DNA from: Leucoraja erinacea | Lineage: Eukaryota | Length of the DNA stretch: 64,000 nucleotides | NCBI RefSeq assembly: GCF_028641065.1 | Contig: NC_073387.1 | Span: 29,884,001 to 29,948,000 of the forward strand | Direction of reading: 5' to 3' | Shown here: positions 1 through 64,000 of the stretch, one piece after another | Layout of the letters: every line of letters starts with the position of its first letter | Numbering within the stretch: position 1 is the stretch's first letter | The notes under the pieces: model-generated | The model's input: the letters and a program-made list of their open reading frames with translations, nothing else | Told to the model about the DNA's origin: nothing | The model's database searches: none | Position numbers and translations under genes: made by a program

Positions 1-1414
1 TTTCCTCAGTATTGGTTTCATCCCAAAAAATCTCATCTCAGTCACAAATGATAAAACTGGATGCACTAAGCATTTGAAAATCTTTCTCCTGAGAGCTAAT
101 AAAAAAGATAACTGTTTCTACTCTGTGCTATTGAGAACATTTTTTCTGTATTTCAGGCAAATACATGGTCATTTTAGCATTGTGTCTTTTGTAACAGCTA
201 GAGGCTTTGGAATTATTGCTGAACAGAGTTGCTTCCCTCGTATAATGTTCTGAAATGTTCATATTGAAATAGAATACTGAAATAGTCTCTTTGGTCCACC
301 CACCAATTATAAAACCTTGTTTCACTTATCCTGTCACTTTAATCTGGTATTGGTATTGGTTTATTCTAAAGCATTTGTTTACATGCTATCCATTCAAATC
401 AAACCATGCTATGCATGAGTACAATCAAGCTATACACAAGTATAAAGGTAGTCCAAAGAGAAAAATGCCAGAATATAGAATATTATGTCACAGTATTATT
501 GTCTTACGGTTACAGAGAAAAAGTCCAAGGTGGAACCATTGAGTTGGGTAGATCGAGGCTACGTTTTGGGCTACGGAGGACAGTTCATGCAATTTACAGT
601 GGCTAATTTACCCAAACGTCTTTGGAGTGTGAGAGAAAATCACATTAATAAGAAACTCATGTGATCACAGGAAGAAAATGCAATCCATAATGACAGACTC
701 CGGTCAGGATCAAACCCAGATCTCTATTCAGTGTTACTGAGACTATTTCTCTGCATTTCAGGGATATTTCTAAACATTTCAGAGGTTCATCTTCTGTAAC
801 AGGAGCCATTAAAAAAATATTCTGCCCATTGATTGGCTTCATGCCAAAGAATCTCATCAAAGGGATAATTAATAGAATGAGATGTGCTAAGCGAACTTGT
901 CAACATGTCCCAGCTAAACTAGTCCCACCCACCTGCGTTTGTTCCTAATCCCTCCAAACCTGTCCTATTCATGTACCTGTATCTTAAACATTGGAATAGC
1001 CCCTGCCTCAACTACCTCTTCTGGCAGCTTGTTCCATACACCCACCACCCTTTGTCTGAGAAAGTCACCCCCCAGATTCCTGTTAATTTTTTTCCCCCTT
1101 CACCTTAAACCTATGTCCTCTGAGCCTCAATTCACATACTCTGGGTAAGAGACTCTGTGCATCTACCCAATCTGTTCCTCTCATGATTATCATCACTTTG
1201 CTGAATCTCCTGTGCTCTTTACTCCCAAAATCTGTGCTTTAGGTCATGAGTTTTTGTTTTGCTAGATCTCAATCTTCATGTGCTTGTAGAACTGTTTTGA
1301 TTCCCTTTAATCCTTGGTGAAATTTCCAATCCAAGAATGCTTTGTGTTTATGGTAAATTATCACTTGGATCTCCATGTAGCTTTCATCACTGCTGTTTCT
1401 GGTAGAGATGCCAG

Positions 1415-2145
1415 TTTAGTTTAGGCATTTAGGATGTTGTCATATACACCAGGGTGCAGTGAAATGTCTTCATTGTATGACGCTCATTGAGTACTGAGTA
1501 TACATGATGATAGATACAATGATAAAAAATACAAATGTGGAACAGTAGAATGATGCAAAGATTGTAATACAATCTGAACTACTGCAAAACAACAAACTAA
1601 AGTGCAATGACAGAATACCCATATAGGTAGATCTAATCGAAGGAGTGCAGGGGATGTGAAAGAGGTATGTGTATGGGGCGATCGAAGCTCCTGCGGTTGG
1701 AGCTCCTGAAGTCGGCCTCTAACCGGGGACCGCGAGCTCCACGATGTTAATGTCCGCAGGCTGCCACGGTTGGAGCTCCGAAGTTAATCCCTTGGCAAAG
1801 GGATCGCCAGCTCTGCGATGTGGTGAGCTCCACAGGCTCTGTTCCGCTAGTTCAGGTTGTGGAACTCACCTAATAAAACTGGATCTCACGTTGACAAGAT
1901 GTTTGGCCGTCAACTTCTCGATGTTTTAGGCTGCTTTTATTGGGGACGTGAGATACGATACGGGTCAAAAAAAAATCGACAGCTCTCCGTTTAGTTCGAG
2001 TTGGTGAAAATAAATTTTTGGTGAAGTAGACACCCCACCCCCACAGGCCCTCACATAGATCTCTAAAACTTACATTTAGCACAACAAAGAAGGAAGGGAC
2101 AGACAGACAGACTGTTGGCGAGGCAGCCATTGCTGGCGCCACCTT
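1415..2145 (-). mobile_element. Non-autonomous GC-rich retroposon (same 5' end as 63063-63800)
   Basis: acagacagactgttggcg...tggcgcc at 2101-2140; cggttggagctcc units; Rex1-like tail with (aaact)n at ~1415-1470. Confidence 0.6.
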
Positions 2146-2154
2146 GTGGGGAAG

Positions 2155-2400
2155 AGAATTAAAGTATTTAGCAACCGGGAGATCAGGTAGGTTCAGGCGG
2201 ATTATGCAAAGGTGTTCAGCGAAACGATCTTGGTCTCGCCTATATACCAGAGTCCACATCCTCCAACAAAGGATGAGTTTGAGGAGGTGCAAGTGAATCT
2301 CTGCCTAACCTGAAAGGACTGTTGGGGTGCCTGGACAGAGTTGAGAGAGGAGGTACAGGGACAGGTGTTACATCTTATTATGGTGCTCCTTTTCCTACTT
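2155..2400 (-). mobile_element. Penelope-like element fragment (GIY-YIG endonuclease)
   Basis: Minus strand reads RCNTCPCTSS..FQVRQRFTCTSSN...CGLWYIGETK..RFAEHL...DLPVAKYFNS. Confidence 0.85.
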
Positions 2401-5400
2401 GCAATGCAGCCGTAACATCAAACAGTAAATTTAGGTCACATTTTGCGATCAATTTTGCAGTTCTGTTCAATGAAACAGTGTATAAATAGCATGCTCTCGG
2501 TGATTGAATTTCCAGGCTAGACCTCCTAATCAGACTCCCTTTGGCTTATTGCCAGGGCTAATGTCAGATGAGAATGGGTGTGGGATCGGCTTGCAATGTC
2601 CAAACTTGACCTTGTGATTTAATATTATTCGCTGTCTAGGTCACCTGAAAGAATGACTGGGATCATCTGTGAAGCTGTGTCCCAGCAAGATTTAGTCTCC
2701 TCAGTTGGATAGAACTGAATAAGTAGAATAGTGCTTTAAAATGATAGTGGTAACAGCAAGTTATTTATTAAAATCTCCAATCAACTAGTCTGTTGTTAAG
2801 ATTACAATAAGAAATGCAGCATTCTCAACTTGTCCCAGCAAGATTAACATTGTAAACTGAGTAGAATTTTTAAATCACAGTAACAGCAAGTTATTTGTTT
2901 CCCCCAAGGCTGTTTGTTAAGATTCTGGGCATCAGAGTCTGACTTGAAGCACTGTGAAACTGATTCTGCAAGATCACAGTGCTGTTTCCCAATAGCAAGA
3001 AGCTCTGGGATCAGAGTATGAGGGGCACCTGGGGGGGGGGTTCTGCAAGATGACTTGCTGCTGGGGGGGGGGGGGGAGAAGAGAGGGGGGGGGGGGGAGA
3101 GAGAGAAATGCAAAAACGGGAGAAAAACAACTGCTGTTGGTAAACAGGATTTGGATACCATCTGAGCCAGGAATTCCTGATAACATATGCCCTTTAAAAT
3201 TCTAGCCATGTAGGGCACCAGTGGGAAATTGGAGAGCATGTTGTTCACAGTATAAGCTTGAATACAAATCTGTTCTCAGGATTTAACAGACAGCATTCAC
3301 TGTGCTACTGTTAGCTATCTCAGAATCATCTCTACACAATATGTTGTAATCACTCTATGGAAAAAAAACAATTATGTTTTTTTTTAGTCTAAAATTTTTG
3401 AATATTATTTTAAAGTGGAATTATTCTGCAAATTCGAATCTTTTAAAGTTTGTGTTTTTTTCATTTGAAAATACAAACCATATATCATGCGGTGAGTGTT
3501 AACCCAGAAATAAATGTTCTCGGGTTAAAATCGCAAGTATTCTTTGCTGGCATTTCCCATTATGTTTTAATTTACCAAGAGCAAGCAAACCACCATAAAT
3601 AGCATTGGGCACAAACTATTAAAGTGGTTAAACCAGAGACGGGTCTTGTGGCATCCACACACTGTCAGTGATGCACGGTAACCATGTGGACAAGGACAAA
3701 ATCAAGAGACTGAAGGCATCAAATTGCAGACTCCCCTCCCCCTAGTACTGGCACTTTCTGAGCCTAAAATAGCACAGCATCAAACATGAGCTGAAGAACG
3801 GTATGCGACCAAGTGCACTCCATACACATTTTCTTAACATTTTTCTCAAATTGCTCTATTGTTGGTATATTGTAAAGCAATTCACATCATGTGCTTTTCT
3901 GTCTTTGTCACATTAATCAACAGCTTTTTAAACAGCACAACACAGGCAGCAGATTTTTATGTTTCTATTATATCTTTGGTGGCATGGGTTGGTGTATCAG
4001 CGCGATTCTAATCTTGTGCCATTACATAGGCATATACTATTTTAGATTTATTTTTGATCCCACTGCTCAAACATGGGAGAGAGCTAGTCTATTTTAACAT
4101 ATCTGATGAGATCCAGCATACGTAAGATCTAATTTTGTTGTCATGTCGTGTGAGTGGTTGCATGCCCAGGGGCAGCACATATCTGTAGGCCCTCTGATTA
4201 ACGTACAACGTGTTGAATGGATGATGGTCGGGGCAAAAAGTGTAATTCTTGTACAACTGGCAACCATCTGATTCTGTCAGATTAGGAGCATTTGTGACCC
4301 CAACAACTAACTTAGGGTGGCTAACTTAAAACTTCACAGCTGAGAGGTTTGTACCACAGGTTTCAACGTTGAACTTCCAGGCAGTTTGCATTTATTTATG
4401 ATCCCATCAGAATAGTTCAAATATCCAGCGCAGAAAATGCCAACCGGGATGAGGACATTTAAATGAGGACTCAGTCTAAATTTAGTGAAATGCAAAACAT
4501 TTAAAAATCGCCACCATTTTTTACTAGGTTTAACGACTGTTCCTCAGTTGTCTTTTGAACACGATGGAACTAATTTGGAATTGATGTCATGAAAGTTGCT
4601 ACTACCCAGAAGCAGAGCTCAGTAAGATGTGGGCAGTGCAGATTATTTGGCTTTAGTTGTTCATATTTATTCATCTGGAGCATGAAAACAAAATGTAGAT
4701 TATCCTTGTACATTAGGCTACGGTTACTGGGTCTGGGGGGTTTGAAGAGAGGATGGATAGCGTGAGTCTTATTTCCCTGAAGCGTAGGAGGCTGATGGGT
4801 GAACCTTAAATCGATATATAAAATCATGAGGAGCACAGATAGGTGATAAGTCTTTACCCCAGTCAAAAACCAGAGGGCCTATGTTTAAGGTGAGGGGAAA
4901 GATTCATAAAGGATCTGAGGGGCAACCTTTTAGAGAGGGTGCCTTCATGAAACAGTGATAGGAAAGGTTTGGAGACATATGGACCAGGTGCAGGCAAGTG
5001 GGACTAGCTCGACTGAGCAACTTGGCTGGCCTGACCAAGTTGGGATGTAGCGCATGCTTTTGTGCAGTGAAGCTCTATGGCTATGACTTAATTTTAAACT
5101 ACCCAGCACTGGGAAATGTTACTTAGATTTTGTGCTGCCATCAAATATTTATTTTCCATTAAGAATAATACAGGATTAACTTTGAAATGAGCCATTATTT
5201 ACAACGAGGATATATTTCATCATATTCTTACTGCTCTTTGGGACAGTTCATTAAAGCCTCTGATCTAGATTAGATTTCCAAATTTGAATTTCTATAAATT
5301 GCAATAATTCAATTTATCCAAAAATAAAAAATTGCTCTCAATCTGCAAAATGCTTTAAATATCTGTAGGTTGAATTTCTTCGTGTTTATTTCATATGTAT

Positions 5401-5479
5401 CTGTGCATTTATTTTCTGATTATTCATAAATTAAATGAAAATTCATAATGTATTGGTGAGGACAAACTTGAGTCCCAGT

Positions 5480-6898
5480 ATACACTCATTCATGGAACAC
5501 CTGGATAAAAGAGACGTCGACATCAGACTCTTATTCATAGACTACGTCTGCCTTTAACAGCATTATACCATCCAAACTGATCACCAAACAAGCAGGACTT
5601 GGAGTCAGCAGTCATCTCAGCAACTGGATCCTCGACTTCCTGACCAACAGACCCCCAACCAGTGAGAATAGGGGGCACATTATCCTCTACTATAATCCTC
5701 GACACGGGTGCTCCGCAAGGATGCATTCTCAGCCCCATTCTTTACTCCTTGTACACCCACGACTGTACAAATCGAATTCAAGTTACAAATTTGCAGATGA
5801 CACCACTATTGCGGGTCGCAAATCAAATAATGATGAGACGGAGTACAGGAAGGAGATTGAGAACCTCGTGACCTAATGTCGAGACAACAATCTTTCCGTT
5901 AATGTCAGCAGGACAAAGGAGTTAGTGATCAACTTCATGAAGCATAGCAGTGCACATACTCTGAATAGTATTGACGGTGCTGAATTAGAGGTGGTAGAAA
6001 GCTTCAAATTCCTAGGAGTAAATATCACCAATAACTACTCCTGGACCACCCATATTGAAGCAATGGCCAGGAAAGCACACCAATGCCTCTACTTCCTTAG
6101 AAGGATTAGGAATTTCGGCGTGTTCCCAACAACACTCACCAACTTCTACAGATGCGCATAGCAGGCATTTTATCAGGATGGTTTGGGAACAGCTCCATCC
6201 AAGACCGCAAGAAATTCCAGAGAATTGTGGACGCAGTCCAGCCCATCACGCGAACCAAACTCCCTTCCATTGACTCAATTTATACCTCACGCTGCCTCGG
6301 CAAAGCCAGCAGCATAATCATGAAGTCGCACCCTGGCCAATTCCTCTTCTCCCCTCTCCCTTCAGACAAAAGGTATAGAAATGTGAAAAGGCACACCTCC
6401 AGATTCAGGGACAGTTTCTTCCCAGTTGTTATCAGGCAAGTGACCCAGCCTACCACAACTAGAGTGTAGGAAGGAACTGCAGCTGCTGTTTTACACTGAA
6501 GATAGACACAAAATGCTGGAGTAACTCGGCAGGACAGGCAGCATCCCTGGATAGAATAGTCTCAACTATTTTTGACCCGAAACATCACCTATCCCTTCTA
6601 TCCAGAGATGCTGTCTGTCCCGCTGAGTTACTCCAGCATTTTGTGTCTATCTACCACAACTAGAAAGTAGTCCTGAATTACTATCTACCTCATTGGGGAC
6701 CTTTGGGCTATCTTTGATCAGACTTTACTGGCTCTTAACTAGCACTAAACCTTATTCACGTTATTCCCTTCATCACGTATGTGTACACTGTCAATGCCCA
6801 ATTGTAATCATGTATTGTCTTTCCGATGACTGGTTTGCACGCAACAAAAGCTTTTCACTGTACCTCGGTACACGTGACAATAAATTAAACTCAACTCA
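5480..6898 (+). mobile_element. Rex1/Babar-type LINE, RT to 3' end, with a Penelope-end insertion at 6464-6650
   Basis: [59 protein letters not shown]; (aactc)n tail. Confidence 0.9.
6464..6650. mobile_element. Palindromic Penelope-terminus-derived short insertion
   Basis: Arms agatagacacaaaatgctggagtaactc / gagttactccagcattttgtgtctatct; 14-bp TSD ctaccacaactaga (6450-6463, 6651-6664). Confidence 0.82.
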
Positions 6899-8056
6899 GA
6901 AGATAATTTTGCTATCACATAATCTTAAGATTCTTACATTCATAGAATCACACAGCACGGAAACAGGCCCTTCAGCCCACTCAGTTCCTAATTAATATTA
7001 AGCCTTGGAATTGTTAATGGTATTAACAATCAAGGGCCTAATCACAAACTTTGTGCTGATATTTTCAGACAAATTTAAGGTATAGATTTAATGAGTGTAG
7101 TCAGGCTACTGGATTATCTCGCTGGACAACTCGTGCCCATCTGTTCTTTTAAGGCTGTCACCCTGGGTTCATTGGAAAACAGTTTTATGGCTCTCCTTTT
7201 TAGTAAATGTAATGCATACAGAACAGAAGGTCCCAGGTTTGATATGCGGAATTTGCATGATCTCATCAGAGGCAGCTGTACTGCTGTTATAGGCCTGTGC
7301 GAGAGAGGGTGACATTTGCATGGATCACTATTCAATGACTTTTGCAGTCACTCGTGCATCGGGACTTGGGGTAAACATGGATAGGCATCATTGACTTTGT
7401 CTGTAACTAATGAATATCCAGCCAACTTAAACTCCCAAATAAACAATAGACCTTTGTGAAAGAAAATGAGGTTGGCTAGTATTCATGGAAGTTTACCATA
7501 TTATGAGTCAGCAGAACAAGAAGTGGGCAGTTATGCATGTAGAGAATGCAAACGATGCAGGGGAATACATGGTAAATGTTAGGAATCCGAGGCCCAGAAA
7601 ACCAGAGGGATATCAGAGTTCATCTCCATGAAGGTAGCAGGGGCAAACAAAGAAAGTGATTTAGGAAGCAAATCGGATCATTTTCTTATGCAATGACAAG
7701 GAACTGCAGATGATGTTTTTTTACCAAAGATAGACACAAATTGCTGGAGTAACTCAGCTCGTTATCCAGAAGCCCTGGAGTACATGGATAGGCATCATTC
7801 ATAAATTCATAAGTCATAGCAGCAGAATTAGGCCATTCGGCCCATCGTCTACTGCGCCATTCAATCATGGTTGATCTATCTTTCCCACTCAACCCCATTC
7901 TCCCCATAACCTCTGACACCTTTACTCATCAAGAACCTGTCAATTTACACTTTAAAAACACCCACAGACGGCCTCCACACCTGTCTGTGGCAATGAATTC
8001 CACAGATTCACCACCCTCTGGCTAAAGAAATTCCTCCTCACCTCTTTTCTAAAGGT

Positions 8057-8193
8057 TTAAGAAGGAACTGCAGATGCTGGAAAATCGAAGGTAGACAAAA
8101 ATGCTGGATGAGACAAAAACTCAGCGGGTGAGGCAGCATCTATGGAGCAAAGGAAATAGACGAAATTTCAGGTCGAGACCCTTCTTCAGACTG
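8057..8193 (-). mobile_element. Penelope-terminus fragment inserted in CR1
   Basis: aagaaggaactgcagatgctgg...gtcgagacccttcttcagactg; aaggt on both sides. Confidence 0.75.
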
Positions 8194-8429
8194 AAGGTAG
8201 TACCTTTTATTCTGAGGCGGTGGCCTCTGGTCCTAGGCTCTCCCATCAGTAAAACCATCCTCTTCACATCCACTCTATGCAGGCCTTTCATTATTTGGTA
8301 AGTTTCAATGAGAACCCCCCTCATCCTTTTAATCTCCAGTGAGTACAGGCCCAGAGCTGTCAAAAGCTCATCATATGATTAGCCCTATCATCCCCGGGAT
8401 CTTTCTAGTAAACATTTAAGAACGAACTC

Positions 8430-9170
8430 CCAAATGTGAAACTATGCGTGTCACCAGAAAGAGGAATCCAGGCGAAACATCTTACAATATACTTGGTACC
8501 ACCCTTGAAGAATCCAAACAAACCAAATGCAGAATGATCTGCGTTGGAATGGTCAGACTCATCATGCAACGGTGAAAGCAACAGGTGTCCTAAACTTTCT
8601 GAGGTGCAACTTTCATCATTGTTCAACTTCTGTCAAGGAGAAGCTATACTTCACCCTCGTTAGACCTCATTTGGACTACGCAGTTGCAGCATGGGACCCA
8701 TACACAAATAAAAACATTTCTTCCATCGAACGTGTCCAAAGACAGGCAGCTCGATTTGTTACTAACACCTATGAGAGAGAAGCGAGTGTCACCAAACTTC
8801 TGAATTCTCTGGGGTGGAACCCTCTCCAAGACAGACGTGAAGCTCACCGTTTGACCTGTTTTTACAAAATGGTCAGCTCGACATAGACTACAAGACCTAC
8901 ACCAAACCCAAACCAATTAGGAGCAGAAGAGGGCATTCGATCCAATTTGTGATCCCAGCTACAAAGACAGATGTGTACAGCAATTCGTTCTTCCCCCGCA
9001 CAATTAAAGCATGGAATAATCTCCACCCAACTATAGTTACCCAACCAGATGCAACTAAATTTAAAGTAGCTCTTTCTTCCCAATAACCCTTTCTGGCTTA
9101 AGCCCTCCCTTCACCACCTCCAGTTTAAATTCCATTTGGAATATTTTGGAGGACCAAGAAACCAAGAAGA
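8430..9170 (+). mobile_element. 3' part of a CR1-group (L2/Crack/Daphne-like) LINE distinct from the local CR1
   Basis: NDLRWNGQ...LNFLRCNF...KEKLYFTLVRPHLDYAVAAWDPY...IERVQRQAARFV, then NSFFPRTIKAWNNL; tail ccaagaaaccaagaa. Confidence 0.8.
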
Positions 9171-9383
9171 AACTGCAGATGCTGGAAAAATCAAAGGTAG
9201 ACAAAAATGCTGGAGAAACTCAGCGGGTGAGGCAGCATCTATGGAGCAAAGGAATTGGTGATGTTTCGGGTCGAGACCCTTCTTCAGACGGAAGAAGGGT
9301 CTTGACCCGAAACATCACCAATTCCTTCGCTCCATAGATGCTGTCTCACCCGCTGACTTTCTCCAGCATTTTGGTCTACCTTT
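9165..9383. mobile_element. Palindromic Penelope-terminus-derived element with two head-to-head hammerhead-like motifs
   Basis: Inverted repeat with ~95-bp arms at 9193-9383, centred near 9288. Confidence 0.85.
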
Positions 9384-9713
9384 CTCGTAAACCTCGTTGG
9401 GACCCTCTCCAATGCTAGCACATCCCTCCTCTGACATGGGTCCCAAAACTGCTCACAATACTCAAAATGTGGTCTGACCAGTTCCTTATAAAGCCTCAGC
9501 ATTACAACCCTGTTTAAATGTCTGTTTTTATATTCTAGTCATCTAGAAATAAATGCTGACATTTGCCTTCCTTACTACTGATTCAACTCGCAAATTAACC
9601 TTTTGGGAATCCAGCACCAGTACTCCCAAGTCCCTTTGTGCCTCCGATTTATGAATCCACTCCCCATTTAGAAAATATTATATGTCTTTATTTCTACGAC
9701 CAAAGTGCACACC

Positions 9714-9976
9714 TTACACCACCAGAGCCTGGGGTATGATCCTGATTATGGGTGTTGCCTGTCTGAACTTTGTACGTCCTTCCTGTGATTGCGTGGCTTT
9801 TCTCTGGGTACTCCAATTTCCTCACACTTTCCAAAGACGTGCATGTTTGTAGGCGTCTGTAAATTGTCTCCCATGTGTAGCATAGAACTGGTGTACAGGT
9901 GATCGTTGGTCAGTGTGGAATCATTGGGCTAAATGGCCTGCTTCCACACTGTATCTCTAAACCAAAATAAACTAAA
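9714..9976 (+). mobile_element. tRNA-derived V-SINE-type SINE with CR1 3' tail
   Basis: B-box-like ggtatgatcctg; central tttgtacgtccttcctgtg...ctccaatttcctcacact..ccaaagacgt; tail gggctaaatggcctgcttcc...ctaaac. Confidence 0.78.
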
Positions 9977-11170
9977 GTCCTTCTGCAGACTCTACATGCC
10001 CCTCCACCTAAAGTATCTTCATATCATCCACAGACTTGCCACATAGCCCTCAATGCCATCATCCAAATCAATACACAATGTGAAAAGTAGCGAACACTGT
10101 CCCTTGCGGAACTCCACTAGTCACCGGCAGCCAACCGGAAAAGGTCCCATTTATTCCCACTCTTTGCCTTCTGCCATTCAGTCAATCTTCTATCCTCCCT
10201 CTAATACCATTGGCTCTCATCTTCAGCAGCCTCACTTTATCATAAGGTCAAGTTCAAGTTCAAGTTAAGTGATAGGAGCAGAATTAGGCCAATCGGCCCA
10301 TCATGTCTACTCCACCATCCAATCATGGCTGATCTATCTCTCCCCCCTAACCCCATTCTCCTGCATTCTCCCCATAACCCTTGACATACCCACTAATCAT
10401 GAATCTATCTATCTCTGCCTTAAAAATATCCATTGAAGGCCTCCACAACCTTCTGTGGCAAAGAATCCACAGATTCACCACTCTCAAAGGCCGTTAGTAA
10501 ATCCAAGTAAACATCATCCACTGACTTGTCTTTGTCTATCCTGCTATTTACTTCAGCAACAAATTCCAACAGATTTGTCAGATAAGATCTCTGCTTCACA
10601 AACCTTGCTGACTTTGGACTTTTTTTATGACATGTTTCTAAGTACTTGGGATCCTCATCCTTAATAATGGACTCTAAAATCTTACCAACCACTTATGACA
10701 GGCAAACCAGACTACAGTTTGGCCCCTTTTGCCTTGCTCCCTTCTTGGACAGTGAGGTAATAGTTGCAATTTTCCAGTCCGCTGGATACACTCGACTCTA
10801 GTGCTTCTTGAAAGGTCTCTACTAATGCCTCCAAAATCTCTAAAGCTACCTCTTTCAGAACCCTGGAACATAGTCCATCACATCTGGTGACTTATCCCCA
10901 TTCAGGCTGGTGTCTTCCGCTACGAAGACTAAAGTATTTGTCCGCCATTTATTTATTCCCCAATACTACTTTTCCAACATCATTTTCCAGCAGTCTAATG
11001 TCTAATCTTGCCTCTCATTTACTCTTTGAAAGAATCTTTCAAAGAGAAACTCAGAAGAAACCTTTGTTATCCTCTTTTATAATATTAGCTAGCTTATCTC
11101 ATATTTCATCTTTTTCACTCTTTTTTCCCCTTTTAGTTGCCTTCTGTCAGTTTTTAAAGCATCCCAATCC
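9976..11170 (-). mobile_element. Degraded CR1 RT region with another CR1 3' end nested at ~10250-10485
   Basis: Minus ORF VGKILESIIKD...SYLTNLLEF...VYLD. CR1 3' UTR with (aacttg)n tail at 10250-10330. Confidence 0.8.
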
Positions 11171-11174
11171 AATC

Positions 11175-11690
11175 GAAGAAGAATGCAGGAAAATGCAGAG
11201 AGTTGCGGATGCAGCTCAGTCCATCCCACAAACTAGCATCTCCACCTCCCCAACCACTCCCTCCCCTCCTCCACCCCACCCCACCATTGGCTTCATCTTT
11301 AGGAAAGCAGCCAACATAATGAAGGATAACTCACACTTTCGTCTTTCCCTCTTTTCCCCTCTCCCATCGGGTAAAATATATGAAAGCCTGAAAACACAGA
11401 CCACGAATCAAGAACAGCTTCTTCTCTGTGGTTCTTAGACTTTTAATCGAATTAAGGCAAGAGTGTATTCCCGATCCTCCAATCTATCTCGTTGCTGCAC
11501 CTGCACTTTTTTAATCTGCTTTTTCTCTGTGGCTGTAACACTGTTTTCCTTTCTCTTTTTGCATTATGTATTCTACGCACGCAGGGTTTGATTGTACACA
11601 TGTAGGCATGTTTTTCTGGGTAGCACCCATCACCGTATCTCAGTGCATGTACTATTATAAACCAATAAATCATCCAGTAAACCAATGAAC
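11175..11690 (+). mobile_element. Rex1/Babar-type LINE 3' end
   Basis: RKMQRVADAAQSI...KAANIMKD.SH...LFSPLPSGK; 3' UTR ending taaaccaat. Confidence 0.75.
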
Positions 11691-12039
11691 GAACTGAGGC
11701 CCAATCACTTCACCAGATTTCCTATTACAATTGAAAGAAGTGCAGAGCATCTCCCTGGTGTCCTGGCCACTATTCACTCCCATTAATCTCACCATTCAGT
11801 CTCATGCCAACATTAACTGCTCAACAAAACTCTAAAAAAATGTAATGCAGTCATTGCTGTTTGGGGACCTGGCTGCACACACACAGGCTGCCATGTTTCC
11901 TACAAAACAACAGAGACATTTCAAACTAAGGCTCGGAGTAACATAAAACAACTTGTTTAATATCACAATGTTTATATCCTGACTAACATGCAGCACCAAG
12001 GAGCAATAAGGTCCTTACAGTGGGGCTGCTTTCCTCTCT

Positions 12040-12600
12040 CACTCTCTTTCTGATTTTCCTCTGATCCTCCCAGTATAATTCCCCTTCCCAATCCCCAATT
12101 CCTTATCACCAGTTTTCACCATTCCCCTCCTCCTCCCCCTCCTGGCTCCATCCACCTACTACCCACATATTTCACACATTATCCCCCCCCTCCCCAACCC
12201 ATACTGGTTCCATCTGGCCTTCATCTCTCCCCTAATGGTTCCCATTATCTCCTTCCTTATTTATCAGGTTCCAGCACTGGTCACTTTTCTGTTCCCACTT
12301 ATCACCCTTTCGCAGCTGTCTCCATCTTCCCCTCCCCCAACATATCTCCATCTACACTTTATTTCTTTGTCTGTTACCATGTGTCGCCCAACTGCCTCTC
12401 CCCCTCCTCCACCCGGCTACATCTCCCGTCATCCTTCACTTATTAACTGCTGTCCCTGGTCGCATGCCTCCTCCTCTCCTCTTTACTGAATATATCCCCC
12501 CCTCCATTCTTAGTCCTGATGCAGAAACATGTCTTGAAATACCAACAATCCCTTTTTCCCTACAGATGCTGCTCGACCTGCTGCGTTCCTCCAGCAGATT
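12040..12600 (+). mobile_element. Degraded Penelope 3' region (pyrimidine-rich) with terminus; similar remnants at 12890-12976 (minus), 52960-53310 and 57230-57325
   Basis: C/T-rich tract ending tagtcctgatg...agatgctgctcgacctgctgcgttcctccagc. Confidence 0.6.
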
Positions 12601-12976
12601 GATGTGTCACTCTAAATTATAGGGCAGACTGGATAGGTTTTCCTTTAACATTACCCGTGGATTGCCTGGAGCCTGGCTATTCCTTATCGGCAAAGCATGG
12701 TTTATTCCAAGAAGGACACAGTTTAAGTATTCTCTTGTGGGTTAATGTATTTCCAGAAAGCACCTTAAATATGCAAAAAAATTCTAACCATAAGAAAGTA
12801 CCAGATATCCATTTTATACCATGTTATTAGTTCCATAAAATATACTGTCAAATGTTCACAAAAGAAAATACATATGAAGGATAATGACATAGATACAAAG
12901 TGTTGGACTAACTCAGAGGGTCAGGCAGCATCTCTGGATAAAAAGGATGGGTAACGTTTTGGATCAGGACCCTTGT

Positions 12977-14650
12977 TCAAGGAAGTAGCCCCAGAAATAG
13001 TGGTAATTTTTCAAAACTCTTTAGGTTTTGGAGTAGTTCCTGAGGATTAGAGGGTAGCTAATGTAACCCCACTTTTTAAAAAGGGAGGGAGAGAGAAAAC
13101 GGGGAATTACAGACCAGTTAGTTTAACATCGGTAGTGGGGAAACTGCTAGAGTCAGTTATTAAAGATGGGATAGCAGCACACGTGGAAAGTGGTGAAATC
13201 ATTGGACAAAGTCAGCATGGATTTATGAAAGGTAAATCATCTGATGAATTTTATAGAAGGCTTTTCGAGGATGTAACTAGCACATAGAGTGGAGTAAGGA
13301 GAGAACTGGCCAGTGGAGCAAAGAGTTATATAACTGGACTTTCAGAATGAAGGCTTTCGACCGAAGGCTCAGTGCCACATGAAACAGATTAGATATACAC
13401 AACTGTGAAAGCACACGGTATTGGGGGTAGGCTCAGTATTGGGATGTGGATAGAGAACTGGCTGGAGGACACTTTGGTGGCAAAAAAAGAGTAGGAGTTA
13501 CTGAATGGGGCCTTTACAGAATGGCAGGGTGTGATTTAGTGGGGTACCCGCAAGGCTCTGTGCAGCGGGACCCCAGCTATTATTTTTACATGTATATATA
13601 TTAATGATTTGGGGGGGGGGGGGAACTTTTGAAATGCTGGAACATCTCCAAGTTTGCGGAGGACATGAAGCTGGGGGGCAGCGTTAGCTGTGAGGAGGAT
13701 GTTAGAAGGCTGCAAGGTGACTTGGATCGGAGGCTGCTACTGCGGGTCTGCGGATGGCGCACCGGGAGCCCGCGGCTCCCTGGAGGGAGACCGCTTTCCG
13801 GGCAAATGCATGCAATGGCGGATGCAGTATAATGTGGATAAATGTGAGGTTATCCACTTTGGTGGCAAAAACAGGAAATTAGACTATTACCTGAATGGTG
13901 GCCGATTAGGAAAAGGGGAGATGCAACGAGACCTGGGTGTCATGGTACACCAGTCATTGAAAGTACACATGCATGTGCAGCAGGCAGTGAAGAAAGCGAA
14001 TGGTATGTTAGCATTCATACCAAAAGGCTTTGAGTATAGGAGCAGGGAGGTTCTACTGCAGCTGTACAGGGTCTTGGTGAGACCACACCTGGAGTATTGC
14101 ATACAGTTTTGGTCTCCTAATCTGAGGGAGGACATTCTTCCCATCGAGGGAGTACAGAGAAGGTTCACCAGACTGATTCGTGGGATGTCAGGACTTTCAT
14201 ATGAAGAAAGACTGGTTAGACTCGGCATGTACTCGCTAGAATTTAGAAGATTGAGGGGGGGTCTTATAGAAATGTACAAAATTCTTAAGGGGTTGGACAG
14301 GCTAGATGCAGGAAGATTGTTCTCGATGTTGGGGAAGTCCAGAACAAGGGGTCACAGTTTAAGGATAAAGGGGAAATCTTTTAGGACTGAGATGAGAAAA
14401 ACATTTTTTTACACAGAGAGGGGTGAATTTCTGGAATTCTCTGCCACAGAAGGTAGTTGAGGCCAGTTCATTGGCTATACTTAAGAGGGAGTTAGATGCG
14501 GCCCTTGTGGCTAAAGGGATCAGGGGGTATGGAGAGAAAGCAGGTACAGGATACTGAGTTGCCATGATCAGCCATGATCATATTGAATGGCGGTGCAGGC
14601 TCGAAGGGCCGAATGGCCTACTCCTGCATCTATTTTCTATGTTTCTATGT
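12977..14650 (+). mobile_element. CR1 LINE, 5'-truncated
   Basis: NYRPVSLTS region at ~13100; ORF 13690-14460 (YNVDKCEVIHFG, LVRPHLEYCIQFWSP); (ttctatgt)n tail. 13240-13640 is garbled. Confidence 0.93.
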
Positions 14651-14669
14651 TTCAGACTGCTGATTGGTT

Positions 14670-15000
14670 GATGTCTCACCAGCAGTTGGAGATAAAAAGG
14701 TCCAGAGAGAGTAGATTGCTGCCTGGTGGAGTCCAGGATGAGGAGGAATGTTGGAGACAGGAGAAGAGGTCATCACTGGCTGGTGAGGACTGCTTCCCAG
14801 AGAAGAAGATAGAAGAAGGCACGGAGGCAGAGGCAATGGGAGAAGAGTTCTCCGTCATGGTGAATGCAGAGGTGGGGGCGGAGAGGTACAAAGATGAGGC
14901 TACTGCTGAGGACAGACCATTCTGCCTCAGAAAGGGGGAGGTTTGGGTGGGATGGTGAAAACACGACAGGGATGAGGGCTCGGGTCAGAGGGGTGGAAGG
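14670..15000 (-). mobile_element. Penelope-like ORF fragment (N-terminal to RT)
   Basis: PNLPLSEAEWSVLSSSLIFVPLRPHL followed by a SSWTPP-like segment, resembling vertebrate Penelope ORFs. Confidence 0.7.
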
Positions 15001-15144
15001 AGGCTTGGGTGAGGTACTGTGGGGGAATGATGGGGGTACAGAAAGGAGGGGGTTGTGAGGAGTGATGTATGGGTGAAAGGTGGTAGGGGTAATGTGGCTT
15101 AGAGACAGGGAAGGGTAGCAGGACACAGTGGTACCATTATTGAG

Positions 15145-15460
15145 GGTTTTTTGTATCAAAAATAATTTATTTGATTACAAACACGATACAAAAACCAAAA
15201 TAAACCAAAACCGTGGTGACACACCCACCACCATATTAAGAAGTCACCAAACAATTCAGACATTAAATTACAAATAACTATGTTACGAATAACACCACCC
15301 TCTCGAACACCACCTGGGTGCAGACGTAACCCCGGTAAATGGGCAAGCACCTGGCTCGGACAAAGCCCTCTTCCACCTGGCGCCGTGACTGGCGGATGGC
15401 CAGCTTGGCCAGGCCTAGGAGCAACCCAAACAGGACATCTTCGGCCCTGCCCACTCCCTA
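15145..15460 (-). mobile_element. Tx1-type LINE 3' end
   Basis: Minus strand LGLAKLAIRQSRRQV...RCLPIYRGYV..QVVFE, then 3' UTR with aataaa and an A-rich end. Confidence 0.65.
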
Positions 15461-17369
15461 AATCCTTTGGTCATTGACAGCAGAGCCACTCCTCCCCCTA
15501 TGGATCCTAGGTGGAGTGGCGGTGCTCCTTGCCCTCTGGATCCTGGCTACAAGGGCCGCTCTACTGGTATCTCTACTATCAATAGGAACGACGTTGGTCT
15601 TGGAGTCCTTCTCCAGATCGTCCACCATTATTGAGGTTGGAAGGCGGGAGGAGTAGGACCCAGGATAGTCAGCAGGAGGGTCAGACTGCATGGTGTTGGA
15701 GCCGACAGCGTGGAGGCTCTTGGACTTGAGGTGACCCTGTAACTGGGTAGATCTGTACCGCTGCGCCACCCTGCTGCCCCAATTGAATAAGACATTTTGA
15801 GCCTAGTGCGTGAGTGAATTTAATTGCAGAGAGTGAGACAGTGAGTTGGTTGTACAAAACTGGTTCAGGTCCCTTACAGAAATTTAATTTTGATATTTAA
15901 TCTTTTGTATAAGTTTAAGTTGTTAAAACTAGAGGCCCAATCAAAAATCAGTTGATGGAAATGCTACAAAGAGCAGAATCAATGTTTAAGCAAAACCACC
16001 AAAATGGATTGTCTGATCAATTTGTGGGATCCAGTATACATGTTACCTGCCATATTTATCAATAAAACAAGTGGCAACATTTCAAAAGTAATTTTTAGAT
16101 TTACTTGGGACAACCTCAGGGTGTAAAAGGTGCAATATAAATATGTTGTTTGTGCATGAGGTATTCAGCATTTTAAAAAATATATATTTTAATTTACCAT
16201 ACAAACTATATTGAAAAGAACCTTCAAGCTGCTTTCACGCCACTAAATAGGATATCTTTTTACTTGGACTTCTCTCTGCACAAATACTTAATTTATGGAA
16301 ACAGTATCTCCTTAAATATTTGTACACATTCACAGTGGTCCATTGCAGAAAAATGTGATTGGTTTTGTATTTTATTGCTGGGTTTGGCATGTCGTAAACA
16401 ATCTATTCAAGAGGCTCCGTGCAAAAGCAACGGTCCGTTTCTCAGGAATCGCTCCATTTGTATTTCAGTGGGGATAAATACATCTGCTTTGTGAGATAGG
16501 CAAACAATCATGATAGTATGTGCATAGTGTATGGTTTTGACAGATAGGACAAATAGATACTTGGTGTTTCATCCCATTCTCAGAAAGGATTTCCATGCTA
16601 TTTACGGTAATAATCGTTATTTGAAACCCTCTTGTTGACGACTATGCCGAAGCACTTCTGTAAACAACCCCAGTTTAATCACTGCCTCTGTCCTGTGTCT
16701 TATTTATTGCATCATCTATCACAAAATAATGGCTCTAGTTAAATTGTGACCAAATTGAATGATCCCAATACACCAAGAGGTCATTGGGGTTAGGTTCACG
16801 GAATTACACTTTCAGGCTGTGTGATAACACTTCAGAGATTCTCTCTAACTGACAGACCCAATTCATGTGCATCCTATCTATAGAGGCACCCATTGCTATC
16901 CATATTTGATTGCATATTGATTGCCCCTCACTTCAAGAATGGAGGTGATTTTTCTTTTTTGGTTTATTTCCCTTCTTGAAATATGCATTTTGCAGGTATT
17001 TACATAGTGAAATTATAAAACAATAATATTTTGTGATTCTGATGTATTTAACCAGTCACAAGGCACAGAAAACATCGTTGTAATGTAACTCAGCCATTGT
17101 AGAATAGTGATGAAATAATGTTTTCTATTCTTAGAGCATCGAAGGTAGAATATAAAACAGTACACCCTCCCAAAATACAACATCTAACACTAGCCCAGAT
17201 TAAACCCCATTCTCTGCTCATATATGTAACTAAATTGTGCTGTGTCCTTCTTGACTGTCCACAACTCCACCAATTTTTGCATCATCTGTACACTTTCTAA
17301 ATAAACCATCTACATTTTCATCCAAGTCTTTTACTTATATCACAAATAATAGAGGTCCCAGCACTGATG

Positions 17370-18460
17370 GCTGAGCCTTCAACACCATAATCCCAACCAA
17401 ACCCATCTCCAAACTCGTGGATTTAGAACTCAGCAGCCCCGTCTGCAACTGGATCCTCGACTCCCAATCCATAGCCCACAATCAATGAGGGTGGGTGACA
17501 AGGCATTCTCCATAGAAATTCTCAACACTGGTGCCCTACAAAGATGTGTTCTCAGCCCCATACTATATTCCATGTGGCCAATGTCTAGTTCCATTGTAAG
17601 TTTGAAGATGACGCCACTATTGTGGGTCAGATCTCAAATAATAATGAGATGGAGTACTAGAAGGAGATAGAGAGCTGCCTAACATAGTCCAGTCAGATGA
17701 AGGGTCTCGACCCGAAACGTCACCCATTCCTTCTCTCCAGAGATGCTGCCTGTCCAGCTGGGTTACTCCAGCTTTTTGTGTCTATCTTCTGCCTAACATG
17801 GTGTCAAGACAAAAACCTCTCCCTCAATGTCAGCAAGATGAAGGAGCTTGTTATTGACTTCATGAAATGGGGTGGAACTCCACACCAATGCATCTAGATC
17901 CTCAGAAGACTAAGGAAGTTCAGCATCTTTCCAACGACACTTACCGACTTCTATAGATGAAACCGTAGAAAGCATCCTATCAGGATGCATCAGAGGTTGG
18001 GTCGGCAACAGCTCTGCCCAAGACCACAAGAGATTGCATAGAGTTGTCCAGCTACACTTAACGCTTCCTTGAGAAAGCAGGCAATATAACCACGGACCTT
18101 GTTCATCCCGTTTATTCCCACTTTCTACTCCCCCCCCCCCTCAGGCAAAAGATACAAATGTTTTAATTAGATACCACCAGATCAGTACTGAACAGTCCTC
18201 TCTTAAGCTAGATCTCTCAACCTAGTCCTGATCTCTCAACCTAGTTCATTGCGGACCTTGCATTTGTGTTTTGCACTTTTTCTGTAACTGTAACATTATA
18301 ATGTGGTAACACAATATTCTGCACTCTAGTACTTTTTTCTTTGCACTACCTGTTGTACTTGTATATGGCTTGAATATAGTATCATTTGCTGGATAGCACA
18401 CAAAGATTTTCAATGTATCTCGATACTTGTGACATTAATAAACCAATACCAATATACCAC
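17370..18460 (+). mobile_element. Rex1/Babar-type LINE remnant
   Basis: NTGALQRCVLSPILYS, WCQDKNLSLNVSKMKELVIDF; 3' tail ccaataccaata. Confidence 0.82.
17686..17788 (+). mobile_element. Penelope-terminus short insertion with hammerhead-like motif
   Basis: 11-bp TSD ctgcctaacat (17675-17685, 17789-17799); cagatgaagggtctcgacccgaaacgtc. Confidence 0.82.
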
Positions 18461-18469
18461 AAGTCGCAG

Positions 18470-19210
18470 ACCACCAGTCCGAATAACATCTATCCACCAC
18501 TACCTTCTATGGGAAAGCCAGTTCTGAATCCAAACTACCAAGTTACCATGGATCCCATGAAATGTAATCTTTCTGGATCAGCCTTCCATAAGGGATCTTG
18601 TCAAATGCCTCATGTAAGTTAATGCAGATAACATCCACCACCCACCTCGCATCAATCACCTTCGTCATCGCCTCAAAAAACTCAATCGAGATTGTAACAC
18701 ATGGCCCGCTCTGCATAATGCCATGACAACTGTTGTAAACCATTCCCTTCCAAATGTAAGTGACTCTTATCCCCAAGAATACTCTCCAACAGCTTCCCTC
18801 TCACTAATGTGAGACTCACTGGCCTATAATTTCCTTAATTATCTCTATTTCCATGCTTGATTAATGGAACAAACAATATTGGCCACTCTACAATTCTCCT
18901 GGAACTCACTTCTTGTTCGAGAGGGTGCAAATATATTTGTCAGGGCCTCTAAATTTAATATCTTACTTCTTTTAATAATCTGGGATAGACCCCTTCAGAT
19001 CCTGGTGACTTATCTGCCTTAATGCTCTTCAAGAGAACCAATAATACCTCTTACTTATACTGCCTTAGCATATTAGTATACCCCTCACTGGTCCCACTAT
19101 CTTCCATGTCTTTCTCCTTGATAAATACTAAAGCAAAGATACTTGTTTACTTCCCCACCTACATCCTCTGATTCTAAGCATTAAATCCACTCATGTATCC
19201 TTGAATGGTT
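18470..19210 (-). mobile_element. Degraded CR1 RT fragment
   Basis: IEFFEAMTKVID..VDVI..AFDKIPYGRLIQK; NYRPVSLT at ~18800. Confidence 0.8.
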
Positions 19211-21695
19211 CCGACCTCTGGTTTTAATGTATGTGATAATTATGTAAGTACAAACCAATCTTTACCAGATTTCTTTCATTTATGATAGATCTGTTGATTA
19301 CACTCCTTGTTGTGTGAATCAAACCTGATATCTAATGAATTAGAAAAAACTCAAAATATTGGCAGACTGGGTACAATACAAATTTCTTAAGCAATTCTAA
19401 TAATTTACTGGACATATTGTATTTGGTTAATCACTAAATGCTAATGAAGCCTCTGTCTTTATTGCGTGTGGTGCGAAAACAATAAAATTGCTAAAAATAT
19501 TTATCTCGAGGGACCAAAATCCATTAAGTGCAGCAGATTTAACGTTGTGATGATCAAATGCCTTTGAGGCATCTTCCTTTGGGATGTTGATGGTACCAAT
19601 GAGTCCTTACGTCAAAATGATTTTTACTCTTCTGACAATTCGAGGGAAACAAATGCACTGCAACTTTTCATTGTAATATAAAAGGCAGGAAGGCAGTTGA
19701 TTACACTATTATCGTGGTATCCACTGACACATTTGAAAATAGGCAATGAACATTTTTATTTTATTTTTCATACTAACCTTTATAAGACACCACACTCATC
19801 CAACCCCAGTGGTTTTTAGATTTGGAGATCTTCTTCTCCAAGTTTAAAAATTTAATGGAAATTGGTTCTCAATTACACTCACTATGGAATAAGATGGAGT
19901 GTAACAGAGCTGACAACTTAATGAAAAAGCAGCTTGGGAAAGTTGATAGTGCCTCACTTCTGGGCCAGTGCTAAGTTCCCAATTTTTTTTTTTGTTTGTT
20001 TCATTTTAATTCATTCCTTGTTATTTTGTATTTGTGGACCTAATAACCAGACTGCAATTAAATATGTGATGAATGACAAGTCCTCCATCCTACAAAATTT
20101 TAAATGTGTCTTAATGCTATAGTTTTGGTCTCAGATCTCACACTTGCAAGACCTAATCTAAGGAATTATGCTTTGTACCAATGATCATGAGAAACAGGAG
20201 CATGGAGTATTAGAATTTACAGTACAGGAATGATCCTTCATCCCACCAAGTCTACACCATCAAGCAACCACCCGTTGATATTAATTCTACATTATAATAT
20301 ATTTTTTTACTCTCCCCCACATCCCCCCCTTGGATTCCATTACTCACCTACAAACTACGGTGAATTTATATGGTCAGTTAAAGTGCCTATCCTCACATCT
20401 CTGGAGTGTGGGACAAAACCATGTAGTCACAGGGAGAACATGCAAACTCCACGCAGACAGGACTCAAGGTCAGAATTGAACCAGGAGTTTGGCGCTGTGA
20501 GACAGTGTCTCTCCTAGTTGTCTTATCCTTCATCGTGATCATGCTGATCACCTACCTTAGTACCAGTTTCCAGCTGTTGGTATATCTCCTGACTCCCTGA
20601 AAGTCCAGAACCCTGGCAAATTTCATTTTGAGTGAATTCACTGAGTGAGCCTTCATAGTCCAGTGGTGTAAAGAACTCGAAAGGGTTACCAAACTCCAGG
20701 TGAAGCAATCTTTCCTTATCACAGCCCTACATGAAAGACCTTTTACTGTTTTAGATCTTCCTTATCAGGGGATACATTTTTACATTGATCTCCGTGAGAA
20801 TTAATAATCCTGTAAATTATGACTCCTGTCATTTTTAGAGTTTGTGATTCAATTTTATCTAGTATTTTGGAGGGAAAGTTTTCTTACTGTGTTCTTGTAA
20901 CAATAATAACAATATCAGCTTTTAATTGTACATGCTTTTAACATAACATCACAATTGGTGACAGTTACAGAACAGAATATGTTGAGGGATTAAAAGACTA
21001 AGTATTCATATTCATATTAATACATTCAGTAAATTTAAGATAATTGTAAAACCAGCTTCACTGCTTCTTCTCTAGCTAATCAGTGTAGTTATTCATTTAG
21101 TGGATTTAGAGTAATAATTTTGATGAATAGTCATAGGAGTCAGCTCTGGTTTGCTATTCTTGACTCTGATTCAAAAAGCTTTGATTTTAACATAAAGAAC
21201 AAAAAATGCTCAATATCCTTAGCAGGTCAGGCCTCACCAGAGGCTCAGGCCTCAGCAAGTAAGCGCACCAGACCTTAGTCATTTTAATTTGCAAAAAGGA
21301 TGGCAAGAGGGATGGACTGGACAAAGGGAATGTGTGTGATTGTGCGAGACCAAGGAATTTGGGCATGACTGGTTATTTTGATACTTTCGTTGTGGGTGAG
21401 ACCAAGTCAAATGGGTATTCAGTTGGCTAGCATAGTTCGTCACTCTCCAGAGGCTTTATCATGTACTGTAATCTTCCCTAATACAATGCTGGTAGAGCAT
21501 TGGACTGTCAGAGGTGCTGCTTTCCAAACTTACAGGTAGACATAAATGATGCCATGCCACTATCTCTTTGTAAAATATCACGGATGTAGTATCAAATGTT
21601 CCTATCACAAAAACAATCTAATTGCCTGTCATGATCAAATGTGTTTTTTGCTCATTTGCTACACTACATCTGCAAAGATGATACTGACTCTCAGT

Positions 21696-21723
21696 CTGAG
21701 GAAGGGTCTCGACCCGAAACGTC
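21696..21723 (+). ncRNA. Minimal hammerhead-ribozyme-like motif in a Penelope terminus (insertion 21686-21784)
   Basis: CUGAGGA-A-GGGU(CUCG)ACCC-GAAAC-GUC core is intact, with palindromic ACGU in place of stem III. Stem I is only ~2 bp. Confidence 0.55.
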
Positions 21724-21844
21724 ACCAATTCCTTTTCTCCAGAGATGCTGTCTGACCTGCTGAGTTACTCCAGCTTTTTGTGTCATACTTCAAACAGTCC
21801 TTTGTATACTAGTGTTTTGAAAGAGGTGGTTACAGAAATAGAAA

Positions 21845-22560
21845 GATCCATTGTTGATAATCTACCAGAATCCTTTAGATTTCAGGTTGTTCGCAATGGA
21901 CTGGAGGATAATTAATGGTTTAACATAATGTTTGTAAAATTGAAGGAAGAAAAATAAGGCATACACGTCATTTTGCCTTGCATCAGCTGTTGGTAAATTC
22001 CTGGAATCCATTATTAAGGAAGATATTACAGCAGACTTAAAAAGTCATAATAAAATGAGGCAGAGTCAACATGATTTTAAGAAAGGAAAATTATGTTTGA
22101 CAAATCTAATAGTGTTTTTTTGCGAACGCAGCTGGCAGGGAAGATAAATGGGAACCATTTATCTCTGGATTTTCAAAAGGCATTTGATAGCATATCACAT
22201 AAAATTTGTAGAGTAAGGGAGAAGCAGCCAAGCTGATTTTATAATTAATTTAAATTGATGATTGCAACAAATTTAAATATTAATACTTAGTCCGTCTTCT
22301 TAATTTCTCACAATGTTTTTGTACTATTTTACAATTATGAAACCCATCGTGATGTTATGAGATTGTCACAAGGTTGATTCCTGGAATGAAGGGTGTGTTG
22401 TGGAAGGGGGTATTAAGTATATTCGGCCTGCCCTCTCCTAGTTGTAGATGAATGTTGTGATCTCATTGAAATGTCCAAATTTTTATGAGGCTTTATAGAA
22501 TGCAGAGTTGATGTTTCTCCAAGCTAAGGTGTCTAGAACCAGGCGTTAGTCTGCAAAATA
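21845..22560 (+). mobile_element. Highly degraded CR1
   Basis: cagagtcaacatgattt..aaaggaaaattatgtttgacaaatcta and ctggattttcaaaaggcatttgat are CR1 RT motifs. Confidence 0.7.
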
Positions 22561-22904
22561 TGGCCTGTGAAATTGTGTCAAGGAGGTATGAAGAACCCTC
22601 ACAATAGCTTGTGCTTAAACCTATATTTTACACAACTCTAGTTCCTTAATTCAGTTCCACTGGTTAAGGGCAAATTGAATGAGACACCATTTATTGAAAG
22701 CAGAAATTGAATTTCTGTCCTAATTCCGTCATAGAGGAGAAATTCTTAAGAAATAAATAAAACCATTGGAGGTTAAAATTGTATCAAAGGTGTTCACATT
22801 TACACAAATGTAGTACACAAGCTCAGCTTAATGGAAAGATTGTTCCAAAGGCTAAACTTAGTCAATGTCTACAAAAAACCTTGATATATGATCCCACCCT
22901 GTCA

Positions 22905-23484
22905 TGGTATGGTACTTAATATGTCACGTGCACGGAGGTACAATGAAATTCATTTTTATATATAGTTCAGTACAAGTATCACAATACATAGGCACTTAGA
23001 TACATCTTAGATAAGCATCTCAGATACAGTACAAGTGTATAGCAGTAATACACTAAGACAGTATACAGTGTCGCCAGTTTGGTGCCATTTTCAAGTTCCA
23101 GTTGTTGTAAGGGCAGGGTTCTTGACCTGACCATGCAGGCCCGTTGTCTTGCAGGTTGTAGGGTCGGCCTGGCCAAGCGCAGCTGCGATGTCCTCTGCCT
23201 CTGCTCCACCACTGTACGCCGCGTGCAGGTCACGTACTCGTCCTCTTGGAGTGGCGCCCGGACCAGCCGAGCCCCAGGCTGTCACAGGGCCTCCAGCGGC
23301 CCATTCCACCATCGAGGCGGTGCACTGCCTCCCACAGCCGGTCTGCTTACCAGCCCTCTGTCTGACTCCTTCCACTCTAGTCGGGCAAGCCGGGCCTTCC
23401 AGATGGGTTCCCAGTCCATGGCGTGGGTCTTCGATCCATGGCGGGCAAGTCAGGCCCACCAGACGGGTTCCGGTCTGCGGCCTC
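22905..23484 (-). mobile_element. GC-rich non-autonomous retroposon with Rex1-like tail
   Basis: Minus-strand tail gaatttcattgtacctccgtgcacgtgacatattaagtaccatacca; GC-rich body at 23090-23484. Confidence 0.6.
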
Positions 23485-23606
23485 ATTATGAAGAAGTGTC
23501 TCGATCCGAAATGTCACCTATTCCTTCTATCCAGAGATGCTGTTTGTCCCGCTGAGTTACGCCAGCATTTTGTGTCTATCTTTGGTGTAAACCAGCATTT
23601 GCAGTA
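23485..23606 (+). mobile_element. Penelope-terminus fragment
   Basis: tgaagaagtgtctcgatccgaaatgtcacc...gctgagttacgccagcattttgtgtctatc...cagcatttgcagt. Confidence 0.75.
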
Positions 23607-24359
23607 CTATCTTAAACTAAAATAAAGCCACTGGTGATTAAAATTGCACCAAAGATGATTACATTCTCAAAAATGTACTACAATAGCTCAACTCAATGGA
23701 AAGATTGTTCCAAAGGCAACATCTAATCAATGTCTAATAAAAAAAAAAACCTTGATATGATGATGCCGCCCTGTTATAAGGAGTTTGCCATCAATGTGAA
23801 TTGTATTGGCTGTTATATTACATGACATTGCAGAAAACTTAAATCAACAAACTTTGTTTTCTGTTTGAAGTGAAGTTATATCATTGATGCAAAGACCGTC
23901 ACAATGGTCCTCCTTTCCACACAGGGGTATGAAATAGTTAATTGTGCTCAATGAAATCATGTTAAGCTGTTTTTGTAACAGTGCTATTATCAAGTGAAAT
24001 AGCTGACAAAGTAAATCAGTCAAACCAAAGATTGTCTCTGACTTTTGAACACCTTCTTAGACCAAAGATTGACCCCAATTTGCCACCACACTGTGTCCAC
24101 AGTGATGAATAGTATGAGCATAACAACCCAGATTACATCATTACTGGAGCCAGAATGAATACACACCCAGTGGACTTTGTTTGTCCTCTCAGTTATTCAA
24201 AGAGTCAGCAGCAGAATTTTCCTTCTTCACGGCATCCAATGCTTAACCCATTGATTTCCTGAAAATTGTTTTGACTTTATCCTCTCAATTTTTTCTCTCT
24301 GATGTGCACTTTAGGAAGGATTTTTTTTGTATGGAAATTACCATGTAAACTCAGCACTC

Positions 24360-25030
24360 AATAAATAACAAAAAAAACAAACAATAAAAAAGCTCAATTT
24401 TAAAAAAATAGTGCAAAACAAAAACAAAGGCCAAAGGCCTCAGTACAACCAACATAGTTCATAGTTTGAAGTTTAGTTGGACTTCATAGTGTTCAATAGC
24501 CTGATGGTTGTTGGGGAGAAAACATCACAATTTCCAGTATAACTTCTTCAAGATGGGTGGAATGAAGTGAGAGTGTGGTCAGTTTGATGTGTTGCCAGGT
24601 TCTGTGATGATGCTGGCTACCTATAGATCCCTTTCATAGTGGGGAGGTCAGGACTCATGATGGTGGGGTAGTGTCCACCACTTTTTGCGATCTTCATCGT
24701 TACTGGGCATTCGACTTTCCAAAACAGCCTGTGATGCAACCACTGTGAGGTACACCTGTAGAAGTTCAAAAGAGAATGCGTCAACCTACCAAATTTCCTT
24801 AATCTAAGGAACCAGAAGCATAGAGCTCACAGCCTTGAGCTGTGTTGATGGTTATCAAGGAGGAAATATTGTTGCCAATTCATGTCAATTGTGCTCTGTT
24901 GATGAGAAAGTCATGGATCCAGTTGCAAAGGGATATACAGAGACCCAGATCCATGAGCTTGGTAACAGGTTTGAAGGAGATGAGGTGTTGAACGCCAAGC
25001 TGTAGTCTATTAACAACAGCCTGACGTATG
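24360..25030 (-). mobile_element. Rex1/Babar-type LINE remnant
   Basis: Reverse complement gives VRLLLIDYSLAFNT, CNWIHDFL and SSQNLAT..HSHFIPPILK-like segments. Confidence 0.7.
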
Positions 25031-25824
25031 TGTTTTTACTTTTACATCTATTATTTCCCTTATTCCACCTACTATCTAACTATGTAGGTTGGGCCATCAT
25101 TTCAAAGTGTGATTTATATTTCATTTTCGTCTTTTAAAACTATAATTTGTGGGTTTGAGACCATATCAGATTTAAGCTTTTATTTAAATGGATGCATGGT
25201 AGCACAGGATTAATCTTTTATATTGTTAAGCTACTAAAGGAAACATACGTGTGGTGAGTGTGAAGTTAAAACTAAGAAGTCAATAATTAAAGTTAAAGTA
25301 CATAAATCAAGGATGATAGTATGTAACAGGAATTGTAAGTGCATTGGAGCAGATATTCCACTTTAGAAAAGCTAATTTAGAAATCTCCATCATAGTGGAA
25401 GTGCTCCTTGAGATTTAGTTCCAAATCCAAGGATATGTGCGTATGGTTTGCATGTAAATGTGTCAGAAGCTACCAGTTGCTTTAATGGGTCTGGCCTGAG
25501 TTATCTGATCAAGCTGGAGTAAGGTATTACGATTTTCCCCAGTCTTGCAGGGCTATTTAGTTTAGTTTAGTTTAGAGATACAGTGCAGAAACAAGCCCTT
25601 CAGCACCCCGAGTCCGCACCGACCAGCGATCCCCGTACATTAATACTACCCTACACACACTAGGGATAATTTTATATTTATACATTTATTCCAAATCAAT
25701 TAAGCTACAAACCTGTACGTCTTTGGAGTGTGGGAGGAAACCAACGTTCGGAATCTCTTGAGGCTTGGCAGGAAGGTCGACTATAATGGAATAATGTAAA
25801 GGACTTCAAGCATAATAACACAAG

Positions 25825-25965
25825 ATGGACATAAAAAGCTGGAGTAACTCAGTGGTTCAGACAGCATCTCTGGAGAAAAGGGTGACTTTTTGGGTCGAGA
25901 CCCTTCTTCAAACTGAGAGTCAGGAGAAAGGGAAACAAGAGGTATAGATGGTGATTTAGTGAGAT
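25825..25965 (-). mobile_element. Penelope-terminus fragment abutting the truncated DIRS
   Basis: gctggagtaactcag...gggtcgagacccttcttca. Confidence 0.75.
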
Positions 25966-26972
25966 ATAGAAGATGGAGGGTCTGTTGTTCTTTAATTCAC
26001 CAATGACAACCGGCAATAATCCTTCCTCTCACCCCGGTACTCCTAACAATTCTCTCCCATGCAGCACATCCTACACCAAACATCACATAGCAGCCAGCAG
26101 CAGCCAACGGCACACCAATCTCCCGTAATAGGAACAGCTGTGCCCGACTTCGCTCCCGCACCGGCCAAATCAACACCACAGCCGGGCGGTAAAGCGAAGC
26201 AAAAAACTGACAGAGTCATTGACTCCGATGAGTCCGACTTTGAACAGCCGCGAGCGGCCAGTGCCCGTGAGCATTGGGGCCGGTTGGAGTGGCTTCAGGA
26301 GCAGCCGCTAGCGGCCACTGCCCGAGAGCATTGGAGCCGGTTGGAGCGGCTTGAGGAACAGGAGCAGCCGCGAGTGGCCAATGCCCAAGAGCATTGGAGC
26401 CAGTTGGAGCGGCTGTTGGAGCAAATACTCCAAAGTGGCAGGCTCCGGGAGATGGAGACTAGTCACAGTGGGCAGCTAGTAAGTCCTACAGCAGTACCTC
26501 TTGTAGGGCTGCACAGTGTTTCTCCCTCATCAGAGGGGAGTACGGGGGGTCAATTCTGGGCTGACTCTGAAGAGGGGTGTGCAGAACATACCCCTAGTGC
26601 GCATGGGGTGCAAGAAAACCTATTGGATATGGTGTCCCAGTTCATTCAACCCGACCAAACTGGCCAAAACTTATCCAAACAGGTAAAATAACTTAACAAA
26701 GAGGCTAAAACCCTGGGGCTCATTAAAGCAACATCTAAAAACTACTCCGGCCAGAAACAGCACCCCTACGCACCCACCAGTCGGACAAGACAAACTGGTG
26801 AAAGCTCGAAGTCCAGGTACACTCAACATCGGTCTTTTTTAGGCCATGGCCCAGACCGGCCTTCCTGGAAAATGCGCAAACCCTCAACACCGACCCAACC
26901 ACAGACCCAGACACCGGCGCCTCAATGTCCACGGAGGATACCGAAAAAGTAATAAACCTACCACTGGTAACC

Positions 26973-28653
26973 ATGGAGGTAGGTGGGTCTGGTTCCTTAC
27001 GAATTGAAGGGAGCATGGAGGTTGGTGGGAGATTACACTTCTATCTGGATGCATGGAATAAGTTAACTACCGACACTTATATTTTAAGCAGTATCCAGGG
27101 TTATACCATAGAATTTATACAAAAACATAACCCTCCAGTTCAGCATGTACTGAACCGAATGTTCGTGCTCACAGGCAAAGAAAAATCAAAAGCACACGGT
27201 GAACTACAGTGGCTTTATAAAAAAGGAGTAATTGAGAAAACCGAACACGAATCACAGGAATTCGTGTCCAATATCTTTATCAAAAACAAGAAAGATGGTG
27301 GGTGCCGCATCATCATAGATTTGACTAATTTGAATACTTTCGTACAATATATTCATTTCAAGATGGAAACCTTTGTTACTACTAAGCAATTGATTTCCTA
27401 AGGTTACTACATGGCAAGCATCGATTTAAAAGATGCTTACTATACAGTACCCATCAGAGGTGACCACAGATGTTATTTAAAATTCAACTGGATGGGTCAG
27501 TACTGCCAGTACAGGGCACTACCTAATGATCTAACATCAGCCCCAGGCTGTTCACTAAAATTTTGAAACCAGCCCTAGCGTTTCTGCGGAAACAAAAACA
27601 CATGTTAATGGCATATCTAGATGACATACTTATTGTGGGAAAAACTTTGGAATTGGCTAAACAAACGGTAACAGCCACAAAACAATTATTTGGGAAAAAA
27701 CTGGGGTTTATCATCCATCCAGTTAAATCTAAATTAAAGTCTTCAACCACAATGGGGTTCACCATTAACTCAGTTCACATGTCAGTGACTTTGCCGAAAG
27801 AAAAGGTTACAGCCTTAATAGAGGCTTGCAGAAAAATCATTGACATCAGTAAAACATCCATCAGACTGGTAGCAAGAATAATTGGCAAAATAGTGGCTGC
27901 GTTTCCAGCCACACAATTCGGACCATTACATTATCGAAATTTACAGAGGGCTAAAATACGAGCACTCAAAATTAATGGTGGTCATTTTGACAGACCAATG
28001 AAGCCACCAACAGAGGCCATAATGGAACTAAAATGGTGGAAAGATAACATTAGGCATTGTTCCAATCCAATCATTATCAGCATACCCTGGGGCAGCGGCA
28101 ACAGATGCATTTTCGCTGCATTGGGGGAAATTGTTTATTTATGTATTCCCTCCTTTCTGCCTCATCAGTCGGGTATTAAGGAAAATACAGCAAGACTCTG
28201 CGTCTGGTATTTTGATCGTACCCGATTGGCCTACTCAACCATGGTTCCCGGTGATACTCGACTGTCAATCACCACCCCCCCCCCCCCCCCCCCCCCCCCC
28301 CCGGACACTTTTTTTTTTTTTTTAAATTCAATCGTTCGTGCTATGCTATGTCGCTCTTCAAGGGAGATGCTAAATGCATTTCGTTGTCTCTGTACTGTAC
28401 ACTGACAATGACAATTAAAATTGAATCTGAATCTGAATCTGAATCTGAATTAAGGAAAATACAGCAAGACTCGGCAGCTGGTATTTTGATAGTACCCGAT
28501 TGGCCTACTCAACCATGGTTCCCGGTGATACTCGACATGGTATTAGAACCATGCATCACCATCCGTCATAGACCTAATTTACTGGTTCATCCCATAACAA
28601 GGGAAAGTCACCCATGTCATAATTATATAAACCTATTAATTTGTAGAGTTTGA
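26973..28653 (+). pseudogene. Disrupted DIRS pol (RT, partial MT); RNase H deleted
   Basis: KKDGGCRIIIDL, HFKMETF, YLDD and VFPPFCLISRVL match copy 1. In-frame stops are present. About 0.5 kb is missing at ~28085, and an insertion occupies 28263-28448. Confidence 0.9.
28263..28448 (+). mobile_element. Short LINE/SINE 3' end with (GAATCT)n tail, inserted in DIRS copy 2
   Basis: tttcgttgt...aatgacaattaaa followed by (gaatct)4; flanked by an 88-bp direct repeat. Confidence 0.8.
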
Positions 28654-29620
28654 AAGCACCTCTACTAAACCTGGGACTGACGGACCGAACAGTGGATATT
28701 ATTTCAGCGGCCCACAGACAGTCCACCAAAAAACAGTACTTGGTGTCATCAAGAAATGGGAAATGTACTGTCACAACAATAACGTCACCCACAGATCTAT
28801 GAACATCCCGTCTGTTTTGGAATTCCTGGCAAGCCTCCATTACGATGAGGGGCTCAGTTATAGTGCCATCAACTGCGCCAGAAGTGCTCTATCAACATAC
28901 CTGTGGCAAGGAACAGAGCAGCATTCTGTTGGGACACACCCCCTGGTAACTAAACTCATGAGGGGCATTTTTAATGTTAATCCCCCAAGAACCAGGTACT
29001 CCCAAATATGGGATGTGAGCATTGTACTGGCCATGTTAAGAAACTGGTCTCCAGCTACAGCTCTGTCCCTACAGATACTGACTATGAAAACAGTCATGCT
29101 GATGGCCTTGGTCACGGCACAAAGGGTCCAGTCGCTACAGAAACTAAGGCTGGACAACATGACTACTTAATTTGGAAATTTAACTTTTCACATCAATGAA
29201 TTAGTCAAACAGAACAGACAGGGGTCAGCAGGCCTAAAAATAGAATTCAGGGCCTACCCGACAGATGATCGTCTCTGTATTGTAACACACTTGCTATTAT
29301 ATATGGAGTATACTAAGATCATCAGAGGCAAAGAAATGGCACTTTTAATCAGCTACAAACAGCCACACAAAAAAGTGACAGTCCAGACCATCTCGAGATG
29401 GCTAAAACAGGTCCTAATAAAGGCTGGAGTAGACACTAACATTTTTAAAATCTCACTCCACCAGAGCTGCAGCTACATCGGCAGCTATGAAGTTGGATGT
29501 TCCTATGGATCAAATCCTCAAGACAGCAGGATGGTCAACGGAGAAAACTTTCCAACGATTTTATAACAAACCAATAATTGAACCTGGAACATTTTCAGAA
29601 ACAATTTTAAGTTCTGTAAT
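28647..29620 (+). pseudogene. Frameshifted DIRS tyrosine recombinase
   Basis: LGLTDRTVDIISAAHRQSTKKQY, SYSAINCARSALS, ALVTAQRVQSL, QTISRWLKQVL, (S)HSTRAAATS. Confidence 0.9.
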
Positions 29621-30115
29621 ATAATTTTACCCCATAAATAGAGGCTATAATTTGGTGTTAATAAATTTATCGTTGGGTTTTCAATATCGTATTGATGTCT
29701 AATGATGTTAACACTATTCTCCCCATAATCAAGGCAGATGTGATGCATGGACTCGTTTCCACGGCATGGAATCACAGAGCTCTAAAATCTTCACGTAGTC
29801 ACTCACGTGACTCCGAAGTAAAATAGTAAAATTAAACGAGAACTTACCAGTTTGAAGTTTGATCGTTATTTTATGAGGAGTAACGTTGAGGGAATACGTG
29901 CCCTCCGCTCCCACCCTTGATCATATACTCAACTGGTATCGTCTTCTTTAATCTTACTATGTTTAGTCATTATAGTTATCTGTGATTTCACACCGCTGCT
30001 TTGAAGAATGACACGCATGCGTCCTGGCGGGGTTCTTCACGTATTCCCTCAACGTTACTCCTCATAAAATAACGATCAAAATTCAAACTGGTAAGTTCTC
30101 ATTTAATCTTACTAT

Positions 30116-30480
30116 GATGAGGCATAAATAGGGTAGGCAGTCAGAACCTTTGTTCCAGGGTGGAAACATCAAGGATTGGAAAACATAGCTTTAAGGGGAG
30201 AGCAGCAAAATTTAGAGAAGAGCTGCAGGATAACCTTTTTACACAAAGGGTGATCAGTGCCTGGAATGCACTGCCAGGAGTGGTGGTGGAGGCAGGCACC
30301 ATAATGGCACTTAAGACGTTTATGGTTAGGTACATGGATGTGCAGGCAATGGTTCACAAGTAGGCGTAGGAGATTAGTTTCACAAGTAGGTGTAGGGGAT
30401 TAGTTTAGCTTGGCATCATGTTTGCCACAGACATTGTGGGCTGAATGGCCTGTTCCAGTGCTTTACTGTTCTATGCTCCT
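30116..30480 (+). mobile_element. CR1 3' end (apparent target of DIRS copy 2); other short CR1 3' ends at ~870-1190(-), 4690-5085(+), 20520-20780(-), 31440-31655(+), 36120-36660(+), 38595-39055(+), 56490-56705(-)
   Basis: LFTQRVISAWNALPGVVVEAGTI; 3' UTR gggctgaatggcctgtt...tgttctatg. Confidence 0.85.
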
Positions 30481-33400
30481 TTCAATGTTCCCATGTGCAG
30501 TCTCAGTGCAGCTCTGCTCTCACAGAGGAAAGAAACAATCTTTCCCTATCCTCATCTTCAGAACATTGGGATTTGCTTCAAACCAAAAGACAGCAATATC
30601 AGTAAGGTAAATACCACACTACTTTAGTCTTAAAAGATTAGCTATAATAGTTATGCATGCTACACATAAATTGGACCTCTAGGTTCGTCGTCTGGGGGCA
30701 AATAGGTAGATTTGAGAACTTGGTCAGGATCAACCATAGTGTAAAAAAGCTTTGAAGCTAACACATGAAGTGTTGACTGTCCCCTTACAAATCTGCTAAA
30801 CTTCCTCGTGGATGACATACTTTAGACTACTTTGGAAGGGGATGATTAAGATTGAAGTTGGTACACAGGTTGAGCAGTGTAGGAATGTCTCGTCAGTCTG
30901 TTCTATATTACATACGATATGTTTCAGATACAGTGAGAATAAATAGAATATTGCAACACTTATGGTGCCAGGCATTAGACTGACATGGAAAGAATCCCAT
31001 CCCATCCAAATGGCAATGTTGAATGTCATCCAGCCTTTCATTGCAGGCTGTCTATTTGACATTGGAGCAAAGATAAGAACTCTGATAGTAGGCTCCAGCA
31101 CTATAGACATTAGCATTCCACCACAGATAGGGAAGAGAGGAGGAATCTGTCTTCTGTCCCAAGCTGTCACAATTGGTTTGAGGCAAGTACCTTTTGGAAA
31201 TCTGAATGCTCCTTTTATTTTCATGAAATGGCTTTGGGAAGGCCAAGTAAGTGAAAGAATACTATCACAATGTAACTTTTTGCTAGTTTCCTTGGTATTA
31301 TGGGATGAGTGCTAAGTGTGCTGTGCCAGTTTTGCACAGTTGAATTAATCTTCTAAAGACTGGCAGTGTCAATGGCCAGAACTCCAAACTTCTTGGTCGT
31401 TCTTTTCCCCATTAACTGAGATGTCTATATGTGGAGGATGGAAGGGTAGGAGGGTTGGGTGGAGTTTCACCCACCGCTGGTTGAAACCTGGAACACTCTG
31501 CCTGAGGCTGGTGCAGAGAGCTACCTGCACAATATTTAAGCAGTGTTAAAATGAGCACTTTAAATAGTATGGCATAGAACGCTGCAGGTTGTAGTCTATA
31601 AAATGGGATTAGTACTGACGGGTCTATTTCCTGTGTTGTATGACTCCATGACTAAAGAAAGATACCACTCGTGTGTTCAATGGGTGCTTTAATTCAAGGA
31701 GAGTTGAGCAAGATTTATGCAAGCAGGATCTCTTTTCAATTTAGTAGCTCCATGGGATCAATTGATGCCTTGCCTGATTTACTCGTCTCTTCAAAATTGA
31801 TTACTCGGTGTCAATGGATGTGATTTTGGAAGAGGGAACAGAGTGAGCATTCACCCAATTTTCCCTCTGCTGGGTCCAAGGATGTTATTAGCTCAAAATG
31901 CATGAAGAACACCAGCAAGTGTGGGTTCAACACATTTAATGCCCCAAGGAGGAGTCCACTGCAGTACTGTTTGTTACCCCCACCTCAACAATCAAAGAGA
32001 TGGGCACAAGAGGTATATATTGGTCAATTTGTGATAAAGATCTGATGTGTGTTTATCTGACCACCATTTAAAACTTGTCCCTATCTGCCACCTGCAAAGA
32101 CTCATGTGCAACGTTTGAGTGAAACTTGTCACATAGCTTTCCAAAAAAATGACTGTCACAATTTACTTAGAAGCAGGCAAATGGTAAGTCTCTGTTACAT
32201 CTCCCCTCTATCTCTGCAAGGAAGGCCCTGACCTTCTATCCTGGCCGTCCCTCTGGTGATGTGCTGAGATTGCTGATAACCCTTGTGGGAAATCAACCGA
32301 GATACTAAAATGTATAACACTGCATCTCTGCACTAAGTCGTACCCTATTGCTGAAGACCACCAAGAATGTAATAAAGCTAATGTAACAAGCACTTTCTCA
32401 TAATTGAAGCTGTTGCTCGCCATGTACGAAAGTGATCCATATATAATCATTAGGGAAATCTTTCTTGCACAGATATTAATTAGGCAAAAATGCTGTTAGA
32501 AATACAACTTACTTTCACGACAATAACTTGTGATGGCAGTTTGCAGGCTCCTTTGTTAAACAGAGAATGGAACCTGAACTACTTTGCAACTCGATGGCTT
32601 ATTTTTGTAAGTAGAAATTAACCTGACGCTAAATTCTCCATGGCGATTACACCCAAACAGAACCTGATGGCCACTTATACAAAATGCTTCTCTTTATTAA
32701 ATCTTGATACATCAGTCAAATAATTGATTGATTCTTATATAAGAACTATGCAATTTATTAGGATTTTAGGTCTATTTTAGATCTACATTATAACTGCTAG
32801 CAGCTATAAATCATTGTGAATGAAAAATAATTAAATACATGGCATAGTTATTTAACTATTATGAGAGGCCTTTGCATTCAATCCAATTATTTCCAATGAC
32901 TTATCCTGTCAATCTTATTAACTGTGAATTATATTGAATTGTTTACAAAAGTACATGTGAGATTTCTGGCGATAAAATGTGTGATTATTCATTTCGAGTA
33001 AGTGTCTAATCTTGAATACAATTTACTGCCACTCATCTTCTGTAAAATAATAGTTGTTGAGGTTGGATGTTAACAGTATAAAGATACTCAGCACAATTCT
33101 CAGATCACTTCAGGTGCTGCCCTTATACTATAATACATCTGCTGAATACAAGCACACTTTTTTTGCAAGTCATGTCTTATGAACTGTTGCCAAGGCAAAG
33201 AGCATGCTCGAAACACCCACTGGAATGATACAGAGTAGGCGAATTATGCCATTGATAAGCATGCAATTCTGAGTTTACTTATTTTAATGCTCAAGGCACC
33301 AACATCAGCCTGTCTTAAACATACATGGCCGAACAGAGCTGAGCAGCAGGAGGAAAAACAGGCAGCAGTATTAAATTGATACTGATACTGATTTTTGTCA

Positions 33401-33954
33401 CTATTTTTTGCTTGCAGCTATGAATCTACACATGTTTAGCTTTATCTATAACATTTTTAAAGTTGCAGACTGCTACAGGGCGTGCTGCGGGGAGCAGGAA
33501 GCACTTTCCGCTCAGTTCAAACCAGTAGCATCCACCTTTGGTACATTCATCGGCAATCTCTGTGAAATATATCGTAACAGGGAAAGTAAGGAGAGACATG
33601 AAAGATTGGGCAAGAGTGGTGGAGGAGCTCTGCCATGGGAAGAGATTACCATGCAGGCAGAGAGAATGATTCAAAGATTTACTTCCAACATCCTTGACGT
33701 GCAACATCCCTACCGTCTACTGGAAATTCCTGGTCCATGCTCAAAGTGGCGATGAGGCATTGAGGATGGCACTGAGAACCTCAGGCCATGCAGTGGGAGC
33801 ACACAGAAGCCCTGCCTGAGCAGCAAAGGTATTGCACCACCTCAGTACCCACCCATCCTCTGGCCCATCTGCAGAGGAGCCTGCAGCTCCTATATTGGTC
33901 ATCTTGGTGAATCTGGTATGGAAGCAAGTCATCAATCCTGAGTGACTGCTGATG

Positions 33955-34370
33955 AACTGTGTACAGTTTTGGCCACCCTGCTATAGGAAAGATGTAATTT
34001 AACTGGAAAGGATGCATAGGAGGCTGCGGGGTGACCTTACAGAAGGTATATAAAATCATGAGAGGCATAGATAAGGTGAATAGCCACAGTCTTTTTCTCA
34101 AGTTAGGTGAGTCTAAAACTGGAGGGCACAGATTTAAAATGCGAAAAAATATCTACTGTATGAGGATGTTATTTAGCCTGGAGTGTTTGAGTTATATAGA
34201 GAGGCTGGATATGCTGGGTCATTTTTCTCTGGAGTATAGGAGGCTGCGGGGTGACCTTACAGAAGGTATATAACATCGTGAGAGGCATAGATAAGGTGAA
34301 TAGCCACAGTCTTTTTCTCAAGGTAGGTGAGTCTAAAACTGGAGGGCACAGATTTAAAATGCAAGGGGAA
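33955..34370 (+). repeat. CR1 fragment with ~126-bp near-identical duplication (34017-34142, 34237-34362)
   Basis: taggaggctgcggggtgaccttacagaagg...ggagggcacagatttaaaatgc occurs twice, 220 bp apart. Confidence 0.85.
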
Positions 34371-35639
34371 AGTTCGACCTTCAGCACAAGCAGCCGATCA
34401 CTGGCAGGGTGGTGTTGGGGCAGGGCTTCAGGATGAATTGTACAGAGCCCCAGTCACCATTCACACCCAATGTACTTGTGGACCAAGATCATGGAGGTTC
34501 ATAGGGTTAGCGGGGCAGCAAGTGCAGGTGACGAGACAGATTCTGTGCAATTCGCCTCAGTGTGTAAGACCACCTTTGTTCCACTACCTTTACTGAAACC
34601 TGATGTTGTACCTCTTTATATTCACAAAGTGCTGAGCCTCTATCACCATTAGCCATCAAGGTTAATATAGCGATGAACTGCAATGGGCTTTGTTCCTTCT
34701 AATGTGTGAGAGAGGTTACTGAGGCTCTCGATTCATAGAGAGGGGACAACACTTCATTCTCTTTTGCTAGAGATGAGGAGATGGAAAGGGCTGCACTGGG
34801 GTGGGGGGTTCTCATATGGCTCCAATGCCATTTGACAGCATTTGCATTGCACTGTTGGTGACACAGGGCAACATAACCATACACTGGAGTCACCACATCA
34901 ATGTCAATGGGTGCGTGATGTCAGGAGTGAATTATAAAGCTACCCTGGTACCCAGGCCTGTTGTTATGGTGATGGGACGGAGGAGAAGCACAACATCCTT
35001 TATATTTTCACCCTTGTCCCCAGTCATGGCCTCAGCAGTGGTTGTCCAAATAACGCCTCGTCCCATCTTCTCCATGGAGTCAGGATTTCCAGGCAAACAT
35101 GCTCTATCCAATTAGTCAGTGAAGCATCTGACTGTGTATCACTTGTCCAGCACAGAGTGTAAAGTGTGTTTGTGCGTGCTGACTGTGTTTGGAGAAGCTG
35201 TTTGTATAGCTGTGCCTGCTCAGGAGACTGTAGCGTGAGGCGTGCATCAATGCTGAATGTGTGAGGAATTCGATACCGATTGTGATAGAGGTGGGTGGAA
35301 GAAGCTGTCCCTAAAGCTGCTGGATGCGGTCGGTAAGGGCTGGCATTTGGCATTGTGGTCCCCCGCCTTGGCTAATTGTGTGAGGAGACTGAGATTCGAC
35401 CCTCGTTAAATCCAAGCATCAGGAAAATATCCCCTTCCATAGCCTTTTCAGCGTGTTGTTCAGGGGGTCGCTGAGATTTTGCAGACAGGATTTCAGCTGC
35501 TCAATCATAGCCTTCAATGTAATATGCTAAATCTCAGCAACCGCCTTCTGCCAGTAATATAAGAATGTTGTTTTCTCCCCCAATATACTTTATGCATAAC
35601 ATGCACAGTGAATACTATCAGGACGTAATTTTATCTATG

Positions 35640-36110
35640 GTCGCTGTACTATGTGTTCAATATACTCCTTCACCACAGAGCCTTTGCAATGGCTGCACTC
35701 AGTTTCTGTATGTCCCTCAGCACGCACTTCTGCACCTTGGAACAAACCAGTTGGCATTACAGACATTTCTTTGCACTGCCAGATCAACATGTTTAGGGCA
35801 GACCAATGCATCTTTCACTGCAGACATCCTGCAGGAGTTGATGTCTGATTCAGTGTGTGCCTCTGGGAACAGCCTGTGGAGCACGACATCCGGTGTGACG
35901 CAGCTAATCGTAGTGAACCTTGACAAGGGCCACTTCATTCCCCTCCAAATCCGAGTCCAAGAGGAGGTGGGCGATCATCTCATCCTCACTGCAAAGACCT
36001 AGAGGGCAGCAGGCAGCATCCGGAGACAGAAGAACATTGTGCCACTCTTCACATTTTCTGAGTCAGATTCAGTCCTGCAATGCTTATTAGCATATACTCC
36101 AGTCACAGTG
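35640..36110 (-). mobile_element. Tx1/L1-type LINE ORF2 3' end remnant
   Basis: EDEMIAHLLLD and VTPDVVLHRLFPEAHTESDINSC...VKDAL match the C-terminus of elasmobranch Tx1 ORF2. Confidence 0.65.
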
Positions 36111-37447
36111 TACACTCCTTTTAAAGGATACATGCTGGTTTTAACTGATACAAGGTGCGAGGGGAGAGACTTAAAGACCTGAAGGGCATCTTTTTCAAAC
36201 ACAGAGTGTGGGGTATATGGAATGAGCTGCATCCCATCGTTTTTTCCGGGGGGATGGGGGAATCTCACGATGAGGGAGAATCTAATTGAAACCTTCCGAA
36301 TAATGAATGGCCTAGATAGAGTGGATATGCAGAAGATTTTTTCAGTAGGGGAAGAATCAAGGACCAGAGGGCACAGCCACACAATAAAAGGACACACCTT
36401 TATAATTAAGATAAGAAGGAATTTATTTAGCAAAGTGTGCTGAATCTGTGGAATTAAATGTCAGAGATGGATGCGAAGGCCAAGTCAATAGGTATTTTTA
36501 AAATGGAGATTAGTAACTTAATTAGTAAGGGTGCCAAAGGTTATGGGGAGAAGGCAGGAGAATGGGGATGAGAGGGAAAAATAGATCCGCCAAGCTTGAA
36601 TGGCAGAGTAGACTTAATGGACTGAATGGCATAATTCTGCACTTGTGACTTATGGTCTTATCGTCTCACGTTGTTAGGCATCCATTCTTAGCCCTATCCA
36701 GATATTAATAGCATGACGACTGGGTGACACAATCCAGTGACGTGCGGTGAGGTTAATGGCTGGGGAGGCACTGGCTAGTATCAGAGACAGATTTACACAC
36801 ATATGAACCTGATAGAGGTAGCTTCAATTCACCATTCAATTGGCAGGTTGCACAGTGACTATTGGTTAGGCGACCATATGTTTCATATTTTATATCAGCA
36901 TTCTTTACAACACATGCATACAGATAAGTTACGCATTCGATTCACGTTTTATAGGCAAATGAGTTCCACTATTCATACTCATTCAACACAAATGAAAAAA
37001 AATATTGCATGCTCACCTTTATTTGTAAATGCTAATTCCTGTTTGGCTTGGAATCAGGTCGCATTAATCAGGTATTTTAAAATCTCACTGTTTTCCTTTA
37101 CCTTAGCATTGTGGATGCTGATATTTAATCTCCGCTGTTCATTCAAAGCCAGATCTATCCTTGAAGTTCCAAAAGTTTTTAAAGCAATTTGGCTTTGAAT
37201 GTGAGTTGTCGATTTTTTATGTTTGTTAAGGCTCCTTGGTAGATTTTTAAAGTCACAGAAGGCTGGGAAAGCAGTAAAGGCGATTCTTCATAGCACAGCC
37301 ACACAGCCAGTCTATTTGTTGGTACTGCTCCATTTGAAATGACCGTGTTATTTTCTGTTCCTTTGTTTGAAGTAGGTCCTTAAGCTCAAACATTTTATCA
37401 CTCCCTGTTTTGATTGAAAGTCCAATTTTGAGAATTTTTTAAGGTTA

Positions 37448-38009
37448 AGTGCCTGTCACACTTGGGCGACCTGATCCGCGAGTTCCGGCGAGTTTGCCCT
37501 CGACTCATACACGCAGCATGGTTGACATGAGGTCGTAGGAGGTCTTTGTAACTCTCTTTCATGCTCGAGAGTGGTCTCCATGTACTCAAGGCCTCAGCTA
37601 GGTCGCGGCCGTTTTTTCAATATGTTAAAAAATGTCCGCGAGTAAAAAAGGGTCGTTATGGAAAAAATCGATACTTTTTTTACTCGTAGGTTTAGTCGTA
37701 GTAGGTCGGCATGTTAATCGTAGGTAATCGAGGGTAGTCGAAGGTAGTCGAAGGTAGTCATAGGTAGTCTTCATCATAGTCAAAGTGAGGTCGAAGGAAA
37801 TTGAAGGAGGTCGTCTTCACTCTCCACTATTCGGTGTTCAATTTTCCCAAAGTTAGTCGTAGCTAGTCATAGCTAGTCGAAGCTTGTCTTCAACATAGTC
37901 GAAGGAGGTCGAAGGAGGTCTTCTACATAGTTGAAGGAGGTCTTCAACATGTCATTTTTTTGAACTCTTCTAACCTCGCCAATTAGATCGCCCAAGTAGG
38001 ACAGCCCCT
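37448..38009. mobile_element. MITE related to 44049-44521 by its TIR
   Basis: Left agtgcctgtcacacttgggcgacct, right gatcgcccaagtaggacagcccct. Internal tandem GTAGTCGAAG-like units. Confidence 0.75.
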
Positions 38010-39749
38010 TCAGATATAACGTTTTCCATTTTTGCAGCCACTGAAATGTTTTGCTAGAGCTAGCTAACGTGGAGGGAGAGATACAGAGGGATAGTAACAG
38101 GCACACGCTTATTGCCCACACTCCATACAGTTTCTGGGGTTGCGCAATCAGAGAGGCTCAGCTCGTCGCTGCCTCAACTCTTGTCTCTCCCTGTATTTGC
38201 AGCAGAGCTCTGCAAATTTGGCGATTTTGACTATAAAAAATGATAGGAATCATACAGAAATGACATTTATAACACAGATCAGTGGAAAAATCTTTATATT
38301 TATTTTATTTTATTTTATTTTTTTCTTTACGTTTCGTAACAACTATTTTCATTGGAGTATGACAGGTGAGGCTCTGCCTCCCCTAAGCGCACATCCGACA
38401 CAATCTTAATAATTAGCAGTCAGTATCAGTTGATTGGAAGTGAGTTAATCACACATTGCAAACCCTGCTCCAGTTTTCAGGGCCTGTCAGGCTATTTTTA
38501 ATTCACAGCACACAACACCAGGAATATTAAGCTAAACCAACCTCGATAATGTCAATTAAATGGGTTGCCTAACTAATTTTATTAACTATTTTTAATTGGA
38601 AAGAGTGCAGAGAGGATTTACGAGGATGTTGCCAATACTTGAGGGCCTGAGCTCTAGGGAGAGGTTGGACAGGCTGTGCCTCTATTCCTTGAAGGATGAT
38701 GGGTGATTTTATAGAGGCATATAAGATCATGAGGGGAATAGATAGGGTGGATGCATTGAGTCTTTTGCCCAGTGTAGGTTAATCAATAACTTGGGGATAA
38801 AGATTTGAGGTGAGAGAGGAAAGATTTAATAGAAACCTGAGGGGCATCTTTTTCACACAGGGAATGGTGGGTATATGGAACAAGCTACCAGAAGAGCTAG
38901 TTGAGACAGATACTATAGCAACATTCATATAGCATTTGGACAGGTACATGTATAGGAAAGGTTTAGGTGGGACCAGAGTAGATGGGGCATCTTGGCAGCT
39001 TGGACAAGTTAGGCTGTAGGGCCAATTTCCATGCAGTATAACTCCATGACTCTATGTACTGGTAAGTTGTCTAAGTGGTCATTCCCTGTTTGAGGACGCA
39101 TCAGGGTTATTCAACTACAGGAGGCACCAAGGCTACGCCAAAGGATAGTTCTCTGTTTATGCACTTGCTTTCTGAAGGAATCATTTGACAGCGTTTTGAG
39201 CTTCAGCAGCAGCATTCCAGGCAGATAATATTTCTCCCCTCTTCAATCCTTTCCCCACTCACTTAACCAAATATCTTATCTCCTTTTCTTTCTCTCTATA
39301 CCAAATCCAAAATTGTGACTGAAAAGTACATCTCCAATTTTAAAATTGGCTTCAGGACTGCCTGAGACCATGACAGGTGCTACATGAGTGAGTGAGTCCA
39401 GCTAATTAAACATTGATCTGCCAAAACATTATTTCTTAAAGGTAATTGATTTCTGCGATCTGTAGGGTTTAAATATGTCACAATCGTGGCATTAACAATA
39501 AGCCACTCACAACTTTGTCTCTCTAATGCTCTCTGACAGAACATTTTCTATGGCTGAGATATTTTATATAAAATTATTCATGTTTAAATGCAGATAAGTG
39601 TTGTGTTAATTTTCATGTGCTCTAAGTAATTCTTTGAACAAGGTCATCTTAGTTCTACTAACAGAACAGGACTGAGAAATTTGGCAACATCTAGTTTTTT
39701 CTTCAGTAATTACAGTGCCTCATCTGAATTTCCCTATCCCGATAAGCTT

Positions 39750-40050
39750 AAACTTTACTTTTAGACTTTAAAGATACAGCGTGGAAACAGGACCTTCGGC
39801 CCACCGAGTCCTCAACGAAAAGTGATCACCCCATACATTAACACTATCTTACACACTATGGACAATTTACAAATTTTATTCCAGAACCACTTAACTTACA
39901 AACTTGTATGTCTTTGGAGTGTGGAAGGAAACCCAAGCGGTCACAGCGAGAACGTACAAACTCCGTACCGGCAGCACCATGAGACAGGATTGAACTCAGG
40001 TCCCTGGCGATGTAAGACAGCAACTCTACCACTGTGTCGCTGTGCTGCCC
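39750..40050 (-). mobile_element. V-SINE-type SINE (further minus-strand copies at ~605-760, 20225-20515, 25556-25745)
   Basis: Reverse complement begins gggcagcacagcgacacagtggtagagttgctgtcttacatcgccagggacctgagttcaatcctg (tRNA-like A/B boxes). Confidence 0.82.
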
Positions 40051-40734
40051 TGATCACCTCTTGTGTGAAGACATTTTACAAAATCATTGCAGAATTTATC
40101 TTTTACTGGTATCCATTTCCCCAAATCTTGGAATTTAGAAGACCGTAATTTTCAGGATCTTTCCGTGAATCATATAAATTTCTAAGTAATTGCTTTATTA
40201 AGTCAAAATATCTTTGTCCAATATCCACATGAATATTTTTCACCAGGAATCACATGATGAGGATTATCTGGAAACATGTTTCCTTGCCAAAATGATCGAG
40301 ATACTGAAAGTGTCGGACAAAGCACAATGACTTTTTCTGGCGTGCATTTTATGATAAAATTTGGCATGTGATTTGCTTCATGGACTATTATTTTACAGGG
40401 ATTGTAGTCATTGAGGAAATTAAAATTCTAGATATTGTTTATCTTCGAAACCAAGAGGTTTGTGCCATTTCCTGTGATGTATTTTGCACCCATATACAAG
40501 AACAAAAGAAACAGGAGACAGAGAAGGCCAGTTGGTACATCAAACCTATTCCAGCATTCACTAAGATGTTGGTCAATGCAACTTTCCTGCTCTCTCCCCA
40601 TACCATTTAACTTATTTTAAGCCTCACATTGGCAACAATTTTGTGCATGGATCAATTGATCAATTGAATGGGTCACTCAATATTTTCCTCTCCTGCTAAG
40701 ACAAAGGACCCATCGTTTAACAATGTTTGGTAAT

Positions 40735-40925
40735 TATTGTGAGGCAAATGAATCTTGTACGCTACTCGTAATCTACTTAAACTTTATTTAAGCTTTAAGC
40801 AACTAATTTCCGTAATACATAACTTCAAAGCGTCTGGAAAATATTGCTGATTCCACAGGCCTCACCGACCCAAGTCCCCGCACATGCGCACACTCTGGAA
40901 AGGCCCCGCACATGCGCACACTTCA
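40735..40925 (-). repeat. 3' LTR of the Gypsy element
   Basis: Direct repeat of 46526-46716, adjacent to the polypurine tract. Confidence 0.92.
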
Positions 40926-41592
40926 TTCTCCCCTTCCTATTTATAAGTTGAGATGGTCAGGAGGTTTAGTACGTCTTGATGACCATTGCAGCACTGGAGC
41001 ATCAGGAGATAGTGGTGTTTCAATAGCTGGTGGTACATATATTGCTTGGTCATCAACTTCACTCATATTGTTATTTACATTTTCAATTTTAAAATTACTT
41101 ATAGCAGTTTCCATAGGGGTTGATGGGATTGTTGTAGGAAGTTCTTGATTAATATTATTAAGGAGTGATGAAGCTGATGGAGAAGACGGACATGGTGCAA
41201 GGTCACGAAGTGAGACAGTTGATTAACGTCCATCCTGATACTTGACAGTTGCATAAGAAGGGTTAACATCAGTCAATTCAACTTCATCAACAAAAGGGCT
41301 CATTCTTATTGATCGGACATACAGATGAAGCAACATGGCTAGTCATGATGGCATGATGGCAGAGAAGTACCACTAGAAGAACGCCATTTGAAGTTAAAGA
41401 ACCGCTCATGCGGAATAGTATTGGTGGCAGTTGACAGTAGAGATCTGATGGAGTGTAATGCATCTGGCAGAACACACTCCCACTGCTGATCTGGTATGTA
41501 ATTTGACTTTAAAACCAGTTTCACTGCTTTCCAAATGATTCTATTATGCCTCTCAACCTGACCATTTCCAATAGGATGATATGGTGTTGTTG

Positions 41593-43205
41593 GTTAGTTA
41601 AAACAAATGTAGGTCCCTTGCAGTCAGAGGTGAATTGATCATGGGGAACAAGGACATGGCAGACCAATTGAATAACTACTTTGATTCCGTCTTCACTAAG
41701 CAAGGCATAAATAATCTGCCGGAAATAGCAGGGGACCGCGAGTCAAATGAGATGGAGGAACTGAGTGAAATCCAGGTTAGCCGGGAAGTGGTGTTAGGTA
41801 AATTGAATGGATTAAAGGCCGATAAATCCCCAGGGCCGGATAGGCTGCATCCCAGAGTACTTAAGGAAGTAGCCCCAGAAATAGTGGATGCATTAGTGAT
41901 AATTTTTCAAAACTCTTTAGATTCTGGAGTAGTTCCTGAGCATTGAAGGGTAGCAAATGTAACCCCATTTTTTAAAACGGGAGGGAGAGAAAAAATGGGG
42001 AATTACAGACCAGTTAGTCTAACATCGGTAGTGGGGAAATTGCTAGAGCAAAGATGGGATAGCAGCACATTTCGAAAGTGGTGAAATCATTGGACAAAGT
42101 CAGCATGGATTTACAAAAGGTAAATCATGTCTGACGAATCTTATAGAATTTTTCAAGGATGGAACTAGTAGAGTGGATGGAAAGTGGATGTGTTATATCT
42201 GGAATCATTTCGACAAGGTCCCACATAAAAGTCAAACTTAAAGCACATGGTATTGGGGTTTCAGTATTGATGTGGATAGAGAACTGGCTCCAGTAGGAGT
42301 GTCCTTTTAAGAAAGTGGTGGGGAGGCAGGTTCAGTTGGTATTTCAATATATATTAAAAATAATTGATTGATCTCCAAGGCAGATGACACGAAGCTGGGG
42401 ATAGAGGAGGATGCTAGGAGGCTGGAGGTGACTTGGATGGTGGGTGAGTGGGCAAGTGCAGGCAGGCAGTATAATGGGACTGAGGTTACCCACTTTGGGG
42501 AAAAAAGTAGACTATTATCTAAATTGTCGATTAGGAAAAGGGGAGATGCAACAAGACCTGGGTGGCCATGGTTCCGTGCTGTGCAGCAGGCAGTGAAGAA
42601 ATGAATGGCAAAATGATTTGAGTATGGAGCAGGGAGTCTACTGCAGTTGTAGATTGGTGAGACCAAATCTAAATCATTGCGTACAGTTTGACTCCAAATC
42701 TTATAGAATTTTGCCATAGAGGGAGTACAGGAAGGTTCACCAGTAGATTCCTGGGGATAATATGGAGAAACCAGTGGATGTGCTAGAATTTAGAAGGACT
42801 TTAGAAGGCTTTCGACAAGGCCCCACAAAAGAGATTTACCAAAATTATACACACGGGGTTGGTATTGGAAAGGCTTATACAAACTTAGAAGGAAGATTGA
42901 TTGTTCCCGATGTTGGGGAAGTCCAGGAGAAGGGGTCACAGTTTAAGGATAAAGGGGAAAATCCTTTAGACACGAGATGAGAAAAACATTTTTCACACAG
43001 AAATGAATCTCTGGATCTGCCACAGAGGTAGTTGAGGGTTCATTGGCTATATTTAAAGGGTGTTAGATGTGGCCCTTGTGGCAAAGGGAGCAGGGGGTAT
43101 GGTGAAGGCAGGTACAGGATCATTTTCAGCCATGATCATATTGAATGGCGGTGCAGGCTCGAAGGGCCGGGTACTCCGCTAATGTTTCTCATGTTCTATG
43201 GGACC
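41593..43205 (+). mobile_element. CR1 LINE nested in the Gypsy integrase
   Basis: ORF 41635-41946: LNNYFDSVFT, KADKSPGPDRLHPRVLKE. The 3' half is garbled; tail ttctatg at ~43195. Confidence 0.9.
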
Positions 43206-44048
43206 CCAGCTATTTCTATTATAAAGGTAGTCTTTTAAATCTTTTGACATGAATGAGGTGCCCCTATCAGAATGTACGTAACTTGGAAATCCACAGAATG
43301 AAAACATTGATCTAAACATTTGATAACCATAGCAGCTGACATATTTGGACAAGGAAAGGCAAATGGAAACCTTTTGTCAACCATGGAAGTAATAAACATT
43401 GGGAGGATAAAGGCCCTTTGAAGCCTACGTTCCATAGGTTGAGTAAACATACCAAGAACCTTGGTTTTAATTCCCTTCGTTCACATCTTCTGTAGAGAAA
43501 GAGTTTTTAAGGGCCTGTCCCACAGCCTGTGAGTGCAGTGGGGCGAAGAATTGAACAGAGGCACAAAATGCGAGTTAATGTTCCGGGCACATTATCCTTA
43601 CCTGGGCAAACAATTGAATAATTATATGCTGATAATTCACCTCCATTCATGAATTTTACTGTTTGTAATCTTCGTACGTGTCCGATTATCCAGTATAAAA
43701 GCTACTGAACGCTGATCTGTTATCACCGTATGGCTGTAGCTTCCTTTTCGATGGGGGGTTAGTGCAATTCACTACCGATACGAGACATGAAAGCCACTGG
43801 TCGTCCTCCTTAATTAATGTTGCTGTATTGCTAAATCAGAGGCATCACATTCAACAACAAAGGGGAGATCCTCATCGATGGCGTGTTTCGCAGATTCTAA
43901 TTGTTTCTTTAAAGAAGTGGCACCAATTGCTGTAGCCAAGGGGGGGAAAGATTTTGCTCTAATCAAAGTTTGAATTTTGTCAGAAAAATTTGGTGTCCAT
44001 TTAGCCTAATATGCAAACATACCAAGAACCCTTCGTAGAGAGTTTTAA

Positions 44049-44521
44049 GGGCCTGTCCCACTTGCAGGCGATTGCATGCGTTTGGCACGACCAAACGTGG
44101 TCACTTGAGGCGTACGGGCACCGTATGGCCGCGCGGGGCCGATCCCACGTAGAAGTGCGGAGTTTTGCGGGGTTGGTCCCAAGATCGCGCAGGGTTTCGA
44201 ATATTTGATATTGTCCGAAATCTTCACACGCCAACGGCATGTCGGCACGCAGGCGCATTGCGGTCGTACGCAGCATCTTGACGGAGTACGCAGTGTCTTG
44301 ATGGCGTACGCCTAGTGTGTGGCGTTGAGCGATGACGTCACCACCCGACGCTGTGCATCGTCCAAATTCAGTTGGCCCGCCTCCTGCCCAGCTGATTGGT
44401 AAGTATGACGCAAATGACATCACGAGCGAACTTAGCGCGTACTTAGCGTGAACTTTGCGTGTACTACGCTTCCGTTTGGTCGCGCCAAATGCACGCAATC
44501 TCATGCAAGTGGGACAGGCCC
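44049..44521. mobile_element. MITE (non-autonomous DNA transposon) inserted in Gypsy pol
   Basis: About 50-bp TIRs starting GGGCCTGTCCCACTTGCA; TTAA on both sides (TA TSD equally possible); CpG-rich. Superfamily not determined. Confidence 0.88.
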
Positions 44522-46525
44522 TTAATGTAGCTGGAACAGCTATCTCTAGGAGTGGGCGGAGTCTTTCTGGATCAGGCTTGATTATATAATTTCCAACCCA
44601 ATAACCAAGAATATTAATTGATGACACTGATGTTATTGACTTTGCCTCATTTAATGTTAGATTTTTAGAATGTACAATTTCTAAAAACCGTTGTACATTT
44701 TCGTCATGTTCAGCTTGGTCTTTTCCTGCAATAGTTATATTATCAAGATAAGAGAAAGTATCTTTAAGGTTTTCTTGTTTAATAAGTTTGTCTATCTCTC
44801 TCTGAAAAACAGCCACGCCATTAGTTACACCAAAAGGAACTCTGCAGTAGTGGTATAATTTCCCATTGACTTCAAACGCTGTGTATTTCTTCTCTGATCC
44901 TTTCAAAGGAATTTGGTAGTAAGCACTTTTTAGGTCAAATTAGAGAATATCTTATACTTAGCTAATGTATTGATAATCTCTTCTATACGAGGTAATGGAT
45001 TTGCATCAAGCACCGTGAACTGGTTTATAGTTTGAGAGTAATCAATGCAGAGTTTCTTTCTATGTCTCTCCAAGGGGTCCTTAACCACGACAACTTGTGC
45101 CCTCTAAGGGGAAGAGCTGGGTTCTATGATACCCTCTCGTAAAAGATTAGCTACTTCTGTGTTGATAAAGTTTCTGTCATCGTTACTAAAATGTCTTGAT
45201 TTTGTAGCAATTGGCTTGCACTTAGGGGATAAATTAGTGAATAATGAAGGACGTTCAACAGATGCAGCTGAAAAACACACAATACTGGTGGCTTTGACAA
45301 TACAAGATCAGGCATAGTTCCTTCATACTTTATTTGAAGTGATCTGTGCTGTTTCTGAAAATCCTGACCTAGAATTATATCGCTACACAAATCATTCAGA
45401 ATACCAAGACATACAGATTTATAACTAGTTTTGTTCTGAACAAAGTTTACAATACAAGATTCAATAATTTGAGTATTGTGAGTTGTCAGAGCCATCGAGA
45501 TTTCTCTATTTGAAGGAATTATAGTTAGATTTAATCGGGACACAACTTGTTCACTTATAAAACGTTCTGAACTGCCAGAATCAAGTAGCACATTAAGTGT
45601 ATGGCCATTGATGGATACCGTTGTAGCTGCATGAGACAAGCTCTGAGGTAATGCAGGTGTAATTGCACATAAAGAGGGTATACACATGGCAACAGTCATA
45701 CTTTTAGTAGTTGCTTTGGACTTGCATACTCTAGAATAATGTTCCTTCTTGCCACAACTATTACAAGTTGCCTCTCGAGCAGGACATATCTCTCTATTAT
45801 GAATATTACCCCCGCAAAAGTAACACTTCCTTTTCGAATAAGTATTTGCTGCAGCAAGGGCACATTTATTAGTAAAAATTATTTCAGCTTGCTCCATATT
45901 AGTACTTGGGTGAGATTCTTTTGTAGTAGTTGCAGCAGAATACACATTAGATGAGCCATAAGCATCTGAATTTTTCTGAGCCGAGTCTAGTGAGTAAGCT
46001 TGGTGGTAAGTTGACTGTAAATCCAAGGTTTTGTTTTCTAATAGTCTCTGTCGTATTAAAGGTGATGCCAAACCATTGATAAAAGAGTCTCGAATAAATT
46101 CCTGTCGATATTGATCAGCCGTTACTGCTTTGAAGGCACAGTCTTTACTAAGTCTTTGAAGTTCTTGTAAAAATTCATCAAGTAATTCATCAGGTTTTTG
46201 TTTCCGAGTAGCAAGGAGGTGTAGAGCAAATATTACGTTAGGTGTCTTAACGAAGAGTCTGCTTAGTACATCAATAGCAGTATCATAAGTTGTACATTCC
46301 TCTATGTAATCATATATATCATAAGCGACAGAGCTTATTAATGTCCTGATTAGTCTGGTAAATTGTTGCCACGCTCATCAAAGAAGTTATTTAGTGTACG
46401 GAGCCAGTGCTTCCATTCCTTTGCAGCAGTAGGTAAGTTGGGATCCAGATCCAAGCGTTGTGGTTTCAATAGTTTCTCCATCTTGATGTCACACTGCTTA
46501 GATTCTGAGATTGAGTTGCTTAAAT

Positions 46526-46716
46526 TGTTGTGAGGCAAATGAATCTTTTACGCTACTCGTAATTTACTTAAACTTTATTTAAGCTTTAAGCAACTCATTT
46601 TCGTAATACATAATTTCAAAGCGTCTGGAAAATATCGCTGATTCCGCAGGCCTCGCTGACCCGAGACCCCGCACATGCGCACACTCTGGAAAGGCCCCGC
46701 ACATGTGCACACTTCA
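46526..46716 (-). repeat. 5' LTR of the Gypsy element
   Basis: TG...CA ends; direct repeat of 40735-40925; AATAAA on the minus strand; internal tandem ccccgcacatgcgcacact x2. Confidence 0.92.
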
Positions 46717-47451
46717 GTAAGTTTATTTCATTTTTTCAATGTATATCTTGAACTCTCACTGTACTGATCTTAACTAACGAGGTTTTATATCTGTTTCTCA
46801 AATGCTTTTGGATATCATATAATTTCCACAGTCCACCAATGTCCTAACATTTTTTAAAATAGTGATCTTGGCCTTTGAATTTACATTGATTATTAGATTA
46901 TTTTTATATACATAAAAGTCATGGCTACTCAGAACAATTTGTAAGAATGTCTATTGTTGTTTACAGAGCTTTCTATGCTTTTACTCTCCCCATCTTTGTG
47001 CTCTCCTCCAAAGCTACAACTTTGATATTTATAATGCACAACAATACTGCCATCTTGCACATTTTCAGTATTATTTTCCTTTTTGGTCATGTTTTCAGTT
47101 GTCTAGGTCATGAGCTCTGAAGTTCCCTTCCTAAACCTCTCAGCTCTCTGCCTTTCACTACCATTAGAAGTTTCTTCAAACCCAATTAATTCACCACATA
47201 TTTGGCTTCCCATTCTCATAGATCAGTAAAGTAAGTTTGATGATTATTCCTGTGAAATCCTTTGACATAGGAACACAGAAAGGTAGGAGCAGATACCTTT
47301 TCAGTCCATCAAGCCTTAAACACTCAATTCACTCATGGCTAAGCTGCTGTCTCAATATCCCCCACCTCTCCACCTCCCCCCCTCTCCCACTCCTCCACCT
47401 CCACGCTCCACTCTCTGCCCAGAAACCATATGTCCTTTAGTTCTAAGTGTC

Positions 47452-47775
47452 NNNNNNNNNNNNNNNNNNNNNNNNNNNNNNNNNNNNNNNNNNNNNNNNN
47501 NNNNNNNNNNNNNNNNNNNNNNNNNNNNNNNNNNNNNNNNNNNNNNNNNNNNNNNNNNNNNNNNNNNNNNNNNNNNNNNNNNNNNNNNNNNNNNNNNNNN
47601 NNNNNNNNNNNNNNNNNNNNNNNNNNNNNNNNNNNNNNNNNNNNNNNNNNNNNNNNNNNNNNNNNNNNNNNNNNNNNNNNNNNNNNNNNNNNNNNNNNNN
47701 NNNNNNNNNNNNNNNNNNNNNNNNNNNNNNNNNNNNNNNNNNNNNNNNNNNNNNNNNNNNNNNNNNNNNNNNNNN
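47452..47775. other. Assembly gap (324 N)
   Basis: Run of N. Confidence 1.
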
Positions 47776-48314
47776 CATTCAAGTTCTGAGAAGTGGCCCA
47801 CAACATTTGTCTTGGCCCCATTCCATTCTGTTCTTTTTTCCCGACCACTGTTCTCTTTCCCCTGAATTTCAGTTCCGTTTCCCTTTACTCACCTTTTTCA
47901 CTCACAGCCCCTTCCCATATTCTTTCCCACTTGATTTCTGATCCCATGTCTGGCACTCGCCAGCTGCCAGCTGCTTGCTTTGCCTAAAACAGCATGAGTT
48001 TGGACAGAGGCCAATTGGCTTCCAAAATGTCATGTACAAAGTAGCCCTGAGGGTTTGTGGTCATTGCATATGCTCAGTGGGAATGGCAGCATGGCAAGGT
48101 CCTGTTTCCACAGGCTGAATCTGTCTCTGCGGCTGGGAAATTTTTAACCAAAATGCCAGCCCCTACTGTGTTTCTGCCAATTACATTATACTAAAGGCTC
48201 TATATAAATACAAGTTCTGCTCTTTAATAATAGCCAGCTGTCTTGGTTGGTTATTACTCTCTAAAATAGGCAACAAATGAATAGCTGTCGCGTTTGATAG
48301 CTGTATCTTTTAGC

Positions 48315-49090
48315 TCATGTTCATAAATTCATGTCATGGGAGCAGAATAAGGCTATTCGGCCAGTCAAGTCTACTGATATCATGCCGAATATCCTTGTCT
48401 CTGAACCCCATTCTCTGGCCTTCTCCCCATAACCTTTGACACCCTTACTAATCAAGAATATGTCAACCTTCGCTTTAAAAATACCCAATGACTTGGCCTA
48501 CAACAGCCATCTATGGCAATGAATTCCACAGATTCACCTCCCTCTGACTAAAGAAAGTTCTCCTCATCTCCTATCTAAAGGTACGTCTTTTCATTCTGAG
48601 GCTGCCCTCAGGTCCCAAACTGTCCCACTTGTGGGAACATCCTCTCCACATCCAATCTATCTGGGCCTTTCACAATTCAATAGGTTTCAATTAGATCCCC
48701 CCTCATCCTACTAAACTCCAGCAAGCACAGGTCCAGCGTGTCAAATGCTCATTATATGTTAACCCAATCATCCCCATTATCATTCACGTAAACCTCTTCT
48801 GTATCCTCTCCAATGCCAGCACATCCCTCCTCAGCTATGGGGCTCAAAACTGCTCACAATAATTCAAATGCAGTCTGACTAGTGCCTTATAAATCCTCAG
48901 TCTTACATCCCAGTTTTTATATTCTAGTCCTCTTGAAATAAATGCAAACATTGTATTTGCCTTCCTTTCTACCGATTCAACGTAAATTAACCTTTTGGGA
49001 ATCCTGCACCAGCACTCCCAAGTCCCTTTGCATCTCCGATTTTTTTATCCTATCCCCATTTAGAAAATAGTCTATGCCTTTATTCCTACG
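48315..49090 (-). mobile_element. CR1 3' part
   Basis: Same family as 7797-9712 (ggagcagaataaggctattcggcc..., aactgctcacaata). Confidence 0.85.
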
Positions 49091-49249
49091 ACATTCTCGC
49101 ATTTTGGTTATTGAACTATACTGAAGTAAATTGTAATATCCCAAGAGAGAAGTAAAGTGGAGAAAGATGAGAAAAGAGAATTTTGTTTATTATTTGCATC
49201 TCATCTTGATTCAAGAGTATTGGATAAATGACACATTTAACAGCATGTC

Positions 49250-49763
49250 ATGACAGAGGAATGCGCTCCAGAGGGCCATTGACAACGCCCAGAGGATTGT
49301 CGGCTGCCCTCTCCTTACCTTGGAGGACTTACACAGTTCCCGCTGCACCAAAAAATCCCAGAGTATCATAAAGGACATTTCCCACCCCGGACACTCCCTG
49401 TTTGAACTGTTGCCGTCAGGCAGACGGTACAGATCTACAAGGACAAGGACGAACAGACTAAAAAACAGTTTTTACCCCACTGCTATAAAAGCACTAAATG
49501 TAGCCGCCAAGGAATGCAGGGGCGAGACATACTAAGGGACTGTGGTACACTGTGAAATCGACAGAAGGATGGAGGGTTGGGTGTTTATGCGTGCTATTTT
49601 CGTGATATTTATTTTAGTTGTTTATCTTTTAATATTTTACCTTGTATGTATCGTTAGCTTTTAGAAATGTTTGAATGGTGCACTGACTGGCTGACATTTT
49701 TAAATTTCGTTGTACATGGTTCATGTTACAATGACAATAAAGAGACTATTCTATTCTATTCTA
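49250..49763 (+). mobile_element. Rex1/Babar-type LINE 3' end, young
   Basis: LQRAIDNAQRIVG, SIIKDISHPGHSLFELLPSGRRYRS..TNRLKNSFYP; (ctatt)n tail. Confidence 0.88.
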
Positions 49764-50634
49764 CATGGAGGTGTCATTGGCTGATGTTGTTTAAGTCCTT
49801 TGTCAGCGTTAGTTGAAGATGGAAATTCCCCCATGAAGTACCATGTCACGGCAGTTGTTCCACATCTAGAACTGAAACTGGTAGTTCAGATTTAAATGGT
49901 ATTAGCTATTTCTCAGCACGGATTGCTGTCAGGTGTGTACACAAACAGAAACATTGATTTGCCGTCACTTGTCCCAGGCTGCACCTTTTGACTGTCTAAC
50001 TGCAATTTATTGCTGGATTCGACATCAGATAGTGTTGCTGATCTTGGACAGCTGAGTAATATTGCGATGGCACAGCGGTGAAGACACAGAAAGAGCCACT
50101 CCTATTAGCATGTTTAAATATCCTGATTTAAAAAAAAAGGTAGTTGGTATAATTTTTTTAAAGTAGAAAGATTATACTAAATAGACTACACTTGGCTATC
50201 ATTCTGGTCACCAGTTATAAAAAGAATGCAGGTACTTTGGAAATGGCACAAAACAAGATCTACAAGGAGGTAACCCTGTCAGGTAGGTGAAGTCACATTA
50301 GAGTTATGTTTATTAAAGCCTTCCATAAATTTAAATGCATCTATTAGTCAGAAGGATGACATAATAGATGTCTTAAAAATTATTGGTTTTAGTAGAGTAG
50401 GCATACAGAGGCCTTTACTCCTTTTAATGGTTTTAAAACAGTGTTGTGTATCACCTTGACAGTGTTTGTTACAAAGTCCTATAGCAGTCTTCATTGGCAA
50501 GGTTCATATAAGTATTGTAAGACAAATATTTTATGGCTAGGTAAGCAGAGATGTAGCCAAGCAGATGCTCTTAGCAGGATGTTGCTAAGGAGATCTCCAT
50601 AAGGAAAAATACTATATGACACGCCAGTAACTGT

Positions 50635-52670
50635 TAGGACTGAAGGCAGATAAACCCCCAGGGCCTGCTGGTCTGCATTCCAGAGTACTCAAGGACAGTC
50701 ACGGAAATCGCTATTAAAACATGGAGGGGACACCATTTCCTTGCGTGCGTCTGCGCGCATGCGCATGCGCACACACATGCAAGGCTTCGGCCGTGGGCCC
50801 TGTGGACCGTAACATCGGGAGCTGACCTGGTTGGCGACCGACTCCAAACTCCAGCAACAGCAGCTTCACTTGCCCCGAATCGTGGGGCTTGAATCGGCCC
50901 ATTCATGGGGTCTTTCATCGGCCGGCAGGGGCTTCAACATCGGGAGCCTCGATCGCCTCGATGCAGCAGTTTGATTTTAAGCCACGCCGGGAGCTTAAAG
51001 GCCCCGCGAATGGGTCAATTCAGCCCTTAGAAAGCATCTGATAAATATTACAAAATATGGGGGAGATTGTCCTCCACCTCTCAAAGCATGGGGGGGAGGG
51101 GGGGGCGTGTCCCCCTGTCCCCCCCCAGGATTTCTGCACATGGTAAGGAGGTGGCCTTAGAAATCGTGAATGCAATGGAGATAATTTTCCAGTATTCTCT
51201 CGACTGGATCAGTTCCTATGGACTGGAGGGGAGCCACTGTAACCTCACTTTTTAAGAAAAGAGGGAGAGAGGAATGTGGAATTATAGACCAGTTAGCCTT
51301 ACATCAGTAGCGCGGAAGATGCTTGAGTCGATTGTTAATGATGTTATAGCAGCGCATTTGGAAAGCAGTGACAGGATCGGTCAAAGTCAGCATGGATTTA
51401 TGAAGGGAAAATCATGCTTGACTAATCTTCTGGACGTTTTTGAGGATGTAACAAGTAAAATGGATAAGGGAGAGCCAGTTAGTGTGGTGTATCTTGACTT
51501 TCAAAAAGCCTTTGACAAGGTCCCACACAAGAGTTTAGTGTGCAAAACTAGAGCACATGTAATTGGGGGTAGGGTATCGACATGGATAAAGAACTGGTTG
51601 GCAGACAGGAAGCAAAGAGTAGGAATTAATGGGTCCTTTTCAGAATGGCAGGCAGTGACTGGTGGGATGCTGCAAGGTTCGGTGCTGGGACCCCAGTTAT
51701 TTACAATATATATTAACGATTTAGACCAGGGAATTAAATATGACATCTCCAAGTTTGCGGATGACACAAAACTGGGTGGTAGTGTAAGCTGCGATGAGGA
51801 TGCTATGAGGATGCAGGGTGACTTGGATAGGTTGGGTGAGTGGGCACATGCATGGCAGATGCGGTATAATGTGGATAAATGTGAGGTTATCCACTTTGGT
51901 GGCGAGAACAGGATGGCAGATTATTATCTGAATGGTGTCAGATTAGGAAAAGGGGAGGTGCAACGAGACCTGGGTGTGCTTGTACATCAGTCACTGAAAG
52001 TAAGCATACAGGTACAGCAGGCAGTGAAGAAAGCTAATTGCATGTTGGCCTTCATTGCGAGAGGATTTTAGTTTAGGAGCAAGGAGATTCTACTGCAGTT
52101 GTACAGGGCCTGGTGAGACTGCACTTGGAGTACTGTGTGCAATTTTGGTCTCCTAATTTGAGGAAGGACATTATTGCTATTGAGGGAGCGCATCGTAGGT
52201 TCACCAGGTTAAGTCCCGGGATGGCAGGACTGACATATGATGAAAGAATGGGTCAACTGGAATTTAGAAGGATGAAAGGATATCTTATAGAATATAAACA
52301 TATAAAATTCTTAAAGGATTGGACAGGCTAGATGCAGGAAAAATGTTCACGATGTTAGGGGAGTCCAGAACCGGACGTCACAGTTTGAGAATAAGGGGTA
52401 GATCATTTAGGACTGAGATGAGGAAAATCTTCTTCACCCAGAGAGTTGTGAATCTATGGAATTCTCTGCCACAGAAGGCAGTGAGGGCCAATCCACTGGA
52501 TGTTTTCAAGAAGGCGTTAGATTTTTCTCTTAGGGCTAAAGAAATTAAGGGATATAGGGAAAAAGCAGGAACGGGATACTGATTTTAGATGATCAGCCAT
52601 GATCATATTGAATGTCAGTGCTGGCTCTAATGGCTGAATGGTCTACTCCTGCACCTATTTTTCTATGTTT
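50635..52670 (+). mobile_element. CR1 LINE, 5'-truncated (RT to 3' end)
   Basis: ORF 51274-52071: NYRPVSLTS, QHGFMKGKSCLTNL, YLDFQKAFDKVPH, QGSVLGP, KFADDTKL. Downstream RLHLEYCVQFWSP and FFTQRVVNLWNSLP; 3' tail ttctatgt. Confidence 0.95.
50696..51142. mobile_element. Probable hAT-like MITE inserted in CR1
   Basis: Interrupts CR1 at ...gtactcaagga|ggtggcc with aagga repeated. Imperfect termini cagtcacggaaatc / gatttctgcacatg. Confidence 0.55.
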
Positions 52671-55600
52671 AACACGGTATTGTTTTGAATGAGCTGGGGA
52701 GTTAAAATGGGTTGCTCGAAATGGTCTCCTTTACTGCCACGGTGAGGTCAAAGGCAAATCAGAGGATCAGCACCTCTTATTCTGCACCTCTAATTCAATG
52801 CATAAACAGAGAATTTTCCAATACAGGTAACCAACACTCTCTGTCCTTTCTCACTCCTTCTGAAACACCTAGGTTCTCTAGCGCACCCACTGCTTTCCAT
52901 ACCCGTGCCCTCCTGTCACCAAATTTCTTGCTCCTTCTCCTCCTGATTCCTCACCTACTGGAACCCCAATAATCTCACGTTTCTGTTCCCATCTGCCACC
53001 ATCCATCCCTCATCCCACCCTTCACTCATCACCTTCCTTTCCCATCATATTCAATGATCTTCAGACCTTTGTTGTCTCCATTTCACATTTCCCAGCCTCT
53101 GTTGTCATTTGCACCCTCACCTCCCCAAATGGCTGTATGCCCATCAACATCTCCTCACCTGGATCCACCAACTTGCCAGCCTTAGCTCACCACCCTGCTC
53201 TCCTCTATACTAGTTATTTCCTCTTTACACTCAGTCCTGAGACATCTCAACCCTGAAATGTTGACTATCACAGATGCTGCCTTACCTAATGAATTCCTCC
53301 AGCAATTGTTTTTTGTTGTTGATCCAAGCACTTGTGAGGCTCTTTCTAAGGTCACAGATATCAGAGGACAAATGTGAGCATTGGCCCTATAAATGGAAAC
53401 TATTCAGGAGAAACTGAATTAATAATTGTTGGAATATCTGTTAGTGAACAGGGCAGGGAGATGGAAAATCATACTAGTGATGCATTATATGATCATGTAT
53501 GTAATCTAGTGGAGGAAATGGAAATCCCACTGAAAACTCATGATGAGTTTCCAGACAGGCACAACAGGACTTAGAAATGAGCACAGGACTCTGGCTATGT
53601 TAATTTCATCTTTAGTACTTTGAAGTTGTATGAAGATATTTCCAAGCCAGAGACTGTTCTATTTGGTGGGAAGAACAAGCCTGAAGTAAGATATAATCAA
53701 AGAGGGAATGGAGGAGGAACGTCTGCTGAAAGCGAGGAACTAGCTGTCAGTGGACCTGGCTGAGACAAGTAAGGGAGATGGAGATAAAGGAAGGTGAAAT
53801 AAATATATAGCGGAGAAAGGAACAGAGTCTCAACATGATAAAGATAGATAGGGAAAGGCTGGAGGTGGGAGCATAAACACTGGTGTGGATGATTGAACCA
53901 GATAGCCTGTTTCCATGCATTTTTTGTTAAGAAAAGCTTTGTCCAGAGCGTCCACTCCCCATAGTGAAGAACAGTACACAAATGTATACTTCTTTTTTAG
54001 TGCTGACTGTCCAAATCACAAATTTAATTTAACATATATAAAAAATATGTTTTTGTCTATAAAACGAACCCACATTTTCAAAGTGCACTCCCAATTAGAT
54101 ACAGCTTCATTGAACCCAGAGTCCTGCACAAGCAAGCTGTGTGTTCATGCCTGAACATATATTGTGAATGTAAGTGGACTATTTGGACGTGGGCGGTGGG
54201 GGCTGAATTATATACCATAGACAATCCTGTCTTGTTTTTTCAGCAGTCACTTAATAGGAACCAGAGTACTGACTTTAGGCACTTTTCACTCTCTGGGCTT
54301 CGAAGTGGTCTAGCTGTTTTGGTGTGTTTTAGTTGTCTGAACTAAAAGAGTGTTTTGGCTGTATTTTGTTGCTCGGTGATGGTTTTACTTCATGGTGTGA
54401 AGAAACATTTTTTTATAGAATTCTGACATATTTGTGCAAACACAGCATATTTGCATGATGTTGGTGTTGTGGCATCCAATACAACATAATAAACACCCTG
54501 AGGTAAGTGTGTTGTTAGGTGCCTGGCTAAGATTCAGTTAGGTGCCTGGCTAAGATTCGATTCCCTTCCCATATCACCAGCCACAGGCCGTTTAATGTTA
54601 TGCTCCAGATGAGGTTGAACTACCACTTTAGCAGCAGAAGCCATATCATTGCTGATCTCATTTGTATTTATTCATACAAATGTATATTCATGACTGTTAG
54701 CATTCAAACATGCATTGCAAGTGTGCGGGTTGGTTCTAATGAGAGTCAGAATATCACTGTTTTCCTACAAAATTGCACATATTTCAACTTTATGTTCAGG
54801 CATACAATGGTAATTTTCGATGAAAATACAGAAATGTTTGACTACATATAATTTTATAAAGCAATTCTAATGAGCTGCATTAAATATATTTCCGTTGAAG
54901 ATGTTGGAAAAGAAATCTGCATACAATGCTTTCATATGGGAGCTGTTCTCTAAATTAAATATTAAAGGAATCTCACTGGGGAATTGCTGTTTCAAAAGCA
55001 AAATCTCATCCTACATTGTATCACTACCTGGTTTCACGCTGAACAAATCCCACATATTGAACTGACATTTCAATGTCAATTATCAAACTGATGACTCTGC
55101 AAATTCATTTTGCAAATGAAAAGGAAAGTGCTTTAAGCTATTTATGCTGTCTATAACCGAATGTGTTTAAAACTCATGAATATAATCACAACAGTATTGA
55201 AATAATTCTATGTGGGAGTGTTTGTGGTATTACATTTGCAATAAATCAGGTAAGCCGTATCAAGATGCAAAGGATAATGTAATTCAATAGTTGTGTTGAA
55301 AATCTCCTTGAGATGTACATTGTTAAAAGGAAAACTATGTTGACATCCTGCTTTAAAAATTGAACAGTAAGAAACAAATTTCTATTATGTTTTGAATATT
55401 ATCCTTTCTCTGCATCAGAGCACCTGGTTCTCCAAATGTGACCCATGAATTATTTTCACAGTAATTAATATCCCGAAGCATGGCTTGTGTGCCACTGTAA
55501 TGTCTATAGATGATATTCTAATGTGGTCCTAGCCAGCAATCACAGATCACCCTCACTAAGCACAAGTGCATCAACATTTCTGCCACCCAATTCATAACTC

Positions 55601-58270
55601 ATACTAAGGCCCCAACACCCATGGCATATTAGCCCAAGACTCTTTAAAAAAAAAATCATTGCTTTAAAATCTTCCATGATCTATCGGCTTTGTAATATCC
55701 TACATCCCTGTTCTTTTCAGCTCTTTTTATCTCTTCTGTTCTCCCTCTCAGTTATCCATGATGTTAGCATTGTGAGGTGCGTACCTAGGGTAGATTGTGG
55801 GAAATATTCCCAAAATCAGAGGTGTCTAATACTTTGGGAAGTAAGTTGAGGATAAGGAGTAAGAGGTTTGCAAGGGCAACTAAGGAGGAATTATTTTACC
55901 CAAAGGACGGTTGGTTTGGGATGTGCAGTCTGAGTGGTGGAGGAGGCAGGTACTCCCACATTCTCCATCAGTATTGCAACAATCGCAGCCCTTTGCGTAG
56001 CCAGAAGTCTGGACCTAGCATCATTTGTGTGAAGGATTATTTTGTTCATACTGGTACAAGGTTAATCCCATTTTCCTGCTCTCTGCACATAGCCTTGCAA
56101 ATTATGTTTCTTGAACTGATACTTTTTTTTCCCGATGGGGTGAGGGTTTCCCCATCCTCCACCTTTTCAGGTAGAGAAATTGAGGCAATGCAGATGACCC
56201 TGAACGTCCAGTCACCTGACACTTTAATTATCCATCCCACTCGGTCCTCTCTGCCTCTGGCCTCCTATACTGTTCCAGTGAAGTGTAATATCAGCTCAAA
56301 GAGTAGGCCCCCTTTCAAATTAGGCAAGTCACAGCCCTGAGATTTAACACACAGTTCAAATATTTTAGATCATCATTTTGTGTCAGAAATAACCAATTCT
56401 AATGTATCAGTCTTCAACCATCCGATGGCCAATTCCCAGTCTGAAGTTGGGTCTCAACCTAAAATGCCTTCTGTCTATTTCCCTCCACATATAGAGTCAT
56501 AGAGTCTTACAGCGTGGAAACAGCTCCTTTGGCCCAACTTGCCCAAACTGGCCAACATGTCCCATCTACACTAGTCCCACCTGCCTGCATTTGGCCCATA
56601 TCCCTCTAAACCTGTCCTATCTAAATGTTTCTTAAAAGTTGCAATAGTCCCTGCCTCAACTACCTCCTCTGGCAGCTCGTTCCATATACCTACCACCCTT
56701 TGCTTGAAAATATTCTGTTGCCTGTATGTTGCTTGACCTTCAGCACTTCTGTTTGTGCTCAAGGTTCCAGCATCTGCAGTCTCCTGAGTGACTAAATTGT
56801 TTATTATATATTACATATGGGAATTGTGTTTACAGGCCTGTTGTGCAGCTGCTGGGATGAATTTAATTGTCCCATTGTCAATATATATGACAACCAAACA
56901 CACTGGACTTGGAGGTCATCCACTTGTAAAATAATTCCAACCTTTTCTGTCTACGGATGCTACCAGATCTGTGGAATTCTTGTAGCATTCTCCCTTATTT
57001 CAGATTTCTGAAAACCCTTGAGTTCTACAGCGTACAATTCCAGCATTGTTATTTTCTTTCACTATAATTGCTCTCATGTAACTCTCTCTTTCCACCACTC
57101 TCCAGACAAATCAGTTGTGATTTACAAACATTCACTCCCGTTGATTAGACGGCATCAAAAGCAATTGTGTTAGCTGTTGTTTGCCATCCTTTCACAGCCA
57201 TTTGTTTTGGTGTCTGTAGTTCATCCCCCTCTGCAAATTAGCTATGCTCACTTTCTCTCTTTTCCAGTTCTGATGAAGGAAGATTAACTCTGTCTCTCTC
57301 CACAGATGCTGCCTGACCTGCAGACAATTTACAGCATTGTCACTTTTCAGTGCATCACTCCTTTGTTCACACATGGACAATCTTGATTAGAAGCCTGCTT
57401 ATCTTTAACCTTTGCATTGGGTCGGGCAGGCACATTTTTAATGTTGAAGTGAAATACCTGCTTCCTGTGAATGTTATAGAATATGGATCCCCTTGTCATT
57501 AGGTCTCTACAAATCGCATAACTGAATGTGCCAGTGGTTGACAAGCACTAATTAGAAAGCAAATTATAACACTACTGTAAGACAGATATGTATACCTTTA
57601 AAAGCGGAATTATTATTGGCCTAGTTACCCTACTACATCTGCCATCAGTGATTTTGTGGATTAAAACTATGACTCTGATATCAACTGTGAGCCACCGTTG
57701 AGTGAATGTGCAATGATGTGAGTCTGAAACCCACTGGGTTTATTGGGAAGTTTTCCATTTTGCTTGCTGTGCTGTAAGACGTGGCATGGTAGCCATGACA
57801 ACAGGAAGCTACTCGCTCAGATCAAGTGAGTCTTAGAATCATTCTTCCATTCTTCATTTCTGGAGCATGTGAAAAATGTTTTTAACTTAATTATCTTGGG
57901 CATCTTCTGGATCTAATCTACCTCGCAAGTAAGGTGGTCCAATATGAAATGACTCCAGGTTTTTGTTAAGTCCAAAGAGGTAAATGTGTGGTTAGATTGA
58001 CATGTGATCAAGTCAATGTGCACATCTCAAGGACTGCAGCATGTCAAGTTAGCTCATTGCACCTTCTCAAGGGCAACTAGGGATGGGTAATTTTACTTCG
58101 GAGTCACGTGAGTGACTACATGAAGAACCCACCCAGCGCGCAGGCGCGGCATTACGTCAGCAGTGCAACAGCGGCAGCAGCTGGAGCCAGGCTCTCCAGC
58201 GGCAGCATAAAGTCAAGACCTCAGGTAAGTGCCTTTTTTGTGTTACAGAGTCGCTCAACGGTGGAGAATT

Positions 58271-59494
58271 ATGGCCACCCGAAAGCGACCAGCCAGAAGG
58301 ACTGCCTGCCCTACTCCACCCGAGGAGGGGTCCATAGCTGGGCGGCAGCCACTCGTAGCGGAGGAGCCATTTCAACGCTCCCGCTCACCCGACGCCGAGC
58401 CGCCCCCTGTGCTGCCGATATCGACGCCCCGCACAGGGAGGAAGGCTACCCATAAAACGGACCGGCCGGTGTCCTCCGATTCATCGGAGGAACGGGAACG
58501 CTCTCCACCGCCGAAACGGGGAGACGCCCGCATCAGCTGCATGAGGCAGCTGTTGGAACAAATGATTGATGAGGAGATGCAGGCTAGGCATCTCCCAGGA
58601 GGACGGGCTTTGGCCTCCTCCTTACCATCACCACACCCTTCTGTACCCTCTATGTTCGAGGGCAGTAAGGGAGGCCAGGACTGGGCTGGCCTATCCCAAG
58701 GGCAGGCGGACGACAACATCAGTATGCCGGGCGTGCTGGAAGAAGAGCTACTGGGTGTAGTGGGTCGGTACGCAGCGCCCCCAACGACCGGGATGGTACT
58801 ACCACCTAGACTGGCGGCCAGCATCAATAGGCTTTCCAACAAGCCGCTGCTGGAAAAGGTCGTCCAGCAGGCCCTTGATACCTATACAGCGCCAGAGAAT
58901 TGCGAGGCGCTGCGGGTGAAAACAGTCAACGGGCAAATATGGAACCAGCTGGGGCAGCAGATCAGGACTCACGAGGTAAAAATGCAGCGGGTCCTGAAGC
59001 TCCACTCTGCAGCCATCACCGCCTTTGCTCGGTCCGTCGGGAACGAAGAGCTTTCCATACCCCAGCAGGATGCACTGGCATTGATGTGCAACACCACGTA
59101 CGAGCTCAACAGCCTACGGCGGGATAACATCAGGCCTGCCCTCAATCCGAAATACGCAGGCCTCTGCAAAGCTCCAGCGCCGGAACGGGAGGCGCTGCTA
59201 TTTGGTGCAGACCTGGCCAAAAAACTAAAAGAGTTGGAAGAGGCGGCCAAACCTGTAGGCCTCATGAGGGCAGCGCCAGGACCAAGCAGGGTGAAGACAC
59301 CCAGTTGGCAGCACGCCTCAGCATCCACCAGCAGGTACCGAGCTGGTGAAAGCCTGGTGACCGCCTCCCACTACCCCCAGAGCTCTTTTTTAGAGCGGGG
59401 CCCAGGGCGGAGCCGTGGGAAGATGCGCCGCCCCACCGCAGCACCAACACGGACAACCTTGGGCCAAACCTATCGGAAACGCCCCCACAAATAA
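58271..59494 (+). CDS. DIRS ORF1, gag-like protein (407 aa from ATG 58271)
   Basis: Open frame from ATG GCC ACC to TAA, ending 2 nt before the pol ATG. Motifs PENCEAL..VN.QIW, ELNSLRRDNIRPALNPKYAGLC and LLFGADL are typical of deuterostome DIRS ORF1. Homologous to ORF 26059-26691 (GRKATHKTDR vs GGKAKQKTDR). Confidence 0.85.
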   Translation: MATRKRPARRTACPTPPEEGSIAGRQPLVAEEPFQRSRSPDAEPPPVLPISTPRTGRKATHKTDRPVSSDSSEERERSPPPKRGDARISCMRQLLEQMIDEEMQARHLPGGRALASSLPSPHPSVPSMFEGSKGGQDWAGLSQGQADDNISMPGVLEEELLGVVGRYAAPPTTGMVLPPRLAASINRLSNKPLLEKVVQQALDTYTAPENCEALRVKTVNGQIWNQLGQQIRTHEVKMQRVLKLHSAAITAFARSVGNEELSIPQQDALALMCNTTYELNSLRRDNIRPALNPKYAGLCKAPAPEREALLFGADLAKKLKELEEAAKPVGLMRAAPGPSRVKTPSWQHASASTSRYRAGESLVTASHYPQSSFLERGPGRSRGKMRRPTAAPTRTTLGQTYRKRPHK

Positions 59495-59496
59495 AC

Positions 59497-61431
59497 ATGG
59501 AGGTAGGTGGGTCTGGTTCCTGCCAACATGCACAGACAAAGGGTGTTGTATTAACAGGAGGACGTTTGAGGTTCTTCAAGCATGTTTGGTGCTCCCTTAC
59601 TAACAATAAGTTTATACTCAACAGTATCAGTGGATACAAAATTGAATTCAAACCAGGCATAGAACCGCCAGTTCAGCACATGCCCCAAAGGGTATTCCTT
59701 CCCTCAGCAGTTGAGAAGGTAGAAGGACAAGCTGAACTAGATCGGCTCGTGGCTAAAGGCATCATAGAAATGACCACACACGAGCCGCAAGAATTTGTAT
59801 CAAATATTTTTCTCAAATCCAAAAAAGATGGTGGATGTCGCATTATTATTGATCTGACGTCACTTAATCAGTCTGTTGAGTATCAACATTTCAAAATGGA
59901 GACATTTGTCACTGCCAGACAACTGATCTCCAAGGGATACTACATGGCAAGCATAGATATCAAGGATGCTTACTATTTAGTACCCATTCATAGGGATTAT
60001 TACAAATATCTGAAATTTATCTGGATGGGCCAGCTATGGCAGTACAGAGCCTTGCCCAATGGTTTAACGACAGCTCCCAGATTATTTACAAAAATTCTCA
60101 AAGTGGCCATGAAAAAATTGAGAGAACAAAAACATTTAGTCGTGGCCTATCTGGACGATGTTCTCATATTAGGGAGAACAAGGGAACTAGCTGTCGCAGG
60201 AGTTTTAGCCACTAAACAACTCCTTGAAACTTTGGGATTCATCCTACACCCAGATAAATCAATATTGGAGCCTACTACTAACATGGATTACCTAGGCTTC
60301 ACTATTGACACTATCCATATGACTGTCACTCTGCCCAGAGACAAAAAAGTTTCACTCATCGAAGCTTGTAACCATTTAATTGCTATACCGCAACCAAGGA
60401 TACGGCACGTAGCCAGAGTTATTGGCTCTATAGTAGCAGCATTCCCGGCTGCCCAACATGGGCCCTTGCATTATCAAAATTTGCAAAGAGCAAGGACTCA
60501 TGCATTACGTCTTAATAGGGGGCATTATGACCGCAAAACGGAGTTACCTACTGAAGCCAGATCAGAACTTCAGTGGTGGGTCGATAATATTTGGCACAGT
60601 CACAGTCCTATCGCCGTCACCAATCCTAACATAACCATTACAACGGATGCCAGTGCTTTAGGCTGGGGAGCTACTAACTCCATAGACAGCACAGGTGGCA
60701 GATGGACTAACTCAGAGGCATCGCTACTACAATCACTGGGCATTAACTTCTTGGAAATGCTCGCCGCCTTTTATGGGCTAAAAGCATATACATCTGATAT
60801 GCGGCATGTGCATGTTAGGATTATGATTGACAACACAACGGCGGTATCTTATATCCAGCACATGGGTGGCATAAAATCAGTATCATGCGACAAATTAACT
60901 ACTATAATCTGGCAATGGTGTGTCGAGAGACATATTTGGCTATCAGCTGCCTATTTACCAGGCAAGCTAAATTTAGTGGCGGACACCAGGTCACGAAAAT
61001 TCAATGACAACATCGAATGGATGTTGGACCCAAAACTATTTGCTAGAATTGTCAAGCAATATGGTACGCCAGATATAGATTTGTTTGCGTCTAGACTAAA
61101 TCACCAACTACCCATGTATGTGGCTTGGGAACCAGACCCAGAGGCAGCAGCGGTAGATGCCTTCACGCTGGATTGGGGAAATTTCTTTTTCTATGCTTTC
61201 CCTCCCTTCTGCCTCATCAGTCGGGTACTCCAGAAAAGTCGGGCAGACTCAGCCTCCGGCATTCTGATCGTGCCCGACTGGCCTACCCAACCATGGTTCC
61301 CAATGTTCCACGACATGGTGGTAGAGACACCTATGGTCCTTCACAACCACCCCCACTTATTGACTCACCCGGTAACTGGCATTAGTCATCCATGCCACCA
61401 AAAATTGAACCTCCTGGTTTCCAGATTCTGA
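59497..61431 (+). CDS. DIRS ORF2: reverse transcriptase + RNase H + phage-like N6-adenine methyltransferase domain (644 aa)
   Basis: RT: KKDGGCRIIIDL, IDIKDAYY, LPNGLTTAPRLFTK, YLDD. RNase H: TDASALGWG, INFLEMLA, IDNTTAVSYI, YLPGKLNLVADTRSR. MT: PDIDLFAS..N, VDAF..DW, YAFPPF, ILIVPDWPTQPWFP. Confidence 0.95.
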   Translation: MEVGGSGSCQHAQTKGVVLTGGRLRFFKHVWCSLTNNKFILNSISGYKIEFKPGIEPPVQHMPQRVFLPSAVEKVEGQAELDRLVAKGIIEMTTHEPQEFVSNIFLKSKKDGGCRIIIDLTSLNQSVEYQHFKMETFVTARQLISKGYYMASIDIKDAYYLVPIHRDYYKYLKFIWMGQLWQYRALPNGLTTAPRLFTKILKVAMKKLREQKHLVVAYLDDVLILGRTRELAVAGVLATKQLLETLGFILHPDKSILEPTTNMDYLGFTIDTIHMTVTLPRDKKVSLIEACNHLIAIPQPRIRHVARVIGSIVAAFPAAQHGPLHYQNLQRARTHALRLNRGHYDRKTELPTEARSELQWWVDNIWHSHSPIAVTNPNITITTDASALGWGATNSIDSTGGRWTNSEASLLQSLGINFLEMLAAFYGLKAYTSDMRHVHVRIMIDNTTAVSYIQHMGGIKSVSCDKLTTIIWQWCVERHIWLSAAYLPGKLNLVADTRSRKFNDNIEWMLDPKLFARIVKQYGTPDIDLFASRLNHQLPMYVAWEPDPEAAAVDAFTLDWGNFFFYAFPPFCLISRVLQKSRADSASGILIVPDWPTQPWFPMFHDMVVETPMVLHNHPHLLTHPVTGISHPCHQKLNLLVSRF

Positions 61432-62402
61432 ACAGACCTTACCGGGGATTGGGGTTATCAGAGAGAACAATCACCACCATGTCGGCATCCCTGCGAGTTT
61501 CCACCAAGAAACAGTACCTGACCTACATCAGGAAATGGGAACAGTACTGTCTGGAAGCAGGGACATCTTACAAGACGGCTTCGATCTCGGATGTGCTGGA
61601 GTTCCTGGCCCACCTGCACCATGACCTAAAGATGAGCTACAGTGCCATCAATGCAGCTCGGAGCGCCCTGTCCGCATACCTTATGCCCATAGGACAGCAT
61701 AGTGTTGGATCCCACCCTCTGGTTATCAAACTCCTTAAAGGGATTTATAACACCAAACCCCCTACACCTAGATACACCCATATGTGGGATGTTAGTGTAG
61801 TATTGTCACACCTTCGAGGTTGGCCTCCGGTGGGATCCCTGAGCCTGGAACAGTCCACTTATAAGACCCTCATGCTCATGGCGCTTGTCTCAGCTCAGAG
61901 GGTTCAGTCGCTGCATCAGTTAAATCTGGACCACATGGTGACCACCCCAGATACCATTACTTTTACCATGCCGGGGTTGGTCAAACAGAGCAGACCAGGT
62001 ACATCCAACTCCCCGTTGATCTTCCGGGCATACCCTCCAGAACCTAGGCTGTGTGTGGTGACCCACCTTTATAATTACATAGACACAACCCGAACTCTTA
62101 GAGGGGGAGAAAAAGCCTTATGGGTCAGCCATAAAAAGCCTTTTGGACGGGTTACCAGCCAGACAATATCCAGATGGTTGAAACAGGTCCTTAATATGGC
62201 AGGGATTAACACAGATGTTTTTAAATCCCATTCAACCAGGGCAGCGTCCACGTCAGCGGCGGATCGGATGCAGGTTCCCCTAGACCACATCCTCAGTGCA
62301 GCGGGATGGTCAAGGGAATCGACATTCCAAAAATTCTACCGCAAACCGCTGATGCAGAAGGACGTCTTTGCGGAGAGAATTTTAGAAACCGCAAATTTAT
62401 AA
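61392..62402 (+). CDS. DIRS ORF3: tyrosine recombinase (true start possibly supplied by splicing at 61425)
   Basis: N-terminal SAM-like region (STKKQY..KW..YC, SYSAINAARSALS). Catalytic residues R (SAQR), HSTR, W (AAGW) and Y (TFQKFY). Confidence 0.93.
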   Translation: MPPKIEPPGFQILNRPYRGLGLSERTITTMSASLRVSTKKQYLTYIRKWEQYCLEAGTSYKTASISDVLEFLAHLHHDLKMSYSAINAARSALSAYLMPIGQHSVGSHPLVIKLLKGIYNTKPPTPRYTHMWDVSVVLSHLRGWPPVGSLSLEQSTYKTLMLMALVSAQRVQSLHQLNLDHMVTTPDTITFTMPGLVKQSRPGTSNSPLIFRAYPPEPRLCVVTHLYNYIDTTRTLRGGEKALWVSHKKPFGRVTSQTISRWLKQVLNMAGINTDVFKSHSTRAASTSAADRMQVPLDHILSAAGWSRESTFQKFYRKPLMQKDVFAERILETANL

Positions 62403-62561
62403 TTTAAAGCCCAGGGGAGCTATTTTTTGTTGTTCTTAATAAACATTTGTTTTTTAAAACTAACAAACTCGTTGGTCTTTAGCTACCACTTCCTCCCTCG
62501 ATGATCTTTCGGCAGTGAGTGATAAAACTGTTACACGGTTTGAAATCACAGACCTTTGAAG

Positions 62562-62674
62562 TCTTCACGTAGTCACTCACGTGACTCCGAAGTAAAATAG
62601 TGAGATTAAACGAGTACTTACCAGTACGAAGTTTGATCTGTATTTTATGAGGAGTTACGATGAGGGATTACGTG
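62562..62674 (+). repeat. DIRS internal complementary region (ICR), copy 1
   Basis: 62562-62597 is the reverse complement of 58091-58126 (1 mismatch). 62612-62674 is the reverse complement of 62819-62881 (1 mismatch). Confidence 0.93.
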
Positions 62675-63062
62675 CCCTCCGCTCCCACCCTCATTGTATA
62701 GATCAAACTCGGACTGATGTCTCATTAATCTTTACTATCTTTACTTCAATTTGTGTCTATCTGTGATTCCACACCGCTGCTTGGAAGTATGCCGCGCCTG
62801 CGCGCTGGGTGGGTTCTTCACGTAATCCCTCATCGTAACTCCTCATAAAATACAGATCAAGCTTCGTACTGGTAAGTACTCATCCCTGTAATCTCACAAT
62901 AAAATTAAATCTGCAAAACTCGGCCTGCAGTTAACATAATGTTCATTATCTTACATCTTTTACATGGAATATCAAAATCACAATCACAATACAAAACTTG
63001 TTAGCCAAGTATGTTAATTGCAACTGACTCACGCAAAGTGCAATTCCCTACATGGAATATAT

Positions 63063-63800
63063 CAAAATCACAATCACAATAAAACTTTGTTAGCCAAGTA
63101 TGTTTTGCAACATACGAGGAATTTCATTTGCCAAGTCAGTCATACAAATAAAAAGCAATAGAACACACAAAACGCATTTTAACATAAACATCAATCACAG
63201 TGACTCCTCCACATGGAAGGTGAAAAAAAGTTCAATCTCTTCCCTTTGCTCTTCTGCGGTTGGAGGCCTCGAGCCTCCGTTGACGGGACAATCTTGACTC
63301 CCGTAGTCGGCGGCGTTTTGGCCCTCCGCGTTGGGGCGATCAGCTCTCACATCGGGGGATGTCAGCTCCCCATGCTGGCCGATTGAACCCCGCTTCGGGG
63401 CTGGTCGAGCCTCTGCGTTCGTTGGAGCTCCCGATACCCACGGCCTCTCCCGAGACTGTGAGCTCCCGATGTAGAGTCCGCAGGCCACGGTTGGAGTAAT
63501 CCCAGGCAAGGGATTCCGATTCCGATGTTAAGTCCATGCCGTGCGGTGGGGCCCAAGGTCAGTCCAAGGAGGCCTCCAGCTCCATCGATGGTAGGCTGCC
63601 GAGTGACCGTAGTCACGATCCGGAAAGTAATCGCATCTCAGGCAGGTAAGAAACCGAAAAAAGGTTTCCCCCACCCCTCCCCCTACATAAAACAAACCAG
63701 AGAACATTTACACAAACTTTAAACACACACTAAATTTTTTTAAAAGACGAAAAAACAGACAGACTGTTGGCGGGGCTGTCAATCGTGTGGCGCCCCAGGT
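63063..63800 (-). mobile_element. Non-autonomous GC-rich retroposon with Rex1-like 3' tail; related copy at ~1415-2145
   Basis: Shared 5' end ggcgcca...gccaacagtctgtctgt, internal GAGCTCC-rich units, and a minus-strand (attgtg)n tail. Confidence 0.65.
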
Positions 63801-64000
63801 GAAAAAACATGCAGTAAAGGATCCACAAGCATTGGTCAGGTGTACTTGATCCCTGTACGGTAAAGTACATAAAATGGCAACCAGTCATTGCACCTCCAAT
63901 GATTATGCTTCAGTGCAGCTTTAGAAGTCGTACCTACAACGCATTGCAAGAATGAATATCAAAAACAGAATAAAAACAAATTCAACAATTCCTTTCCGCT

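Follow-up and report, generated by a model that had tools for sequence, protein, structure and literature searches.

DIRS1-like retrotransposons, in the passages of two reports that describe them (PMC3266345, PMC9210276), carry gag, pol and tyrosine recombinase (YR) ORFs with a pol/YR overlap, ITRs, an internal complementary region (ICR) and an ATT start, the same set of features as in the element analyzed here. These passages are silent on the translation of the YR, and word searches of the two papers gave neither "splic" nor "intron". How the DIRS recombinase is translated is unsettled, and a frameshift for Ngaro is the only proposal met in the portions of the literature covered here.

The element described below resides in a 64,000-nucleotide stretch of the Leucoraja erinacea genome (contig NC_073387.1, positions 29,884,001 to 29,948,000, forward strand), hereafter the window, and all coordinates are window positions. 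An in-frame splice donor precedes pol and an acceptor lies at the start of the YR; both are conserved and in phase 0, and the transframe stretch leading into the donor is open. A first-pass annotation had proposed that the YR is made from RNA from which pol has been spliced out, and Pol from RNA that retains it. The sites, their phase and their conservation speak for this proposal, and the lack of a splice junction in 8 sequencing runs speaks against it.

The element and its copies

The intact DIRS1-like element spans positions 58090-62900, and a decayed relative lies upstream.

58090..58152, + strand: left ITR, which starts with ATT and pairs with the ICR and the right ITR
58271..59494, + strand: gag ORF, 407 aa, with no Pfam match; a sea-urchin gag segment matches relatives
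59350..61431, + strand: pol frame, open upstream of the ATG
61386..62402, + strand: YR frame, an open frame that overlaps the end of pol
61425..62402, + strand: tyrosine recombinase exon of 325 codons, of which codon 19 is the first Met, PF00589
62562..62674, + strand: ICR, with complementarity to both ends
62789..62881, + strand: right ITR with an extension, complementary to the left ITR and the ICR
26835..30100, + strand: copy 2, a decayed DIRS element of another family, with a heptamer at 26835, a donor at 26978/26979 and an acceptor at 28646/28647

Pol bears an RT (Pfam RVT_1, E=1.4e-18), and the recombinase ORF matches the tyrosine recombinase family (Pfam PF00589, E=2.3e-7), with weak matches of the YR to Cre (E ~0.002). 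The RNase H and methyltransferase domains of pol give no Pfam match at E<=0.001; RNase H-like and MT-like motifs are visible in the pol translation. The 5' terminus is the ATT at 58090, and the element has ITRs together with an ICR complementary to both ends, as DIRS1-like retrotransposons do. At least 150 near-identical YR copies (95-100% identity) are present in this genome, indicating that the family is young, and the closest named proteins are from skate (71% and 50%). Copies with the 24-nt motif discussed below number more than 3400. Copy 2, which starts at about 26.0 kb, contains frameshifts, lacks pol residues ~378-547 and has a broken YR.

In both window copies, AATAAA overlaps the gag stop (59490-59495 and 26951-26956), an arrangement that most other families lack; so placed, just before the donor, it could permit a gag-only RNA. 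Elsewhere in the window, minus-strand ORFs at 44001-46374 resemble, by eye, LTR retrotransposon gag/protease and RT. Fragments that look like LINE RTs of a CR1/L2-like kind lie at 13669-14460, 41602-41946, 51256-52071, 5541-6469 and 8509-8886, and the second half of a 126-codon open frame at 33375-33755 may be a host exon.

Phase-0 splice signals on either side of pol

The sites that delimit the predicted intron, and a further AG within it, are as follows.

59497..59508, + strand: ATG in a strong Kozak context and donor D2, GAG/GTAGGT, cut 59502/59503, with a second GT 4 nt downstream
59503..61424, + strand: predicted optional intron, 1922 nt (1668 nt in copy 2), which holds nearly all of pol including the RT
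61207..61220, + strand: pyrimidine-rich AG, 68 codons before A3, the acceptor position in sister lineages; here it leads to stops
61410..61424, + strand: acceptor A3, cut 61424/61425

Re-reading of the sequence bears out the first-pass annotation in all its coordinates, phases and stops. ATG GAG/GTAGGT occupies 59497-59508; the acceptor AG lies at 61423-61424 in copy 1 (CAG) and at 28645-28646 in copy 2 (TAG), where the TAG is an in-frame stop for the YR; both joins are in phase 0. The 24 nt said to be identical in copy 2 (26973-26996) are indeed so, with diverged flanks.

The 24-mer has 3462 exact matches in the genome and its reversed control none, which argues against chance, and a version degenerate at synonymous positions has 4296 matches, with GAG GTA GGT in all of the first 100 listed. 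The first 60 matches listed and 17 variants were retrieved by motif, and 78 copies, including both window copies, form 16 clusters that are 66-85% identical. Among loci selected by motif, conservation of the donor is circular, and it was therefore retested with 60 loci picked for their resemblance to distant RTs, 54 of which were analyzed, most of them from the window's own family. GAGGTAGGTGG is kept in 50 of these 54 loci; among the other six, three keep the ATG and the donor, two decayed copies (L218, L224) have a phase-0 donor that no Met precedes, and one is without the region.

Conservation extends to distant families, which come from a metagenome scan that gave 80 loci with 29-59% YR identity. 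The 53 loci that could be anchored, less five that were dropped (L140, L142, L150, L155, L163), left 48, representing 42 families. Among the 24 distant families with a 5' part, the best donor, by an in-house heuristic that supplies all splice-site scores, is in phase 0 in 18, with 107/121/84 in control windows; three of the six phase exceptions are tandem donors with a phase-0 GAG/GT 4 nt upstream. The first-pass annotation had called for a test of whether the ATG, donor and acceptor are invariant across DIRS families: the donor and the phase-0 acceptor recur, and the ATG is not general, a Met in the pol frame preceding the donor in only 4 of the 24 families. Tandem donors 4 nt apart (59503-59512 in the window; also L094, L099 and L124) are kept in the clade with the acceptor at position 0, the second donor being out of frame. 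Nine loci of a non-autonomous family (L035, L038, L044, L050, L051, L054, L056, L066, L088) have lost much of pol and have a broken YR; they keep the donor and the acceptor ~1.15-1.2 kb apart, and eight of the nine keep the 3' arm of the duplex considered below.

At the acceptor, YAG is found in 54 of 56 mapped copies (62 sequences; 37 CAG, 17 TAG, 2 other) and in all 49 mapped acceptors of the RT-selected loci. The pyrimidine tract of A3 is weaker than that of the AG at -68. In the distant families, a phase-0 YAG with at least 7 pyrimidines of 12 lies inside the YR open frame in 39 of 42, where 11.3 would be expected; the other two phases give 10 and 13. Raising the threshold to at least 9 pyrimidines leaves 24 in phase 0 versus 4 and 2. 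For 12 of the 42 families, the stop at which the YR frame opens is itself a pyrimidine-rich TAG, compared with 97 of 1458 other stops (p=2e-5).

The acceptor occupies different, clade-specific codons (0, ~-14, -27 and ~-68), suggesting that the design outlived any single AG. In a 36-row tree, built from 33 of the 42 distant families and three from this genome, the group with the acceptor at position 0, which includes the window element, forms one branch (95/88) beside the -68 lineages. This placement accounts for the leftover AG at 61207-61220, and the single branch means that the evidence amounts to about four independent acceptor positions rather than 42. The position-0 YAG doubles as pol coding sequence, for Cys/Ser-Arg, and among Arg codons AGR is the more frequent (101 vs 47). 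The donor and the pyrimidine-YAG acceptor, conserved in phase, are those of a spliceosomal GT-AG intron; no branch point is obvious by eye. A search of viral contigs gave 76 pattern matches, with no relative among them, and a lead on capture of U1/U2 was dropped after an Rfam search of 20 loci gave 0 matches.

Candidate routes to the recombinase

YR codons that precede any shared Met are under coding constraint. Codons 4-18, which lie beyond the pol stop and before Met19, have a pN/pS of 0.48 across 10 family representatives, compared with 0.33 for codons 19-40 and 0.78 and 1.41 in the other frames, and Met19 is replaced by Ile in three coding families among these representatives. Because codons 4-18 are constrained in the YR frame and Met19 is not conserved, the YR needs an upstream start. 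The rival outcome named beforehand, a YR ATG shared by relatives, did not materialize: in 18 of the 42 distant families, the first 25 codons and what precedes them are free of ATG. The predicted structure of the YR has a mean pLDDT of 90, with helices at residues 4-7 and 13-20; the region of codons 4-18 is predicted to be helical at pLDDT 83-91.

The pol frame already runs open from 59350, ahead of the ATG, a point that the first-pass annotation overlooked, and it contains the signal and the stretch that could bring ribosomes to the donor.

59386..59393, + strand: slippery heptamer T TTT TTA followed by G, in phase for a -1 shift from gag to pol; the same letters could be read as an acceptor
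59386..59502, + strand: transframe stretch, read in the pol frame, with no stop between heptamer and donor

The heptamer, of the U UUU UUA type, as in HIV-1, is kept in 46 of 78 copies; 35 of these have it in phase, and none of the 35 has a stop ahead of the donor; the chance of a stop-free transframe is 0.25-0.60 per family (11 related representatives). An in-phase -1 slippery heptamer is present in 20 of the 24 distant families, in which heptamers number 29 in the -1 phase versus 5 and 1 in the others. An in-phase X XXY YYZ heptamer and an open -1 frame, as expected of a -1 frameshift site, are both present. A stable hairpin downstream of the heptamer was found in none of 14 cases (z 0.2 to 3.0), a search that covered simple hairpins only. 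Some clades use TTTAAAC or AAAAAAC, which are incapable of being acceptors, so the slippery site is rejected as a general acceptor.

Taking together the two readings that involve it, we consider it likely that pol is spliced out to make the YR. The version that we favor, and regard as more likely than not, is that the recombinase is made in this way with ribosomes reaching the donor by a -1 slip from gag. Ribosomes would slip near 59386-59392, enter the transframe and proceed to the donor; unspliced RNA would encode Gag-transframe-Pol and spliced RNA Gag-transframe-YR, which, with Gag itself, would make three products from one promoter. Gag-transframe-YR is likelier than Met-Glu-YR as the general product because a Met occurs in 4, and the heptamer in 20, of the 24 families. 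The splicing, the frameshifting and the protein products are what we infer, not what we observe.

NCBI models from Strongylocentrotus (P0127, P0131) and Diadema (P0157, P0158) join a transframe peptide to the YR at the same boundary, with no RT. The transframe peptide of the sea-urchin models, which include XP_030847864.1 and XP_030851203.1, bears FFR and ends in PKE, and the unspliced model reads MLQ there. These joins are putative, being those of gene models; RefSeq isoform variants usually rest on transcripts. One metagenome DIRS contig (L142:900-1070) runs from gag and transframe in frame into the YR without pol. It resembled a spliced form but was set aside: a candidate acceptor persists a few codons past the apparent join, no unspliced relative is among the loci, and the contig could be either a splice product or a deletion.

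The splice could also operate as described with the YR and Pol starting mainly at the ATG at 59497 in this lineage, a route that would require either that ribosomes reinitiate once past the gag stop, which lies 2 nt upstream, or that a leader donor be spliced to the AG within the slippery site, which reads as pyrimidines followed by AG.

58222..58230, + strand: leader donor D1, CAG/GTAAGT, cut 58224/58225, with a pyrimidine-rich CAG 24 nt on (58248/58249)

This reading is unlikely, although several observations fit it. Of the first 100 matches listed in this genome, 93 retain the ATG, A stands at -3 in 54 of 54 RT-selected copies, a D1-type donor is found in 78 of 84 leaders, many of them from one family, and the frameshift hairpin was not found. 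The closest invertebrate relatives lack both the D1-type donor and the ATG; this absence rules out a general leader donor. Because the ATG and the leader donor are kept here and neither is present in those relatives, a derived route to Met-Glu-YR is conceivable. Against a main start at the ATG, a Met is missing ahead of the donor in L218, L224 and 20 of the 24 distant families; all 35 in-phase copies have a transframe free of stops, which an ATG start does not need (at a chance of 0.25-0.60 per family); and the joint from the leader to 59393 was not seen in the runs. The first-pass claim that the YR starts at the pol ATG fits the conservation of the ATG in this lineage and fails in most of the distant families. 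Under the favored reading, the ATG may be a lineage-specific extra, possibly a second, derived start. This lineage would probably have added a strong leader donor as well as an ATG placed two codons ahead of D2, additions that could give Met-Glu-YR and a Met-started Pol.

Past the near-perfect leader donor, at 22-62 nt (mostly 22-24), comes a pyrimidine-rich AG immediately ahead of the gag ATG, a distance that is probably too short to splice. In L035, L039 and L076, ACTTACCT, able to pair with the donor, is placed between the leader donor and this AG. The element's 3' end (62869-62877) holds a perfect donor-like CWGGTAAGT, and its mirror in the ICR (62616-62624) is a U1-like ACTTACCWG, both conserved to distant invertebrate families (L094, L099, L124, L127, L131). 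In a circle or a tandem array, the 3'-end donor-like site would precede the leader AG.

The junction 59502^61425, which the first-pass annotation had singled out for an RNA check, did not appear: 8 of 24 listed runs (three raw RNA runs, 1-5% of which was read, and five contig sets only guessed to be RNA, the tissues unknown) contain neither D2-A3 nor other joints involving the predicted sites. Three contigs (X1, X9, X12) cross the donor and the acceptor unspliced. Raw depth at the donor is only ~11-18, with reads on both strands; much of it may therefore be host-gene read-through, and the junction search has poor power. An intron-less genomic copy was not found either, with 0 matches to a pattern that would fit 30 of 56 loci and no ~376-codon frame, as expected of such a copy, among the top 150 YR matches. 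DIRS-1 copies can retrotranspose after losing a marker intron, according to a passage of PMC7192593, so the lack of intron-less copies would imply either that splicing is rare or that replication signals lie inside the intron.

It is very improbable that there is no splicing and that the YR comes from a -1 frameshift at the end of pol, as proposed for Ngaro (Poulter and Butler 2015, quoted in a passage of PMC13003380), or from an internal Met. The -1 frame of the YR relative to pol, the presence of Met19 in several families and the lack of junction reads would suit such a scheme, but in 17 of 56 copies the YR frame is shut by a TAG lying two codons ahead of the pol stop, and only 4 of 42 families have an in-phase heptamer where pol and the YR overlap. 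Nor does it agree with the constraint on codons 4-18 and the inconstancy of Met19, and it leaves the phase-0 donors unexplained.

The intron also contains a potential long-range duplex.

59508..59520, + strand: 5' arm of the 13-bp duplex, intron +6 to +18
61128..61140, + strand: 3' arm, codons W-E-P-D-P

Intron positions +6 to +18 are the exact complement of 61128-61140, and a G-to-A change at +9 is accompanied by the matching C-to-T in 7 of 9 copies, compared with 1 of 53 copies without the +9 change. The seven compensated copies are one subfamily, and the pairing is broken in other families. The identity of the 24 nt, which the first-pass annotation had attributed to the splice site, is accounted for by the GT donor in part only, positions +6 to +18 being better explained by this pairing. 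A general donor-proximal duplex was discarded as a candidate: none was found in the 20 distant families tested or in L241, all of which keep the donor. The duplex is a plausible, weakly supported, lineage-specific element, and its 12-13 bp may, speculatively, tune the splicing ratio. That the conserved letters instead serve pol coding or replication RNA structure, the splice-like look being a by-product, is most unlikely: the Arg codon at the position-0 AG, the pairing with its one compensatory change and the lack of processed copies are compatible with it, but the -14, -27 and -68 acceptors lie in different pol contexts, all in phase 0, and the donor persists where the duplex is absent.

Comparison with known expression strategies

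We tentatively suggest, as a possibility slightly short of even, an animal-wide DIRS1-like plan that would combine a -1 slip with pol as a retained intron, the acceptor having been relocated several times, and fish additions (leader donor, ATG, duplex) setting the Pol:YR ratio. If the favored reading holds, the integration enzyme would be carried as a Gag fusion, loading it into particles; YR ORFs annotated from the first ATG would have the wrong N-terminus; and the clade-dependent length of the pol/YR overlap would be explained.

Retroviruses employ a gag-pol -1 frameshift, a transframe peptide and a spliced env mRNA, with pol inside an optional intron. The element described here departs from this scheme in that the downstream gene is a recombinase, which would be fused to Gag-transframe, and in the lack of a stimulatory hairpin.

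In Ngaro (Poulter and Butler 2015, as quoted in a passage of PMC13003380), the YR and the end of pol overlap, with the YR in the -1 frame, as here. In the present element, by contrast, the slip signal lies between gag and pol rather than at the pol/YR junction (where 4 of 42 overlaps carry one), and the YR is apparently obtained by splicing. Word searches of DIRS literature, covering PMC7192593, PMC13003380, PMC9210276, PMC9341512, PMC12006353, PMC3266345, PMC3783388, PMC2685390 and PMC6681497, together with literature searches by title and opening of the abstract, found no description of spliced YR expression in DIRS.

In plant Ty1/Copia elements, as presented in a portion of PMC5580714, alternative splicing of one transcript balances the proteins, as we propose here. 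Splicing there gives a short GAG-only RNA, whereas here pol would be excised and the 5' frame connected with the recombinase. The DIRS1-like element itself is ordinary, and its proposed expression plan is what is new.
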